Below are positions 1 through 64,000 of a stretch of 64,000 bases of DNA, piece after piece. Made by a program: the position numbers and the translations under genes. Source of the stretch: Candidatus Latescibacterota bacterium (GTDB lineage: Bacteria; Latescibacterota; UBA2968; UBA8231); the NCBI GenBank assembly GCA_965208105.1, contig OZ242318.1, positions 3,296,001 to 3,360,000 on the forward strand, in the 5' to 3' direction. Within the stretch, counting starts at the first letter, position 1; each line of letters opens with the position of its first letter. The notes beneath the pieces are model-generated. The model was not told where the DNA came from. It searched no databases and worked only from the letters and a program-made list of their open reading frames with translations.

Positions 1-114
1 GGGGTGCGCGCCGGGGTCACCCTGGAGTCGCGCCTTGCGATCGAGCTGATGAATGCGGTTCTGATGCACCAGGGGCAACGAGTCGACCCGAAGAATTTCA
101 AGCTGTTTCCCTGA
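1..114 (+). CDS. 3' end of an upstream CDS (partial, product unknown)
   Basis: Frame 1 is open from base 1 (GVRAGVTLESRLAIELMNAVLMHQGQRVDPKNFKLFP) to TGA at 112-114, 15 bp before the next ATG. Confidence 0.6.
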   Translation, partial: GVRAGVTLESRLAIELMNAVLMHQGQRVDPKNFKLFP

Positions 115-129
115 AGGAATGCCAGGAAG

Positions 130-2832
130 ATGATACAGACTTACGAGTTCGAGGAAGCGGGCAGGCTGCCCATGCCTGGAGACAATGTAGCCATTGCTGC
201 GCGCAGACTGGAGAGGGGTGCAACGGTTCGCTACAGGGGCAGATTGCTGCGGATGGATTGCACTGTAATGGAAGGCCATCGCTTTGCGGTTCGACCGATC
301 GCCGCCGGCGAATTCCTGCTGTCGTGGGAGCTTCCCTTCGGCCGGGCCGTATGCGATATAGAGCCGGGGACCTATGTCCGCAACGGGGAGATCCTGGAGG
401 CTATGAGCCTGCGCAGACTCGATGTCGAGATGCCCGAAAAACCTAACTTCGAGGACTGTTTAGAGCCTTATCACCTGGACGAAGAGGGGTTTCTCCCTGG
501 CCGACAGGTTGATCGCTACGTCGAGAAGCGGACCTTCCTCGGGTACGGGCGAGATGGTGGACGCGGCGTGGGAACGCGCAACTACATCGTGGTTTTGGGT
601 ACCAGTTCTCGGACATCCGGTTATGCCCGGGTCCTGGCCGAGCGCTTGCGAGGTGAAGCTGATGCCCATCCCGGAATCGACGGCGTGGTGGCCGTGGCCC
701 ATACGGAAGGCGGTGAGAACGCGGAGCCTAACAACAAGGAACTCCTCCTGCGAACACTGGCCGGCTTCGTGGTCCATCCCAATGTGGCAGCAGTACTGGC
801 TGTGGATTACGGCGCTGAGGCAATCACCAACAAGGTCCTGCGCGACTATATGGCGAGTCAAGGCTATCCCCTGGACCACGTGCCGCATCATTTCATGACT
901 CTGAGAGGTGGGATTCAGGCATTCCTGGAGGAGGGCGAAAGGCGTATCCGGGAATGGCTGGATCAGGCAGGCCGGATTGAACGCCGCGAGCATTCTCTGG
1001 ACCATCTCAAGATCGCCCTTCAATGCGGAGGATCGGATGCCTTCTCGGGAATCTCGGGGAATCCACTCGTCGCCAGGTTGGCGCGGGAGCTCATCCGCTA
1101 CGGTGGCGCGGCCAATCTGGCAGAGACCGATGAGTTGATCGGCGCCGAGTCCTACGTCCTGCAGAATGTCAGAAACCTGGCGACCGCCCGGAAATTTTTG
1201 AAGTTTATGGAGCATTTCAAGGATTGGTCCGCCTGGCACGGCAATTCGGCCGACGCCAATCCATCAGGGGGAAACAAGCTGAGGGGGATCTACAACATCG
1301 TGCTCAAGTCCATCGGCGCCGCCAGGAAGCGGGACCCGGATGTGCGCCTGGACTATGCCATCGACTACGGGGAGACCATGCATGAACCGGGTTACTATTT
1401 TATGAACAGCCCGGGAAATGACCTGGAAAGCATTGCCGGACAGGTGGCATCGGGGAGCAATCTGATCTTTTTCGTGACAGGAAATGGATCCATTACAAAC
1501 TTCCCCTTCGTACCGACCATCAAGGTCATAACCACTACCAGGCGCTACGAGCTCCTGTCAAAGGAAATGGACCTCAATGCCGGTCAGTACCTGGAGGGCG
1601 CCCAGATGGACGAACTCGCCCTCAGCGCATTCGAACACATGGTGGAGATTGCCTCCGGGGCGCGTTCCATGGGGGAAAAAGCCGGCCATTCTCAAGTTCA
1701 GATCTGGCGCAACTGGCGACAGCGGGACGGCAGCAAACTGGATACATTGCTGGAAGCCGGGTTGCCCCGCAACGAGCCACTGGGAATCCAAAAGGAGGAT
1801 GCTGCCGCGACCTGGACCATGAAGGCAGTCCGCAACGGCAGCGGGCAATCCGGTGACCAGCTCGGTCTCGTGGTTCCTACCAGTTTGTGCTCGGGTCAAA
1901 TTGCCCGCATCTGTGCAGACCGTCTCAATGCCAAAGGACTTGGCCGCGAGCAGGGAATCTCGCGCTTTGCCGCCCTCGTTCACACCGAGGGCTGCGGTGC
2001 GTCGGCAGGGTCCAACGAGCAAATCTATATTCGCACCCTTCTTGGCTACCTTACCCACCCCCTGGTCAGATGCGCAGTCCTATTGGAGCACGGATGTGAG
2101 AAAACCCACAACGATTATATATGGAATAAGCTCGAGGAAGAGGGAATCGATCCTCGCGGTTTTGGCTGGGCTAGCGTGCAAATGAATGGGGGGCTGGAAA
2201 ATGCGGTGGAAAAGGTCGAGGAATTTTTCACACAGGCAATTTCAACCTCCGGCCCTGCGGAATATTCAGAAACGGGGTTGGAAGGTCTGCATTTGGGGCT
2301 GCTGAACTCGGGGCCGATTTCGGCGGATGCGGCACAGAGCATGGCTCGCCTGACGAAACAGGTGGTGGGGGCTGGAGGCAGGGTAGTAGTTCCCGAGAAC
2401 GCCGGCTTGCTGGAGGCTGCGGCCTTTAAAGAGGAGGTCCTCATTGATCCTGACGGGAAAGCTTCCCTGGCCTATGGTCACCGGGCGCCGAGATCCGGAT
2501 TTTACATAATGGAAGCGCCCTCCGGCCACTGGGTGGAGACGCTTACCGGCCTGGGGGCCACAGGAGTGGGGATGATACTGGCCCACGTGGGAGAGCATCC
2601 CGTGCAGGGACATCCCCTGGTGCCGATGGTCCAGGTCGCCTCGGAAGGGAGAATTCGGGGACTTTACGGTGAGGATGTGGACCTTGAGCTGGAAGGTCCG
2701 GTGGACCAGTTGGTAGGGCAGTTATTGGAACTGCTGGCAGCGGTGGGATCGCGAAGATATGTGCCCAAGGCAGTGACCCAGGGGAATATGGACTTCCAAC
2801 TCACGAGGGGACTGCTGGGGACTTCGGCCTAG
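130..2832 (+). CDS. UxaA/GarD-family sugar-acid dehydratase (SAF domain plus a duplicated dehydratase region)
   Basis: N-terminal SAF (DNVAIA...GHRFA); GTRNYIV, HTEGG, LQCGGSDAFSG, NPSGGN and TGNGS motifs; second partial copy HTEGCG...LEHGCEK. Confidence 0.85.
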   Translation: MIQTYEFEEAGRLPMPGDNVAIAARRLERGATVRYRGRLLRMDCTVMEGHRFAVRPIAAGEFLLSWELPFGRAVCDIEPGTYVRNGEILEAMSLRRLDVEMPEKPNFEDCLEPYHLDEEGFLPGRQVDRYVEKRTFLGYGRDGGRGVGTRNYIVVLGTSSRTSGYARVLAERLRGEADAHPGIDGVVAVAHTEGGENAEPNNKELLLRTLAGFVVHPNVAAVLAVDYGAEAITNKVLRDYMASQGYPLDHVPHHFMTLRGGIQAFLEEGERRIREWLDQAGRIERREHSLDHLKIALQCGGSDAFSGISGNPLVARLARELIRYGGAANLAETDELIGAESYVLQNVRNLATARKFLKFMEHFKDWSAWHGNSADANPSGGNKLRGIYNIVLKSIGAARKRDPDVRLDYAIDYGETMHEPGYYFMNSPGNDLESIAGQVASGSNLIFFVTGNGSITNFPFVPTIKVITTTRRYELLSKEMDLNAGQYLEGAQMDELALSAFEHMVEIASGARSMGEKAGHSQVQIWRNWRQRDGSKLDTLLEAGLPRNEPLGIQKEDAAATWTMKAVRNGSGQSGDQLGLVVPTSLCSGQIARICADRLNAKGLGREQGISRFAALVHTEGCGASAGSNEQIYIRTLLGYLTHPLVRCAVLLEHGCEKTHNDYIWNKLEEEGIDPRGFGWASVQMNGGLENAVEKVEEFFTQAISTSGPAEYSETGLEGLHLGLLNSGPISADAAQSMARLTKQVVGAGGRVVVPENAGLLEAAAFKEEVLIDPDGKASLAYGHRAPRSGFYIMEAPSGHWVETLTGLGATGVGMILAHVGEHPVQGHPLVPMVQVASEGRIRGLYGEDVDLELEGPVDQLVGQLLELLAAVGSRRYVPKAVTQGNMDFQLTRGLLGTSA

Positions 2833-2996
2833 TGTCCCGTCGCAGAGATAGGTTGACGAAATTGGGCCGCCGAGGCGCCCGGCTCACCAGGCGCCTGAGC
2901 GAGTCGTACCAGTGGTGTACGGCGAGTGAAGGCAACGCCGTGAGCCGGGATGGACCGGCGGAATAATGGCGACATATCTCTGCGACGGGATACTAG
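2829..2996. mobile_element. CTAG-flanked palindromic mini-element (MITE-like), copy 1
   Basis: 25-bp terminal inverted repeats with 2 mismatches (CTAGTGTCCCGTCGCAGAGATAGGT / ACATATCTCTGCGACGGGATACTAG); core shared with 29831-29997 and flanks shared with 24645-24773. Confidence 0.8.
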
Positions 2997-3012
2997 TGCC
3001 TGTCACGGGCTG

Positions 3013-4095
3013 CTAGGCTGCGTGCTTCTCCATTAGTTCCGTAAAATATTGGAAGAGATGGAAGCTGTCGTGCGGGCCGGGCGAGGCCTCCGGGTGACAC
3101 TGAATGGAAAAAATGGGCAACTCCTTGTGGTGCATCCCCTCGACGCAACCATCGTTGAGGTTGACCCGGGTGATCTCCATATAATCCGGCAGGGATTTCC
3201 CCTCGATTCCCCAGCCGTGATTCTCGGAGGTGATCAAAATGCGGTCGGTGGTTTTTTCCATAATCGGCTGGTTGGCGCCCCGGTGGCCGAATTTAAGGTG
3301 GAAGATCGTCCCTCCACAGGCCAATCCAAGGATCTCATGTCCCAGGCATATGCCGAAAATGGGTTTTTTGCCCATGAGTTGCCTGCAGGTCTCGATGGCG
3401 TAGTGCAGTGGACGGGGGTCGCCTGGTCCATTGGACAGGAAGATGCCATCTGGTTCCAAAGCCAGTGCATCCGAGGCCGTTGTGGTGGCCGGTACAACAG
3501 TCACCTTACAACCGGCTTCCACGAGTTTAATGATGATGTTGCGTTTGATTCCATAATCAAAGGCAACCACGTGGAAGCGCGGATTGGCGGGACCTTGCAC
3601 ATACGGTTGGGAGCATGTCACTTCTCGCACGAGATCAATACCTTCAAGACCCTTCCAGGTCCGGGCTTTGGCGACCAGGCTATCCGGGTCCAGATCCTCG
3701 GTTGAGATTGCGGCGTTCATAACCCCGTGGATGCGCACGCGCCGGGTCAGTTGGCGAGTGTCGACACCTTCAATTCCCAGGATGCCTTGTTCTTCGAGGT
3801 AGGCCGGTAAATCCTGGGTCGAGCGCCAGTTGCTTGGCCTCCGACAGCACTCTTTAACTATGAATCCCCTGACATGTGGACGGCTCGACTCCTGATCGTC
3901 CGGATTGATCCCGTAATTGCCGATTAGAGGGTAGGTCATGGCGATGATTTGGCCGGCGTAGGAGGGATCGGTGAGGATTTCCTGATAGCCGGTCATGCTG
4001 GTATTGAAGACCATTTCCCCCAGTTCCTCACCGGAGGCGGCGAATGCGCGGCCTTCAAATACGGTGCCATCGGCGAGGGCGAGCAGGGCTTTCAT
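3013..4095 (-). CDS. carA: Carbamoyl-phosphate synthase small subunit
   Basis: GEMVFNTSMTGYQEILTDPSY, LSNGPGDP, GICLGHE, KFGHRGANQP and QCHPEASPGPHD motifs. Confidence 0.97.
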   Translation of the reverse strand: MKALLALADGTVFEGRAFAASGEELGEMVFNTSMTGYQEILTDPSYAGQIIAMTYPLIGNYGINPDDQESSRPHVRGFIVKECCRRPSNWRSTQDLPAYLEEQGILGIEGVDTRQLTRRVRIHGVMNAAISTEDLDPDSLVAKARTWKGLEGIDLVREVTCSQPYVQGPANPRFHVVAFDYGIKRNIIIKLVEAGCKVTVVPATTTASDALALEPDGIFLSNGPGDPRPLHYAIETCRQLMGKKPIFGICLGHEILGLACGGTIFHLKFGHRGANQPIMEKTTDRILITSENHGWGIEGKSLPDYMEITRVNLNDGCVEGMHHKELPIFSIQCHPEASPGPHDSFHLFQYFTELMEKHAA

Positions 4096-4235
4096 CCGGC
4101 GAAGGCGCTCCTTTTAGCGGCGACGCGGAACGAACCGCACAGTGGTTTGAGGTTTGTTTTAATCAGCAGGAGTGGTCTGTTTCTGGCGCTGGAACGACCG
4201 GTTGAATATAGGAAGTACTCCGGCTTGTGGACAGG

Positions 4236-5273
4236 CTACTGGTTGGGAGGAAATATGCGACGCTGGCGCCGCCGGGCGCGCTCCTGCATGTCTACGTCGG
4301 GATCGAATTCACCCACAATTTGGGCGCCTACAATCTCCTCGAGTACGTCCTCCAGGGTGACGATGCCGGAAAAGACTCCATACTCGTCGACGACTGTGAA
4401 GAGGTGTACGCGCCGTTGGAGGAATTCTTTCAGCAACTGGTCGACGCGGACCAGCTCGGGCACTGGATGAACCGGTCGTTCCAAATCCGCGAGTCTGGCA
4501 TGGTCGCGGCCGTCTACCAATGCATTGAAAACATCCCTGCGCATGACCAGGCTGACGATCTGGTCTTTGTCCTTGTCGTACAGGGGAACGCGGCTGTGAG
4601 CCCAGCCACCTGCCTGCTGCCGCGCTTCAACCAGGTTCAGGTTGCGGTCGAGGGAAAGGACTACCGTGCGTGGGGTCATGATGTCGCGAGCGCGCAGGGA
4701 GTGGAGGTTGAGAATGTTCCTGATTACCCGCTCCTGGTCCGGGGCAATAGCCCCCGACCTTCTTCCCATGCGGGCTATGACCTCAATTTCTTCCGCGGAG
4801 ATTTTTGGGGCAGCTTCGGCGCTCCTGGTGATGATGCGAGTAAGAAATTGATTGAGCCAGATGAAGGGAGTGAAAAGCCAAACAAGCCACTGAATGGGAT
4901 AGGCGATGAGGGTTGCCAGGGAGCGGGCGTAGAGGACCCCGGCCGTTTTGGGGATGATTTCTGAAAATACGAGTACGGAAAGGGCGAGAGCGCCGGTAAA
5001 ATAAACTTCGTTGCTCCTGCCGAAGACTCCTGCAAAGGCAGCACCGGCGATGGCGGCGCCCCCGGTATTGGCGAGGGTGTTGAGCGAAAGAATGGCCGAA
5101 ATCGGGCGCTGGATATCGGCGTGGAGGGTCTTCAGGATTTTTCCAGAAGGACGGCCCTGATGGGCAAGGGTCTCGATCTGGCTGGGGGACAAGGAGTATA
5201 GCGCTGCTTCCAGGAGCGAGCAGATACAGGATACGAGAAGAACCGTAGCTATAGCCAGGATCAGTGCGGTCAT
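4236..5273 (-). CDS. CNNM/hemolysin (TlyC/CorC)-family protein, DUF21 plus a CBS pair
   Basis: CSLLEAALYS, SEIIPKT, IMTPRT, HSRVPLY and VVDEYG...GIVTLEDVLEEIVG; start placed at MTALILA. Confidence 0.9.
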   Translation of the reverse strand: MTALILAIATVLLVSCICSLLEAALYSLSPSQIETLAHQGRPSGKILKTLHADIQRPISAILSLNTLANTGGAAIAGAAFAGVFGRSNEVYFTGALALSVLVFSEIIPKTAGVLYARSLATLIAYPIQWLVWLFTPFIWLNQFLTRIITRSAEAAPKISAEEIEVIARMGRRSGAIAPDQERVIRNILNLHSLRARDIMTPRTVVLSLDRNLNLVEARQQAGGWAHSRVPLYDKDKDQIVSLVMRRDVFNALVDGRDHARLADLERPVHPVPELVRVDQLLKEFLQRRVHLFTVVDEYGVFSGIVTLEDVLEEIVGAQIVGEFDPDVDMQERARRRQRRIFPPNQ

Positions 5274-5479
5274 GGTGGAGGATGGCTGAATGTAAAAGAG
5301 AGAAGTCCCTCCCAGGGGACCTCTCTCTTCCTTTAAAACGCTATGTTCAGGGAAAGTCCATCCGGGAGTTTTTCCAAGTCCACAATTCATCAAACCGGGG
5401 GAACGATGGATCCAGCTGCTTCTCGTTAACCCGGTACCCCAAAGGGACTTTCTTTTAAACTTTCAGCCGTATTGCTGCA

Positions 5480-6040
5480 TTATTGGAGATGTTTGTTGAC
5501 CAACTTGGTCATTTCGAACATGTTCACCTGCTTTTTCCCCTCGAAGACCTCCTTGAGCTTATCGTCGGCATTGATCATCCGTTTGTTCTGTGAGTCCTGC
5601 AGTTCATTCTTCTTGATATAAGCCCAGAGCCTTTTGACCACCTGAGTTCGAGGTAGACTTTTGCCGCCCACTATGGCCCCGAGGGCAGCATCGGGTTGTA
5701 GTGGCCTCATGAAGGAGGGGTTGGCCTTGCGCCTGGCCTTCTTCTTTGGGGCGGCTTTCTTCTTAGGAGCAGCTTTCTTCTTTGGGGCGGCTTTCTTCTT
5801 AGGAGCGGCCTTCTTCTTGGGCGCAGCTTTCTTCTTGGGGGCGGCCTTCTTCTTTGGCGCGGCCTTCTTCTTGGGCGCGGCTTTCTTCTTTGGGGCGGCC
5901 TTCTTCTTTGGAGCAGCCTTTTTCTTGGGCGCAGCCTTTTTCTTGGGCGTAGCCTTCTTCTTAGGCACGGCCTTCTTCTTTGCAGCAGCCTTTTTCTTGG
6001 GAGCGGCCTTCTTCTTTGGCGCGGCCTTCTTCTTAGCCAT
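5480..6040 (-). CDS. Histone H1-like Lys/Ala/Pro repeat protein with a C-terminal SWIB/MDM2 domain
   Basis: 17 xKKKAx units followed by FMRPLQP..L.AIVG...LPRTQVVKRLWAYIKKNELQD...INADDKL...MFEMTKLV; AGGAG RBS upstream. Confidence 0.9.
   Translation of the reverse strand: MAKKKAAPKKKAAPKKKAAAKKKAVPKKKATPKKKAAPKKKAAPKKKAAPKKKAAPKKKAAPKKKAAPKKKAAPKKKAAPKKKAAPKKKAAPKKKAAPKKKARRKANPSFMRPLQPDAALGAIVGGKSLPRTQVVKRLWAYIKKNELQDSQNKRMINADDKLKEVFEGKKQVNMFEMTKLVNKHLQ
5732..6037 (-). repeat. Coding 18-bp tandem repeat (about 17 units, PKKKAA)
   Basis: Units such as TTCTTCTTGGGCGCGGC recur with synonymous variation. Confidence 0.9.
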
Positions 6041-6384
6041 GAGATTTCTCCTTGCTATGCGCGAGGAAGGAAAAGGTATTATTACTTCAAAAATAGCACG
6101 TTATGCAGGAGTTAGTCAAGCAAAATTGCAATTGTAATTACGAGGGCAAGAGAGAAGAAAAGCGCATCCTTTCCGCATCCCGATCCTTCGAGACAATGGA
6201 GAGTTCTGGCGAGCCTGATGACCCCGACAAGGAGTTGGTCTGACTGTTGGAACTTTGTCGTTTCCATGGAAAGATCATGGGCGATGATTCACTTCCACCC
6301 AGGGGCAGGAGATGATTGTATGTATCCGGAATAGGGCTGGTTTCTCCAGGGGGAATTGCGCTCGTTCCAACCTCACGAGAGAGT

Positions 6385-6413
6385 TTGACACCAGAGAATA
6401 AGTATTCTATTTT
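6385..6413 (+). promoter_or_regulatory. Putative sigma70 promoter upstream of proC
   Basis: TTGACA-17 bp-TATTTT in an AT-rich stretch about 75 bp before proC. Confidence 0.5.
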
Positions 6414-6486
6414 AAGAGTACTTACAGCCAAATTTTAGCACCGGATTTTACAAGGTCAAAGGCCTTTTTCCTGCCCGAAGAAAATA

Positions 6487-7299
6487 ATGATCGAAAATTG
6501 CAAGATAGGGATCGTGGGGGTCGGAAATATGGGGGAAGCTCTGTTGGAAGGCCTCCTGGCCGCAGGGGGTGTTGCGGCGGAGCATATCACGGCCGTGGAC
6601 ATCCGCACCCGTCTCCTCCAACCCTTGCGCGAACGGGGAATCCGCACCAGCACCGAGATCGAGTCCGCGGTGTGCAATCAGGATATCGTGGTCCTGGGGG
6701 TAAAGCCACAGCAATCCGCCGCTGTATTGAATGATGTCAGGCAACATTTGAAGCGAGAACAGGTGCTCGTTTCGATGATGGCAGGAGTCAGCACGGCCTG
6801 CATTGAGGAGCAGGTCCGCACTCCTGTCGCCGTGGTTCGGGTTATGCCGCAGATTTTGGCTCGCCACCGAACAGCCGCATCCGGTATTTGCGCCGGAAGG
6901 CATGCAACAGACTCACAGTTGCAACTGGTTCAGGAACTCTTCGAGGAGGTGGGCAGCACGGTAGTGGTAGCGGAGGCGCAGATGGACGCGGTGACCGGAC
7001 TCTCCGGCAGCGGACCGGCATTTGTATGTACGGTCATCGAGGCTCTGGCCGATGGAGGCGTCCGCATGGGCTTGCAAAGGGACGTGGCACTGAAACTGAG
7101 TGCCCAGACCGTGCTCGGAGCCGCCCGCATGATTTGCGAAAGTGGAAAACATCCCGCCATTGTCAGGGACCAGGTCACTTCACCCGGAGGCACTACCATC
7201 GCCGCCCTGCACATGCTCGAGGAGAAGGGCCTGCGAGACGCCTTGATCAGCGCGGTGAAGGTGGCGGCGGACCGAGCCGCGGAGCTGAGTCAATCATGA
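6487..7299 (+). CDS. proC: Pyrroline-5-carboxylate reductase
   Basis: GVGNMG, VKPQ, RVMP, DAVTGLSGSGPA and VTSPGGTT motifs. Confidence 0.96.
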   Translation: MIENCKIGIVGVGNMGEALLEGLLAAGGVAAEHITAVDIRTRLLQPLRERGIRTSTEIESAVCNQDIVVLGVKPQQSAAVLNDVRQHLKREQVLVSMMAGVSTACIEEQVRTPVAVVRVMPQILARHRTAASGICAGRHATDSQLQLVQELFEEVGSTVVVAEAQMDAVTGLSGSGPAFVCTVIEALADGGVRMGLQRDVALKLSAQTVLGAARMICESGKHPAIVRDQVTSPGGTTIAALHMLEEKGLRDALISAVKVAADRAAELSQS

Positions 7300-7898
7300 T
7301 CGCCATCATCGATTATGGAATGGGCAATCTGCGCAGTGTGGAAAAGGCCTTCGAGTACCTGGGATTTCCTGCAGAGATTGTGCAAAACCCGGCTCAGTGT
7401 GACCACGGCAGCCACCTGGTACTTCCCGGGGATGCCGCCTTTGGCGATGCCATGCGCAATTTGCGAGAGAATGGCTGGGTCGACGCAGTCTGCCGAAACA
7501 TCGAAAGGGGCAAGCCCTTTCTAGGGATCTGCGTTGGATTGCAGTTGATGTTCGGAGAAAGCGAGGAAAGGGGCATTCACAAGGGCATTGGCCTGCTGCC
7601 GGGCAAAATCAGGCGGTTCCCTACTTCGGAGAGAGTCCCCCAAATCGGATGGAACCAGATTTCCCTCAAGAGACCGGCCGAAATCCTCGAGGGAGTTGGG
7701 GAAGGCAGCTTCTTTTACTTTGTCCATTCCTACTATGTGGATGCTGATTCTGAGAGGGATTGTGTTGCAACGACTGAATATGGCCTCAACTATACCTCCA
7801 TAGCGGCTCGGGACAACATGTTCGGGGTCCAGTTCCACCCCGAGAAAAGCCAGCATGCGGGGCTCCGGATACTCCAGAATTTTGCCGGTTTGAATTGA
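7296..7898 (+). CDS. hisH: Imidazole glycerol phosphate synthase glutaminase subunit
   Basis: MIAIIDYGMGNLRSV, GICVGLQ, YFVHSY and QFHPEKS; ATGA overlap with the proC stop. Confidence 0.96.
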   Translation: MIAIIDYGMGNLRSVEKAFEYLGFPAEIVQNPAQCDHGSHLVLPGDAAFGDAMRNLRENGWVDAVCRNIERGKPFLGICVGLQLMFGESEERGIHKGIGLLPGKIRRFPTSERVPQIGWNQISLKRPAEILEGVGEGSFFYFVHSYYVDADSERDCVATTEYGLNYTSIAARDNMFGVQFHPEKSQHAGLRILQNFAGLN

Positions 7899-7902
7899 GT
7901 AG

Positions 7903-8670
7903 ATGTTAGCGAAACGGATAATTCCCTGCCTCGACGTGAAAAATGGCCGAAATGTCCGCGGAGTCAAATTTTCGGCTGATCGCGATGCCGGCGATCCTGT
8001 GGAGTTGGCCACCCTCTACGACCGCCAGAGGGCGGATGAATTGGTTTTTTACGATATCACCGCGTCCGCCGACGGCCGCGCCATTGTCATGGACCTGGTC
8101 GAGCAGGTTTCCGAAAGAGTCTTCATCCCTCTCACTGTGGGTGGAGGTATTCGGACCTTCAAAGATATCCGTCAGATCCTCAAGGGAGGCGCCGACAAGG
8201 TCTCGATAAACTCTGCGGCCGTGGCCCATCCTGAAATCATCGGACAGGGAGCCGAGAGTTTTGGCAGTCAGTGTATCGTCGGAGCGATCGATGCATTGCG
8301 CCGGACCGGCACCGAAACCCCCGCCTGGGAGATATACGTAAACGGCGGCCGCGATTCCACCGGAATCGACGCCCTCGAATGGGTAGAGGAGTTGGTGGAC
8401 CGGGGTGCGGGCGAACTGGTCCTGAACAGCATCGATGCCGACGGTACGCGCGATGGCTACGACATTGAGTTGAACCGTGCAGTTGCCCAGCGGGTGGAAG
8501 TGCCGATTGTGGCATCGGGTGGGTGTGGCAGTGCCGAGCATATCTATCAGGTTCTCACCGCAGGCCAGGCCAGTGCCGCCCTGGCGGCTTCCATTTTCCA
8601 CTACGGCGATTACACGATCTCCGAGGTCAAAGGCTTTCTGAAAGAACGGGGGGTAGTGGTCCGGGAATGA
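7903..8670 (+). CDS. hisF: Imidazole glycerol phosphate synthase cyclase subunit
   Basis: [40 protein letters not shown] and ALAASIFH. Confidence 0.97.
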
Positions 8671-8738
8671 TATGACTGATACGGCAAAATCTCCAGGATT
8701 CCAGCTCTGCCGAAGATGAAGGCAGCTTACAGGAAGGT

Positions 8739-9896
8739 ATGGAGGAATCATTGGTTTCGACCTTTTCCGAGGACCGCAGTATCCGCATGAGCCAGGTAAG
8801 GCGCCTGGTAGTCAAGATCGGCAGCAGCAGCCTCACCACCCCCTCCAACAAGCTCAACCGCCGCGCCGTCCACAAATTGGTGGGAGATGTGGTAGCTCTG
8901 CGGAGGCAGGGCATCGAGGTAGCTATAGTCACTTCGGGCGCGGTTGCTGCCGGAATGGGTCGCCTGGGGCTGGAAGCGCGGCCTCGCGCCATCTCCGACT
9001 TGCAGGCGGTAGCAGCTGTCGGGCAGAATCTTCTGATGCATACCTACGAAAGCTTGTTCAAGCGGCACGGGGTGCGCATCGGACAGGTCTTGTTGACGGC
9101 CGAGGATATTCTGTACGAACGCCGGCGTTACCTGAATCTGGAGAATACCTTTCGCAGCCTTTTCGCGCATGATGCGGTTCCCATCATCAACGAGAACGAC
9201 AGCGTGGCGGTCGCCGAGCTCAGGCGAACGATCGGGGAAAACGACATGCTTGCTGCCTATGTGTCAAACCTGATCCAGGCTCAACTGCTGGTCATTCTCT
9301 CGAATGTCGACGGCTTGTATACGAATTACAGCGGCGGAGGGTCCAAAAGGGAGTTGGTGCGTCAGGTTTCCCATGCCGATACCGGGCTTGACGAATTGAT
9401 AGGCAAACCCGGGAAACGGGCTGGAAGTGGAGGTATGGAAACCAAGCTGCAGGCGGCAAAACTTCTGATGGCCTGCGGGGAGATGGTGGTCATTGCCCAC
9501 GCGCGCAAGCACCACCTGGCCGATATCCTGGCGGGCGAGGAGTTGGGCACATTGTTCATTCCGTCGAACAAGCGCCTGAGAAGCCGCGCGCGATGGATCG
9601 CGTTTGCATCTTCCTGCAGGGGCAGTGTCGTAGTTGACAAGGGGGCGGAATGGGCAATAACCAGGAAGGAAAAGAGTCTGCTGCCTGCCGGCATCGTCTC
9701 CTGTGAAGGCGCCTTCGCAGCCGGGGACATGATCAGAGTGGAGAATGAAAAAGGAGAGGAACTTGCCCGGGGTTTGAGTCGTTATGCCTCCGATGAAGTT
9801 CGGCTGGTTTTCGGAAAGAGTTCGCCCGAGATAGAAGAAGTTCTTGGTCGACGGGCACCGGAGGTAATTCACCGCGATGACCTGGTGATCATCTGA
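8739..9896 (+). CDS. proB: Glutamate 5-kinase with PUA domain (true start may be 8787)
   Basis: VVKIGSS, VTSGAVAAG, AAVGQ, PIINENDSV, GSGGMETK and SLLPAGI. Confidence 0.95.
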   Translation: MEESLVSTFSEDRSIRMSQVRRLVVKIGSSSLTTPSNKLNRRAVHKLVGDVVALRRQGIEVAIVTSGAVAAGMGRLGLEARPRAISDLQAVAAVGQNLLMHTYESLFKRHGVRIGQVLLTAEDILYERRRYLNLENTFRSLFAHDAVPIINENDSVAVAELRRTIGENDMLAAYVSNLIQAQLLVILSNVDGLYTNYSGGGSKRELVRQVSHADTGLDELIGKPGKRAGSGGMETKLQAAKLLMACGEMVVIAHARKHHLADILAGEELGTLFIPSNKRLRSRARWIAFASSCRGSVVVDKGAEWAITRKEKSLLPAGIVSCEGAFAAGDMIRVENEKGEELARGLSRYASDEVRLVFGKSSPEIEEVLGRRAPEVIHRDDLVII

Positions 9897-9950
9897 AAAT
9901 GGCAGAATCGCAAATGAGCATTGACATTCCTTGCTTTTCAGGAAAACTCC

Positions 9951-10298
9951 ATGGACCCTAAAATTTCCAATAGGCCGATCTTCTGGAAGGTTGTGACCGG
10001 TTCCCTCGTTATCGGATTTTTATTCTATGTATTTTTTGTCGGGAAGGCCGGTTTCTATCAGGTCTGGAACAAAAGGAGGGAATTGAAGGAGTGGGAAGTG
10101 CTCGTCGCCAGGTTGCAGGCGGAAAACGACAGCCTAAAGCAGGTCATATCGGGCCTCGAGAACGACCTGGAGTATGTGGAGAAAGTGGCGCGGGAGGAAT
10201 ACGGAATGATCAGGAAGGGCGAGATTCTCTACCGGCTGCGCAAGACTACGCCTGAAGAGGGAGAGAAGCAGGGCAGTGCCCCGAGCAGCGCCGAATAA
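9951..10298 (+). CDS. ftsB: Septum formation initiator FtsB/DivIC family protein
   Basis: Single TM helix, coiled coil and EKVAREEYGMIRKGE motif. Confidence 0.8.
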   Translation: MDPKISNRPIFWKVVTGSLVIGFLFYVFFVGKAGFYQVWNKRRELKEWEVLVARLQAENDSLKQVISGLENDLEYVEKVAREEYGMIRKGEILYRLRKTTPEEGEKQGSAPSSAE

Positions 10299-10514
10299 AT
10301 CGGGGAGGATGGGCGGCGGGATTGAAGAATTCAATTTTTCCAAGGCCCCGGGCATGTTGGAATTGCTCATGTGGATTCGAGATCCGAAGTCCTCGTCGGC
10401 GTTCGCAGGGGCTGGGGAGATATTGCTGCCCTCCAGTCAAAAATCCCGGCCCGTTCGCCGGGAAGTAGCTGGTGCGCCCTTCACGGGCATCGTCGGCTGT
10501 TTCGGGTAGCTGCC

Positions 10515-11297
10515 ATGTCCCGATTCATCCTCAAGACAAGGGCAGTTGTCCTCCGCAGCCGGCGCATCGGGGAGACCAGCAAGCTGGTTACCCTTTATTC
10601 CGAGGAACTGGGCAAGCTGAAGACCAGGGCCAGGGGAGCTCGCAAGCCGGAGAGCAAATTCGGAGCTGCGCTGGAACTCCTGACCGAGGTACACGCGGTG
10701 TGCCATGTGCGCGAGGACCGCGATGTGCAGACTCTGAGCGAATGTTCCATATCGCGATCATTCCCAGGCCTCGTCGCCAGTTTGGACCGCCTGGCCTTTG
10801 GCAGCGCAGCGCTGGAGCTGATCGAATACCTGACCATCGAGAACGAGCCAAACAAACGGCTCTACCTTTGTCTGTCGGGAGTACTGGGTGCGCTGGAGGA
10901 GGTGGATTTGGACCGGGCGGAGGTGGTGTTCTGGTACTTCGAGTTACGTGTGGCCGAAGCTCTCGGATATCGGCCTGAGTTGACTTGCTGTGTCACCTGC
11001 AGCACCGAGTTGGAAGGGAGGCATCTGTGGTTCAGCGCTGCTCAGGGAGGAGGGCTATGCGCGAACTGCGGTCGGACTTCCGGGCGGCGCATAGCTGGTG
11101 AGAGCCTGAGGTTTCTGGCTCGTCTCCAATCTCTCAGGGCCTACCGGCGGGAGGTGATTCCGCCAACCCCGCCACACTCTTCCGAGATTCGTTCCATGTT
11201 GCGGAGCTTCCTCGAGTACCATTTCGGAAGGCGGGAACAGCTCAAGGCACTCGACTTTTGGGGAGCGGTCAGAGGCAGAACAATGCAAACAGGTTAG
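10515..11297 (+). CDS. recO: DNA repair protein RecO
   Basis: AVVLR...GETSKLVTLYS...GK...ARGARKP.SKFG and GYRPEL..C..C...GG..C..C zinc finger. Confidence 0.93.
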   Translation: MSRFILKTRAVVLRSRRIGETSKLVTLYSEELGKLKTRARGARKPESKFGAALELLTEVHAVCHVREDRDVQTLSECSISRSFPGLVASLDRLAFGSAALELIEYLTIENEPNKRLYLCLSGVLGALEEVDLDRAEVVFWYFELRVAEALGYRPELTCCVTCSTELEGRHLWFSAAQGGGLCANCGRTSGRRIAGESLRFLARLQSLRAYRREVIPPTPPHSSEIRSMLRSFLEYHFGRREQLKALDFWGAVRGRTMQTG

Positions 11298-11343
11298 AGC
11301 ATGGGAGGAGAATTCCTCATGTGCGGGTCAGCAGGAGATATAG

Positions 11344-12681
11344 ATGGTTGACATTATGGACAAGCTTGTATCTCTATGCAAGCGGAGGGGGTTTATTTTC
11401 CAGAGCTCGGAAATCTACGGCGGCCTCAACGGCTGCTGGGACTACGGACCGCTCGGCGTAGAGTTGTTGCGCAATGTCAAGGAGGTCTGGTGGAAGTCCA
11501 TGACTTACCGCGATGACATCGATGGGCTGGACGCCAGCATACTGATGCATCCACGGGTCTGGGAGGCTTCCGGCCACGTGGATGGATTCACCGACCCATT
11601 GATCGATTGCCGCAGCTGCAAGTCGCGCTTTCGAGAAGACATGCTGAGCGACGAAAGGCGACGGGAAGGTCAGTGCCCGAATTGCGGCAACAAGGACGTG
11701 CTCACCGAGCCCCGCGCCTTTAACCTGATGTTCGAGACCTTCGTGGGTCCCGTCAGGGAGGACGGCGGCAGGGTTTACCTGAGACCCGAAACCGCCCAGG
11801 GCAGCTACGTCAACTTTGTAAATGTTCAAACAGCCATGCGGCGCAAGCTGCCTTTTGGAATCGCACAGATCGGCAAGGCATTCCGCAACGAGATCAACAC
11901 CCGCAACTTCCTCTTTCGAACGCGAGAATTCGAGCAAATGGAAATGCAGTTCTTCGTCGCGCCGGGCACCGAGGACGAGTGGTTCGAATACTGGAAGGAG
12001 GAGCGCTGGAACTGGTTCCGGGCTATCGGCATCTCCAGGGGGAAACTCCGGTGGCATGAACATGTCGGGGACGAGCTGGCCCATTACGCTCGGGCCGCTT
12101 GCGATATCCAGTACGAATTCCCGTTTGGCTGGGGCGAAGTGGAGGGTATTCACAACCGGGGCGACTACGACCTCTCTCAGCACGAGGCGTTTTCGGGCAA
12201 GGCCCTCAGGTACTTTGACGACAAGAGCAGGGAAAAAATCCTGCCCGTCGTGGTGGAGACTGCGATAGGGGCCGGCCGCGTGTCCATGGCGTGCCTGGCC
12301 AACGCCTACCATGAAGAAGAGGTTGATGGTGAAAAGCGCACGGTCATGCGGTTCCACCCCCAGGTTGCACCTGTAAAGGTGGCGGTCCTGCCTCTGGTCA
12401 AGCGCGACAACATGCCGGAGGTGGCTCGCAGGATTGCCGCTGATCTGCGCCCCCATTTTCGAGTGTTCTATGACGAGAGCGGCGCCATTGGGAGGCGATA
12501 CCGCCGCATGGACGAGGTGGGAACGCCCTACTGTATCACGGTGGACTCCCGGACTTTGGAAGACGAGACCGCGACGGTGCGCGAACGAGATTCCATGGCA
12601 CAGGACAGGGTGCAGATCTCCAGGCTCAAGGATGAAGTAGACCGCCGGATGGTTGGCTGGCAGTTGCCGGATGGGAGCTGA
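11344..12681 (+). CDS. glyQS: Glycine--tRNA ligase, homodimeric (alpha2) type
   Basis: KRRGFIFQSSEIYGG, YLRPETAQG, IGKAFRNEI, FRTREFEQME and IGRRYRRMDEVGTP. Confidence 0.96.
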   Translation: MVDIMDKLVSLCKRRGFIFQSSEIYGGLNGCWDYGPLGVELLRNVKEVWWKSMTYRDDIDGLDASILMHPRVWEASGHVDGFTDPLIDCRSCKSRFREDMLSDERRREGQCPNCGNKDVLTEPRAFNLMFETFVGPVREDGGRVYLRPETAQGSYVNFVNVQTAMRRKLPFGIAQIGKAFRNEINTRNFLFRTREFEQMEMQFFVAPGTEDEWFEYWKEERWNWFRAIGISRGKLRWHEHVGDELAHYARAACDIQYEFPFGWGEVEGIHNRGDYDLSQHEAFSGKALRYFDDKSREKILPVVVETAIGAGRVSMACLANAYHEEEVDGEKRTVMRFHPQVAPVKVAVLPLVKRDNMPEVARRIAADLRPHFRVFYDESGAIGRRYRRMDEVGTPYCITVDSRTLEDETATVRERDSMAQDRVQISRLKDEVDRRMVGWQLPDGS

Positions 12682-12697
12682 ACGGAACCTTGAGCGC

Positions 12698-12725
12698 TTG
12701 ACCCTCGATTTTGTAACGGTATAAT
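12698..12725 (+). promoter_or_regulatory. Sigma70 promoter for tRNA-Leu/tig
   Basis: TTGACC-16 bp-TATAAT, 14 bp before the tRNA. Confidence 0.75.
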
Positions 12726-12739
12726 TTATTCCGTGTGCT

Positions 12740-12822
12740 GCGAGAGTGGCGGAACTGGTAGACGCGCCAGATTTAGGATCTGGTGCCCACAAGGCGTGGG
12801 GGTTCGAGTCCCCCCTCTCGCA
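12740..12822 (+). tRNA. tRNA-Leu(TAG), CCA not encoded
   Basis: Acceptor GCGAGAG/CTCTCGC, D-arm GGCGGAACTGGTAGACGC, anticodon arm CCAGA-TTTAGGA-TCTGG, long variable arm, T-loop GTTCGAGTC; usual position before tig. Confidence 0.96.
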
Positions 12823-12845
12823 CGTCAGAAAAAAGGGCGGCTGCC

Positions 12846-14099
12846 GTGAAGACGAAGGTGACAGAGAAGGGCGAATGGGAGCGCGAGTTGGAGGTAGAGG
12901 TTCCTGCCGAGCGCATCGAAAAGGAGTTCGACCGCGCCTACAGGCACTACCGGAAGCGCGTGGAGGTTCCTGGTTTCCGCAAAGGCAAGGCTCCCCTGAA
13001 TATTATCAAGGTGCGTTACGGCGAGTCGATAAGGGGAAATGTCATCAACGACTTGCTCCCGAGTCTGGTCGAAGAGGCTACGCGCGAGACTGGCCTGGTC
13101 CCGGTTGGTCCACCCACAGTTGCCAGGCTCGAGTATGAGCCTGGCCGGGGACTGAGCTTCACCGCGTTGCTTGAGGTATGGCCCGAGATCGAGGTTGCAA
13201 ATTGGGAAAAGCTGAAGGTTACAGCGATCGTCCATCAGGTGACCGATGAAGAGATCGATGCCCAGATAGAAGAAATTCGCAACAGGGATGCCACCGAAAA
13301 ATCGGTGCAACGTGGGCTTGAGAAGGGCGATGTAATGATTGCCGATCTACAGAGGCTGGATGAAGGTGGACTGCCGATAATCGGAGATAAGTTCGAGGAA
13401 CGCCACTTCATCATCGGTGCTGGAAATGAAGCCAACCGGGAGTTTGAGGAGGCCCTGATCGGAGTGAGGGCCGGCGAGGAGCGCAGGATACGGCTTCCTC
13501 ATGGAGATGGAAGACCCGGCGAGGAAATGGCCGGGAGGGAGGACTACTTCAGCGTCAGGGTCCGCGAAGTTCGCGAACGCACCCTTCCCGAACTTGACGA
13601 CGACTTTGCCAGGGACCTAGGCGAACAATTCAGCAACCTGGAGGACCTTCGGGAGCATATCTCCAGGCAGCTTGCCCAGCGTTGGGAGATGATGAGCAGG
13701 CACCATATCCGCAGCAGCCTGATTGAGGAATTGATCAAAGCCAACCCGTTCGATCTGCCCGGGAGCATGGTGGAAAATTATCTGCACAACATTCACAAGG
13801 AGCGCGGCCATGACCATCGCCATGACCACGGGCATGACCATAGTGAGGAGGAAAGGACGACTGCCGTGCGGCGTCTGAAAAGCTATTTGCTGATCGATGC
13901 CGTGGGTAAAATTGCCGCTATTGAAGTAGGCGATGAAGAATTGGACCAATTCCTTGAAATGCGCGCCGGGGAAATGGGCGTAAAGATCGAGGAATTGAGG
14001 CGCTCGGAAGGGGTGGATAATCTGCGCCGCGAACTGGTGGAGAACAAGGTTTTCGACTTCCTCATTGAACGCGCTGAGGTGGAGGAAAAGTCGGTATGA
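12846..14099 (+). CDS. tig: Trigger factor
   Basis: VPGFRKGKAP signature, FKBP-like middle domain, LPELDDDFA; upstream of clpP. Confidence 0.95.
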   Translation: MKTKVTEKGEWERELEVEVPAERIEKEFDRAYRHYRKRVEVPGFRKGKAPLNIIKVRYGESIRGNVINDLLPSLVEEATRETGLVPVGPPTVARLEYEPGRGLSFTALLEVWPEIEVANWEKLKVTAIVHQVTDEEIDAQIEEIRNRDATEKSVQRGLEKGDVMIADLQRLDEGGLPIIGDKFEERHFIIGAGNEANREFEEALIGVRAGEERRIRLPHGDGRPGEEMAGREDYFSVRVREVRERTLPELDDDFARDLGEQFSNLEDLREHISRQLAQRWEMMSRHHIRSSLIEELIKANPFDLPGSMVENYLHNIHKERGHDHRHDHGHDHSEEERTTAVRRLKSYLLIDAVGKIAAIEVGDEELDQFLEMRAGEMGVKIEELRRSEGVDNLRRELVENKVFDFLIERAEVEEKSV

Positions 14100-14154
14100 A
14101 CAGCGAAGGCGAAGGCTTGAGCGGTGCATGTCTTCCAGAGGAAGGATCCGATAA

Positions 14155-14754
14155 ATGTCTTTGATTCCCATGGTAGTCGAGCAGACGGGACGAGGCGAGC
14201 GTTCCTACGATATCTACTCTCGCTTGCTTAAGGATCGAATTATTTTTGTTGGAACACCCATTAACGACGCGATTGCGAACCTCGTGATAGCCCAATTGTT
14301 GTTTCTGGTTTCGGAGGATCCAAAGAAGGACATCGATCTCTTTCTGAACACTCCGGGTGGCTCGGTAACCGCGGGAATAGCTGTTTACGACACCATGCAG
14401 TATATTTCTACGGATGTTGCCACCACCTGCATCGGACAGGCTTCCAGCATGGGAGCCGTGCTCCTGGCGGGCGGAGCCAAAGGCAAGCGCAGGGCTCTGC
14501 CCAACGCGCGTATCCTGCTGCATCAGCCCATGGGAGGGATCGGCGGCCAAGCCGCGGACGTAGAGATCCACGCCCGCGAAATCATAAAAATCCGCCAGCA
14601 ACTGAACGAAATTCTGGCATCCAGCACCGGTCAGCCCCTGGAGCGCATCGAAAGGGACACGGAGCGCGATTTTTTCATGAGTCCCGATGAGGCCAGTCAG
14701 TACGGTCTGATCGACGAGATCATTTTGCCGCAGGCAGGAGTCGATACCGAATAG
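14155..14754 (+). CDS. clpP: ATP-dependent Clp protease proteolytic subunit
   Basis: [33 protein letters not shown] and DTERDFFM. Confidence 0.98.
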
Positions 14755-14793
14755 GTCGAGGTTATCGGCTGAACTTTCCGAGAGGGAAGCGAT

Positions 14794-16038
14794 TTGCGAC
14801 GACGCCCCCCAAAAAGCGAGCCGCGCTGCTCCTTCTGTGGCCGTGGTGCCCATCAGGTGGAGAAGATTATCACGGGCTCCTCGGTTCATATCTGCAACGA
14901 GTGTGTCAAGCTGTGCAACGATGTGCTCGCCGAGGAGAAGAAGCAGACCCTGCCCCTGGAGACGGAGTCCACTCCCAAGCCGACAGAGATCAAGGATTTC
15001 CTCGAGGAGTATGTGATCGGACAGGAGCGCGCCAAAAAGATCCTGTGCGTGGCGGTTTACAACCACTACAAAAGAATTCGTTCCAATGTTGCGCTCGAGG
15101 GGGTGGAACTCGACAAAAGCAACATTCTCATGATCGGTCCTACGGGCACCGGCAAAACGCTGCTGGCACAGACCCTGGCCAGGGTATTGCAGGTTCCCTT
15201 CTCGATAGCCGACGCCACCATTTTGACGGAGGCAGGGTATGTAGGCGAGGACGTGGAAAACATTCTGGTTGGGCTGCTGCAGGCTGCAGACTACGATGTC
15301 GCCTGGGCTGAAAAGGGAATTCTCTACCTGGATGAGGTCGATAAGATTGCCCGCAAAAGCGCCACGCCAGCGGTAAACCGCGATGTCTCCGGAGAGGGCG
15401 TGCAGCAGGCATTGCTCAAAATCATCGAGGGAACAATTGCCAACATTCCGCCCAAGGGAGGGCGAAAGCATCCCGAACAGCCCATGATCCAGATGAATAC
15501 CCGCAACATTCTCTTCATCTGTGGAGGTGCCTTCGAGGGACTTGAGAAAAACATCAGCCAGCGCCTGGGGAAGCGCACCATAGGCTTTGGTTCTTCTACT
15601 GATGCGGAGGAGGAGGAGTTGGAGGACATCCTGGCGCAGGTGCAGCCGGAGGATCTGCTTGCATATGGCCTCATCCCGGAATTCGTCGGCCGCGTGCCCG
15701 TTCTCACGACTCTGGATTCACTGAGCAGAGAAGATCTGTTCAAGATTCTGACGGAACCCAAGAATGCAATAATCAAACAGACCCAGCGGCTCTTTGAGAT
15801 GGACGGAGTTGATCTCGAATTCAGCGATGCGGCTCTCCATAAAATCGTCGAGTTGACGATTCAAAAAGGCACGGGTGCCCGCGGTCTGCGTGCGGTGTTG
15901 GAGCATGCATTGATGGATATCATGTACGATACTCCCTCAAAGGATGGGATCCGCAAGCTTCTGGTAACGGATGATACAATTGAAAAAGGTGTGGAGGAGA
16001 GTGACGATGAGGGCGAGTTGATGCGCAAGAGGGCGTGA
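14794..16038 (+). CDS. clpX: Clp protease ATP-binding subunit
   Basis: CSFC zinc finger, [33 protein letters not shown] and GARGLR. Confidence 0.98.
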
Positions 16039-16414
16039 ATGCCAGGAGTTTGCACTGCCGATTCCCTGCAGGCCGTCTTCTGCTCGCGGCTGGTTTTCCG
16101 CTCCTCACAACTTTGGTGAACATTCGACCTGAACTCCGGCCAGCGGCGTCCCGCCCGCTCGCCCTCCTCGATTCTGCGCGTTTTCCCGGGACTGTACTCA
16201 AGTGGAAGGGAACCGGCGAGGCCCTTGCGGGTTCGGGTGCATTTTCCCGTGGATACCATCCCTTGGAGTGACCGGGCCCGGTTGAGACCGGGGCTGACAG
16301 GCACTGCAATCCGGGAGTGATTCAGGCAGGGGTTGGGGACTCCCAGGCGCGGGCAATTAATTGTTTTCAGGCTTCCGTCGCATGGCGAGATCAATTCAAT
16401 CATCCTGGTCTGAC

Positions 16415-17008
16415 ATGCACATTCGCTCCGCTGAATTCACAATTGGTGCGGTCCGTCAGGCGGACCTGCCCTCGGATGGAATTCCCGAGATTGCCTTTTC
16501 CGGGCGGTCCAATGTCGGGAAATCCTCACTAATCAACAGTCTTTTGCAGCGCAGGAAATTGGCTCACACCAGCTCGACTCCGGGAAAGACGCAGCAACTC
16601 AACTACTACCGGGTCAATCACAGATTCTTCTTCGTCGATCTTCCAGGCTACGGATTTGTCCAGGGGGGAGTTGCCCTGCGGGAAAAGCTGGGGAGGCTTA
16701 CCGAGACCTACCTGGAGAACCGTCGAGAGCTGCGCGCCGTGGTTCAGTTGGTGGACGCTCGTCACGGCCCCACGAAACTTGATCTGACCATGATCGACTG
16801 GCTCCGAAACTGTCGAAAACCTTTTTTGCTGGTCTTTACCAAGGCCGATAAACTTTCGCGCAGCAAACTTTGCAAACAGCTCGACCTGATTGAGTCGGAA
16901 GGGCGATTGGCAGGGATTTCATTCGTGCCGTTCTCGGCTCTGAATGGCCGGGGGAGAGCGGATGTATTGGAGTGGATTTCCACCGCCGTTCAGCCCAGGG
17001 AGGATTGA
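16415..17008 (+). CDS. engB: Ribosome biogenesis GTPase YihA/YsxC
   Basis: GRSNVGKSS, TPGKT, VDLPGYG and TKADK. Confidence 0.95.
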   Translation: MHIRSAEFTIGAVRQADLPSDGIPEIAFSGRSNVGKSSLINSLLQRRKLAHTSSTPGKTQQLNYYRVNHRFFFVDLPGYGFVQGGVALREKLGRLTETYLENRRELRAVVQLVDARHGPTKLDLTMIDWLRNCRKPFLLVFTKADKLSRSKLCKQLDLIESEGRLAGISFVPFSALNGRGRADVLEWISTAVQPRED

Positions 17009-17023
17009 GGCGAAGGAATTGTC

Positions 17024-18304
17024 ATGCCGGCAAAGATAGTTCTGGGAGCACAGTGGGGCGACGAAGGCAAGGCCAAGGTCATCGACTACCTGACTCTAGA
17101 TGCCGACCTGGTGGTGCGCTATCAGGGGGGTGCCAATGCAGGTCATACCGTCAAGGTGGGAGAAAGTACCTTTGTCTTTCACATGATTCCCTCTGGAATC
17201 ATGCATCCGGACAAAATTTGCGCTATCGGGAATGGCGTGGTCGTTGACCCCGTAGCGCTGATCTCCGAGATGGACGAATTGGCCGGGAAGGGAATTTCCA
17301 TTGATGGCCGCCTGTTTATCAGCCAGAGTGCTCATCTGGTTATGCCCTATCACATGGCTCTGGAAGAGGCCGGCGAGGAGAGTCAGGGAAGTGAACGAAT
17401 AGGTACCACAAGGCGCGGAATCGGTCCCTGCTATCAGGACAAGGTGGAGCGCACCCATGGGGTGAGGGTCATGGACCTGTTGGATGCCGACTATCTTCGC
17501 GGGAAATTGAGAACCGTCATCAGTGCCAAGAACCAGATTCTTACCCGTGTCTACGGAGGGCAAACGCTGAACGAGGACGAGATCATCGAGGCCTACATCG
17601 GCTACGGGGACCGCCTCCAGGGCTATGTCACAGATACCTCCGTTCTGGTCAACGAGGCTATTGACGCTGGCAGGACCGTGCTGTTCGAAGGAGCCCAGGG
17701 GACCTTGCTGGATATCGATCACGGAACCTACCCTTTTGTTACGTCCTCAAATACCACCGCGGGCGGAGTTTGCACCGGAAGCGGGGTTGGACCAACCCGT
17801 ATAGACGAGGTCATCGGGGTGACCAAGGCTTATACAACACGAGTGGGCAATGGACCCTTTCCCACCGAGTTGTTCGACCAAACGGGCGATCAGATCCGAG
17901 CGTTGGGCCACGAGTACGGAGCCACTACGGGCCGGTCGCGCCGCTGCGGTTGGTTTGACGCCCCGATACTGCGCCTGGCCGCCCGGATCAACGGGCTTAC
18001 GAGCCTGGCTCTCACCCGTCTGGATGTCCTCGATACCCTCGAGCGGTTGCAGTTTTGCGTCGGATACCAGTGCGGAGACACGGTCCTGGACGAGTTCCCC
18101 TCGAATCCCAGGATCCTGTCCAGGTGCACTCCAATCTACGAGGAAATGGAGGGTTGGTGCTGTTCGACGAGAGAGATTCGGCGCTTTGCAGACCTTCCTC
18201 GAAACGCCCGCAACTACGTGGAGCGCATCGCCGAGCTGGGCCGGACGCCTGTGTCCCTGGTATCCGTAGGGCCGGAACGCGAGTCCACCATCGACATCGC
18301 CTGA
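17024..18304 (+). CDS. purA: Adenylosuccinate synthetase
   Basis: GAQWGDEGK, QGGANAGHT, EGAQG..LDIDHGTYPFVTSS and TTGR.RRCGWFD. Confidence 0.98.
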   Translation: MPAKIVLGAQWGDEGKAKVIDYLTLDADLVVRYQGGANAGHTVKVGESTFVFHMIPSGIMHPDKICAIGNGVVVDPVALISEMDELAGKGISIDGRLFISQSAHLVMPYHMALEEAGEESQGSERIGTTRRGIGPCYQDKVERTHGVRVMDLLDADYLRGKLRTVISAKNQILTRVYGGQTLNEDEIIEAYIGYGDRLQGYVTDTSVLVNEAIDAGRTVLFEGAQGTLLDIDHGTYPFVTSSNTTAGGVCTGSGVGPTRIDEVIGVTKAYTTRVGNGPFPTELFDQTGDQIRALGHEYGATTGRSRRCGWFDAPILRLAARINGLTSLALTRLDVLDTLERLQFCVGYQCGDTVLDEFPSNPRILSRCTPIYEEMEGWCCSTREIRRFADLPRNARNYVERIAELGRTPVSLVSVGPERESTIDIA

Positions 18305-18316
18305 TTGCAGCACTAT

Positions 18317-19240
18317 ATGCTCCTAGCCGCAGATGAACCCTCGGTAAACAGACCGAGGGCCCTACGCCAGCTTATCGAGGGAAAAACCCTGGTCTTACCG
18401 GGCGTTTTCAATGCCCCGGTGGCCATGTTGGCCGAGCGTTTGGGATTTGAGGGCGTCTATATCTCCGGCGCCGGCCTGATAAACGGCATGGCGGGGTACC
18501 CGGACATCGGCCTCCTGGGCATGGATGAGGTAGTGCGGGGAGCGGGCTACATCACCCGCGCCACGAAGTTGCCAGCCGTCTGCGATGCGGATACCGGATT
18601 CGGGGAAGTTCTCCAGGTCATGCGCACGGTCCAGGCCTTCGAACGCGCCGGAGTGGCCGGAATTCACCTGGAAGATCAGCAGATGCCCAAGCGCTGCGGA
18701 CACCTGGAGGGCAAATCGCTCATCGGATGCGTCGAGATGGAGCGTAAACTGGCCGCTGCGGCCGAAGCCCGGCAGGACCCTGACTTCATGCTGATCGCCC
18801 GCACGGACGCGCGCAGCGTCGAGGGATTTGACCGGAGTGTCGAGCGTGGCCTGCGCTACCTGGAAGCAGGCGCAGACGCCATTTTCCCCGAGGCGCTTCT
18901 TACCCCCGAGGAGTTCGCCCTCTACGCCGAAAAGGTAAAAGCCCCGCTGATGGCCAACATGACGGAGTTTGGCAAGTCCCCTTCGATCACCGTGGAGTCG
19001 TTTGCCGCCATGGGCTACAAGATGGTGATTTTTCCGATGACGGCCTTCAGGGTAATGATGAGGGCGGTGGAGGACCTGCTTCGCGAGATCAGGGACAAGG
19101 GTACGGCCGACGCCTACCTGGAGCGTATGCAGACCCGCCGGGAATTCTACGAACTGATTCAATACGGGAAGTATTCTGAGATGGATGAGGCCATCAGGGC
19201 CCGCTTTCCGCAACGCAAAGGAAGAACCGACCATGAATGA
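18317..19240 (+). CDS. prpB: 2-methylisocitrate lyase
   Basis: DADTGFG, EDQ..PKRCGHL.GK, IARTDAR and ANMTEFGK; coupled to a citrate synthase gene. Confidence 0.9.
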   Translation: MLLAADEPSVNRPRALRQLIEGKTLVLPGVFNAPVAMLAERLGFEGVYISGAGLINGMAGYPDIGLLGMDEVVRGAGYITRATKLPAVCDADTGFGEVLQVMRTVQAFERAGVAGIHLEDQQMPKRCGHLEGKSLIGCVEMERKLAAAAEARQDPDFMLIARTDARSVEGFDRSVERGLRYLEAGADAIFPEALLTPEEFALYAEKVKAPLMANMTEFGKSPSITVESFAAMGYKMVIFPMTAFRVMMRAVEDLLREIRDKGTADAYLERMQTRREFYELIQYGKYSEMDEAIRARFPQRKGRTDHE

Positions 19241-20363
19241 CAAAGCGTATAGCCCTGGGCTGGAGGGGGTCGCCGCCGGCGAGTCGGCCATTTCGCAGAT
19301 CGACATCGAACTCAATCGCCTCGTCATCCGCGGTTGCGACCTGGTGGAGTTGACCGAGCGGGCTTCCTTCGAGGAAGTCGCCCATCTTCTGCTCTACGAG
19401 GATCTGCCCGATGAGGAGGAGCTCGGGCAGTTCAAAGAGCTGCTGTGTGCCGAACGCCATCTTCCCGGCAGGGTTCTTGATCTGCTGCGCAATGCCCCGA
19501 AATGTGCGCATCCCATGAGCCTGCTGCGGACGGCGGTATCGGCTCTCGCCATCGAGGATGCGGAGGCCGGGGACAACAGCCACGAAGCCAACGTGCGCAA
19601 GGCGATCCGCCTGATCGCCAAAATTCCCCTTCTCATTACCGCTGGACAGCGGCTGGCGGAGGGGAAGGAACCAGTTGCACCAAAGGAGAATTTGGGGCAG
19701 GCGGCCAATCTGCTATACATGCTGCGAGAGGAGGAACCGGCCGCTGACGAAGTAAGAGCCATGGATACTTCCCTGATCCTCTACGCCGAGCACGGATACA
19801 ACGCTTCCACTTTCACGGCGCGGGTGACGGCGTCCACTTTGAGCGATATCTACTCGGCGGTCACCGCGGCGATTGGAGCACTGGCCGGACCACTGCACGG
19901 TGGGGCGAACGAAAAGGCGATGGAGATGCTTCTGGAGATTGGAGAGAGGAAGAACGCCGAACGATGGGTCCTGGACGCGCTGTCCGCCAGAAAGAAGATC
20001 ATGGGCTTCGGGCACCGCGAGTACAAGACAGGAGATTCGCGCGTGCCATCGATGAAAAGGGTGGGCAGGGAGATCGCCGTTGCAAAGGGGGGGGCGAAAT
20101 GGCCTGAGTTGGCCGATATCGTCGAGGCGACCATGGAGCGGGAGAAGGGAATATATGCGAATGTGGACTTCCCCTGTGGCTATGTCTACTACATGATGGG
20201 GATTCCCATTCAGCTCTTCACGCCGATCTTTGTCTCCAGCAGGGTTGCCGGATGGGCAGCCCACGTGATCGAGCAGCACGACAATAACAGGCTGATCAGG
20301 CCGGGCCACATCTACACGGGAGTGAAAAACCGGGCGGTTCGGGGAGTTGGTGAGAGAGGGTGA
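19233..20363 (+). CDS. prpC: (2-methyl)citrate synthase
   Basis: YSPGLEGV, YAEHGYNASTF, GPLHGGANE, MGFGHR and NVDF. Confidence 0.88.
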   Translation: MNDKAYSPGLEGVAAGESAISQIDIELNRLVIRGCDLVELTERASFEEVAHLLLYEDLPDEEELGQFKELLCAERHLPGRVLDLLRNAPKCAHPMSLLRTAVSALAIEDAEAGDNSHEANVRKAIRLIAKIPLLITAGQRLAEGKEPVAPKENLGQAANLLYMLREEEPAADEVRAMDTSLILYAEHGYNASTFTARVTASTLSDIYSAVTAAIGALAGPLHGGANEKAMEMLLEIGERKNAERWVLDALSARKKIMGFGHREYKTGDSRVPSMKRVGREIAVAKGGAKWPELADIVEATMEREKGIYANVDFPCGYVYYMMGIPIQLFTPIFVSSRVAGWAAHVIEQHDNNRLIRPGHIYTGVKNRAVRGVGERG

Positions 20364-20447
20364 GGGGAAAGAATCCTTCCTGCAGGCAGGTCCGGGCAAG
20401 CTCTAACCTGGCATCGCGCCGTGAGACCGCTGAGGTGGCGCGCTGCT

Positions 20448-21014
20448 TCATTGGCGATGGGCATCCTTCGGCGAGGGCGGCCTGCGCTGTTGCAGAAGGT
20501 AGGTGCGAACCTCCTGCAGGAAGGATTGCACCGCTTCGGTCCGGTAGTCGGGATAGGTCCAATCAAAAGGGCGGAAGCGTCCCTTCTGGAAGAGAAGCGT
20601 AGTCTCTGCGTAGAGGCCCGGGGCGATGCAGATCCGGTGGCCGCTGTACTTGGTGCTGGCCAGCACCATGCTTTCAAGGGAAACCAGGCCCGGGTCGATG
20701 TTGGTGCGCCTGCATGTCTTTCCTTCCCTTGTTTCCGCCATTTCCCGTTCCAACTCCATGGTCTTGTGCTTTATCCCGGGAAGCTCAGCCGGGTCCACGA
20801 GTGGCTCGAACCATAGTATCTGCTTGATCAGGGAAGGTCCCATTTCCCTCTCGTAGTAGGAGGTGTATTCGAAAGGATAGGCAGGTCCCTGCCGGCGGAC
20901 TGGATGTATCCGGGATTCCAGCCGGTACCTGGTTTCCTCGAGAATGGCCTGGTTTCGAGCCAGGGTCGCGCAGACCAGGGCGACGGGGCCGGCCCCCTTC
21001 AGATCGACGGGCAT
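20448..21014 (-). CDS. DUF4416-family protein
   Basis: F..TSYYE.EMG..L, RRTNIDPG and VLASTK...HRI motifs. Confidence 0.75.
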   Translation of the reverse strand: MPVDLKGAGPVALVCATLARNQAILEETRYRLESRIHPVRRQGPAYPFEYTSYYEREMGPSLIKQILWFEPLVDPAELPGIKHKTMELEREMAETREGKTCRRTNIDPGLVSLESMVLASTKYSGHRICIAPGLYAETTLLFQKGRFRPFDWTYPDYRTEAVQSFLQEVRTYLLQQRRPPSPKDAHRQ

Positions 21015-21066
21015 GGCGAGTTCGGTATCTCCAGGTGAATGATAAATAGTAGGGAAAAGGATAGAA

Positions 21067-21783
21067 ATGAAACAGACCGGTATTCCTCGCAAGGTCCTCG
21101 GACAGTTGCTCCTTCCCAGCACGGCGACCATTACCTCTGTATTGAAGAAGCGGGGCCTGAGCAACACCTTCATGCACGATGTGGTCCCCCTGGCGCCCGA
21201 TATGAAGATGGCAGGGCCGGCGTTTACCCTGCGCTATATTCCCGCCCGCGAAGATCTCGACACGGGCGAGGTGGACAACCTGACGGATGTGCAGCGCATC
21301 GGCATCGAGCGCATCGGCCGGGGTGATATCCTGGTAATCGATGCGCGGGGCGACACCAGGGCAGGCACCATGGGCGATATCCTGGCGACCCGGATAATGG
21401 TGCGCGGCGGTGCCGGCATTGTTACCGACGGGGCTTTTCGCGACGCTCCCGCCATTGCGAAAAGCGGCCTGGCGGCGTATTCGGCAGCCATGAATGCCCA
21501 CACCAACAAGACCATTCACCACCCTTCAGAGATTCAGGTGCCGATCGGCTGTGGGGGTGTGGCGGTTTTTCCCGGAGATATTGTCGTGGGTGATGGGGAG
21601 GGGGTCGTGGTGGTTCCGGCGCACCTGGCGGATTGGGTTGCCCGGGAATCGGTGGAACAGGAAGAGAGGGAGGAATTTATCCGGGAGAAGATCCGCGCGG
21701 GAGCCAGTCTCGTCGGGACCTATCCGCCGGACGAAAGGACCATGGCAGAATTTGCCGAGTGGAAGAGGAAAAGCGGAGGATAG
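21067..21783 (+). CDS. RraA-family protein / HMG-CHA aldolase-like
   Basis: GPAFTLRY.P.RED, GTMGDIL, DGAFRD and CGGVAVFPGDIVVGD.EGVVV.P. Confidence 0.88.
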   Translation: MKQTGIPRKVLGQLLLPSTATITSVLKKRGLSNTFMHDVVPLAPDMKMAGPAFTLRYIPAREDLDTGEVDNLTDVQRIGIERIGRGDILVIDARGDTRAGTMGDILATRIMVRGGAGIVTDGAFRDAPAIAKSGLAAYSAAMNAHTNKTIHHPSEIQVPIGCGGVAVFPGDIVVGDGEGVVVVPAHLADWVARESVEQEEREEFIREKIRAGASLVGTYPPDERTMAEFAEWKRKSGG

Positions 21784-21832
21784 GCCACGGTTCGATGGAG
21801 GGGCCAGGGAAGGACATCCTCCTTGGTTGCCC

Positions 21833-23260
21833 TCAGTCCGGTGCAGTGGACCAGGGTTCGCTCGCGGATTTGGAGGGGTGATCTTCGATTACGCGCATGT
21901 CTTTCCACTGGCCGGCGCGAAATCGCAGGTAGAAGGCAATCCCTGCCACAACGATGTATGCGCACAGGATGGACCACAGGCCATAGATTCCGACGTCGAA
22001 ATAGGATAGAGCCAGAAATCCTGGAATGACCATGAGGGCCCAGCTCAACCCGACTGACAGGCAGAGGACGTAGCGCGTATCGCCGGCCCCTTTGAGGGCG
22101 GCCGTGAAGACAATGTACATGGCGTCGAAGACACAGTAGACGGCCACGATGCGCAGCAGGACCAGGGCTGTGGACCGGGCGGCGGTGAAAGCCGCCCCCT
22201 GGGCCCGCGCGTCGAAGGGCAGCAGGAACAACTCGGGTGTGAACACGTAAGCGAGAGCCATGCCCGTCATGTAGAGGAAGGCGAAGTGGAATCCCGTCCA
22301 GGTGCAGTACTCCGCCTGGTGCGGGCGATTCTGACCCAGGCGTTGGCCTACCATGGTAGATACGGCGATGCTGCACCCGATGAGGGGCATGAATGCCAGG
22401 CTGTTGATGTTGGCGGCCAGGTTGCTGGCGGCCAGTTCGACCATGCCGAGCCGGCCCGTGAGCAGGATGAACAGGGAGAAGGCCATGATGTCGAGCATGA
22501 AGGTCAGGCCGCTTGGGCCGCCGAAGCGAAGAAGCCGGCGGAAAAGGGGGAAATTGAACCTCCACCCTTGCAGGGTTTTGAATTCCTCCCGGTAGCCTCG
22601 TTGCAGCATCAATCCCAGAAACAAAAGTGCCGAGAACAAGGTGGCGATGTTGGTTGCCCAGGCCGCTCCCCGGATGCCCCATGCGGGCAGCCCCCATCTG
22701 CCGAAGATGAGACCGTAGTCGAGGACGATATTGAAGGACGTATAGGCGATGTTGACGGCCAGAACCGTCCAGGTTTTGCCGCGGCCGCTGAAAAAACAGG
22801 AAGCTGAGGTGGAAACCACCAGCGGAAAGAAACCGTAGCAGAGGATGCGGAAGTAAACTATCTCTTTTTCCCGTATGGCCGGATCGTGTCCGATCAAGTC
22901 GAATAGCGGTCTGGCCAGCGCAACCAGAGCCAATCCGAAGAGGGCGGCCAGTAGGGCCAGGTAAGCTCCCTGCCAGACGACGGGACCCACGTTCCGGGGC
23001 CGGCGGGCGCCGACGTACTGGGCGACGAAGGTGTTGATGTAGCCGGCGATTCCCAGGAATAGACTGACAAAGGTGAAGTTGGTCATCCCCGCCGGCATGG
23101 CGGCGGCAAGATCCTGGGTGGAGTGCCAGGTGAGAAAGACGCGGTCGACAAAGTGCTGGATGCTCCAACTGGCGGTGCTGAGTACGAGGGGGATGGCAAT
23201 CCCGAAAAATTCGCGGTATCCACCCTCCGCGCCCCATCTATGCTGCAGGTAGCCGATCAC
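21833..23260 (-). CDS. MATE-family efflux transporter
   Basis: About 12 TM segments in two halves; FVAQYVGA, NIVLDYGLIFGRWGLP..GI.GAA.AT, VGQ.LG and ALKGAGDT. Confidence 0.92.
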   Translation of the reverse strand: MIGYLQHRWGAEGGYREFFGIAIPLVLSTASWSIQHFVDRVFLTWHSTQDLAAAMPAGMTNFTFVSLFLGIAGYINTFVAQYVGARRPRNVGPVVWQGAYLALLAALFGLALVALARPLFDLIGHDPAIREKEIVYFRILCYGFFPLVVSTSASCFFSGRGKTWTVLAVNIAYTSFNIVLDYGLIFGRWGLPAWGIRGAAWATNIATLFSALLFLGLMLQRGYREEFKTLQGWRFNFPLFRRLLRFGGPSGLTFMLDIMAFSLFILLTGRLGMVELAASNLAANINSLAFMPLIGCSIAVSTMVGQRLGQNRPHQAEYCTWTGFHFAFLYMTGMALAYVFTPELFLLPFDARAQGAAFTAARSTALVLLRIVAVYCVFDAMYIVFTAALKGAGDTRYVLCLSVGLSWALMVIPGFLALSYFDVGIYGLWSILCAYIVVAGIAFYLRFRAGQWKDMRVIEDHPSKSASEPWSTAPD

Positions 23261-23665
23261 TTGACTCCATACTCTAATCGGTTCATCATTCCAGATTTAT
23301 CGTGGATGAAGGAATTCGGGCCTGGGTGGGAGAACAAGGCCGCCGTGCCGCCTCTTCCAGTGGTTCCCTCCGTCGGGAGCCATGCCCTCGCTCGCTCGCG
23401 ACCGGGAGGAGGCAGGTTTTCCTGGGGGGTCTCACCTTGTTTCGGTGAGGTTGGATCCTCCTGGAGGAATATGGCAATAAAGTAGAAGGAGGAAAAGAAA
23501 CCCGGCCCTGCCCACGTTGCCGCGGTCAACGGAAGGGTGATATGCGCCTGCTTCAGCTATGAAGAGCGAGGGATGTATCGCGAGGGAGATGGGGAGCGCC
23601 GTTTTCTCCTGTTGGAGCTTGCAGTAGAACCGGATTTGCAGTAAACGAAGCCACAGGGAGGTATC

Positions 23666-24010
23666 ATGGCCGAAGTGAAAATCTACCACAATCCGGAGTG
23701 CAGCAAAAGCCGTCAGACTCTCGACCTTGTCAGGGCGAGGGGAGTCGAGCCGGAGATCGTCGAATACCTGGAGAACCCACCGGACGAAAGGACGCTGGAA
23801 CTGCTCCTGTCGAAATTGGGCATAGAGCCTGAGGAACTGGTCCGCAAAAAGGAGGATTTGTACGAAGAGTTGAACCTTGAGCAGGCCGACCGCCGGGAGT
23901 TGATTGCGGCAATGGTGGAGAATCCCGTTCTGATCGAGCGACCAATAGTGGTGAAGGGCGAGCAGGCAACGCTCGGTCGGCCGCCCGAAAATGTCCTGAA
24001 TATTCTGTAG
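23666..24010 (+). CDS. arsC: Arsenate reductase (glutaredoxin-dependent ArsC family)
   Basis: IYHNPECSKSR, LIERPIV and LGRPPENV. Confidence 0.88.
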   Translation: MAEVKIYHNPECSKSRQTLDLVRARGVEPEIVEYLENPPDERTLELLLSKLGIEPEELVRKKEDLYEELNLEQADRRELIAAMVENPVLIERPIVVKGEQATLGRPPENVLNIL

Positions 24011-24017
24011 GCGCTGC

Positions 24018-24632
24018 GTGCAGTCGCTCAAGCTTGGTTTTTTGGCCTCCCACGGCGGCAGCAACATGCAGGCCATTATCGACGCCTGCAAGAAGGGACG
24101 GCTGCATGCCGACCCCAGGGTGGTGATCAGCAACAACTCGAATTCCGGCGCCCTGGAGCGCGCGCGGAGAGAAGGCATCCCGGCTTTTCACTTGAGTGGG
24201 CGTACCCATCCCGACCCGGGTGAGCTGGAGAAGGCGATCCTTGCAACTTTGAAGCGACGGGGCGCCGAGGTGGTCTGTCTGACCGGCTACATGAAGCGGC
24301 TGGGTGCGGCTGTGGTGTCGGCCTACCGCGGCCGCATCCTGAACATTCACCCCGCCTTGCTGCCCAAGTTCGGAGGCAGGGGGTTGTACGGGCGGGCAGT
24401 GCACGAGGCCGTGCTGGCGGCCGGCGAGAAAGAGAGCGGGGCGACGGTGCATCTGGTGGACGAAGAGTACGACCACGGACCTGTGCTGGCGCAAAGAAAG
24501 GTGGCCGTGATGGCCGGCGACGACCCGGATGTGCTGTCGGCGCGGGTTCTGCGGCAGGAGCACATTCTCTACGCGGAGGTCCTGCAAAAGATAGCCCGGG
24601 GCGAGATCCTGCTGGTGGATGTCGGCGCTTGA
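24018..24632 (+). CDS. purN: Phosphoribosylglycinamide formyltransferase
   Basis: SHGGSNMQA, LNIHPALLP.FGG.G and GATVHLVD.EYDHGP. Confidence 0.95.
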   Translation: MQSLKLGFLASHGGSNMQAIIDACKKGRLHADPRVVISNNSNSGALERARREGIPAFHLSGRTHPDPGELEKAILATLKRRGAEVVCLTGYMKRLGAAVVSAYRGRILNIHPALLPKFGGRGLYGRAVHEAVLAAGEKESGATVHLVDEEYDHGPVLAQRKVAVMAGDDPDVLSARVLRQEHILYAEVLQKIARGEILLVDVGA

Positions 24633-24644
24633 GAGGGGGATGGA

Positions 24645-24773
24645 CTAGTGTTGCGTCCCAGAAATATGTCGCCATTTTTCCGCCGATCCATCCCGGTTCA
24701 CGGCGTTGCGCTCCCTCCCCGAATCCCCTCGATTCGCCTCGGCGGCCCAATTTCGTCAACCTATCTCTGCTAG
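24645..24773. mobile_element. Degenerate, internally deleted copy of the CTAG-flanked mini-element
   Basis: ATATGTCGCCATTTTTCCGCCGATCCATCCCGGTTCACGGCGTTGC and CGCCTCGGCGGCCCAATTTCGTCAACCTATCTCTGC match the reverse complement of 2829-2996; CTAG at both ends. Confidence 0.75.
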
Positions 24774-24963
24774 GGTGGCAAATCTCTGCCGACCTCTATC
24801 CTCTTCCCCGTGGTTCCCCTGGTCCCTTTTCAATCGCCCTGCAAATCAGTAAGGGCTATATTATCCATCGGCGCGGTCCCGGCGCCGGACTTCCGCCGAT
24901 CAGCGCCGCCGCCGGTGAAAAACACTTCCAACACCCACCATCTTCAAGCTCGGAGTCGCCACC

Positions 24964-26175
24964 ATGGTAAAGGAAAAAGACTACAAGGTCCGCTCAATTC
25001 CCTGCAGTCACAAGGCTTCCCCCGAGGAGATCTACCAGAGGCTCAAGGCGGTTACCGCCCCGCTCACGCGCTCCTGGGAGAAGATCGAGAGGGCCCGCAA
25101 TGTAGGGATAAAGGTCAACATGCAGATGCGCACGGAGGACATCCGCCGCATCGGTGGCCGCCGCCAGGAACTGGTGGACGATGACGTGCTCCGCGCCGCC
25201 TTGCGCTTGCTGCGAGAACGCACCGACGCACGGATTTTCGTACTCGACACAAGCATGGTACCTGCGGGGCAGCGCCCCGGGGCCGATTTCAACATGGCCC
25301 CCGTTTTCGAGGAATTCGGGATCCCCTACGTGGAAGCCGGAGACCCTCCCTTCGAACGCTACAAGGTGCCGGGGGGCGGAGCGATGTTCGCAGAGTACCA
25401 GTTGTCGGCAGCTCTCGGCGAGGCCGACGCCTTCGTATCCATAGCCAAGATGAAAAACCACGGCTTCATGGGGATCACCCTGTGCCTGAAGAACCTGTTC
25501 GGCCTGCCGCCCATACCGCCCCACGGCCGCTTGCGGACCTATTTTCACCATGTCATTAGGCTTTCGTACGTGCTGCCGGATCTCGGAATGATTACCCGGC
25601 CCTGCCTCAATATCATCGACGCACTAACGGGACAGGCGCGCCGGGAGTGGGGAGGCGAAGGACGGATCTGCGACGCGCTCATTGCGGGGGACCAGGTTGT
25701 TGCAACCGACGCCTGCGGCACCTACCTGATGGGGACGGACCCGCGCCTGGATTGGCCCAATCCACCCTACCGGCGCGACCGCAGTCCCATTGTGGTGGCC
25801 GCCGAGCACGGATTCGGCACGGTGGACCTGGATGAGATCGACTTCGACTCTGGAGGGTTGCAGCCTCCCCTTGCGGAGTTCGATTCGGCGGAGTTGGTCC
25901 CCGGTGAAAGAATCGCCAGCCTGCGCCGGACCGCATGTGAACAAGCATTGTTCTACCGCGAGCATCGCCAGCGCCTGTGCGGGCGCTACGGCGGGTCTTT
26001 CATATTTCTGCAGGATGGAGAGGTGGTCTGGAGCGGCGCCAAGCCGGAGGAGGCGGGCGCGGTACAGGATGTCAGCGGGGATCGAAAGGATCAGGCGGTG
26101 TGGCTCAAGCTTGTCGATCCAGAGGAGAAGGAGGGAGAAAATATGGCGGTATACGAAGAGATTCAGGCGGCCTGA
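24964..26175 (+). CDS. DUF362 domain protein
   Basis: IKVN, SIAKMKNH...GITLCLKNLFG, IIDAL and VATD. Confidence 0.82.
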   Translation: MVKEKDYKVRSIPCSHKASPEEIYQRLKAVTAPLTRSWEKIERARNVGIKVNMQMRTEDIRRIGGRRQELVDDDVLRAALRLLRERTDARIFVLDTSMVPAGQRPGADFNMAPVFEEFGIPYVEAGDPPFERYKVPGGGAMFAEYQLSAALGEADAFVSIAKMKNHGFMGITLCLKNLFGLPPIPPHGRLRTYFHHVIRLSYVLPDLGMITRPCLNIIDALTGQARREWGGEGRICDALIAGDQVVATDACGTYLMGTDPRLDWPNPPYRRDRSPIVVAAEHGFGTVDLDEIDFDSGGLQPPLAEFDSAELVPGERIASLRRTACEQALFYREHRQRLCGRYGGSFIFLQDGEVVWSGAKPEEAGAVQDVSGDRKDQAVWLKLVDPEEKEGENMAVYEEIQAA

Positions 26176-26227
26176 GCAAAGTGCCGGGAAGCTTCATCAA
26201 AGCTGATTTGTTCAAGGAAGGATTGGT

Positions 26228-27010
26228 ATGGGGATACTCGACAAGTTTTCATTGAAGGGCCGCATCGCCCTGGTGTCCGGGGGAGCGGGACCCCTGTTCG
26301 GAAGCAGTATTTCTTCTGCCCTGGCTGAAGCCGGCGCTACCTTGATCACGGCGTCGAGGTCATTGGAACGCAACCGGGAGTTCGCCGAGAAATTGAACAG
26401 CCAGGGTTACGATGCCCACGCCATGGAGCTGGATATCACCGACCTGGAGTCCATCGAAGCCTTGAAAGCGGAGGTCGCGGGGAGGTTCGGCCGACTCGAC
26501 GTCCTGGTCAACAGCGCCCTGGCGATCAGAGGAGGCGGATTCGACGAGCAGACACCGCAAACATGGGAGTTTGGAGCCAAGGGCAACATGGTCGGACTTT
26601 TCGCCATGTGCAAGGCGTTCATTCCCGGCATGGTCGAACGAGGCAGGGGATCCGTCATCAACATTTCCAGTATTTACGGAGTGGTGGCGAACGATCCCAC
26701 CATCTACGAGGGCACGGAAATGAAACAGCCGCCCGACTATACCTTCGTGAAGGCCGGTATGATCAATTTCACCCGCTATCTGGCCAACTATTTCGGCAAG
26801 AAAGGGGTGCGCGCCAACTGCATTTGCCCGGGAGGTTACGACAGCGGCGATCCCGCCCCCTTCAGGGCCAACTATACAAAGCGCTGTCCCCTGGGACGGC
26901 TGTTGGACGACGAGGACATCAAGGGGTCGGTGGTCTTTCTCGCCTCCGACGCCTCGGCCTACGTCACCGGGCATGCTCTCATGGTGGATGGGGGGTGGAC
27001 CACCCTCTGA
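26228..27010 (+). CDS. SDR-family oxidoreductase
   Basis: SGGAG..FG, LDVLVNSA, Y..VK, VRANCICPGG and YVTG..L.VDGG. Confidence 0.92.
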   Translation: MGILDKFSLKGRIALVSGGAGPLFGSSISSALAEAGATLITASRSLERNREFAEKLNSQGYDAHAMELDITDLESIEALKAEVAGRFGRLDVLVNSALAIRGGGFDEQTPQTWEFGAKGNMVGLFAMCKAFIPGMVERGRGSVINISSIYGVVANDPTIYEGTEMKQPPDYTFVKAGMINFTRYLANYFGKKGVRANCICPGGYDSGDPAPFRANYTKRCPLGRLLDDEDIKGSVVFLASDASAYVTGHALMVDGGWTTL

Positions 27011-27112
27011 GCGTGCGGAGGAAGCCCGCACAGGGTAGCGGCCGGCCTTAAAGCAGAATCTCCTTGCGGCAAACCCGGGCACCCGCGGTCGTGGACCAGA
27101 TTCCCGCAGCCC

Positions 27113-28465
27113 CTATTGCGCCCGCAGATTGCCGAGCCGGAAGCGCCGCGGGTCTCCGAGGCGCAGGGCCAGATCATCAGCATCCATTCCCGTGTTCTCC
27201 ACGACCCAGTCCACCTCCGCCGCCAGTGGAGAGTCGAAGATGCCTGGATCGTCGGCGCCGATGGCCAGCTTCACGGTGGAGTCCAGGAAGCGATGCAAGG
27301 GATGACGGGAGGCCTCCGGCACACCGCCGATGCGCAGGTTGGAGGTGGGGCAGGACTCGATGACGGTGCCCAGCTCGACCAGGCGGTCGAGGACGAAGTC
27401 CTGGCGGCGGCGGATCTCTTCGAGCCGTTCCCGGGTGTAGGTGCTCCGCACCCTGGCTTCGGCGGGGCGCTGCCTCAAGGCGGACCGCTCTCGCTGCAGT
27501 GCTGGTCTGTCGACCTTCACACCGTAGCTTCGCAGCGAATCGCCGTAGCGCAGGTCATAGGCGATCTGGTCAACACGTTCGCTGGCGAGCTCCTCCTGGT
27601 GAGCATCCCGCCGCCGGGCCAGGGCTGTTTCCGGGTCGAGCCCCAGGGCAATGGCGTGGCCAAGGCGTGAAGCTCCCATCTCGGCTGCCTCGTGGCACCA
27701 GCGGATGGCGCTCTCCAGGGACTTGTCGAAATAGACTTCCCCTACGTGGTAGACCACCTGCAGGGCGCGCTCGGGGTTGAGCCTGTTGTCCCGGTTCAGG
27801 CGCTCGAAGAGGGGGCGCAAGGTCTTGGGGGGATAACCTTCCTCGAAGGAACAGAAGTCCAGGCCGACGATGGTGGGAATCAAATCCGGGCTCTCGTCGA
27901 AAAGCCGCTCTACCAGGGCGTACCCAACCAGGGGGGCCCGGCGCGGCAGGCTGATTATGTAGCGGGCTTCAAAGCCGTCGCGGCTGGCCTCCTGCATGAC
28001 GCGGGCATTGCGGCGGTGGGAGTTGATGAACCCTTCCGGATCTTCAACGGCGTAACTGTACATGGCGCGGTACTCGACGTAGTCGAGTCCCTCGGCGCGA
28101 TGGCGCTCGACGATGCGCCGCACTATCTCTTCCTCGCGGTGCAGCACCTGCCGCCAGTGGCGATAGAGACAGAAGATCAGGTTGTACTTGGCCTGGAAGC
28201 GTTCGAAACTCGCGCTGTCCGCTTCTTCGACAATGTAGTGCCGGTGGAAGCGCCTGAGCCCGCATGAGCGGCCGGCGAGCGCATCCCTGAACAGAGCAAC
28301 GGGATCGGGACGTGCGGCGAAGGCCTTCTCGTATCCCTCGATGAACAGATTCCAGTCTACCTCCTTGTAAACGTCTTCCCCCAGTTCAAGCAGGTCCTCG
28401 GCATAGATGCAGCCGCCGAGGTGGCAGTGGAGCTCGCAGCCTTTCAATATTCGCAAATCGGCCAT
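27113..28465 (-). CDS. Adenosine/AMP deaminase-like amidohydrolase
   Basis: ELHCHLGG, HVGE, RLGHA, ESCPTSN and GADDPGIF metal-binding motifs. Confidence 0.8.
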   Translation of the reverse strand: MADLRILKGCELHCHLGGCIYAEDLLELGEDVYKEVDWNLFIEGYEKAFAARPDPVALFRDALAGRSCGLRRFHRHYIVEEADSASFERFQAKYNLIFCLYRHWRQVLHREEEIVRRIVERHRAEGLDYVEYRAMYSYAVEDPEGFINSHRRNARVMQEASRDGFEARYIISLPRRAPLVGYALVERLFDESPDLIPTIVGLDFCSFEEGYPPKTLRPLFERLNRDNRLNPERALQVVYHVGEVYFDKSLESAIRWCHEAAEMGASRLGHAIALGLDPETALARRRDAHQEELASERVDQIAYDLRYGDSLRSYGVKVDRPALQRERSALRQRPAEARVRSTYTRERLEEIRRRQDFVLDRLVELGTVIESCPTSNLRIGGVPEASRHPLHRFLDSTVKLAIGADDPGIFDSPLAAEVDWVVENTGMDADDLALRLGDPRRFRLGNLRAQ

Positions 28466-28580
28466 AGGCCGGTTCCCGCTTTGAGAGTGGGGCAGGGTTG
28501 GGCTGGTCCGCGGCATTCGGAAACTGAGGCGACATGGGCGCTCGAATGCCTGGCCCGCTTTGGGGTGCAGCTCAGCGGAC

Positions 28581-29833
28581 TAGTGGTTCATCCATGTAGT
28601 AGTGCTGGATATAGGCGGTGCAGCTTGATGCGCGCATCGTCGGTGGTGAATTGCCATTTGACCCTTGCGGGGCACTTCTCGCGTTGTGCCAGCCAAGCGT
28701 GGACCTGTTTGCTCAGTTGCTGAATGCTACCGATGCGCCGGTCGAGACACTGACGGGTGAGCACCCTCAACCCGATTTCGGCCATATTGAGCCAGCTGCC
28801 TCGTTTCGGGGTGAAGTGGATGTCGATTTTATCGGCGATGTGTTTGGCTTCTTCGGGCGCAAAGACGTCATACAAGGCGGCCTTTCTGTGTGAACTCAGG
28901 TTGTCCATGACCACGGTGAGGGTATCGGCCTCCGGGTAGTAGCGATCGACCAGATCTTTGATCACCTGAGCCCACTCTTTGCTGGTGCGGCGCTGCGTGA
29001 CCTGGACGTGGCAACGACCGGTGAGCGGTTCCAGCATCATGAATACGTTGGCCACGCCGTTGCGGACATAGTGATGATCATACCGGGCCGGATGTCCGGG
29101 CATCGCCGGGAGAGGCGCCTGCACCTCTCCCACCAGTTGTTTGCTGGTCTCGTCCAGGCATACCGTGGGACGGTGGGGATCGTAGGGTCGGGTATAGACA
29201 TCCAGCACATCCTCCATGGCACAGACAAACTCGGCGCTGGGGGCGCCGGGCAGGCACCACATTTCCTGCCGCCAGGGCTTCAAGTCGTTTTTTTTAGCGT
29301 CTTGCGGACCGTTTCCGGGCTGACCCGGTTGACCACCTGCAACGAAACCAGGTGGTCGGCCAACAGTCTGAGGGTCCAGCACGTCCTCCCCTCCGGCGGC
29401 GGGCTACAGGCCAGGGCTACCAGACGAGCCTCCGCTTCCCCGTCGATGGTCTTGGCCCGGCGATTCGTTTGCTCCTTGCGTTGGAGGGCGGCCTCCAGGC
29501 CTTCTTCGACGAACCGTTTGCGCAGCCGCTCGACGGTGCTGGAATGGACCTCGAGCGCCTGACCGATCTGTTCGTCGGTCCAGCCGTCCCCGTGCGGTCC
29601 TTGATCCGTCTTGAGAAGAATCCGCGCATGGCGCTGCTTGAACGCAGCGGCTTTCCCCTTGGAGATGAGACCGTGCAAATAGCTGCGCTCCTCGGCAGTA
29701 AGTGTGACGAAGTATCTCTTCTTGGGCAACGCCGTACTCCTTTCCCGACAAAGGGGATCCGTAGAAAAAGATACGGCATGTCCACCAGGATGTACAGATC
29801 TTTATTCTGCAATACTACATTGACCGACCACTA
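28581..29833 (-). mobile_element. IS630-family insertion sequence, apparently intact
   Basis: Imperfect terminal inverted repeats (TAGTGGTTCATCCATGTAGTAGTGC versus the reverse complement of the other end, TAGTGGTCGGTCAATGTAGTATTGC); CTAG at both ends (TA duplication); two-ORF transposase. Confidence 0.93.
28588..29729 (-). CDS. IS630 transposase in two frames (HTH ORF 29280-29729, DDE ORF to 28588) joined by a -1 shift at an A8 run
   Basis: ARILL, WTLRLLA and KTLKKT| then KKNDLKPW, CLDET, VMDNL and WLNMAE; minus-strand CTAAAAAAAACGAC (T8 at 29288-29295). Confidence 0.9.
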
Positions 29834-29997
29834 GTGCCTGCTTGCGCAATTCCGCGTGAATTCGGCCGCCGCTGCATCCCGGCTCGCGGCGTTGCCCTCC
29901 CTCGCCGTACACTCCAGGTACGACTCGCTCAGGCGCCTTGCGAGCCGGGCGCTTCTGCGCCCTCGTTCGTACGCTTAATTACGCAAGCAGGCACTAG
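29831..29997. mobile_element. CTAG-flanked palindromic mini-element, copy 2 (core inverted relative to copy 1)
   Basis: 21-bp terminal inverted repeat with 1 mismatch (CTAGTGCCTGCTTGCGCAATT / AATTACGCAAGCAGGCACTAG); 78-bp core matches 2875-2952 at 70/78 positions by eye. Confidence 0.8.
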
Positions 29998-31190
29998 GGA
30001 CTTTCCTCTTCCCGGTAGTATCGCATGAGGATTTCGGCTACTTCCGGGCGGGCGAACTGCGGCGGCAGAGGTTGCCCTGCCGCAAGTATTCGGCGTACCT
30101 GGGTGCCCGAGAGAAACAGGTGGCTGCCCTTGTCGTGGGCGCAGTCGCGCATCATGACGACGGCGCCGCATTCGTTGCACCAGACCGTGTGGTCGCCGCG
30201 GAAAATCTCGATGTCCAGGGAACCTTCGGGTATCCGGTCGAATATGGTCTGGGCGGCAAAGGGGTCATAGTAGTCGCCGATGCCGGCGTGGTCGCGGCCC
30301 ACTATCAGGTGGGTACAGCCGCTGTTCTGGCGGAAGATTGCATGCAGCACGGCTTCGCGCGGTCCGGCGTAGAGCATGTCGAAGCCGTAGCCGGCGATGT
30401 AGACCGTATTCGCAGGGAAATAGAGGTCCACCATTTTGCGGATGGCTGCATCGCGCACGCGGGCGGGTATATCGCCAGGCTTGAGCCGCCCGAGGAGCAT
30501 GTGGATGAGGATGCCGTCCGCACCAACCGATTTCCACGCCATGCGGCACAGCTCCTCGTGGGCGCGGTGCATGGGGTTGCGAGTCTGGAAGGCCACCACC
30601 GTGTTCCAGCCCCGGGCGGCGAACTCGCGGCGCAACTCAGGGGCCGTCCGGAAGGTGTCGGGAAATTCGGCGCGGAAGTAGGAGTGGCTCAGCACCTGGA
30701 TGGGGCCTGCCAGGACCGCGTCGCCCATGGCCATGAAGGCGGCCACCCCCGGGTGCCGGTGATCAGTCGTGCCGAAGGTCTGCTCGACCAGACAGGCCAC
30801 GTCGCCCTCGGAGAGCGGCTCGATGGACCGCAGTTCCTGGATGGCGATCACCGGGTTGTTCTCCAGGTTGGGGTCGAGCAAGGCGACCCGGCTGCCGGGC
30901 CCCACCGCGGGTGGGATCCTTTCCCGGGGAACGATGTTGACTACGGGGACGGGCCACAGCATGCCGTTGGCAAGCCTCATCTGCGCGGCGACTCCGAGGG
31001 CCTCTTCCAGGTCCATGTAGCCGGGGAGGGGATTGAAATAGCCCGAGCCCAGCATCACGGCGGCCGCGGCGGAGCCCGAAGAGATGGTCAGGGAAGGCAG
31101 GCATTCGGCCTCCTCGAGAAGCTGTGCGCGCTGGTCGTCGTCGCCCACGTAGAGAGGATTCAGTTCCTTTGACCCGTACGGATCGATCAT
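29994..31190 (-). CDS. sat: Sulfate adenylyltransferase (ATP sulfurylase)
   Basis: VAFQTRNPMHRAHEEL, MLYAGPREAVLHA..RQN.GC.H.IVGRDHAG and LSGT.VR. Confidence 0.96.
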   Translation of the reverse strand: MIDPYGSKELNPLYVGDDDQRAQLLEEAECLPSLTISSGSAAAAVMLGSGYFNPLPGYMDLEEALGVAAQMRLANGMLWPVPVVNIVPRERIPPAVGPGSRVALLDPNLENNPVIAIQELRSIEPLSEGDVACLVEQTFGTTDHRHPGVAAFMAMGDAVLAGPIQVLSHSYFRAEFPDTFRTAPELRREFAARGWNTVVAFQTRNPMHRAHEELCRMAWKSVGADGILIHMLLGRLKPGDIPARVRDAAIRKMVDLYFPANTVYIAGYGFDMLYAGPREAVLHAIFRQNSGCTHLIVGRDHAGIGDYYDPFAAQTIFDRIPEGSLDIEIFRGDHTVWCNECGAVVMMRDCAHDKGSHLFLSGTQVRRILAAGQPLPPQFARPEVAEILMRYYREEESP

Positions 31191-31201
31191 GGTGTCGCCA
31201 T

Positions 31202-32065
31202 TCAATGGATTTCGATCCCGCCGGCGGCCGCCAGGCGATGGACGTTGGCGCTTGCCAGAGGATACATTTCGTCCGGCAGGTGCTCCAGAAGCATATAGCC
31301 ATCGGGATGCAATCCGTGCCAGCAGCGCAGGGCGGTGGTCAGGTCCAGATCACCGTCGCCGGGAACGGTTTCCTCGATGTGCAATACCAGCCCGTCGGCC
31401 ACCCTCGCGTCCTTGCAGTGTCCGATGGTGGAGATGGGTCCCATGACCTCGAAGATTCGTTCCATTCGTTCCTTGCTGTGATAGACCTGGCCTAGGGACT
31501 GGAAGTGATTGACGTAGTCCATCACGACCCGAAGGCGTTCCGAACCCACCGCCTCCAGGACATCGCGGTTGGTTTCAGGAGAGTCCATGATGGTGAGCTG
31601 ATGGGTCTCGATCACTATGGTGACGGCTTCGGCTTCGCCCTTGGCGGCAACCTCGGCGAGGGTTCCCAGCAGGCGTTGGCGGCAGGCCGGATCGAGATTG
31701 CGGCGGGTCGGGCTGTAGCTGCCCCCGGGGCTGAGGCTTCCGGGACGGATCAGGCAGGCGTGGGCGCCCAGTTCTGCTGCGAGTTCGATGCCGCGGCCGA
31801 TTTTGCGCAGGAGGGCTGTGCGCCGGTCCGCATCCGGATCGAACAGGCATTCGCCGTAGCCGATGCTGAACTGCACCAGGTCCATCCCCGCGGCGGCGAA
31901 GATCCGCCTGGCATTGCGGCACTCCGTGGTTCGAACCTCGAAGAGGAGGTCCCCCGACACGCCGCAGCTGGCCCCGGTGAGTCCGAGGGCGCTGACGGCC
32001 TCGAAATCCTGGACGGTGATGGTGCGGAAGTCAGAAGGCAACATGCCTACGACGCCGAGGCGCAT
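31202..32065 (-). CDS. Sugar-phosphate isomerase/epimerase (AP endonuclease 2 TIM barrel)
   Basis: IETH, MDYVN, HCKD, PGDG.LD and LLEH metal ligands. Confidence 0.85.
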   Translation of the reverse strand: MRLGVVGMLPSDFRTITVQDFEAVSALGLTGASCGVSGDLLFEVRTTECRNARRIFAAAGMDLVQFSIGYGECLFDPDADRRTALLRKIGRGIELAAELGAHACLIRPGSLSPGGSYSPTRRNLDPACRQRLLGTLAEVAAKGEAEAVTIVIETHQLTIMDSPETNRDVLEAVGSERLRVVMDYVNHFQSLGQVYHSKERMERIFEVMGPISTIGHCKDARVADGLVLHIEETVPGDGDLDLTTALRCWHGLHPDGYMLLEHLPDEMYPLASANVHRLAAAGGIEIH

Positions 32066-32202
32066 GATTACCCTTTCAAAATGGGGGAAAGCAAAAATAA
32101 GGCAATATGTCGCGAAGGCAATATCGACCAATCTTGCCCGGGGAAAAACTGAAACCCATATTGTAGGCTCCGTTGCGGATCTTCTCAGGGTTGGGATAAT
32201 TT

Positions 32203-33003
32203 GTGAATTTTCTGCTTGGATTTGGCATCTCCGTCGTCTCGGGACTCTATACTTCCTTGTGGGGAGCCTTCAAGGACTCCCCGTATGAAGGGTTCAAGCC
32301 GGCAACATTCCCTCGCAGCGTCTACTTCAACGCGGCCATTTTTCTCCCGCTCTATTTCCTTCCTTATTTTCGCGAGAGCTTCAGGGACCTGGGACTGGTG
32401 CAGATTTTTTTCCTGATCATGGGCCTGGAGCGCTTCATAGCAGAGCTATACAAGGGATTTTTCAGGACCGAAGACCAGGCCAAGTACTTCGTACCCTCCA
32501 GGATCACCTTCTTCGGCCGGCCCATCCGCAGCGAGGGGCTGAGGTATGGGGCCGGAACAGTCCTCGTCGCCATCGTATTCTGCTTCCTGTTGATCGGCGT
32601 CAGGATAGAAAGCTTTGCAGGTTTTGCTCTTACCGCCTATGCGACCGGTCTGCTGGTCGCGCTTGGAGGGGCCTACAAGGATGCTCCGTTCGAAGGATTC
32701 AAGTGGTTGAAGTTTCAACGGTCCGCCGCCGTGCTTGTCCTCCTGTCTCCCCTATTCTATTTTCTCAACAATCCTCACACTCCGGTTTCTCTGGGATTTC
32801 TCATCTACATGAATGGCGGTCTGGAGCGTTTCGCGATCGAGTACTACAAGACCTACGTCCAGAGGAATATGTCGGGGAAGTTCAGGCCGGATCTGGACCG
32901 CATTGAGGAACAAGCGGACAAGCGCGAGAAGTACCACTACATGGCCCTGGTAATCATCGTTGCTCTGGCTTTCCTCTGCGCCTATGAAATCAGCGCGTTA
33001 TGA
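32203..33003 (+). CDS. Hypothetical multi-pass membrane protein with an internal duplication
   Basis: Several hydrophobic helices; GAFKDSPYEGFK...GLERFIAELYK recurs as GAYKDAPFEGFK...GLERFAIEYYK. Confidence 0.75.
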   Translation: MNFLLGFGISVVSGLYTSLWGAFKDSPYEGFKPATFPRSVYFNAAIFLPLYFLPYFRESFRDLGLVQIFFLIMGLERFIAELYKGFFRTEDQAKYFVPSRITFFGRPIRSEGLRYGAGTVLVAIVFCFLLIGVRIESFAGFALTAYATGLLVALGGAYKDAPFEGFKWLKFQRSAAVLVLLSPLFYFLNNPHTPVSLGFLIYMNGGLERFAIEYYKTYVQRNMSGKFRPDLDRIEEQADKREKYHYMALVIIVALAFLCAYEISAL

Positions 33004-34492
33004 CGCCCTCATAATCGGTTCGGGCTTTGGAGGGTCCGCCGCCGCCCACGCTCTGGCACAGGCGGGGCTGAAAACGATCCTGTTGGAGAGGGGGGGCTGG
33101 GCGAAGAGGGATGAAGGGGACTGGGACCAGCGCAAAATTCTACTCGAGCAAAGGTATAGAAGCGCTTCTCCCCTGCTCGTCAGGCAGTACAATGACAAAA
33201 AGTTCGAGCCGGTCTATCCCAACGAGGCAGTGGGAGGGATGTCGGTTTTCTACGGCGGAGCATCGCTGCGCTTGCGTGAGAACGACTTCGACAAGTGGCC
33301 GATAAAATACGCCGACCTGGAAGAATACTATTGCAAATCCGAACGCCTCCTCGGGGTCCACGGCGAGTCCGGAGAGGATGTATGCGAACCGCCGCGCTCC
33401 CAGGACTATCCGTTCGGCAGCATTGAGCTGTCCCCTCCGGCGCAGCGGATACGCGCTGCTGCGCACAAGATCGGCTACAGACCCGGCCGAATTCCGCTGG
33501 CCATCAACTTCGCCGACAGGAGAAGACCTTTCTGCGTCAGGTGCAACACTTGCGATGGGTTTCCCTGCAAGATAGAAGCCAAGAACGACCTCGCTGCGAC
33601 TGTCCTGCGGGAGGCCCAGGGCTTCGGCCTCGAGATCATGGCGGGTGCGATGGCAACGAAACTCCTGGAAAAAAAAGGCCGGATAGAATCGGTGGAATGC
33701 ATCGACAAGGAGTCGCGGCGGCCGTTTTCCCTCTCGGCCGGAATTGTGCTCGTCTGCGCCGGCGCCCTCCACAGTCCGGCCATTTTGCTGAGATCCAGAC
33801 TGGAAGGTGAGAAGAATCGCGAATTGGTCGGGCGCTACCTGATGCGCCACTGCAATGCGGTGGTGGGGTCCGTCTTTGCGCGCAGGACCAACCCGCAAAA
33901 CACCTTTCACAAGCAACTTTGCTTCACCGAGTTCTACGAGGACCTGCGCGAAAAGCTGGGTACGGCTGCCGGGATAATCCAGGACATCTATACCCCTGCT
34001 CCCGAGGTGATAGGACACCATGCTCCTCGGGGGCTCAAGAAGCTGTCCGGGCTCGTCGCCCGGCACATGCAGAATTTGCTCTGCATCGCCGAGGACGACC
34101 CCCAGTACGACAACGGGGTCACGCTGGCCGGGGGAAAGGACGTCTACGGAGTGGAAAAAATCCAGATTTATCACAGGTACACGAGAAACGACCGCGAGAG
34201 GCTCAACCATCTCATGGGCAAGGCCAGAAGGGTGCTGCGGGCAGCGGGCGGCGTCATTCCATATACCTATGCCATTAACTCGTTCTCTCACGCGGTGGGC
34301 ACCCTGCGCTTCGGGCACAGCCCCGGACATAGCGTCCTGGACGAGCACTGCCGGCTCTGGGGGCTGGACAATCTCTTTGTTCTGGATGGAAGTTTCATGC
34401 CTACCTCCGGGGGGGTCAATCCCAGCCTGACTATCGCGGCCAACGCATTCAGGGTGTCAGACCACATAATTTCCCATTCCGGAAAGCTCTGA
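32984..34492 (+). CDS. GMC-family FAD oxidoreductase
   Basis: IIGSGFGG, LERG, VGG.S..YGG, CxxCxxC, HAVGT.RFG and GVNPSLTIAANA. Confidence 0.92.
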   Translation: MKSARYDALIIGSGFGGSAAAHALAQAGLKTILLERGGWAKRDEGDWDQRKILLEQRYRSASPLLVRQYNDKKFEPVYPNEAVGGMSVFYGGASLRLRENDFDKWPIKYADLEEYYCKSERLLGVHGESGEDVCEPPRSQDYPFGSIELSPPAQRIRAAAHKIGYRPGRIPLAINFADRRRPFCVRCNTCDGFPCKIEAKNDLAATVLREAQGFGLEIMAGAMATKLLEKKGRIESVECIDKESRRPFSLSAGIVLVCAGALHSPAILLRSRLEGEKNRELVGRYLMRHCNAVVGSVFARRTNPQNTFHKQLCFTEFYEDLREKLGTAAGIIQDIYTPAPEVIGHHAPRGLKKLSGLVARHMQNLLCIAEDDPQYDNGVTLAGGKDVYGVEKIQIYHRYTRNDRERLNHLMGKARRVLRAAGGVIPYTYAINSFSHAVGTLRFGHSPGHSVLDEHCRLWGLDNLFVLDGSFMPTSGGVNPSLTIAANAFRVSDHIISHSGKL

Positions 34493-34493
34493 A

Positions 34494-35450
34494 ATGAACG
34501 AGGTCTGTCTGGTGGGGTGCGGGAGCATCGGCAGGCTGCACGCGCGAAATTTGTCCGCGATGGCGAAGCTATCTTTCTGCAGCCGCACCAGGGCAAGCGC
34601 GGAGAGGCTACAGGGTGAATTCAAAGGGGGAGGGGTATTCGAACGGCTGGAGGACGTCCTGGACTCACCCCGGATCAAGGCCGTGGTCCTTGCAACGCCT
34701 CCCCAGGTACACCAGGAGCAAACGGTCGCGGCCTTGAGAGCGGGCAAATCGGTGCTGGTGGAGAAGCCCATGTGCCTCACCGCCGGGGAGGTCGGCGCGA
34801 TCGAGGCGGCTTTGAAGGAACGGCGGGACTGCTTCCTCATGGTCGCCGAAAACTACTACTACAAACCGTCGCTGGATTTGATGAAGAGATTGATCGCATC
34901 GGGCAGCATCGGCCGCATCGAGGTTGTGGATGTCAGGAAGCTCTTTGCGCTGGAGGCCACGGGGTGGAAAGGGGAATGCGGAGCTCTCCTCGAAGGCGGG
35001 GTCCACTTCGTCGCCCTCATTTCCGCGCTGTTCGACGCTGCTCCCGAGATGGTCAAGGCCGAGTTCCCCGGCCGCACGGCGGGGCAGGCGGAACGCAGCT
35101 CGATCGTCGACCTTGCCTATGCCGGCGGAGCCGCGGCCAGGTTGCGCTACGCGTGGAACGCGAGGAGTATCACCAGGGGTGTTTTTCAGCATTCCCGCAT
35201 CTGCGGAGACCAGGGTAAAATCACATTCGAGAGCAATGGAATCTACGTGTGGCTCAACTCCGGGAAAAGGAAAAGGCTCTTTGTTCCTGGGTTTTCGGAC
35301 CTGATGGGCTATCGCCGCATGAGCCGCGATTTCATCCATTGCCTGAACGACCCTGCAAAACAACCTTACTCGGATTTCCGCAAGGCCAGGAGAGACCTGG
35401 GCATCGTCTTCAAGGCCTATGCCGGACTGCAGGATGGAGAAGATCCATGA
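34494..35450 (+). CDS. Gfo/Idh/MocA-family oxidoreductase
   Basis: GCGSIG, ATPP..H, VEKP and GALLEGGVH. Confidence 0.9.
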
Positions 35451-37132
35451 GCGCGACAGCCGAGAAGATCATCTACTCCATGGTCGGAGTGAGCAAGTAC
35501 CACAACAAGAAGGCGGTGCTGAAAAATATCTCCTTGTCCTACTTCTACGGGGCCAAGATCGGCGTCCTCGGGGCGAACGGAGCAGGGAAAAGCTCATTGC
35601 TGCGCATCCTTGCGGGGGTCGACGAGGAATTCGAAGGCAGGACCGCCGTTTCCCCCGGACACACCGTGGGCTTCCTCGAGCAGGAACCGCAGTTGGACCG
35701 GGGAAAGACGGTGCGCGAGATCGTCGAGGAGGGCGTGCGGGAAACTGTGGAGTTGCTGGCGGAATACAACCGGATCAACGACAGCTTCGCCGATCCCATG
35801 ACCGATGACGAAATGAATGCGCTGATAGAGAGGCAGGCTGCGGTCCAGGAGAAGCTCGACGCGATCAATGCCTGGGACCTGGACAGCCGCCTCGGGATGG
35901 CCATGGACGCACTGCGTTGTCCTCCGGAGGACATGTCCGTGGACCTGGTTTCCGGCGGCGAAAGGAGGAGGGTGGCGTTGTGCCGGCTGCTCCTCAAAAA
36001 GCCCGACATCCTGCTGCTGGACGAGCCCACGAACCACCTGGACGCCGAGTCGGTCGCCTGGTTGGAGCAGCACCTGCAGCATTATGCGGGCACCGTCATC
36101 GCCGTGACCCACGACCGCTATTTCCTCGACAACGTGGCCGGCTGGATACTCGAGCTGGACCGCGGAGAGGGTATCCCCTGGAAGGGGAACTACTCCTCCT
36201 GGCTGGAACAGAAGAGAGAGCGGCTGGAGCGGGAAGAAAAGGCCGAGGTCGAGCGCAAGAGGACCCTTGAGCGCGAATTGGATTGGATCCGGATGGCGCC
36301 CAAGGCGCGGCAGACCAAGAGTAAGGCCCGCATCAGAGCCTACGAGGAGCTGCTCAACCAGGAAAGCGAGAAGCGCGGCCGCGACCTGGAAATCTACATC
36401 CCTCCCGGTCCGCGCCTGGGGAACGTCGTCATCGAAGCCAGGGGCGCAGGCAAGGTCTACGGGGATCGAATCATTTTCGAAGACCTGAGCTTCGTCCTGC
36501 CGCCCGGCGGCATCGCCGGTGTGATAGGCGCCAATGGCGCGGGCAAGACCACCCTGTTCAGGCTGATCACCGGCCAGGAGGAGGCGGACGGCGGATCGGT
36601 CCGCCTGGGGGAGACGGTTGAACTGGCCCACGTGGACCAGAGCCGCGAAACCTTGTCGGCGGAGAAGAATGTCTGGGAGGAGATCTCGGGAGGAGAGGAC
36701 GAAATCGCCCTGGGCGGGAGGCGGGTCAACTCGCGGGCGTACGTGGCGCGCTTCAATTTTGCCGGTGCCGATCAGCAGAAGCCGGTAGGGTCCCTTTCCG
36801 GGGGGGAGCGCAACCGGGTTCACCTGGCCAAGATGCTCAAGCAGGGGGCGAACGTGCTTCTCCTGGACGAGCCTACCAACGACCTGGACGTCAACACCAT
36901 GCGCGCCCTGGAGGAGGCCCTGGAGAATTTCGCCGGTTGCGCGGTGATCATCAGCCACGACCGCTGGTTTCTCGACCGCGTGGCCACCCATATCCTGGCC
37001 TTCGAGGGCGACAGCCGGGTGGCCTGGTTCGAAGGCAACTACTCCGAGTACGCCGCCAACCGCAGGGAGCGCCTGGGCACCGAGTCGGAGGTCCCAGAGC
37101 GCATCAAGTACCGCCAGCTTACCCGCGATTGA
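35447..37132 (+). CDS. ettA: Energy-dependent translational throttle ABC-F protein
   Basis: [51 protein letters not shown] and [11 protein letters not shown]. Confidence 0.95.
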
Positions 37133-37269
37133 GCCGGCGCGGCCGAGCTCCTCCCGAAGCTGCGGCCGCCGCTCTCCACCCCTTTCCTCCTTTGACTCCG
37201 ACTACCTGCCGGTCTAACTTTTCCCTGTCGCTCCGCTTCTCACCGTGAACGGAACGCAGCCGAATCTGA

Positions 37270-38391
37270 TTGGAGAGCTTTCCCGTGCCGGGAAACGACA
37301 ACGCCTACGTCGAATTCGAGGGCGTCAGCAAGAGCTACGACGGGCATACAACGGTGGTCGGAAACCTCGACCTGAGGGTCCGCAAAGGGGAATTTCTGAC
37401 CCTGCTCGGACCCTCCGGCTCGGGCAAGACAACCTGCCTGATGATGCTTGCCGGATTCGAGGTGCCTAGCTCCGGCGCAATCCGCATCGACGGCCGCTCG
37501 GTGCACGCGCTGCCGCCGCGCCGCCGCGGTATCGGCATGGTATTCCAGAACTATGCCCTCTTCCCCCACATGACCGTGGGCCGCAACCTCGCTTTCCCGC
37601 TCGAGGTGCGCGGGCTCGACGCCGAGGAGTGCCGGGAGCGGGTGGAGCGGGCCCTGCAGCTGGTCCGCCTCGAGGGTCTCCAGGACCGGCGACCGGCCCA
37701 GCTCTCCGGCGGCCAGCAGCAGCGGGTGGCCATCGCCCGGGCGCTGATATTCGATCCCGCCCTGGTGCTGATGGACGAACCGCTCGGCGCCCTCGACCGG
37801 CGCTTGCGCGAGGAGATGCAGTACGAGATCCGGCGCATCCACCAGAGCCTCGGGGTGACCGTGGTGTACGTCACCCACGACCAGCAGGAGGCCATGGTGA
37901 TGTCGGACCGCATTGCCGTGCTGCGCGGGGGGGACATCGAGCAGATCGCCGAACCCGAAGCCCTCTACGAAGAGCCGGAGTGTTCCTTCGTCGCCCGTTT
38001 CGTCGGGGAGAACAACCGCCTGCAGGGAAGGGTCGCCGCCGTCGACGGGGACATTTGCACGGTGGAAAGCGGCGATCAAATCATCCGGGCCTTGCGCGTT
38101 GCGCCCTGCGGTCCCGGCGACCGCACCACCCTGTCCATCAGACCCGAGCGCGTCGCCATTGCCCCCGATCCCGGCCTCTACACCAACGAGCTCGACGCGA
38201 TCATCGAGGACATCACCTTCCTCGGCGATCACCTGCGCCTGCGCCTGACCGTGTGCGGCTGCTCGGACTTCATCGCCAAAATCCCCAACGTCGTCGGCCA
38301 CGGCGGCGTGCTGACCGGAGACCGCGTCCGCATAGGCTGGACTCCCACCGACTGCCGGGTCCTCGACCCCGACGATGAGGATGGGGCGTGA
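37270..38391 (+). CDS. Polyamine-type ABC transporter ATP-binding subunit (PotA-like)
   Basis: GPSGSGKT, VFQNYALFPHMTV, LSGGQQQR, MDEPLGALD and a C-terminal TOBE domain. Confidence 0.92.
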   Translation: MESFPVPGNDNAYVEFEGVSKSYDGHTTVVGNLDLRVRKGEFLTLLGPSGSGKTTCLMMLAGFEVPSSGAIRIDGRSVHALPPRRRGIGMVFQNYALFPHMTVGRNLAFPLEVRGLDAEECRERVERALQLVRLEGLQDRRPAQLSGGQQQRVAIARALIFDPALVLMDEPLGALDRRLREEMQYEIRRIHQSLGVTVVYVTHDQQEAMVMSDRIAVLRGGDIEQIAEPEALYEEPECSFVARFVGENNRLQGRVAAVDGDICTVESGDQIIRALRVAPCGPGDRTTLSIRPERVAIAPDPGLYTNELDAIIEDITFLGDHLRLRLTVCGCSDFIAKIPNVVGHGGVLTGDRVRIGWTPTDCRVLDPDDEDGA

Positions 38392-38424
38392 GGGCGTAAA
38401 GAGGGCAGAGTCGGTTCTGGTGGA

Positions 38425-39261
38425 ATGGCAGAGTCAGAGAGATCAAGAAACAATCAGGGAAGCCTACCTCGGATGGGACGCATTGATTCGTGTTTGATCT
38501 GCTCCACTCCACGTACAGGCAGTACCTTGTTGTGTGGATTGCTGGCGTCCTCCGAAGTCGCGGGTCGTCCTGAATCATACTTCCGCCAGCCCGATGAGCA
38601 AAGGTGGGCGGCCCGATGGGACATTGTCCGCTCGTCCGACAGGGGCTTCGAATATTCCGAATTCGTGCGAGCGGCCCTTGCCGCGGGCAGGACCGAAAAC
38701 GGAGTATTTGCCGCCAGGATTATGTGGGGAACTTTGGACTATATGGTCGCCAGGTTGGGGACGGTATATCCAGCTCTCATTGGTAGCGATATTGACCTGT
38801 TGACCCGTGCGTTCGGCCATACGCGCTTTGTCCATTTACAGCGCGACGATGTTCTGGCGCAGGCCGTGTCGTGGCACCGCGCCGAGCAAACCAACGTTTG
38901 GTTTGAGACCGATCAGTCGAAATCGGAACAGCCGGAACAAGAGCCGCGCTTCGACTTCGGTCAGATCTGCAAGTTGGTTCAGGTGATTGACGAGCACAAT
39001 GCGGCATGGCGGGAGTGGTTTGCTTCGGTTGGTATTCAGCCGCACCGGGTGTGGTACGAAGACCTTGATGCCGACCCCGTAAGTGTGACCTGTGGTATCC
39101 TTGACTTCCTCGGCCTCCAGCTACCACCCGGGCGAGAGCTCCGGATACGCCACAGGCGCTTGGCTGACCAACTCAACGCCCAATGGATCGACCGCTACCG
39201 AGCCGAGTTGGCAGAACGCTTGATTGTATCCTCGGAGTCTGGAAAGAGCCAATTCGCATAA
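38425..39261 (+). CDS. Stf0-family sulfotransferase (start may be 38473)
   Basis: ICSTPRTGSTLLC..L, GRPESYF, RTENGVF, R.DVLAQAVS and YEDL. Confidence 0.88.
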   Translation: MAESERSRNNQGSLPRMGRIDSCLICSTPRTGSTLLCGLLASSEVAGRPESYFRQPDEQRWAARWDIVRSSDRGFEYSEFVRAALAAGRTENGVFAARIMWGTLDYMVARLGTVYPALIGSDIDLLTRAFGHTRFVHLQRDDVLAQAVSWHRAEQTNVWFETDQSKSEQPEQEPRFDFGQICKLVQVIDEHNAAWREWFASVGIQPHRVWYEDLDADPVSVTCGILDFLGLQLPPGRELRIRHRRLADQLNAQWIDRYRAELAERLIVSSESGKSQFA

Positions 39262-39391
39262 CGCGACCGCGCCTGGATTTGGGCTGGGCCCTTCGCGCTA
39301 CCTCTGTGCGGTCCGGGCACCCCCAGACGTTAGCAGCAAGCGGCTTTAGGGAGCCAATCAAAGTACTCGAATTTAAAAAGGAATTTTCGAT

Positions 39392-40135
39392 ATGCCAGGT
39401 GTCATGTCATGGGAGGAAATGAACTGGCTTTTGCCTGATTTTGATGAGACTGGGTTGATCTATCACGGAAGTCAACCTGAGGACCTCGTTAGTATATTCC
39501 AAAATGGACTGATCCCCCGGTACAAATGTCCAAGGGATCGTGCTGAAACTATCTACAATGCGCACTACCGGAACCGGCCAAAGTCCATTCCTGACTGGGT
39601 GGATCCGAGGCAATGCATTTTCGGTTACATGAACAGGGACAGGCAAGGAGGGTTCGACGGAATTGTGGACGGCAGAGTCATCGGAGTAACAATTGGCATT
39701 GAAGCGACCGCTCGTGTACGGAATCGGACCTGGACAGCCTGTTTCCTGTTTTCAGATATGGTGTACTGTCCAGAGGAAGCGGGGTACTTCGACACGCAGG
39801 AGAGAAAAACCTTTTTTAAGGAGAGGATCGAGCCGATTTCCTGTGGAGCATACTGGAAGACCAGCCTTTCCTTTGACGAAAACCTGAAGATTCGCTGGGA
39901 TCACCTGCTTACCATGCAGCAATATCATGAGCTATTGATCTGTACGGAGATCGATCCTGAGTTGCTAAGTCTCCAAGGGTTCAAAGTACGGGGGCGTAAT
40001 GGGATACGCGAGGTTCTAAAAAGTGACCTGGGCGAGGTGTTTGAGAATGCCGAAGAGAAGCTCCGGAACAACATGGCAATTGTGCAGGAACTGAAGGAAG
40101 TCACCGAGTTCAGCGGGAGGGCAGCCAGTGCCTGA
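39392..40135 (+). CDS. Hypothetical protein, possible ADP-ribosyltransferase-like fold
   Basis: 247-aa ORF filling the gap; IYHGS....LVSIFQNGL.P motif. Confidence 0.6.
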   Translation: MPGVMSWEEMNWLLPDFDETGLIYHGSQPEDLVSIFQNGLIPRYKCPRDRAETIYNAHYRNRPKSIPDWVDPRQCIFGYMNRDRQGGFDGIVDGRVIGVTIGIEATARVRNRTWTACFLFSDMVYCPEEAGYFDTQERKTFFKERIEPISCGAYWKTSLSFDENLKIRWDHLLTMQQYHELLICTEIDPELLSLQGFKVRGRNGIREVLKSDLGEVFENAEEKLRNNMAIVQELKEVTEFSGRAASA

Positions 40136-40243
40136 CAACACGGTTCGCGCTGCGCCGCCCATGGCGCTATGGTCCTGCGGCAATCTTTTGAGGTTCGAAC
40201 ACCCGCGAACTCTACCTGAAATGGATCGACCCTGACAGTGCGA

Positions 40244-41044
40244 ATGGCAACAACCATGATTGATGATTTCTATAGTTCGGGAGCAGAGCATTACGACGCG
40301 GCGTACAGCGTCAAGGACGATCTGGTGGACAGATACTTCTACCTCGACCTGGCAGATGAGTATGGAGGACCTGTTCTCGAGTTTGGCTGCGGTACCGGGA
40401 GAATCACCTTGCCTCTGGCGCGAAAAGGTGTGAACGTCACGGGGATTGATGCTTCTCATTCCATGCTGGAGGTCCTGCGCGCAAAGCTCGCCGGAGAACG
40501 CGAAGGAGTACGGCGGAGAACGAGGGTAATTGAGGGAGATTTTCGAAACCACAAAATCGGTGACCGGTTTCCCCTCGTAGTAATCCCATTCAGGCCCATG
40601 CAGCATATGTACACTGCGGATGACCAGCTATCGGCTCTGAATAACGCCGGGAGACATTTGGCAGATGGCGGGGTTCTCGCGTTCGATGTGTTCAATCCCA
40701 GTTTCGAAAAAATTCTCGGGGGCATCGGCGAAGAGTACCTGGACCTGGAGTGGCCTGTAGAAGGTGCACCTGGCCGGATGATACGACGCTACTTTGTAAA
40801 GGACGAGATCGATCTGATAAACCTGAATTTCTCGGGCAGGTTCATCTTCAGGTTGTGCGAGGGTGACCAGGTTCTCTCTGAGGAAGTGCAGCCGTTGAAG
40901 ATGAGCTTCTATACCTATCCTCACCTCAAGGCACTTTTCTGCGCTGCAGGTCTTGAGAGTGCAGGAGAATTCGGAGCATTCGATCGGAGACCGATAGGGC
41001 CGGAGGCACCCGAAATGATATTTCTGCTGAAGCGTCGGCGGTAA
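40244..41044 (+). CDS. Class I SAM-dependent methyltransferase
   Basis: VLEFGCGTGR, GIDAS..ML, GDFR and HL..GG.LAFD. Confidence 0.9.
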   Translation: MATTMIDDFYSSGAEHYDAAYSVKDDLVDRYFYLDLADEYGGPVLEFGCGTGRITLPLARKGVNVTGIDASHSMLEVLRAKLAGEREGVRRRTRVIEGDFRNHKIGDRFPLVVIPFRPMQHMYTADDQLSALNNAGRHLADGGVLAFDVFNPSFEKILGGIGEEYLDLEWPVEGAPGRMIRRYFVKDEIDLINLNFSGRFIFRLCEGDQVLSEEVQPLKMSFYTYPHLKALFCAAGLESAGEFGAFDRRPIGPEAPEMIFLLKRRR

Positions 41045-41158
41045 TCCTTTTTGGTTCCACTTTCAATGGCATCCGGTCCAGGTAATCTCCCCCCTCAGCC
41101 TTAGAGGCTAAACGTAATCTGAACTGGAGGTCTTCATATCGCAACTTGCGCGCCCAAA

Positions 41159-41923
41159 ATGGACCTGCCTGACCTTCTCCACATCGAATTCGAGACGAAC
41201 GGAGTTGGATGGATAGGTTACGTCGCTGAACTTCCCGGAGCATTTGTCCGAGGACCCACCGAAGAGGTGAGCTTGTCCAAGGGCGAGAAGGAGGTACGGC
41301 GATACGCGCACTGGCTTGGGCTCGAGCCCAAGGTCTCTTGTTCGCTGCTGCGAACCAGGGTTCATCGAAGCGGACTGTGTGTCGAAGACGCGGACAACGA
41401 AATCCTTCTGGAGTACGACAGGGGGAGGCTGAATCGGTCCACCTTCGATCGATGGTTTCAGATAGCTTTGTTTTCCGGTGCCTGCTTCCAGGAACTGTAC
41501 GATGCTGCGACGCTTCGAGACTGGAGAGATCCGGCTCGAGATCGGGAGACTTTCAACGGAACCGCGCCTTGCTCAATCCGGGAGGTGTATCAGCACGTGG
41601 ATCGCGTACAGGGATACTACCAGCAGTGCCTGGGACTTACACCGGATTTCGGGTCGTGTTCATTCACAGGGCGCAGACGTGAATGCTTGGCGCGCATATC
41701 CGAGTTGTACGGGCGCAACTCAGGACTAAGTGTGCGCCGGGAGGACGGTGAGGAGTGGACGACAGCAAAGGCCCTGCGGCGGTATATCTGGCACGATCGC
41801 ATCCACGCGAAGTCAATCGTCCGTACCTTGCAGAGGCAAATTGAAGAGGGACTTCTCGACCAGTTCCACGATCCCTTCAAGTTCGGAGCCCTGCAGACGG
41901 GTATCCGTTCAGATCTCGTCTGA
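41159..41923 (+). CDS. Hypothetical protein with HicB-like N-terminus and DinB-like C-terminus
   Basis: GYVAELPGAFVRG.T.E; SIREVYQHV and WT..KALRRYIWHDRIH. Confidence 0.65.
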   Translation: MDLPDLLHIEFETNGVGWIGYVAELPGAFVRGPTEEVSLSKGEKEVRRYAHWLGLEPKVSCSLLRTRVHRSGLCVEDADNEILLEYDRGRLNRSTFDRWFQIALFSGACFQELYDAATLRDWRDPARDRETFNGTAPCSIREVYQHVDRVQGYYQQCLGLTPDFGSCSFTGRRRECLARISELYGRNSGLSVRREDGEEWTTAKALRRYIWHDRIHAKSIVRTLQRQIEEGLLDQFHDPFKFGALQTGIRSDLV

Positions 41924-42002
41924 CACCTCCACCTGCGCTGCGCCCCTTCCGCTTCTTGTTGTCCTTCGGCAACCGCTTCGCGGGTTGCAAGTTGAGCATG
42001 TC

Positions 42003-42512
42003 ATGGATTTCACAATTGAGCAAATTGACGAGGGGCACCCGCGGTGGGCGGAATTGACTGCGTTCATTGAGGCAAATGAATTATCACGAAATGGAGTTTA
42101 CGCGGAAAAGTCGGCTCGGTGTCTGCTTGCGGCAATCTTGGGTGACAAAATTGTCGGGTTCTTGATGTTTCGCGTTCAACCGATCGGCCCCGAAGCAGGC
42201 TGTCCGGTTTTATGCGATCGGAATGGAATTGCGCTGACCGAGGCAAAGATACGTTCATTTCTGGTAATTGAAGGTTACAGGGGAAGAGGAATTGGTACGG
42301 CATTACAGAGGGGAGCGTTGGTGCGAGCTGCCGACATGGGAGTGTATCAGGTGAGGTCACGCAGTGATGTTTCACGAAAAGCGAACTACGCTATCAAGCT
42401 AAAGCTTGGCTACGCCGTCAGCCCGGAAATCACCGACGTAAAGGACGACAGCAAGCCGGGTGGTATACGTCGTACCCAAGGTTACTGCTTTGTAAAGCGG
42501 ACCGATTCATAG
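42003..42512 (+). CDS. GNAT-family N-acetyltransferase
   Basis: V...YRGRGIGTAL acetyl-CoA motif; ANY....KLGY. Confidence 0.8.
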   Translation: MDFTIEQIDEGHPRWAELTAFIEANELSRNGVYAEKSARCLLAAILGDKIVGFLMFRVQPIGPEAGCPVLCDRNGIALTEAKIRSFLVIEGYRGRGIGTALQRGALVRAADMGVYQVRSRSDVSRKANYAIKLKLGYAVSPEITDVKDDSKPGGIRRTQGYCFVKRTDS

Positions 42513-42689
42513 TAGAATCCACGTGGGTTTTATCGCGCATCCTCCAACAGCGTGTTTTGCCCTGTGTAACTACGGCGGCTTGGCCTTTGGCAAAACCCGA
42601 TGTCTGGATTGCAGCTCGGCATAAGCCATTCGCAGCAGGGGATTGGGTTTCTATCGTTCCTGCGTTACGTTTCTGCAAAGGAGGGCTTT

Positions 42690-43055
42690 ATGAAAGCTTT
42701 CAGCGTTCGCGAACTGAAAAACAATCCGTCCGCTGCACTACGCGCTGCACGGACACATCCTGTCATTGTACTCAACCGGCATCAGCCGGAGGCCGTTCTG
42801 TTTCACCTCGACGATGATTCGCTACTCGCCGAACCGGGAATCCGCCTCGCGCTCGCCACGGCGTTGTATCGTGACCAAAGCGTCTCACTCGGACAAGCGG
42901 CCCGCTTTTCCGGTATCGGGACTGCCGCTTTCATCCAGCACGTATCCAGGCTTGGCATTCCTGTGGTGCGCGGCAGCCGGGCTTCGGTGTGTGAGGACAC
43001 CGAGGAGATTGAAGCGTTGCGGAAATATTTGTCGCAGCCGACGCAAGCCCCCTGA
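42690..43055 (+). CDS. Phd/YefM plus UPF0175-type antitoxin
   Basis: MKAFSVRELKNNPS.ALR and LALATALY....VSLGQAA..SG.....F..H.S.LGIP; AGGAGG RBS. Confidence 0.8.
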   Translation: MKAFSVRELKNNPSAALRAARTHPVIVLNRHQPEAVLFHLDDDSLLAEPGIRLALATALYRDQSVSLGQAARFSGIGTAAFIQHVSRLGIPVVRGSRASVCEDTEEIEALRKYLSQPTQAP

Positions 43056-43200
43056 GGTGCCTTCAGTTTCTGTACTCATTGGCCTTGACCAGGTCACGCC
43101 GTGGACCGCTCGAGGTTGTCCTCGTTCGCCGGTTAAGAAGGAATGCAACTGTCCATTTTCCTGGCGTTGCCATCACTGAGGTGCTGCCAAATACCTTCAG
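43020..43200 (+). pseudogene. Probable remnant of a DUF3368/PIN toxin gene
   Basis: IFVAADASPL overlaps the antitoxin end; IGL continues in another frame; no start codon and no full ORF. Confidence 0.4.
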
Positions 43201-43291
43201 TACGACTGCGGAACAAAAGTAGGGATTGCTAATGGGAGAGGGACACCGAGATGCAAGGGCGGCGAATCCGGTCCCATACAGAACCAGTTGT

Positions 43292-44026
43292 TTATCGTGT
43301 CTTCAGGTATGACTGGATCTTGGCGAGAAGGCTTGCAGCAAAATTGTGGAAGGATAGTTCGGGAGATGGCTCGCTGTAATCTCCTGTCTCGGCCGCGGTT
43401 GCTGGTGATTTGAGAAGGCATGTGGAGTCGTATTTTCGTTCACGAACCAGCTTGGTAAGCAGGATTTCGGTGCGCTTCACGTAGCTTGCACCACGGAACT
43501 CCTCAAAGACTCTGAAGTGAGGCTCGTAGACGCGCACTGGAGTATTGGCCCGATATGAATCGCCAATCAGCATCAAGTATCCAAGCCACGGTTGAGGAGA
43601 GTCACCGAAAGCTCCATCTCTATACGCAGTCCAGAAGTCCTCGGCGTTACCAAGTGACTCTTCCGTCCTGTTATTCAGGTTGTTGCCATATGAGCTGGCA
43701 ATCGATTTGAACTCGATGGTTGCAAGCAGGCGACCATCGAGGATAACAAGCAAGTCCCATTTCTTTGCTGAGCGATAATATCCCGGTAGTTCGAGCTTGG
43801 TGTCCCGGTAAATTGAACTCGAAGGCAGTCCTTCTTCGGTTAACAGTTGCGTGACGAGATTGATGAATCCATTCATTTGTTTGCCGCCGGTTGCCTGCGA
43901 CCTGCGGCCTCGGTCCCGGGCTTCCTCATCTCCTGATCTGCCCTGCCTTTGGCCCTGGCGCTCCAGAGTCATCCAGTAATGTCTGACAGCGGTTCTCACT
44001 CGGCCTTTCAAGTCCGTTCGAGCCAT
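43292..44026 (-). CDS. PaeR7I/XhoI-family type II restriction endonuclease
   Basis: GKQMNGF, LPGYYR..K.WDL, IEFKS...SYGNN.NNR.EE.LG.A.D.W.AYR and PWLGY. Confidence 0.85.
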   Translation of the reverse strand: MARTDLKGRVRTAVRHYWMTLERQGQRQGRSGDEEARDRGRRSQATGGKQMNGFINLVTQLLTEEGLPSSSIYRDTKLELPGYYRSAKKWDLLVILDGRLLATIEFKSIASSYGNNLNNRTEESLGNAEDFWTAYRDGAFGDSPQPWLGYLMLIGDSYRANTPVRVYEPHFRVFEEFRGASYVKRTEILLTKLVRERKYDSTCLLKSPATAAETGDYSEPSPELSFHNFAASLLAKIQSYLKTR

Positions 44027-45054
44027 TACTTTCTTTCCTGGCAAGCGATTTCGGCCGTGCTGAACAGGCCATCCAGGTCTCTGGAGATTCGGGATCGGGC
44101 CAGTTCCATGTACTCGGGGTCCACCTCGTATCCGATGCTGTTTCTCCCCCAGCGGGCAGCCGCTACGGTGGTTGTGCCTGTCCCGAGAAAGGGATCAAGA
44201 ACGGTGTCACCGACGAAGCTGAACATTCTTACCAGACGTTCCGCAAGCTCCAACGGGAAGGGAGCCGGGTGTCGGCGCGTGGACGCGCCGGCTATGTCTG
44301 ACCAGATTTGGCGGAACCATTTCTGGTAGTTCTCTGCGGAGACTATACTGAGAAGACGTTTTGCCGGGCCAGGTTTACGATATCCCCCCGGTTTTCGTTC
44401 CATCAGCAGAAACTCCACATCGTGTTTGATCACCGCATTAGGTTCATAGGGCTTGCCGAGAAAGCCGCCGCCGGTACCTACTTCGTAGGCGGCATTGGCG
44501 ATCTTGTGCCAGAAGATGGGCGCCAGGTTGTCGTATCCCACTCTCCTGCAGTGCTCCTGAATCGACGCGTGCAGGGGCACTACCTGATGACGGCCGTTGT
44601 TTTTTCTACGAGAAAGGCATACGTCTCCCACGACGCAAACCAAGCGTCCTCCGGGAACCAGGGCCTTGAAACACCTGCGCCATACCTTGTCCAACTGGCG
44701 GAGAAATTTCTCGTAGTCGTTCCAATGGCCAAGTTGGCCGTCGCACTCCCGATATTTTTTGAGGGTCCAATACGGTGGCGAAGTCACCACCAGGTGCACA
44801 CTATTCGGTTCAAGCTGGATCTCGCGAGCATCCCCCACAACCAGTCGGTGCGTGGTGGGCAAACGCCTGACAGCCTCTTCGACTTCTCTCATGCGCTTCT
44901 CGTCACGCGCTATAGCAGGTATAGCAGTCTGGAGGTCTCCAAGTTCTCGCAGGCTCACCGGGACATAAGAGTCCAGGGCGGTGAACTGGCCAGAAAATTT
45001 TGCTGCTTTCACGTGTGATTCTCGGGATGGGGCTGAAACTGATTTGAAGGACAT
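44026..45054 (-). CDS. Beta-class amino-DNA methyltransferase (N6_N4_Mtase)
   Basis: VVTSPPY precedes HPAPFP and VLDPFLGTGTT; TAATG coupling to the endonuclease. Confidence 0.92.
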   Translation of the reverse strand: MSFKSVSAPSRESHVKAAKFSGQFTALDSYVPVSLRELGDLQTAIPAIARDEKRMREVEEAVRRLPTTHRLVVGDAREIQLEPNSVHLVVTSPPYWTLKKYRECDGQLGHWNDYEKFLRQLDKVWRRCFKALVPGGRLVCVVGDVCLSRRKNNGRHQVVPLHASIQEHCRRVGYDNLAPIFWHKIANAAYEVGTGGGFLGKPYEPNAVIKHDVEFLLMERKPGGYRKPGPAKRLLSIVSAENYQKWFRQIWSDIAGASTRRHPAPFPLELAERLVRMFSFVGDTVLDPFLGTGTTTVAAARWGRNSIGYEVDPEYMELARSRISRDLDGLFSTAEIACQERK

Positions 45055-45362
45055 CTGAGCCGAAAACTATGCCAATCAAGGTGATTTGTCCACTTCTGGT
45101 TTCTAATCGCTTCCAACCCAAACATGTCCGAAAATAACCGCGTCTTGATCCAGTGTCCGCCACATTGCGGCGGGAGACATCGGCCATCCGTGCCGGTCGG
45201 TCTCTGCCCCACAAAGTGGGCATGAACAGGGACGGATGGCGATGGGCATGGCGGCTGCCGGAAGAGGTCGTTGCCCCGGAAGGATGTAGAGTGTACGTTA
45301 AACTTTTCGGTTTGTGCCGAATGGCAAAATCCATTGAGACCGGAACAACGAGGAGGAGAAAA

Positions 45363-46463
45363 ATGAAGGACATGCATGGGAAGAAGCTCCGCATTGCTGC
45401 TCTTATTTCCATGGCCGCATTGCTGATGGCTCAAACCAGCACCGCGGACGAGGCGATTACCGTGGTTTCCTGGGGAGGGTCCTACGCGCGCGCCTGCGTC
45501 AAGGGCTACCACGAGCGCTTCACCGCGGAAACGGGAATAGCCATCAACCTCGAAGACTACAACGGCGGGCTGGCGCAGATCCGCGCCCAGGTGGACGTGG
45601 GCAACGTGTACTGGGACGTGGTGGACCTTGAAATCCCCGACATGGTGCGGGGCTGCGACGAGGGACTGCTCGAAGTCATCGAGATCGACTCGTTGGCGCC
45701 CGGTCCCGACGGAACGCCGGCGGCAGAGGACTTTTTCCCTGAAACTGTCACAGACTGCGGCCCGGCCACCATATTCTACTCCACCGTATACGCCTACAAC
45801 GAGAAGAATATCCCGGGCGAGAAGCCTGCTACCATGGCCGACTTTTTCGATCTGGAGAAATTCCCCGGACGCCGCGGGATGCGCCGCTCGCCGCTGGTGA
45901 ATCTGGAGTTCGCCTTGATCGCCGACGGGGTCCCCCTCGATTCGGTTTACGCCACGCTCGATACGCCCGAAGGCGTGGACCGCGCTTTCCGCAAGCTCGA
46001 TACCATCAAGGAGCACATCGTCTGGTGGGAGGCGGGGGCGCAGCCGCCCCAAATGCTGGCCGACGGCGAGGTGGTGATGAGCACGGCCTACAACGGCCGC
46101 ATCTTCAATGCCCAGGTGCTGGAGGACCAGCCATTCGTCATCGTCTGGGACGGCCAGGTGCTGGATTTCGGCGGGCTGGCCATCGTCGCGGGAACGCCCA
46201 AACTCGAGGCTGCGCGGAGGTTCGTCGCCTTTGCAGCAACCGCCCGGTCCATTGCCGATGTCGGCCGCTACATCGCCTACAGCCCGACGCGGAGATCAGC
46301 CGTGCCATTGATCTCGACCCACGCCGAAAAGGGTGTGGACATGATTCCGCACATGCCCACCAGTCCGCAGAATTCCAGCCGCGCTCTGCACAACGACTGG
46401 GAATGGTGGAGCGACCACGGCGACGAGATGAACGAGCGCTTCAGCACCTGGCTGGCCAGGTGA
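45363..46463 (+). CDS. Polyamine-type ABC substrate-binding protein (PotD/PotF-like)
   Basis: Signal peptide, VVSWGGSY, WDVVD, FFDLEKFPGRR and AYNGR; GGAGG RBS. Confidence 0.9.
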   Translation: MKDMHGKKLRIAALISMAALLMAQTSTADEAITVVSWGGSYARACVKGYHERFTAETGIAINLEDYNGGLAQIRAQVDVGNVYWDVVDLEIPDMVRGCDEGLLEVIEIDSLAPGPDGTPAAEDFFPETVTDCGPATIFYSTVYAYNEKNIPGEKPATMADFFDLEKFPGRRGMRRSPLVNLEFALIADGVPLDSVYATLDTPEGVDRAFRKLDTIKEHIVWWEAGAQPPQMLADGEVVMSTAYNGRIFNAQVLEDQPFVIVWDGQVLDFGGLAIVAGTPKLEAARRFVAFAATARSIADVGRYIAYSPTRRSAVPLISTHAEKGVDMIPHMPTSPQNSSRALHNDWEWWSDHGDEMNERFSTWLAR

Positions 46464-46480
46464 GGGAAGGCAAGCGGTTC
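46270..46480 (+). repeat. 211-bp direct repeat, copy A (potD 3' end plus 17 bp)
   Basis: Matches 48039-48249 with about 5 substitutions and no indels. Confidence 0.95.
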
Positions 46481-46535
46481 TCTTGAAGATGATGGGGAGG
46501 ATGGGGGCATCTGCCTCTCTCTGGTTGGATTGCGC

Positions 46536-47111
46536 TCAATCGGACTGGCGCAGAGATGCGCCGGGTGCAACTTCCAACCGTTCACCACAAGAGCCGCAGG
46601 AAATACGAATTTCTATTAGTACATTCGCCAATCGATTTTGAGCCCCACAGTGGGGACAACTAAAATGGCGCGGCTGCAGAGGTTGCGGCAGGAAGCCTGC
46701 ACGGGACGTTTTCCCCAACTGGACGGGAAACATACTTGCGGCGGCGTCCATGGCGTGCACAATTTCAGGCAAAGGGGCCTGAAAGAATTCTTTGTTGGGA
46801 TTGACCCGGTACCCTTGCAATGCCAGGTGGGCTTGGCCTTCTGCGGGGTCCCGATCTGAAACGTGGACGAAGTAGACGAGTTGAAAATCTCTATAAACCG
46901 CACTGGAACTGCTCAATTCGGCTATCCGGACATGGGGAGGCCGTGATGATTGGCCAATTTTGAATACAGGATCAGTAAATGAACGGTTGCGGCATGCGTA
47001 GATCCAGCCCAAGCGTCTGTATTCCCGACGCCTTCTGTCAAAGGAGGCAATTGCAGCAAAACTTCCTATGACCGGATCAATTTTTCCCACCATTGCTCCG
47101 TGCCTTCCCAT
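46536..47111 (-). CDS. T5orf172/GIY-YIG-like nuclease with a C-terminal zinc ribbon
   Basis: GWIY...N......FKIG.S..P..RI.EL, E...H..L..YRVNPNKEFF and CPHC...CGSC. Confidence 0.82.
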   Translation of the reverse strand: MGRHGAMVGKIDPVIGSFAAIASFDRRRREYRRLGWIYACRNRSFTDPVFKIGQSSRPPHVRIAELSSSSAVYRDFQLVYFVHVSDRDPAEGQAHLALQGYRVNPNKEFFQAPLPEIVHAMDAAASMFPVQLGKTSRAGFLPQPLQPRHFSCPHCGAQNRLANVLIEIRISCGSCGERLEVAPGASLRQSD

Positions 47112-47268
47112 CTTTCGTCAACTATTTTTTAGAATAGGTCAAAATGGTTCAGTATCCTCGGCCCTTAAAGGTGGACTTGCCCAATTGACAGCCGGCCCTC
47201 CTGTGCGAGCAACTGATCCCACAATCCGAGGAGTTGCTGGCACACCCGATTATCTTTGACGAAAAAGG

Positions 47269-47297
47269 TTGAATGGATATATCTAATTAGTTATAGT
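47269..47297 (+). promoter_or_regulatory. TA promoter with an overlapping palindromic operator
   Basis: TTGAAT-17 bp-TATAGT; imperfect palindrome TATAtCTAATTAGtTATA; ATG 6 bp after the -10 box. Confidence 0.6.
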
Positions 47298-47302
47298 CAA
47301 TT

Positions 47303-47689
47303 ATGGAGCGTAAGGGAGTACCCCTCAGAAAAGTCCGGTGGGTTGGAGATTGTAGAGAGCAAATACTGCGGTTTCCCAACCAGGTCCGCAAAGATATCGG
47401 GCATGCGCTCTACCTGGCGCAGACCGGACAAACGCCGCCCTCTGCCAAGCCAATGAGAGGCATTGAGCCGGGCGTATTCGAGATTGTCAGTAATTTTTCT
47501 ACAAACACCTACCGTGCCGTCTATACGGTCAAGATTGGCAGAAGCCTTTACGTGCTTCATGCATTTCAGAAGAAATCAAAAAGAGGGACCGCCACCCCTA
47601 AGAAAGATCTCGATTCAATCAAAGGACGGTTGAGACGAGCCAAGGAGCTGGATAAACAGGAGAGGAAAAACCATGACAGGGGAAATTAA
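47303..47689 (+). CDS. RelE/ParE-family toxin (Gp49/DUF891 type)
   Basis: FP..VRKDIG.AL..AQ.G, KPM.G...GV.EI, YRAVY and YVLHAFQKKS. Confidence 0.9.
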   Translation: MERKGVPLRKVRWVGDCREQILRFPNQVRKDIGHALYLAQTGQTPPSAKPMRGIEPGVFEIVSNFSTNTYRAVYTVKIGRSLYVLHAFQKKSKRGTATPKKDLDSIKGRLRRAKELDKQERKNHDRGN

Positions 47690-47999
47690 GGTTCGACAGA
47701 GCAGTGGCAACATTTTTGCCGATTTGGGATTTAGTGAAGAGGAAGCGAAAGAAGAGTTGCTCAAAGCCCAACTTGGCGCGGAGATTTTTCGGATTCTCGC
47801 ACACCGCAAGCTCACTCAGACGAAGGCAGCTGAGATTTTAGAAGTTAAGCAGCCAGAAATTTCCCGGCTTAAAAGCGGCAAGTTTTCCTATTACAGCGTC
47901 GAACGGCTGATGCGGTTTCTGGAGCGCCTGAATTGCGAGGTGAGCATTCATATTGCCTGGCCCGAAAGTGAAGGGGCCAAGAAGGTCATAGCGATATAG
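47673..47999 (+). CDS. XRE/HTH_37 antitoxin
   Basis: SSGNIFADLG and LTQ..AA..L...QPEISRL..G....YS.ERL. Confidence 0.9.
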   Translation: MTGEIKVRQSSGNIFADLGFSEEEAKEELLKAQLGAEIFRILAHRKLTQTKAAEILEVKQPEISRLKSGKFSYYSVERLMRFLERLNCEVSIHIAWPESEGAKKVIAI

Positions 48000-48038
48000 T
48001 CAGAGTCCCCACCCGACGACGAATCGCAGCGGTGCCGA

Positions 48039-48249
48039 ACATCGCCTACAGCCCGACGCGGAGATCAGCCGTGCCATTGATCTCGACCCACGCCGAAAAA
48101 GGGGTGGACATGATTCTGCACATGCCCACCAGTCCGCAGAATTCCAGCCGCGCTCTACGCAACGACTGGGAATGGTGGAGCGACCACGGCGACGAGATGA
48201 ACGAGCGCTTCAGCACCTGGCTGGCCAGGTGAGGGAAGGCAAGCGGTTC
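48039..48249 (+). repeat. 211-bp direct repeat, copy B (orphan potD 3' fragment)
   Basis: Encodes IAYSPTRRSAVP...FSTWLAR*, near-identical to the potD C-terminus. Confidence 0.95.
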
Positions 48250-48315
48250 AGGGTAGTCGGCTGGAGTGTCGTCTACAAAAGTTGATTCCGGGGTATTTAA
48301 GGAGAGTTCCCAGAA

Positions 48316-50358
48316 ATGGAAACACAGCAGAGCTTTGCTTTCGATGATCCACATTCCCGCACCCGGAGCGAGGGACTGGAGGTCGTCCATGCGTCCGCAA
48401 AGGGTTCGGAGAGATTCGACAGGGAATCTCTGTTCGGAGGTTTTACGGCTATGCGTGCGCTCACTTATACTCCGAGCATCCCTATGATTCTGGGCCTACT
48501 CAGAGATTACGACTACGAGGATTTCGAGTGTACCTTCGGGCACAGCGGCATATTGTCTCGGGACGCTGCCGACCTGTTGGGGTTCCAGTCCGTTGTGGAC
48601 GAAAAACTAAACAAAGGTTTTGTCGGGATCGGAGGTTTGCCCGAAGAACGCAGAAAGATCCTCTATGACCGCGCCGCGGAGGAAAGGGCCCGATTCTTCG
48701 TCGTCAAAGACGCTATAGCCCACGCCAAAATTTACCTTTTGAAAAAAGAAGGATTCAGGAGGGTAGTTGTCGGTTCCGCCAATCTTTCCGAGACCGCCTT
48801 CTCCGGAAGACAGGCCGAGACTTTGATTGTCTTCGACAACGATGAGACGGCATGGGAGCACTATAGCCGCCAGTACGATGCTGTCCGCCAGATTGCTTCG
48901 AGCAAAGTTCCTCTCCGGGAAAAGCCCATCCTTGCAGAGCATTTGCCAATTGAAGAGACTCCTGCACTGAAGCAGGCTGAAAGCAGCAGCGCCGACGTGG
49001 CACTATATGTTCCATCCGAACAGGAGAATGAGCGTGACTTCAGTATCCCTCAGGTTTTGTCCCAGGTGGAGCACATCAGGTCGGTCCGCCGCCGGGCCTT
49101 GGCTGATATTCACCCTGACAAAAAAGGCAATGTCAAGTTCACTGCGAGCATCATCAAACAGATGACTCGAATCCACACATCCAGACATGAGGATGAAGGT
49201 CCGAAGACATACCTCTCATACAACGGCGGCGTCTTTACCCTCTCCGGCAACGAGATTGGCATGGAGGCCGATCCGTCTCAAGTCCGCAGTGATGTCGGAG
49301 CCTGGTTGGAGTTTTTCGGGAATTATGCCAATGGCTTCGTGGGTGATATTCCAAGATTGCAGCGGGATTACTTCACGTTCATGTGCTGGTTCTATTTTTC
49401 GCCCCTGATGTGCGATTTGAGAAATGCCGCACTGCGCCAGAACCGCTTCAGCTTCGACCAGCCGATGTTCGCGGTACTCTATGGGCAAAGCAATTGCGGC
49501 AAGAGCAGCCTGATCGAAACTCTCATGACCTCCATGTTTTCACACCCGAGAATAGTTGAAACCCAATCTTTTACCCGCAGGAATCTTCGCGGTCTGCAAG
49601 AATCCTACAAACGGTTCCCCGTTGTCTTTGATGACGTCTCACGTGAACGGTTCAGCCGCCATGCTCCAGAGATCATCAAGGACGAGGCAATTTATTTTTC
49701 AGAGTATCCTTGTTTCGCCCTTTCCATGAATGCCGATGCGCGCAGCTTTCTACCCGAGATCGTGAAGCGCTGCCTGATGATTTACACGAGGACATCGCTC
49801 CCGGGCGACAACCCTACAGCCCGCCGAAAACTGCAGAGATCGGTCGCGTCAATTCGCGACAGGATGACCACCGCACTGTATAGGGAGTATCTGAGGCAGA
49901 TTGTTGAAGAATTGGATTCCCTGCGTGAATCTAACGCATCGGAAAGCGGTGAAGTGGATGCGCTCGAACTTTCCTCCAGCGTGTTGTGCCGCATCATGGA
50001 GGAGAACCTGCCGCCCGGAGCAAGAATGCCCGACTGGTGTTCTCCGATGACCTTGAGTGAATATCAGAGCCGGGCATTTGAAAGGCCACGCCTTGTCCTG
50101 GGGAATCTCCTGCATCCAGACAGATACAGCGGCCAGCGCAAACCGGCCGCTGGAAGCTGGACCATAACGGGGGATACGGTGATCATAGCGGGTGATATAA
50201 TGGCGTCGAGCCGTATAAAAAGCGACATACCGGACTGGATTCTGGACGATACCGCGAGCGTATCGGACCAGATCACTCTGAAACGCGACCAACTGGAAGA
50301 ATTTCTGGGCAGGCGCATGAGGTCTCCCCGGCGCTGGCTGCGGTTTCTACGAACTTGA
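48316..50358 (+). CDS. PLD-family (NgoFVII/BfiI-like) nuclease domain fused to a P-loop NTPase
   Basis: HAKIYLL...VVVGSANLS..AF...Q.E; Walker A LYGQSNCGKS; Walker B PVVFDD. Confidence 0.78.
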   Translation: METQQSFAFDDPHSRTRSEGLEVVHASAKGSERFDRESLFGGFTAMRALTYTPSIPMILGLLRDYDYEDFECTFGHSGILSRDAADLLGFQSVVDEKLNKGFVGIGGLPEERRKILYDRAAEERARFFVVKDAIAHAKIYLLKKEGFRRVVVGSANLSETAFSGRQAETLIVFDNDETAWEHYSRQYDAVRQIASSKVPLREKPILAEHLPIEETPALKQAESSSADVALYVPSEQENERDFSIPQVLSQVEHIRSVRRRALADIHPDKKGNVKFTASIIKQMTRIHTSRHEDEGPKTYLSYNGGVFTLSGNEIGMEADPSQVRSDVGAWLEFFGNYANGFVGDIPRLQRDYFTFMCWFYFSPLMCDLRNAALRQNRFSFDQPMFAVLYGQSNCGKSSLIETLMTSMFSHPRIVETQSFTRRNLRGLQESYKRFPVVFDDVSRERFSRHAPEIIKDEAIYFSEYPCFALSMNADARSFLPEIVKRCLMIYTRTSLPGDNPTARRKLQRSVASIRDRMTTALYREYLRQIVEELDSLRESNASESGEVDALELSSSVLCRIMEENLPPGARMPDWCSPMTLSEYQSRAFERPRLVLGNLLHPDRYSGQRKPAAGSWTITGDTVIIAGDIMASSRIKSDIPDWILDDTASVSDQITLKRDQLEEFLGRRMRSPRRWLRFLRT

Positions 50359-50564
50359 ATCGATTCTGACGTGGCCAGGCGCATACAAGAAATCCGGTCG
50401 ACAAACGCCGGCGGATTCCCTGGTAATCGCGAATTCGGCTACTCGCGAAGTGGTCTGCAACTGTGCAGGATTGTTAAAGGCAAACAGCTTAATCTGTGAA
50501 TTAGATGCCTTTACGCAGGAGAAAGGCGGAAAAAAGTATAAATGTCAGAGAAAAAGGAGATTTG

Positions 50565-50854
50565 ATGGACTACCTCGCGGAAAAAAACCTCAAGAAGACC
50601 AGGGAACTATGGGAAAAGCTTGCCAGTGAGCGGGAGTTGGTCATCACCCCAGGGATGGCAAACCTTTGGCCATGATGATCAGCATCTCTACTGAGACCGT
50701 AGAGGAGTCTCTGGCGGAGATTCGTCGGACGCTCTTTTCGGCCGCCATAAGGAGGGTTCGGAAGAGGGCTGAAAGGGAGGGGATACCGGACGACGCCGCG
50801 ATAGCAGCAGAGATCGATCAGAGTAGAAAGGGACGTGGTCTGTTTGAAAAATAG
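50565..50854 (+). pseudogene. Frameshifted Phd/YefM-type antitoxin with no adjacent toxin
   Basis: AAGGAG RBS, then MDYLAEKNLKKTRELWEKLASERELVIT; frame change at ACCCC (50646-50650); then RDGKPLAMMISIS...I.AEI...R. Confidence 0.65.
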
Positions 50855-50863
50855 TGGATTAGA

Positions 50864-52060
50864 GTGATAAACCACGACACCATCATCAAATTACGCGCTG
50901 CGGGTCTGGTCCTGCCGCTGCTGGCTTTCATCGGCCTGACCTTCATCGCGCCGCTGGCGACGATGCTGGTGCGCAGTGTTTACGATCCGGTGGTGGCGGA
51001 GGCGCTCCCCGGGACCCTCGCTCTGCTGCGCCAATGGGACGGGGAGGGGACGCCGGGAGAGGCGGTGTACGAGGCCGCCGCCAGGGAGCTGGTCAAGGCG
51101 AGGGCGGAGCGCACCCTGGGCCAGGTCGCCACCCGCGTCAACCGGGTGCAGGGAGGTCTGCGCAGCGTCCTGACCCGCAGTGCGCGGAAGCTGCAGAAGG
51201 TAAGCGAGGGGCCCTGGCGCGAGGCCATGATCGGGATGGATGCCGCCTGGGCCGAGGGGCAGACCTGGCACGCCATCCGCCGCACCGGAGATCGTTTCAC
51301 CCTGCGGCACTATCTCAACGCCCTCGACCTGCAACGGCTGCCCGACGGCTCCATCGGCGGCCAACCCGAGGAGCGCCGCATCTACCTTTCCCTCCTGTGG
51401 CGCACCTTGCTGGTGAGCCTTGGCATCACCGCCCTGTGCCTGCTGCTGGGATATCCCATCGCCCACCTGATCGCCCACGCCCCGCCCCGGCGCTCCAACC
51501 TTCTCCTCGCCCTGGTGCTGGTCCCGTTCTGGACCTCGCTGCTGGTGCGCACCACCTCCTGGATCGTCCTGCTCCAGAACCAGGGCGTGCTCAACAATGC
51601 CATGGTGGCCCTGGGGCTGATCGGCGACGACGGCCGGCTCGCCATGATCTACAACATGACCGGCACCTTCGTGGCCATGACCCACGTGCTGCTGCCCTTC
51701 ATGGTGCTGCCCCTCTACTCGATCATGCGCGCCATCCCCCCGGTCCAGATGAGCGCCGCCGCCTCCCTGGGAGCGAGTCACCTGCAGGCCTTCGTGCGCG
51801 TCTACTGGCCGCAGACCCTGCCCGGGGTGGGAGCCGGCTCCCTGCTGGTGTTCATCCTCGCCATCGGCTACTACATCACCCCCGCGCTGGTGGGCGGCAG
51901 CCGCGGCCAGCTTATTTCCAACATGATCGCCTACCACATGCAGACCTCGCTCAACTGGGCCCTGGCCGCCGCCCTGGGCGGCCTGCTGCTGGTGTGCGTG
52001 ATGGCCCTGTACTGGCTCTACGACCGCCTGGTGGGGGTCGAAGGCATGAGGCTGGGCTGA
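50864..52060 (+). CDS. Polyamine-type ABC permease (PotB-like)
   Basis: LGYPIA, PFWTSLLVRT..W, HVLLPFMVLPLYS, AA.SLGA and YYITPALVGG. Confidence 0.92.
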   Translation: MINHDTIIKLRAAGLVLPLLAFIGLTFIAPLATMLVRSVYDPVVAEALPGTLALLRQWDGEGTPGEAVYEAAARELVKARAERTLGQVATRVNRVQGGLRSVLTRSARKLQKVSEGPWREAMIGMDAAWAEGQTWHAIRRTGDRFTLRHYLNALDLQRLPDGSIGGQPEERRIYLSLLWRTLLVSLGITALCLLLGYPIAHLIAHAPPRRSNLLLALVLVPFWTSLLVRTTSWIVLLQNQGVLNNAMVALGLIGDDGRLAMIYNMTGTFVAMTHVLLPFMVLPLYSIMRAIPPVQMSAAASLGASHLQAFVRVYWPQTLPGVGAGSLLVFILAIGYYITPALVGGSRGQLISNMIAYHMQTSLNWALAAALGGLLLVCVMALYWLYDRLVGVEGMRLG

Positions 52061-52061
52061 A

Positions 52062-52895
52062 ATGATGGAGCAGGGGCTGGGGCCGCGAATTGGCAGATTC
52101 TGCTACCTGGGGCTGTGCGCCGCGGTTTTCGCCTTCCTGGTCGCGCCGATTCTGGTGATCGTTCCCCTGAGCTTCAACGCCGAGCCCTATTTCACCTTCA
52201 CCGAAGGCATGCTGCGCCTCGATCCGGAGGCCTACTCGCTGCGCTGGTACCGGCAGATCGTCGAGGAGGATGCCTGGACCCGGGCGCTGGCCAACAGCCT
52301 GATCATCGGGGCGGCCTCCACGGCGCTGGCGACCGCGCTGGGCACCCTCGCCTCCCTGGGGCTTTCCAGCGCCGCCATGCCGGCTCGCCGCCTGGCCATG
52401 GGTCTGCTGATCTCGCCGATGGTGACCCCGGTGATCATCTCGGCGGCGGGCATGTTCTTCTTCTACTCCAGCCTGGGTCTGGCCCAGTCGTACTTCGGAC
52501 TGATCCTGGCACACGCCGCCCTGGGCACGCCCTTCGTGGTGATCACGGTAACCGCCACTCTGTCCGCCTTCGATGCCAATCTGACCCGCGCCGCCGCCAG
52601 CCTGGGGGCGGGACCGCTGCGCACCTTCCGCAGCGTGCAGCTGCCGCTGATCGCGCCGGGGGTCGTCTCCGGGGCCCTGTTCGCCTTCGCCACCTCGTTC
52701 GACGAAGTGGTGGTGGTGCTCTTCATGGCCGGGGTGGAGCAGCGCACCATCCCGCGCCAGATGTGGGCGGGCATCCGCGAGCAGATCAGCCCCACCATCC
52801 TGGCCGTGGCGACCTTCCTGATCGTCTTCGCGGTGTTGCTGCTGTTCGTGGTCGAATGGCTGCGCCGGCGGTCGAGTGCGGGTGCGGCCGCTTGA
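52062..52895 (+). CDS. Polyamine-type ABC permease (PotC-like)
   Basis: SLRWY, SPMVTPVII, AH..LG.PFV, AAASLGA and FATSFDEVVV. Confidence 0.92.
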   Translation: MMEQGLGPRIGRFCYLGLCAAVFAFLVAPILVIVPLSFNAEPYFTFTEGMLRLDPEAYSLRWYRQIVEEDAWTRALANSLIIGAASTALATALGTLASLGLSSAAMPARRLAMGLLISPMVTPVIISAAGMFFFYSSLGLAQSYFGLILAHAALGTPFVVITVTATLSAFDANLTRAAASLGAGPLRTFRSVQLPLIAPGVVSGALFAFATSFDEVVVVLFMAGVEQRTIPRQMWAGIREQISPTILAVATFLIVFAVLLLFVVEWLRRRSSAGAAA

Positions 52896-52934
52896 GCTAC
52901 TCTTCCGGTGCCCCCTGGCGAGAACTACCGGGCG

Positions 52935-54551
52935 TCAGGCGTCGAGCAGCGTTCTGGCGGCCTGGCGCGCCTCGTCCAGGGTTGCGACGATGCGCTCCGG
53001 CGGAACGTTCCGCAGGATGTCGAGGGTTTGCAGGGTATTCTCCACCGAGCCGGAGAGGCCCATCACGATGCATTCGGTCTTCTCTCCCCTGGCCACCCCA
53101 AGGAGTTGCTCGATGACCATGGCGGCGCTGTCGTCCAGGTAGGAGGCTTCCGAGAAGTCGAAGATGACGGCCTCGTGGTCCTTGATGTCGGCGCCGATCA
53201 CCCCGACCAGCTTGTTGGACGAGGCCACGGTGAGCCGCCCCCTCAGGGCAACGAGACCTACCCGGGCGGCGAAGGGGTCTTCTGCGGCAGCCTCTTTCTT
53301 CTCGGCCAGAAAGGTCTGGTCGAGCATGGGCACGGAGACCACGCTGTCGAGTTCCAGGCCTTCCAACTGGCGGGAGTTGGCCATGCCCGCTGCGATCAGT
53401 CCTATCGCCACGGCGGTTACCAGGTCGACGAACACCGTGAGGCTCAGGGTGATCATCATTACCAGAAGGTGCTCGCGCCGGATGCGGTGGACCCGGGTGA
53501 GAAGGCGCCAGTCAATAATGTCCCAGCCGACCTTCATGAGAATGCCGGCCAGAACCGCATGGGGTATGGGCTCCACAAATCGGCCCAGTCCGAGCAGCAG
53601 CCCCAGCAGAATCAGCGCGCGCATCGCGCCGGAAACCGGGGTCCGCCCGCCGGCGCGGATGTTGACCACGGTGCCCATGGTTGCCCCGGCGCCAGGCAGG
53701 CCCCCGAACAGTCCGGCAACCATGTTGCCGATGCCCTGGCCCACCAGCTCCCGGTTGGGGTTGTGGCGAGTACCGGTGAGGGAGTCGGCTATCAGGGAGG
53801 TCAGGAGGCTGTCTATGGAACCCAGCAGGGCGAGGATGACAGCGGGCTCCAGGGCCCTGGCCAGGAAGCTGGCCGAAGGCAGGGAGAGCTGCAGGCTCGG
53901 CAGGGTGGTCGGAATGGGTCCGATTATCGGTGCGTTGCTCAGCCACAGCACTCCCAGCATGGTGCCGACAACCAGCGCCATCAGAGGAGCGGGAAGGTAT
54001 TTCGAGAAGCGGCGGGGCCAGAGCACTCCCACCGCGAGAGTGACGGCGGCTATGGCGAAGGCACTGGTGTTGATCTGGGCTGCAGCCTCGGGCAGGGCGG
54101 CAATCGCGCCCATAGGTCCGCCCGACGCGGTGGGCGCTCCAAGGAACGGCAGGGCCTGAATCAGCATGATGATGATGCCGATGCCGGACATGAACCCGGA
54201 AATGACCACGTAGGGAGTATAGGCCACAAAGCGGCCGATTCTCAACAACCCGAGGAGGACCTGCAGCAGGCCTCCCAGAACAACCACAGTCAAAGCTTCG
54301 GTGAGGGTGGAGGCGTGGGTGGTGACGATGACTGCCATGGCGACGGTCATCGGACCCGTAGGACCGGAAATCTGGGACCGCGTACCGCCGAACACCGAGG
54401 CGAAAAAGCCCACGGCAATGGCGCCGTACAAGCCTGCGGCGGCCCCCAGACCCGACGCTACTCCGAAGGCCAGGGCCACTGGCAGCGCCACCACGGTGGC
54501 GGTCAGGCCGCCGAAGAGATCCCCCCGCAGGGTATGGAAATCGTATTTCAT
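52935..54551 (-). CDS. SulP-family anion transporter with a C-terminal STAS domain
   Basis: GDLFGGL...VVALP.ALAFG..SG, SGPTGPM, ELVGQGIGN and FDFS...YLDDSA. Confidence 0.94.
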   Translation of the reverse strand: MKYDFHTLRGDLFGGLTATVVALPVALAFGVASGLGAAAGLYGAIAVGFFASVFGGTRSQISGPTGPMTVAMAVIVTTHASTLTEALTVVVLGGLLQVLLGLLRIGRFVAYTPYVVISGFMSGIGIIIMLIQALPFLGAPTASGGPMGAIAALPEAAAQINTSAFAIAAVTLAVGVLWPRRFSKYLPAPLMALVVGTMLGVLWLSNAPIIGPIPTTLPSLQLSLPSASFLARALEPAVILALLGSIDSLLTSLIADSLTGTRHNPNRELVGQGIGNMVAGLFGGLPGAGATMGTVVNIRAGGRTPVSGAMRALILLGLLLGLGRFVEPIPHAVLAGILMKVGWDIIDWRLLTRVHRIRREHLLVMMITLSLTVFVDLVTAVAIGLIAAGMANSRQLEGLELDSVVSVPMLDQTFLAEKKEAAAEDPFAARVGLVALRGRLTVASSNKLVGVIGADIKDHEAVIFDFSEASYLDDSAAMVIEQLLGVARGEKTECIVMGLSGSVENTLQTLDILRNVPPERIVATLDEARQAARTLLDA

Positions 54552-54761
54552 GGAATGGTCTCCTTACAGTGGCTGGAGCGCGCCGGACCGGAGCAAGGCG
54601 AAGGAATAATTCACCTCCATGATTCAGGCCGGGTATATTCCGGATGAACGGGACCCGGCCGATTCCATCCGGCCAGGCAAATGGGAATTAATGCCACGTT
54701 CTCCGGTGACGCAACAACTTCGCAGCCTTCTCCCTCCGTTGGCGGACTGGAGAGGATGTGC

Positions 54762-54789
54762 TTGACTCTCAGGTCGTATATGGTATTTT
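54762..54789 (+). promoter_or_regulatory. Putative sigma70 promoter for the GPP34 gene
   Basis: TTGACT-16 bp-TATTTT with an extended -10 TG. Confidence 0.45.
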
Positions 54790-54810
54790 CCAACGAAAAA
54801 GGAATGGACG

Positions 54811-55467
54811 ATGCTGAGGTTCCCTGAAGAGCTCATGCTGCTGATCCTCGACGATGAGAACGGGAAATTCGCCCACGTTCCCGAGCGCCACCTGCGCTAC
54901 GCGATGGCGGGTGGAGTCCTCATGGACCTTGCCCTGGAGAACCGCATCGACACGGACCTGAAGCAGCTTATCCTCGTCGATTCGAGTCCGGTCGGGGACA
55001 GTCTGCTCGACCCGACCCTCGCGGATATTTCTCAGGAAACCGGGAGCCACGATGCGCGCTTCTGGGTGGAGCGCACTGCATTCCAGAGCGCCGACGCGAT
55101 TCGCGAAGAGGCGCTCGACCGGCTGGTGGAGCGCGGAATTCTGAAGCGCCAGGACGACAGGTTTCTGTGGGTCTTCCGGTCTCGGCGGTACCCGGTCATA
55201 GATGACCGGGCAGAACGGGAGGTCAAGCTCAGGATCATGGAAATTCTGTTCAGCGACGAGCTTCCCGACCCGCGCGATGTTGTGATCATCGGGCTGGCGC
55301 ATGCCTGCAACCTGTTCAGGCAGATTCTGTCTGCTCGTGAGTTGGAGCATGTTGCTCCTCGCATCGATCAAGTGCGCCGGCTCGACCTGATCGGCCAGGC
55401 CATGTCCCAGGCCATAACCGATATTGAAGTGTCACTTGCCCTCGCGGTGCAGATGAGGCCATATTAG
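54811..55467 (+). CDS. GPP34/GOLPH3 (Vps74)-family protein
   Basis: EELMLLILDDE.G, AGGVLMDLAL..RI, LLD..L, LV..GIL and LWVF...RYP. Confidence 0.82.
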   Translation: MLRFPEELMLLILDDENGKFAHVPERHLRYAMAGGVLMDLALENRIDTDLKQLILVDSSPVGDSLLDPTLADISQETGSHDARFWVERTAFQSADAIREEALDRLVERGILKRQDDRFLWVFRSRRYPVIDDRAEREVKLRIMEILFSDELPDPRDVVIIGLAHACNLFRQILSARELEHVAPRIDQVRRLDLIGQAMSQAITDIEVSLALAVQMRPY

Positions 55468-55658
55468 CCTTTGCCACAGGACGGGGCTCTGCAGGTTTCG
55501 CGGCGTGCCCCGGGCAGGATCCAGGGCCCGTATTGTTGGTTGGAGGGGTCAGTGGCCGGCAGGCAAGCAGGCGGGGGTGAAACCGCGCTTGCCGTCAGGG
55601 ATTTTCCGGAGAATTGGAATCAGGTCGTCAATCATTCATCAAGGGAGACTTGGGAAAG

Positions 55659-55991
55659 ATGGAAATTAAGGTCGAACGCGAGAACGGCACTCTGATCGCC
55701 CAGGTGGAAGGCCGGGTCGATAGTGCCAATGCCCGCGAATTCGAACAGGTACTCACTGAAGCCATCGGCGATGCCCAGGCCGTGGTCGTCGATTTCGAGG
55801 GTCTTTCCTACATCAGCAGCTCGGGCCTCCGCGTCCTTCTGCTGGTGGCCAAGACCTTGCGGCAGCGGTCGGCCAACCTGGCCCTGTGCGCCCTTTCGGA
55901 GTCGATCCGGGAAGTTTTCGAGATCAGTGGCTTCGACAAGATTATTGAGATTCACGATACCCGCGCCGAGGCCCTGGCAGCACAAGGCTAG
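55659..55991 (+). CDS. STAS anti-sigma-factor antagonist (RsbV/SpoIIAA-like), copy 1
   Basis: GRVDS, DF..LSYISSSGLRVLL and EVFEISGF. Confidence 0.92.
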   Translation: MEIKVERENGTLIAQVEGRVDSANAREFEQVLTEAIGDAQAVVVDFEGLSYISSSGLRVLLLVAKTLRQRSANLALCALSESIREVFEISGFDKIIEIHDTRAEALAAQG

Positions 55992-56259
55992 TGCCCCCGG
56001 CGCAATCCAGGATGCCGCCCGGGACCCCGGGTGAGCCCGAACAGGCGCTTCCTCGAGGATGCAGTGGGAGTGGCCTTCCGCTGATCGAACAGGGGCTGCT
56101 GAATCAGGCGGACATCCGGCGGGGAGGGCGCAGGAAGCTGCCGCCGACCGCTCCCCGAGACCTTTTCATCCCCAGAATCATGTCCCTTATCCTCTTCCCC
56201 TCCGATTACTTCCAGGCCATACAACCCATCTGGCGCCGCAGCGCCCGGAGTTGAACCCA

Positions 56260-57426
56260 ATGGAAACGTCTTACAAGATCCTCGTAGTGGACGACGAACC
56301 CGACCTCGAACATCTCGTGCGGCAGCGCATGCGCCGCGACGTTCGCGCCGGACGCTACTCTTTCACCTTTGCCCACAACGGCGTCGAGGCACTGGAACGG
56401 CTCAACGAGGAGCCGGACATAGACATGGTGCTCACCGACATCAATATGCCCCAGATGGACGGGCTCACCCTGCTCGAGCAGATCCCCAAGGTCGACCCGG
56501 ACATCCGTTCCGTGATCGTCTCGGCATATGGAGACATGAAGAACATCCGCACCGCAATGAACCGCGGCGCCTTCGACTTTGTCACCAAGCCCATAGATTT
56601 CCAGGATCTGCGCGTCACCATCGACCGCACCTTGCACCACCTTACCCTTTGGCGCGAAGCCCTGGCCTCCCGCGACAAGCTGGTGGCGCTGCAGAACGAG
56701 CTGCACGTGGCCAGCCAGATGCAGCAGTCGATTCTGCCCACCAGCTTTCCCGAGCGTCCCGGCTGTCAGGTCTTCGGCAACATGGAGCCCGCCCGCGAGG
56801 TGGGAGGAGACTTCTTCGATGTAATAAGCCTGGAGCACGGCCGTCTCGGGCTGGCTATCGCCGACGTCTCCGACAAGGGTGTTCCCGCGGCGTTGTTCAT
56901 GATGTCAAGCCGCACCCTGCTCAAGGGAGCGGCCATTGGAGACTCGAATCCGGGAACGGTGCTGGCGGAGGCCAACCGGCTGCTTGAGCAGGAAAACGAA
57001 GCCTCCCTGTTCGTCACCATGTTTTACGCAGTGTTCGACCCTGAGAGCGGCGAACTGGTGTACGCCAACGGCGGGCACAATCCACCGTTGATTCTCCACC
57101 CTGACGGCAGTTCGACTCTGCTGCCCTCCACCTCGGGGATCGCCCTGGGATTGCTGCCGGACTTCGACTACGAGCAGGACACCGTCATCCTGTCGGCCGG
57201 CGATATTCTCGTGCTCTACACGGACGGCGTCACCGAGGCCATGAACAGCGACGACGAGGAGTTCGGGCTGGAGCGCCTGCACCAGGTGCTGGCCGAAGCG
57301 CCGCAGGAGGACGCCCGCGCGGCCAATCAGGCTGTTTTCGCCGCAGTGGGGGAGTTCGCCGGGGAAAGGCCGCAGTTCGACGACATCACCTGCGTGACCT
57401 TGCGCTACAGCGGCCAGGGCCAATGA
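56260..57426 (+). CDS. Receiver domain plus PP2C/SpoIIE phosphatase (RsbU/RsbP-like)
   Basis: ILVVDDE, TDINMP.MDG and FVTKP; EVGGDFFD, ADVSDKG, NGGH, YTDGVTEA and DDIT. Confidence 0.94.
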   Translation: METSYKILVVDDEPDLEHLVRQRMRRDVRAGRYSFTFAHNGVEALERLNEEPDIDMVLTDINMPQMDGLTLLEQIPKVDPDIRSVIVSAYGDMKNIRTAMNRGAFDFVTKPIDFQDLRVTIDRTLHHLTLWREALASRDKLVALQNELHVASQMQQSILPTSFPERPGCQVFGNMEPAREVGGDFFDVISLEHGRLGLAIADVSDKGVPAALFMMSSRTLLKGAAIGDSNPGTVLAEANRLLEQENEASLFVTMFYAVFDPESGELVYANGGHNPPLILHPDGSSTLLPSTSGIALGLLPDFDYEQDTVILSAGDILVLYTDGVTEAMNSDDEEFGLERLHQVLAEAPQEDARAANQAVFAAVGEFAGERPQFDDITCVTLRYSGQGQ

Positions 57427-57845
57427 GCACAAAGAGGTCGCTGCGGATCGCGACGGATCTCGGCGAGCTGGAGCGCATCCAGGCCGCAGTGGAAGAGCTG
57501 GAACAGGAGGCGGGCTGGACGCCCGACTTCGTCTACCAGGTCAACCTCGCTCTCGAGGAGCTGGTCGTAAACGTCATCAACTACGGCCACGGCGGCGACC
57601 CCAATCACGAAATCGAGGTGGTCTTCGACTGGGACGCGGACAGGCTCACCATCGAGATGGTGGACGACGCACCTGCCTTCAATCCCCTGGAAGATGCCCC
57701 CGACCCCGATCTGGCCTCGGAGCTGGAAGAGCGGCACGTGGGCGGCCTGGGAATCTACCTGGTCCACACCCTGATGGACGAGTTGAACTACAGGCGCGAG
57801 CGGGACCGCAATCATCTGACACTGATCAAGCGCGTGAAGGGTTGA
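57423..57845 (+). CDS. RsbW/SpoIIAB-like anti-sigma Ser kinase, copy 1
   Basis: LALEELVVNVINYG, DDAPAFNP and GGLGIYLV; ATGA overlap with the phosphatase. Confidence 0.92.
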   Translation: MSTKRSLRIATDLGELERIQAAVEELEQEAGWTPDFVYQVNLALEELVVNVINYGHGGDPNHEIEVVFDWDADRLTIEMVDDAPAFNPLEDAPDPDLASELEERHVGGLGIYLVHTLMDELNYRRERDRNHLTLIKRVKG

Positions 57846-57930
57846 GCAAGGGGTTCACCTTGCCCATCTCTCCTCTTCCGCACCCTCGTTGAAGAGTCTG
57901 GCAGCCCATTGAGAAAGTCCATCCGGGCTG

Positions 57931-59673
57931 CTAGGAGGCGCTCTCGATCCGCACCGCAATTATATCCATGTCGTTGTACTTCTGGTGGCGCACCGAAGAG
58001 GCGTAGTGCCGCAGCAGGCGGAACGAAATCTCGCGTTCGTCCACGAGCTCGGGCTGTTCGCTGAGATAGGCCAGCCGGTCCTCGACGTTCTCTCCCGCGG
58101 AAGAGGCGAGGAACTCCAGCTCCGCGGCGCCTTCGGCCACACGCGCATTGAGGATCAGCCGGCCTCCCCCGGCACCATCCTCGCCCCCATTCTGTTGTAC
58201 CAGGATTGCCAGCGTCTCTTCTCCCGCGGCGCGCAGACGTTCGGTCGAGGCTTCGTTCCAGCCTATTTTCGCGGAGAACCTCTGGAGGAAGCTGTCGATC
58301 TCAGGCAGGGAACGGTCGGCCAGCTCGACCTCCAGCCGCCGCTTCCGCGCTCCCGTCCACTCCAGGAACGCGGTCAGCAGGATCGCGGCCAGACCCCCGG
58401 CGGTCATGCCGTTGCCGAGCAGGTTGCCCCAGGTACTGCCCAGCAGGTCGGCGAAGATCACCTGGTTCTGAAAGCCCACACCGATCCAGAAGGACAGACC
58501 CGCGATGGCGGCCTTGCGGTGATCGAGCCCGCTTTCGACGACCAGCTTCATTCCCTGTACGAAGAGCAGAGCGATGAGGAGGGTGACATAGGCCGCGCCT
58601 ACGGGATTGGGAATGGCGATCAGGAGGGCCGTAACCTTGGGAGACAGGGCCAGGAGTATGAAAATGATGCCGATGTAGACCCCGACGCGGCGTGCGGCGA
58701 CCCCGGTCAGCTCTGCTAGGGAAATGCTGGTGGAGTAGGTGGTGTTGGGCGGGGTCCCCGCGAGCCCGGAGAGCAGGTTGCCCATGCCGTCGGCGTTCAG
58801 GGCACCCTGGACCAGGCGAAAATCAGTTGCCCTCCGCTGCCGCCTCGAGACCCTTTGAATTGCGACGCCGTCGCCGATGGTTTCAATGGCGCCCACCAGG
58901 GTCACGACAATGAATGCCGGCAGAAGGGCCCAGAACTCCGCACCCAGGGAAAGGTCCAATCCGGGCCAGGAACTGTCGGGGAGTCCGATCCAGGGGGCCT
59001 GGATCACTGGCTGAAGGTCGAATAGTCCGAAGGGGGCGGCCACGGCGCATCCCGCCGCGATGCCGATGAGCGGCGCCCACAGCCGCCAGGTTACCGGTGC
59101 CCGCAGCGTAAGGACCACGAGGACGGCGAGGGTCGCTCCCGAGGCGGCGGGGGCCGCCTCGACGGGGGTGCCGGCGGGAACCTCGGTCAGCAGGCCGAAG
59201 ATGACCGGCATTACGGTGACCGCGATCAGCATGATCACCGTTCCGGAGACCACCGGAGTGATGATTCGGCGCAGCAGCGAAAGGCGCGCGGCCAGAGCGA
59301 ACTGAACCAGGGAAGAAGCTACTATCAGGGTCGCCATCAGAGACGGCCCACCCTTCACCAGAGCAGCGATGCAGACCGCAATGAAAGCGCCTGAAGTGCC
59401 CATGATGAGCACGTGCCCGGCCCCGATGCGGCCGACCCGGACCGCCTGCAGGACAGTGCTGACTCCACTGATCATCAGCGCTGCGAAGGCCACCCAGGTC
59501 AGGTAGCTCTGGGGCTGTTCGGCGGCCCTGGCGATGATGACCGCGCTGAGCACCACCGGCGCCAAGACGACGACCGCCGCCTGAAATCCGGCCCCTGCGG
59601 CTACCGAGTGGGGTGGCCGCTCCTCTGGCTCGAAGCGGATGTTTCCGGTTCCCTGCGCAGTTTCCAAGGCCAT
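57931..59673 (-). CDS. NCS2 (xanthine/uracil) permease fused to a C-terminal RsbW-like domain
   Basis: MGTSGAF, TP.VSG.VI, ETIGD, ADG.GN and PNTTYS...LTGVAAR.VG; about 140-aa soluble tail. Confidence 0.85.
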   Translation of the reverse strand: MALETAQGTGNIRFEPEERPPHSVAAGAGFQAAVVVLAPVVLSAVIIARAAEQPQSYLTWVAFAALMISGVSTVLQAVRVGRIGAGHVLIMGTSGAFIAVCIAALVKGGPSLMATLIVASSLVQFALAARLSLLRRIITPVVSGTVIMLIAVTVMPVIFGLLTEVPAGTPVEAAPAASGATLAVLVVLTLRAPVTWRLWAPLIGIAAGCAVAAPFGLFDLQPVIQAPWIGLPDSSWPGLDLSLGAEFWALLPAFIVVTLVGAIETIGDGVAIQRVSRRQRRATDFRLVQGALNADGMGNLLSGLAGTPPNTTYSTSISLAELTGVAARRVGVYIGIIFILLALSPKVTALLIAIPNPVGAAYVTLLIALLFVQGMKLVVESGLDHRKAAIAGLSFWIGVGFQNQVIFADLLGSTWGNLLGNGMTAGGLAAILLTAFLEWTGARKRRLEVELADRSLPEIDSFLQRFSAKIGWNEASTERLRAAGEETLAILVQQNGGEDGAGGGRLILNARVAEGAAELEFLASSAGENVEDRLAYLSEQPELVDEREISFRLLRHYASSVRHQKYNDMDIIAVRIESAS

Positions 59674-59795
59674 CTCCCTGATTCAGGTTGAACAAATCGC
59701 CAGAAAGGCCGCTGCCGGGTGCTGCAAGCCGGGGAAGGAACCCCGGCAACCTGGCCGCGGACCACCTCTTTCCAGCCGATTTGAGACAGGATCTT

Positions 59796-60569
59796 TCAAA
59801 GGCGCCATACCAGCAGCAACTGGGCCGTGCTCTCGTCCTGGTCCGTGCCGAGCTTGTTGAGCCAATACTGGTATTCCACTCCCACCATGAACTGATGGGG
59901 AACTCCGGCTACGGCCCTGCCGAGATCCCAGGTGATTTGCGGCTGAGCGAGAACCGACCCTTTGAGGTCCTCGTTCAGCTCGTTGGTGCGACCGCCCAGG
60001 TACTCGGCATGGCCGACGACGGCCAGAGACTGATCCCCGATCCCGAAGGGGAGGGCCCAGTTGAGGTCGATCATGAAGCTGTTGTCGGCCTTGGGGGCGC
60101 CGCCACCCGCCAGGCCGATGTTGTCGTCCATGTAGGCGGTAAGGTCCGTGTTCAGAAACAGGAATCCCGGGATGTCCCAGGATACCCTCAGGCCCGGAAG
60201 GTACTTCAGGACTTTGGCCGCACCGCCCACGTTGACTCCGCCTATGATGGAAAAGTCAGCAACGGGGCCGAGGCTCAACTGCTCGTTGGACAGCTTGCCG
60301 AGACTCAAGGTTGGATACCACTCGGCGTAGAAGTCCCTCTCGTTGAAGCCGTCCTCCCCGCCGTCATTGAGGTAATCCAGAAAGAAGAAGCTGTCACCCA
60401 ACTTCCATCCCGAAGCCTGTTGCATGGTGAATACGAAGGTCCGATCCTGGGTTGCCGAGAATGGATTTTTCAGTTTGCCGTACTGCAGGTGGAACTCCGT
60501 TTGAGCTGGAATTGCGGTCCGGGTCACCAGGACCGCAGCCATCAGAAATCCGGCGTATGCTGTTTTCAT
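59796..60569 (-). CDS. Tsx-like nucleoside-specific outer-membrane channel
   Basis: Signal peptide, W..GD.FFF.D, Y.EWYP.LSLGK, QPQ..WD and GVEYQYW.NK.G; ends WRL. Confidence 0.82.
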   Translation of the reverse strand: MKTAYAGFLMAAVLVTRTAIPAQTEFHLQYGKLKNPFSATQDRTFVFTMQQASGWKLGDSFFFLDYLNDGGEDGFNERDFYAEWYPTLSLGKLSNEQLSLGPVADFSIIGGVNVGGAAKVLKYLPGLRVSWDIPGFLFLNTDLTAYMDDNIGLAGGGAPKADNSFMIDLNWALPFGIGDQSLAVVGHAEYLGGRTNELNEDLKGSVLAQPQITWDLGRAVAGVPHQFMVGVEYQYWLNKLGTDQDESTAQLLLVWRL

Positions 60570-60790
60570 TGCCAGGCCTTCACCCTTTCATTGATGACGC
60601 ACAGGCTGGAGTTCAGGACAGATAAACGACCTTGCCCCGGGGCGGGTCAAGAAATTTTTTGGTGCTTTTTTCACGGTGGAGGGATGGTGCAGGCAGTATT
60701 ACTTGACCCCGGTGCATGGAAGACGCCATATTAATTGAATCGGATTGAATTATATCGGCAATAACCTACAACCCACGAGACTCTGGAACT

Positions 60791-61123
60791 ATGGAAATCA
60801 ATGTCGAACGTGAGGACGGAACCATGATCGCCGTGGTGAAAGGCCGGGTCGACAGCGCAAACGCCCGGGAATTCGAGCAAGTGCTCACCGAAGCCATCGG
60901 CGATGACCACAACGTAGTTATCGATTTCGCGGGGCTTGCCTACATCAGCAGTTCGGGTCTGCGCGTCCTTCTGATGGTGGCCAAGTCGCTGCGGCAGCGG
61001 TCGGCGCACCTTGCGCTGTGCTCCCTTTCGACGGCGATCCGGGAGGTTTTCGAGATCAGTGGCTTCGACAAGATCATTCCGATTCACGACACTCGCGCCG
61101 AAGCCGTTGCCGCGCTCGGCTGA
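60791..61123 (+). CDS. STAS anti-sigma-factor antagonist, copy 2
   Basis: Close paralogue of 55659-55991 (GRVDSANAREFEQVLTEAIGD, YISSSGLR). Confidence 0.92.
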   Translation: MEINVEREDGTMIAVVKGRVDSANAREFEQVLTEAIGDDHNVVIDFAGLAYISSSGLRVLLMVAKSLRQRSAHLALCSLSTAIREVFEISGFDKIIPIHDTRAEAVAALG

Positions 61124-61193
61124 GGCTGGGCTTCGCGCGCCTTGCTGGGTCCTGCCCCTCCCGCCTCATGCCGGGGTGCCGCAGGTGTGAGCC

Positions 61194-61616
61194 ATGAACA
61201 TTAACCGCTTACTGCGCATAGCGACTGACCTGGGTGAGTTGAAGCGGATTCACGCCCTGGTGGAGGATGTGGGGAAGGAAGCCTCCTGGTCCCCCAGTTT
61301 CATCTACCAGGTCAACCTCGTCCTCGAGGAGTTGGCCGTCAATGTCATCAACTACGGGCACGGCGGCGACCCCAATCACGAGATCGAGATCGTCCTGGAC
61401 TGGGACGATGACCAGCTCACCATCGAGATGGTGGACGATGCCCCCGTCTTCGATCCCCTGAAAGACGCCCCCGATCCCGACCTGACCTCGGCGCTCAAGG
61501 ACCGGCCCATTGGCGGCCTGGGGGTTTATCTGGTTTATACCTTCATGGATGAGTTGAGCTACCGCCACGAGGAGGGCCGCAACCATCTCACATTGGTCAA
61601 GCGGAGGAAGGGATGA
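61194..61616 (+). CDS. RsbW/SpoIIAB-like kinase, copy 2
   Basis: Close paralogue of 57423-57845 (EELAVNVINYGHGGDPNHEI, GGLGVYLV). Confidence 0.92.
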   Translation: MNINRLLRIATDLGELKRIHALVEDVGKEASWSPSFIYQVNLVLEELAVNVINYGHGGDPNHEIEIVLDWDDDQLTIEMVDDAPVFDPLKDAPDPDLTSALKDRPIGGLGVYLVYTFMDELSYRHEEGRNHLTLVKRRKG

Positions 61617-62776
61617 GGGCGGCGGCCGCCTCACTCGCAGTTTTTACTGCGGTTGTGGCGATTGACGCCGAAGAAACGGGGGTCTCCCACCAGCGCATCC
61701 TCTTTGGCCAGTCGGCGGCATTCAGTGGCCCCGCCCAGGAGCTGGGCAAGAATATGCGGCGCGGTATCCAGGCCGCGTTTGCGGAAGCCAACCGGCAGGG
61801 CGGCGTGCATGGCCGGCAGTTGGAGTTGCAGTCTCTCGACGACGCCTACGAACCCGAGGCCGCCATCGCCAACACCCGCCAACTTATCGAGCAGGAAGGG
61901 GTGTTCGCGCTCATCGGCGCAGTCGGCACCCCCACCTCGCGCTCGGCCACTCCTGTAGCCGCCGCCGCCGCCGTTCCCTACATCGCTCCTTTCACCGGCG
62001 CCGCTTTCCTGCGCCAGCCGATGTGGTCCAACGTGATCAACCTGCGGGCCTCCTACAACCAGGAGACCGAGGCCATGGTCGCGCGCCTGACAGCGGACCT
62101 GGGCATCGAGCGCATCGCGGTGATGTATCAGGACGACTCCTTCGGACGGGCTGGCTACCGCGGGGCGCGCCAGGCGCTCGAGCGCCGAGGCATGGAGCCG
62201 GTGGCCATAGGCGTGTACCCGCGCAATACCACGGCGGTGAAGACCGCCCTGCTCGACTTGCGCAGCGCAGATCCGGGCGCCGTCATCCTGGTGGGGGCGT
62301 ACCAGCCTGTGGCGGCCCTTATCGCCTGGGCCCGGCACACCGGCTGGGACCCGGTCTTCATAACCATCTCCTTCGTGGGCAGCAATGCCCTGGCCCGGGA
62401 GCTGGGCCGCGGCGGCACCGGTGTCTTCGTCACCCAGGTTGTTCCCTTTCCCGCCAACGACATCCCTCCGGTGGTCGCCGCCTACCGCCGCGCCCTGGCC
62501 GCCCATGCGCCTGAAGCCGCGCCCGGCTTCGTATCCCTGGAAGGCTACCTGGCAGGCCGATTGGCCATTGCCGCCCTCGAACGCTGCGGTCCCGAGGTTG
62601 ACCGGGCTCGCTTCCTGGAGAGTCTGCGCCGCGACGGTCTCATCGACCTTGGGGGCTTCGAGCTGAGCTACGGGGAAGCAGACAACCAGGGATCGGATGC
62701 CGTCTTCCTGACCGCGATCGGCAGCGACGGCACCTATTTCCCGATCGATACCCTGCGCGAGGCGAAAATGCCATGA
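61613..62776 (+). CDS. Periplasmic binding protein, LivJ/Peripla_BP_6 type
   Basis: GQSAAFSGPA..LG, N..GGVHGR, DDAYEP, GAVGTPTS and YQDDSFG. Confidence 0.9.
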   Translation: MRAAAASLAVFTAVVAIDAEETGVSHQRILFGQSAAFSGPAQELGKNMRRGIQAAFAEANRQGGVHGRQLELQSLDDAYEPEAAIANTRQLIEQEGVFALIGAVGTPTSRSATPVAAAAAVPYIAPFTGAAFLRQPMWSNVINLRASYNQETEAMVARLTADLGIERIAVMYQDDSFGRAGYRGARQALERRGMEPVAIGVYPRNTTAVKTALLDLRSADPGAVILVGAYQPVAALIAWARHTGWDPVFITISFVGSNALARELGRGGTGVFVTQVVPFPANDIPPVVAAYRRALAAHAPEAAPGFVSLEGYLAGRLAIAALERCGPEVDRARFLESLRRDGLIDLGGFELSYGEADNQGSDAVFLTAIGSDGTYFPIDTLREAKMP

Positions 62777-64000
62777 CCGGCCTGCTCAAACGCCTGCTCA
62801 AGGGCCGTTTCCGCATCTCGGCGCAGCTCTATTTCGGCATCGGCGGCGCCGTCGCCCTTACCATGGGGGCGAGTCTGGTCGGCTGGTTCGCTTTCAACAA
62901 GGTGGGCGACTCCCAGCGTCTGGTAAACGAGGACAGCCTTCCGGAGATGGCGGCCGCCTTCGCCGTCGCCCAGCAAAGCGGCACTCTGACGGCCGCCGCT
63001 CCTCGCCTGACGGCCGCGGCCACTCCCGAGGATTTCGCCAGGGTGGCCGCCGGGATCGCCGCGGAGCGGGAGGCCTTCGAGACCCGCCTGGAGGAGCTGA
63101 CCCGGCAGGGAGGGGAGGATGAGCGCTTCGTGCGCATTCGCGCCCACGGAGACTCGCTGATCGCCAACATCGCCGCCATCGACAGCTCGGTGGCCGAGCG
63201 CTTCGCCCTGGCCGCCCGCAGCGAGGCGCTCCGCGCCGAATTGGCCGCGGTTCGCGGCGGGTTGGTGGGGATTCTGGTCCCCGCCATTGACGATCAGCTA
63301 TTCTATGCCATGACCGGCTACCGGAACCTCGGTGAAGCCCCCGTTTCCCGCGCTCGCCATTTCTCGGAGGTGGAGTTCGACCGCTATCGTCACCTGGCCG
63401 AGCTGCAGGCGGACGCCACCATCGCCATCCAGCTTCTCGCCAGCGCCTTCAACCTGTCTGACGCCGCCCTGATCGAGCCTCTGCGGGAGCGCTTCGAGGC
63501 CGCAGCCGGCAGGATCGAGCGCCGCCGGTCGGTCTTCGGAGCTACCCCTTCGCAGGACCGCATCGCCGGGGCTTTCGAACGCTTGTTCCGCCTGGGGTTG
63601 GGCGAGCAGAGCGGCTTCAATTTGCGCGCCAGCGAGCTCGGGCTCGCGGAGCAGCAAAGGGGGCTGCTCGGCCGCAACCGCAGCCTTGCCATCGACCTCG
63701 TCGCCGAGGTGGAGGGTCTGGTGAGCGAGGCCCGCACGAGCGCCGAGGAAGCCTCCCAGGCCTCCACCGAGGCGATCCTCACGGGACGCCGTCTGCTCCT
63801 TGCCCTCAACGTGGTCAGCATCGTGGGGGCCCTGCTGATCGCCTACCTGTTCGTAGGCCGGGTCCTCCTGCGCCGCCTGGAGCGGTTGTCCGACCGCATG
63901 CGCGGGATGGCCGGAGGTGATCTGGAGACCAGGGTCGATATCGGCGGCCACGACGAGGTCGCCGACATGGCTTCGGCGCTCGAGGTCTTCCGTCGCCACG
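62773..64000 (+). CDS. TorS-like membrane sensor with HAMP domain (runs off the window; probably a histidine kinase)
   Basis: Manual translation from ATG 62773: TM1, a long helical periplasmic domain, TM2 (LLALNVVSIVGALLIAYLFVG) and HAMP (RL..L...M...A.GDL...V...G.DEVADMA.ALEVFR); no stop seen. Confidence 0.82.
   Translation, partial: MTGLLKRLLKGRFRISAQLYFGIGGAVALTMGASLVGWFAFNKVGDSQRLVNEDSLPEMAAAFAVAQQSGTLTAAAPRLTAAATPEDFARVAAGIAAEREAFETRLEELTRQGGEDERFVRIRAHGDSLIANIAAIDSSVAERFALAARSEALRAELAAVRGGLVGILVPAIDDQLFYAMTGYRNLGEAPVSRARHFSEVEFDRYRHLAELQADATIAIQLLASAFNLSDAALIEPLRERFEAAAGRIERRRSVFGATPSQDRIAGAFERLFRLGLGEQSGFNLRASELGLAEQQRGLLGRNRSLAIDLVAEVEGLVSEARTSAEEASQASTEAILTGRRLLLALNVVSIVGALLIAYLFVGRVLLRRLERLSDRMRGMAGGDLETRVDIGGHDEVADMASALEVFRRH

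Follow-up and report, generated by a model that had tools for sequence, protein, structure and literature searches.

Partner-switching modules that lack a sigma factor occur commonly in genomes, and few of their targets have been identified. Two such modules flank a permease gene in the DNA analysed here, a stretch of 64,000 nucleotides from a Candidatus Latescibacterota bacterium (the window), and this permease carries an additional cytoplasmic domain at its C-terminus. The locus raises the question of what this domain is, and whether it could make the transporter itself the output of the switch.

The permease core and its substrate motif

The gene (57931..59673, reverse strand, stop codon included) is an open reading frame of 580 amino acids, an NCS2-type permease followed by an RsbW-like C-terminal tail. 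The core, residues 28-401 (58471..59592, reverse strand), is matched in a Pfam search by PF00860 (Xan_ur_permease) with 164.6 bits against a cut-off of 27 (E 3.7e-48), and UapA, UraA and SLC23A1 chains have detectable homology to the permease (E 1.8e-17 to 2.7e-8). Its subfamily is less familiar. The permease falls below all of the NCBIfam cut-offs, with 208.3 against 414.15 for pbuX, 189.9 against 291.8 for ncs2, and still lower scores for the uracil permease and RutG models.

The same mixture of kept and altered features is found at the substrate site. As in the NAT/NCS2 nucleobase transporters (UapA, UraA, XanQ/PbuX, SLC23), the acidic residues of TM8 are retained: the substrate-binding glutamate (UapA E356) has its equivalent in E264, along with D268, and the alignment to UapA pairs aIEtIGDgvA with aCEcIGDvtA. 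In an alignment of 40 sequences E264 is conserved in at least 90% and D268 is invariant. In contrast to those transporters, which lack the extra domain of ~139 amino acids, the permease has a different TM10. The NAT signature of this helix is [Q/E/P]-N-x-G-x-x-x-x-T-[R/K/G], whereas residues 315-324 (58702..58731, reverse strand) read T-S-I-S-L-A-E-L-T-G. A phmmer alignment to UapA chains sets UapA FAENNGVIALTR against YSTSISLAELTG in the permease, so that T315, S316 and S318 stand in for Q/E, N and G while T323 and G324 are retained. The divergent NCS2 signature noticed in a first-pass annotation of this DNA is therefore real, with T-S-I-S in place of Q/E-N-x-G, and it is nearly invariant across the 40 sequences.

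What the permease carries is hinted at by its neighbours. A Tsx-like outer-membrane channel (59796..60569, reverse strand; Pfam Channel_Tsx, 27.7 bits against a cut-off of 27.2) lies directly upstream after a gap of 122 bp, and 17 of 80 related loci have a homologue in this same position. The channel points to a small molecule akin to a nucleoside or nucleobase as substrate, though the TM10 substrate motif is non-canonical. Two further tailed paralogs are encoded in the same genome, one in an aromatic-catabolism-like operon and one beside a type I PKS. The divergent motif and these varied contexts (Tsx-like channel, aromatic-catabolism genes, PKS cluster) suggest non-nucleobase substrates.

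Fold of the tail and its lost nucleotide-binding motifs

The tail comprises residues 442-580 (139 aa; 57934..58350, reverse strand). It matches no Pfam family even at E<=10 (PF13581 and PF02518 included), BLASTP against the neighbouring RsbW1 gives nothing significant (E 1.4), and a PF13581 scan of the genome does not recover it. Any kinship with RsbW is thus hidden from ordinary sequence tools. A profile search of PDB sequences returned a sole match, GAL4 (E 0.056), which we judged to be chance.

Profile and structure comparisons are more revealing. When 45 tails are aligned with 20 RsbW proteins by hhalign, tail positions 4-89 pair with positions 5-88 of RsbW1 over 84 columns (probability 71%, E 3.6e-5). 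The first-pass annotation had proposed a GHKL/RsbW domain in this very register (LPEIDSF..GW..AAGEETLAI against LERIQAA..GW..LALEELVVN), and both the register and the domain are upheld, the latter on a predicted model. In particular, an AlphaFold2 model built from the 45 tails (pLDDT 81.3, pTM 0.78) has only RsbW-family chains as its top Foldseek matches (E about 1e-6, TM 0.59-0.79). VIA-align 2 ranks UsfX of M. tuberculosis (PDB 8ih8, 8jzt) first among structural neighbours (8ih8_C; Z 15.6, with 114 residues superposed at an rmsd of 2.2 A), followed by the RsbW domain of Rv1364c (Z 15.3), RsbW (6m36_A, Z 15.0), SpoIIAB (1l0o_A, Z 14.9) and, in fifth place, SiaB (Z 11.6), with histidine-kinase CA domains reaching only Z <=8.0. 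The model superposes on RsbW-family structures with an rmsd of 2.0-2.6 A across 103-120 residues. A protein-atlas feature search likewise returned clusters bearing PF13581. Together, these predictions support an RsbW/SpoIIAB-type GHKL fold for the tail. A full-length AlphaFold2 model, for which 40 close homologues were used, was of middling quality (pLDDT 68.9, pTM 0.61) and was left out when judging how the tail is placed on the membrane domain.

The tail resembles SpoIIAB and RsbW (PF13581) in fold and in the order of its secondary structure, but it differs from them in being fused to a membrane protein and in lacking the N-box asparagine, the G1 aspartate and the G2 glycines. The helix equivalent to the N-box, located by hhalign and the 45-tail alignment, is EETLAIL (residues 485-491; 58201..58221, reverse strand), where I490 occupies the place of the Mg/ATP-binding asparagine (the column aligned to RsbW N50). 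This column holds S in 20 of the 45 tails, I in 11, T in 8, N in 4, and V and A in one each. The G1 column never holds aspartate (0/45; S, A, G, T or C instead), and at the position of G2 (GGLG) the tails read R/E-I-S-F without a glycine, in a register drawn from topology only because the hhalign alignment ended at residue 89. In the 20 RsbW proteins, by comparison, E46, N50, G108 and G110 are all invariant. The loss of the N-box asparagine and GGLG described earlier thus stands, allowing for the four tails that keep N. Glutamates at the position of the catalytic base are retained, with E485 invariant and E486 present in 44/45 tails. Judged by its motifs, the tail has probably lost ATP binding and catalysis. 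Overall, the protein almost certainly belongs to a distinct subfamily of secondary transporters with the NCS2/NAT fold, and its cytoplasmic C-terminus is formed by a kinase-dead domain of the RsbW/SpoIIAB type.

The flanking switch genes and predicted STAS docking

All of the parts of a partner switch are present around the permease gene, on the forward strand. On one side lie STAS1 (55614..55991, with a likely true start at 55659; Pfam), a response-regulator receiver fused to a PP2C (SpoIIE-type) phosphatase (56260..57426; E 1.1e-56) and the HATPase_c_2 kinase RsbW1 (57423..57845; Pfam), which is convergent with the permease gene. On the other side lie STAS2 (60791..61123; Pfam STAS), a single-domain anti-sigma antagonist with a phospho-serine motif, and RsbW2 (61194..61616), identified by Pfam and alignment as a HATPase_c_2 kinase with N-box and GGLG. 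These are followed by a periplasmic binding protein matching the Peripla_BP_6 profile (61613..62776) and the N-terminal part of a sensor kinase with a TorS-like sensor and HAMP (62773..63999, continuing past the end of the window), whose full-length orthologue in locus L002 additionally has HisKA and HATPase_c. The phosphorylatable serine of the STAS proteins, Ser54, is invariant (17/17). Across the 4.85-Mb genome PF13581 has seven matches; just two are small standalone RsbW genes, and both flank the permease gene. No sigma factor of the SigB/F/G type scores above the TIGR02980 cut-off genome-wide (best 126.6 bits against 234.35), and none lies in the locus. No promoter or terminator bearing on an operon stood out from shuffled sequence in a scan for such signals.

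SiaABCD, HptB-HsbR-HsbA and SypE-SypA likewise pair an RsbW-type kinase with a PP2C phosphatase and a STAS protein, and their output is not a sigma factor. Those systems act on diguanylate cyclases, FlgM or biofilm functions. The present locus offers a concrete candidate target for such a switch: a transporter that bears the docking domain itself.

A complex model is consistent with this idea. The tail modelled with STAS2 gave ipSAE values of 0.84, 0.81 and 0.81 against 0.00 for the best of three controls, with a partner pLDDT of 92 and at least 94% of contacts shared between runs; the pass mark used is reached by 116/157 solved complexes and 2/215 mismatched pairs. In the model STAS Ser54 contacts E44, E45, A48, I108, S109 and L112 of the tail (E44 and E45 being E485 and E486 of the full protein), which places the phospho-serine on the N-box helix, as in SpoIIAB and RsbW. 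The solved SpoIIAB-SpoIIAA and RsbW-RsbV complexes resemble this model, so the pass may reflect memory of them. Nor does conservation single out the predicted interface: its residues average 0.70 and the remainder of the tail 0.65, a difference that is not significant (p 0.16, one-sided Mann-Whitney test).

The reading that we prefer, with a probability of roughly 0.45, is that the tail is a receptor for unphosphorylated single-domain STAS, which would make the transporter the output of the flanking cassette. We infer that the tail binds STAS, that this binding affects transport and that the signal runs in the following direction. The periplasmic binding protein and TorS-like sensor kinase would control the receiver-PP2C phosphatase, which would dephosphorylate STAS. 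Free STAS would then dock, with the side that bears its phospho-serine, against the part of the tail where the degenerate ATP site lies (E485/E486, I549-S550, R552-L553 and R555-H556) and alter transport activity, until RsbW1 and RsbW2, as true kinases, re-phosphorylated STAS and released it. There are hints, then, of a phospho-switch that acts directly on the transporter and not on gene expression.

A related division of labour has been described in mycobacteria. In M. smegmatis, STAS antagonists are bound by the kinase-negative RsbW1, and RsfB is phosphorylated by a different protein, RsbW2, which has the N, G1 and G2 motifs (PMC7693655). By analogy with UsfX and this RsbW1, the shared logic may be that a kinase-dead domain binds unphosphorylated STAS while a separate RsbW kinase and phosphatase set the state of STAS (PMC7693655). 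UsfX and M. smegmatis RsbW1 are, however, soluble and only about 140 aa long, with sigma F as a second partner, whereas the tail is fused to a 14-helix transporter, shares <=15% sequence identity with them and belongs to a genome in which no SigB/F/G sigma was found.

Spread of the architecture and competing explanations

The permease-tail architecture is widespread. At E<=1e-3 it is found in 2415 protein clusters (90% identity), and at least 583 genome stretches were confirmed to carry it among 601 matched. Searching representative clusters gave 713 matches, and the best 150 of these have the same architecture or are fragments of it; stand-alone or differently fused tails were sought there and none was found among these 150. 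Among representatives with the tail at an odd position, 5 of 11 sequences look like frameshifted calls.

Gene neighbourhood and co-occurrence bear on the receptor reading from both sides. Across 153 genomes of the phylum, 68 have both the tail and an RsbW1-type gene, one has the tail only, 14 the RsbW1-type gene only and 70 neither. That is, 68/69 tail-bearing genomes also have the kinase gene, as do 10/10 tail-bearing genera against 6/36 others, in a tally that draws on related and hence non-independent genomes. The 14 genomes with an RsbW1-type gene and no tail count against the receptor reading, as does the fact that RsbW genes are widespread anyway: they occur elsewhere in 5/5 other-phylum genomes and were detected in 11/14 control genomes. 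In favour of that reading, an RsbW gene lies within 8 kb in 9 of 80 related loci, in differing arrangements and in three phyla: Latescibacterota (L001, L002), Opitutales (L018, L040) and Dehalococcoidia (L027, L044, L047, L061, L063). The remaining 71 lack one, and clustering of neighbours across the 80 loci revealed no partner gene conserved throughout, both of which also speak against a cassette-bound receptor. The top neighbour 'families' after the permease in this clustering were overlapping alternate-frame ORFs and were rejected. Further objections are that both tailed paralogs lie far from any RsbW, that the modelled complex may merely mirror solved ones, that its interface is not significantly better conserved, and that cassette and permease may be carried jointly on one island; an ABC transporter also adjoins both in the window and again in L018. 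The STAS docking foreseen by the first-pass annotation thus gains indirect support from the complex model (0.81 against 0.00), the gene neighbourhood and co-occurrence, and loses from the rarity of nearby RsbW genes.

Many of these objections fit a second explanation, which we consider unlikely while giving it real weight: the tail may be an intrinsic structural or regulatory domain without a STAS partner, dimerising beneath the dimeric transporter and stabilising or gating it, in the manner of the STAS domain of SLC26/SulP carriers, with the nearby switch genes as island hitch-hikers. SpoIIAB and RsbW both dimerise, and the working form of NCS2 carriers is a dimer. The 71 loci without a nearby cassette would then be expected, the paralogs retain the same tail motifs in their other contexts, and strongly conserved stretches such as ENxED and YASSVRHQKYH lie outside the predicted STAS interface. 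Such an intrinsic role, however, leaves unexplained why both RsbW/STAS modules of the genome flank the permease gene, why 68/69 tails co-occur with an RsbW1-type gene and why the STAS phospho-serine is docked with high confidence on the conserved E485/E486 face.

The invariant tail residues N529, E531, D532, H563 and D570, all outside the modelled interface and so a difficulty for the STAS receptor, might be accounted for if the remodelled nucleotide pocket bound a small molecule (a metabolite or a non-canonically bound nucleotide) that tunes transport allosterically. The equivalent of the ATP lid (tail 99-107) is predicted to be flexible, like ligand-gated GHKL lids; with all three nucleotide-binding motifs gone, we find such ligand binding improbable. 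A role as an anti-sigma or sequestering domain tethered to the membrane, which would hold a sigma or other non-STAS protein and release it according to transport state (a true transceptor), is very improbable. The nearest structural relatives of the tail are indeed anti-sigma factors whose structures include sigma F (8jzt, 1l0o), and kinase-negative UsfX and RsbW1 serve as anti-sigma factors (PMC7693655), but the genome has no SigB/F/G-type sigma above the cut-off for the tail to hold. That the tail is a still-active kinase or ATPase using unconventional residues is scarcely credible, given the missing G1 aspartate and G2 glycines, an N-box asparagine absent from 41/45 tails and the lack of a PF13581 or PF02518 match, despite the retained glutamates and the four tails with N.

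Returning to the STAS receptor, a broader proposal can be made tentatively: a bacterial partner-switching phospho-relay that controls a membrane transporter directly instead of acting on transcription, through a carrier-borne kinase-dead RsbW receptor for unphosphorylated STAS. Such carriers would form a large multi-phylum family of NCS2-fold permeases that are gated after translation and transport substrates other than nucleobases. If true, this would be a new type of regulatory tail on the NCS2 fold. Our search of the literature (open-access full text and bioRxiv) found no description of a transporter with its own STAS-receptor or RsbW-like domain. Since the family comprises so many clusters and Pfam leaves the tail unannotated, defining the domain would by itself improve many annotations.

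NCS2 carriers share the fold of SLC26/SulP transporters. Those with a C-terminal STAS domain have the same layout, in that the secondary carrier ends in a cytoplasmic domain taken from the partner switches of anti-sigma regulation, but here the domain is the RsbW-like kinase partner and not the antagonist STAS. The two fusions are mirror images, and the receptor reading, if true, would complete a symmetry with the carriers that bear the STAS half of the same protein pair. A SulP-STAS gene is also found in the window (52935-54551), 3.4 kb from the permease gene.

The carrier and its RsbW-like tail

The permease ORF (57931-59673, minus strand) encodes a 580-aa product, of which residues 28-401 match Pfam PF00860 (Xan_ur_permease, E 3.7e-48). 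NCBIfam nucleobase-permease models match it far under their cut-offs (pbuX, 208 vs 414; ncs2, 190 vs 292). When aligned to solved UapA chains, the permease retains the TM8 Glu/Asp (E264, D268), and its TM10 signature reads Y-S-T-S-I-S-L-A-E-L-T-G vs F-A-E-N-N-G-V-I-A-L-T-R in UapA. Because this divergence is almost unvarying across 40 homologues (alignment A1), the first-pass annotation was correct in calling the NCS2 signature divergent.

The tail (residues 442-580; 57934-58350, minus strand) begins with RKRR after the last membrane helix. Its likeness to RsbW escapes ordinary sequence tools. That is, it matches zero Pfam families at E<=10, BLASTP against the adjacent RsbW gives only E 1.4, and a sequence-profile search of the PDB gives no real match. 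An AlphaFold2 model built from an alignment of 45 tails (pLDDT 81.3, pTM 0.78) has the element order beta-alpha-alpha-beta-beta-alpha-(flexible 99-107)-alpha-beta-beta. The top Foldseek ranks against the PDB are exclusively RsbW-family chains (UsfX, SpoIIAB, RsbW; E 1e-6 to 2e-5, TM 0.59-0.79). In an independent all-against-all alignment, UsfX (8ih8_C) reaches Z 15.6 (rmsd 2.2 A over 114 residues), followed by the Rv1364c RsbW domain (15.3), RsbW (15.0), SpoIIAB (14.9), SiaB (11.6) and LvrC (11.2), with a distinct fall to histidine-kinase CA domains (8.0 or less). A protein-atlas feature search also returned clusters carrying PF13581. An RsbW-type fold is thus well supported by modelling, which bears out the GHKL fold first proposed for the tail.

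Conservation of the tail is strong: limiting a search to residues 436-580 gave 2415 clusters at E<=1e-3, and among the matches listed nearly all are ~575-580 aa with PF00860 as their sole annotated domain. The profile of 45 tails matched 713 clusters at 50% identity, and the 150 listed all have the permease-tail architecture or are fragments of it. In contigs from one genome per species, at least 583 stretches encode a relative. Of the best 80, Chloroflexota account for 54 (mostly Dehalococcoidia/SAR202) and Latescibacterota for 18, followed by Gemmatimonadota (3), Opitutales (2) and Acidimicrobiia (2), with 1 unclassified. Searches of open-access and bioRxiv full texts did not turn up any report of a fusion between an NCS2 carrier and an RsbW-like domain, and passages of a review of STAS-only proteins limit their mention of transporters to SLC26/SulP (PMC8256260). 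The fold and the carrier family are both known, and their fusion is unreported.

Partner-switching genes around the permease

A Tsx-like channel gene precedes the permease gene on the same strand, and the pair sits between two partner-switching modules. Module 1 (55614-57845) holds STAS1, a receiver-PP2C and RsbW1; module 2 (60791 to beyond 63999) holds STAS2 and RsbW2 together with a binding protein (Peripla_BP_6) and a sensor kinase (TorS-like, with HAMP). Other lineages carry an unbroken cassette (STAS, receiver-PP2C, RsbW, binding protein and kinase, in order); the window's seems to have been duplicated, with its two parts now on either side of the Tsx-permease pair. A genome-wide PF13581 scan hit seven places, and the only two small standalone RsbW genes are those flanking the permease gene. 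No SigB/F/G-type sigma factor reaches the family cut-off in the whole genome (best 126.6 bits vs 234.35), and the switch is therefore without visible transcriptional output. Latescibacterota, Opitutales and Dehalococcoidia share a highly similar form of this sigma-less cassette.

The link between tailed permease and partner switch is partly general. In 80 related loci, homologues of the window's RsbW lie no more than 8 kb from the permease in 9, of its STAS in 8, of its receiver-PP2C in 15 and of its Tsx-like channel in 17; no neighbour is universal. The 9 RsbW-linked loci come from three phyla and their spacing is unlike: RsbW flanks the permease in Latescibacterota; in Opitutales it is 4.4 kb upstream, beyond an ABC transporter, and in Dehalococcoidia ~3-4 kb downstream. 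Among 153 genomes of the phylum, the tail occurs in 69 and an RsbW1-type gene (E<=1e-15) in 82 (68 with both, 1 with the tail alone, 14 with RsbW alone and 70 with neither). By genus, the RsbW type is present in 10/10 tail-bearing genera vs 6/36 others, and several genera have one tail gene 8-35 kb from an RsbW gene. This co-occurrence is suggestive and falls short of proof, since the genomes have common ancestry and a shared island could carry both genes.

Next to the cassette, 52935-55467 encodes a SulP-STAS transporter and a bacterial homologue of GPP34 (Golgi phosphoprotein 3 family); GPP34 recurs in 11/80 related loci and SulP in 9/80. Further off are an ABC transporter (45153-52895; an SBP_bac_8 binding protein and two BPD_transp_1 permeases) and a DNA methylase (44026-45054). 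Among the ABC transporter genes, and interrupting them, is the gene of a 680-aa protein (48316-50358) that has a restriction-endonuclease domain of PLD type. In an Opitutales locus (L018), the tailed permease has a similar ABC transporter directly upstream of it. Between intact copies, the equivalent locus of a related genome (G010:C1:847423-853085) carries pieces of the tail in open frames of 51 aa and 90 aa, and a piece of RsbW that has a TGA inside it; the site thus bears marks of earlier duplication and decay.

Predicted STAS docking, motif loss and rival readings

We modelled the tail-STAS complex from the 45-tail alignment and an alignment of 17 STAS proteins. It scored ipSAE 0.84, 0.81 and 0.81 vs 0.00 for the best of three controls, a pass that speaks for likeness and not for binding of this copy, because similar complexes are already solved. 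The ipSAE mark is attained by 116/157 solved complexes and 2/215 mismatched pairs. The STAS partner has pLDDT 92, and contact agreement between runs is 94% or higher. The invariant phospho-serine of STAS, Ser54, is placed against tail E44/E45/A48/I108/S109/L112, which we take to be the canonical SpoIIAA-SpoIIAB geometry.

By analogy, the tail may be a kinase-dead STAS receptor through which the switch changes transport (probability about 0.45). RsbW1 and RsbW2, with N-box and GGLG retained, would be the resetting kinases; the receiver-PP2C, controlled by the binding-protein/sensor-kinase pair, would be the activator; and STAS in its unphosphorylated form would bind the tail, with a change in transport as the result. 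The nearest functional precedent for tail and cassette is mycobacterial. There (PMC7693655), RsbW1/UsfX lacks kinase activity and binds STAS antagonists, RsfB is phosphorylated by RsbW2, a distinct protein with N, G1 and G2 motifs, and a phosphatase beside a histidine kinase undoes this phosphorylation. The tailed permease would plausibly be a new type of partner-switching output.

Rather less probable is an intrinsic dimerisation or regulatory domain that has no STAS partner. The predicted interface as a whole shows no significant excess of conservation over the rest of the tail (0.70 vs 0.65, p 0.16), although its core (E485, E486, L488, S550, R552, L553, R555) is more conserved. Two more tailed paralogs in the window's genome both lie far from any RsbW, which argues against strict dependence of the tail on RsbW.

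With the 45 tails set against a panel of 20 RsbW sequences (RsbW1 and RsbW2 of the window plus others from relatives and related loci), hhalign pairs tail 4-89 with RsbW1 5-88 (probability 71%, E 3.6e-5), reproducing the register of the first-pass annotation. Tail E486 pairs with invariant RsbW E46. I490 pairs with the invariant N-box N50, in a column of S 20, I 11, T 8, N 4, V 1 and A 1 (n=45), and A523 with the invariant G1 D81, where Asp occurs in 0/45 tails. The GGLG position reads R/E-I-S-F, glycine-free, in a register taken from topology since hhalign ends at residue 89. The losses of the N-box Asn and GGLG reported earlier thus hold, and with three motifs lost ATP binding has probably gone as well. 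Beside this loss, a small-ligand pocket within the RsbW-like domain is improbable. Slightly more remote is a membrane-tethered sequestering domain, which would make the permease a true transceptor. Residual kinase activity, with the Asn kept in so few tails and the G1 Asp in none, is very improbable.

Invariant polar residues of the tail are N529, E531, D532, H563 and D570. The E-N-x-E-D motif (residues 529-532), H563 and D570 (57964-58086) lie outside the predicted STAS interface and are accounted for by none of the readings considered. Both window RsbW proteins (RsbW1, 57423-57845; RsbW2, 61194-61616) keep E46 and N50 in the N-box. Their G1 box is D-D-A-P-A-F, a departure from the D-x-G-x-G form, vs D-x-G-x-G-F in other RsbW proteins of alignment A3.

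Tailed paralogs

Second tailed copies, tandem or nearby, occur in eight Dehalococcoidia loci (L032, L033, L034, L045, L067, L078, L079, L080). Their tails are more divergent, with 34-40% identity to the window's tail in 6/8 loci and 61-63% in L078 and L080, and several carry an acidic insertion after the N-box-equivalent helix.

In the window's genome, the second tailed paralog (577 aa; 8245-9978 of locus L117, G000:C1:4059500-4077500) adjoins an alpha/beta hydrolase, a 4'-phosphopantetheinyl transferase (PPTase) and a type I PKS (9991-17970) with KS, AT, MT, ER, KR and ACP domains, cut off at the locus end. The third (586 aa) belongs to a same-strand run (6405-13022 of locus L118, G000:C1:1019000-1037000) with a 582-aa Rieske-domain protein (oxygenase), a glyoxalase/extradiol-dioxygenase-like protein and an FAA hydrolase; a divergently oriented MerR regulator accompanies the run. 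This setting hints that the substrate may be aromatic or heterocyclic.
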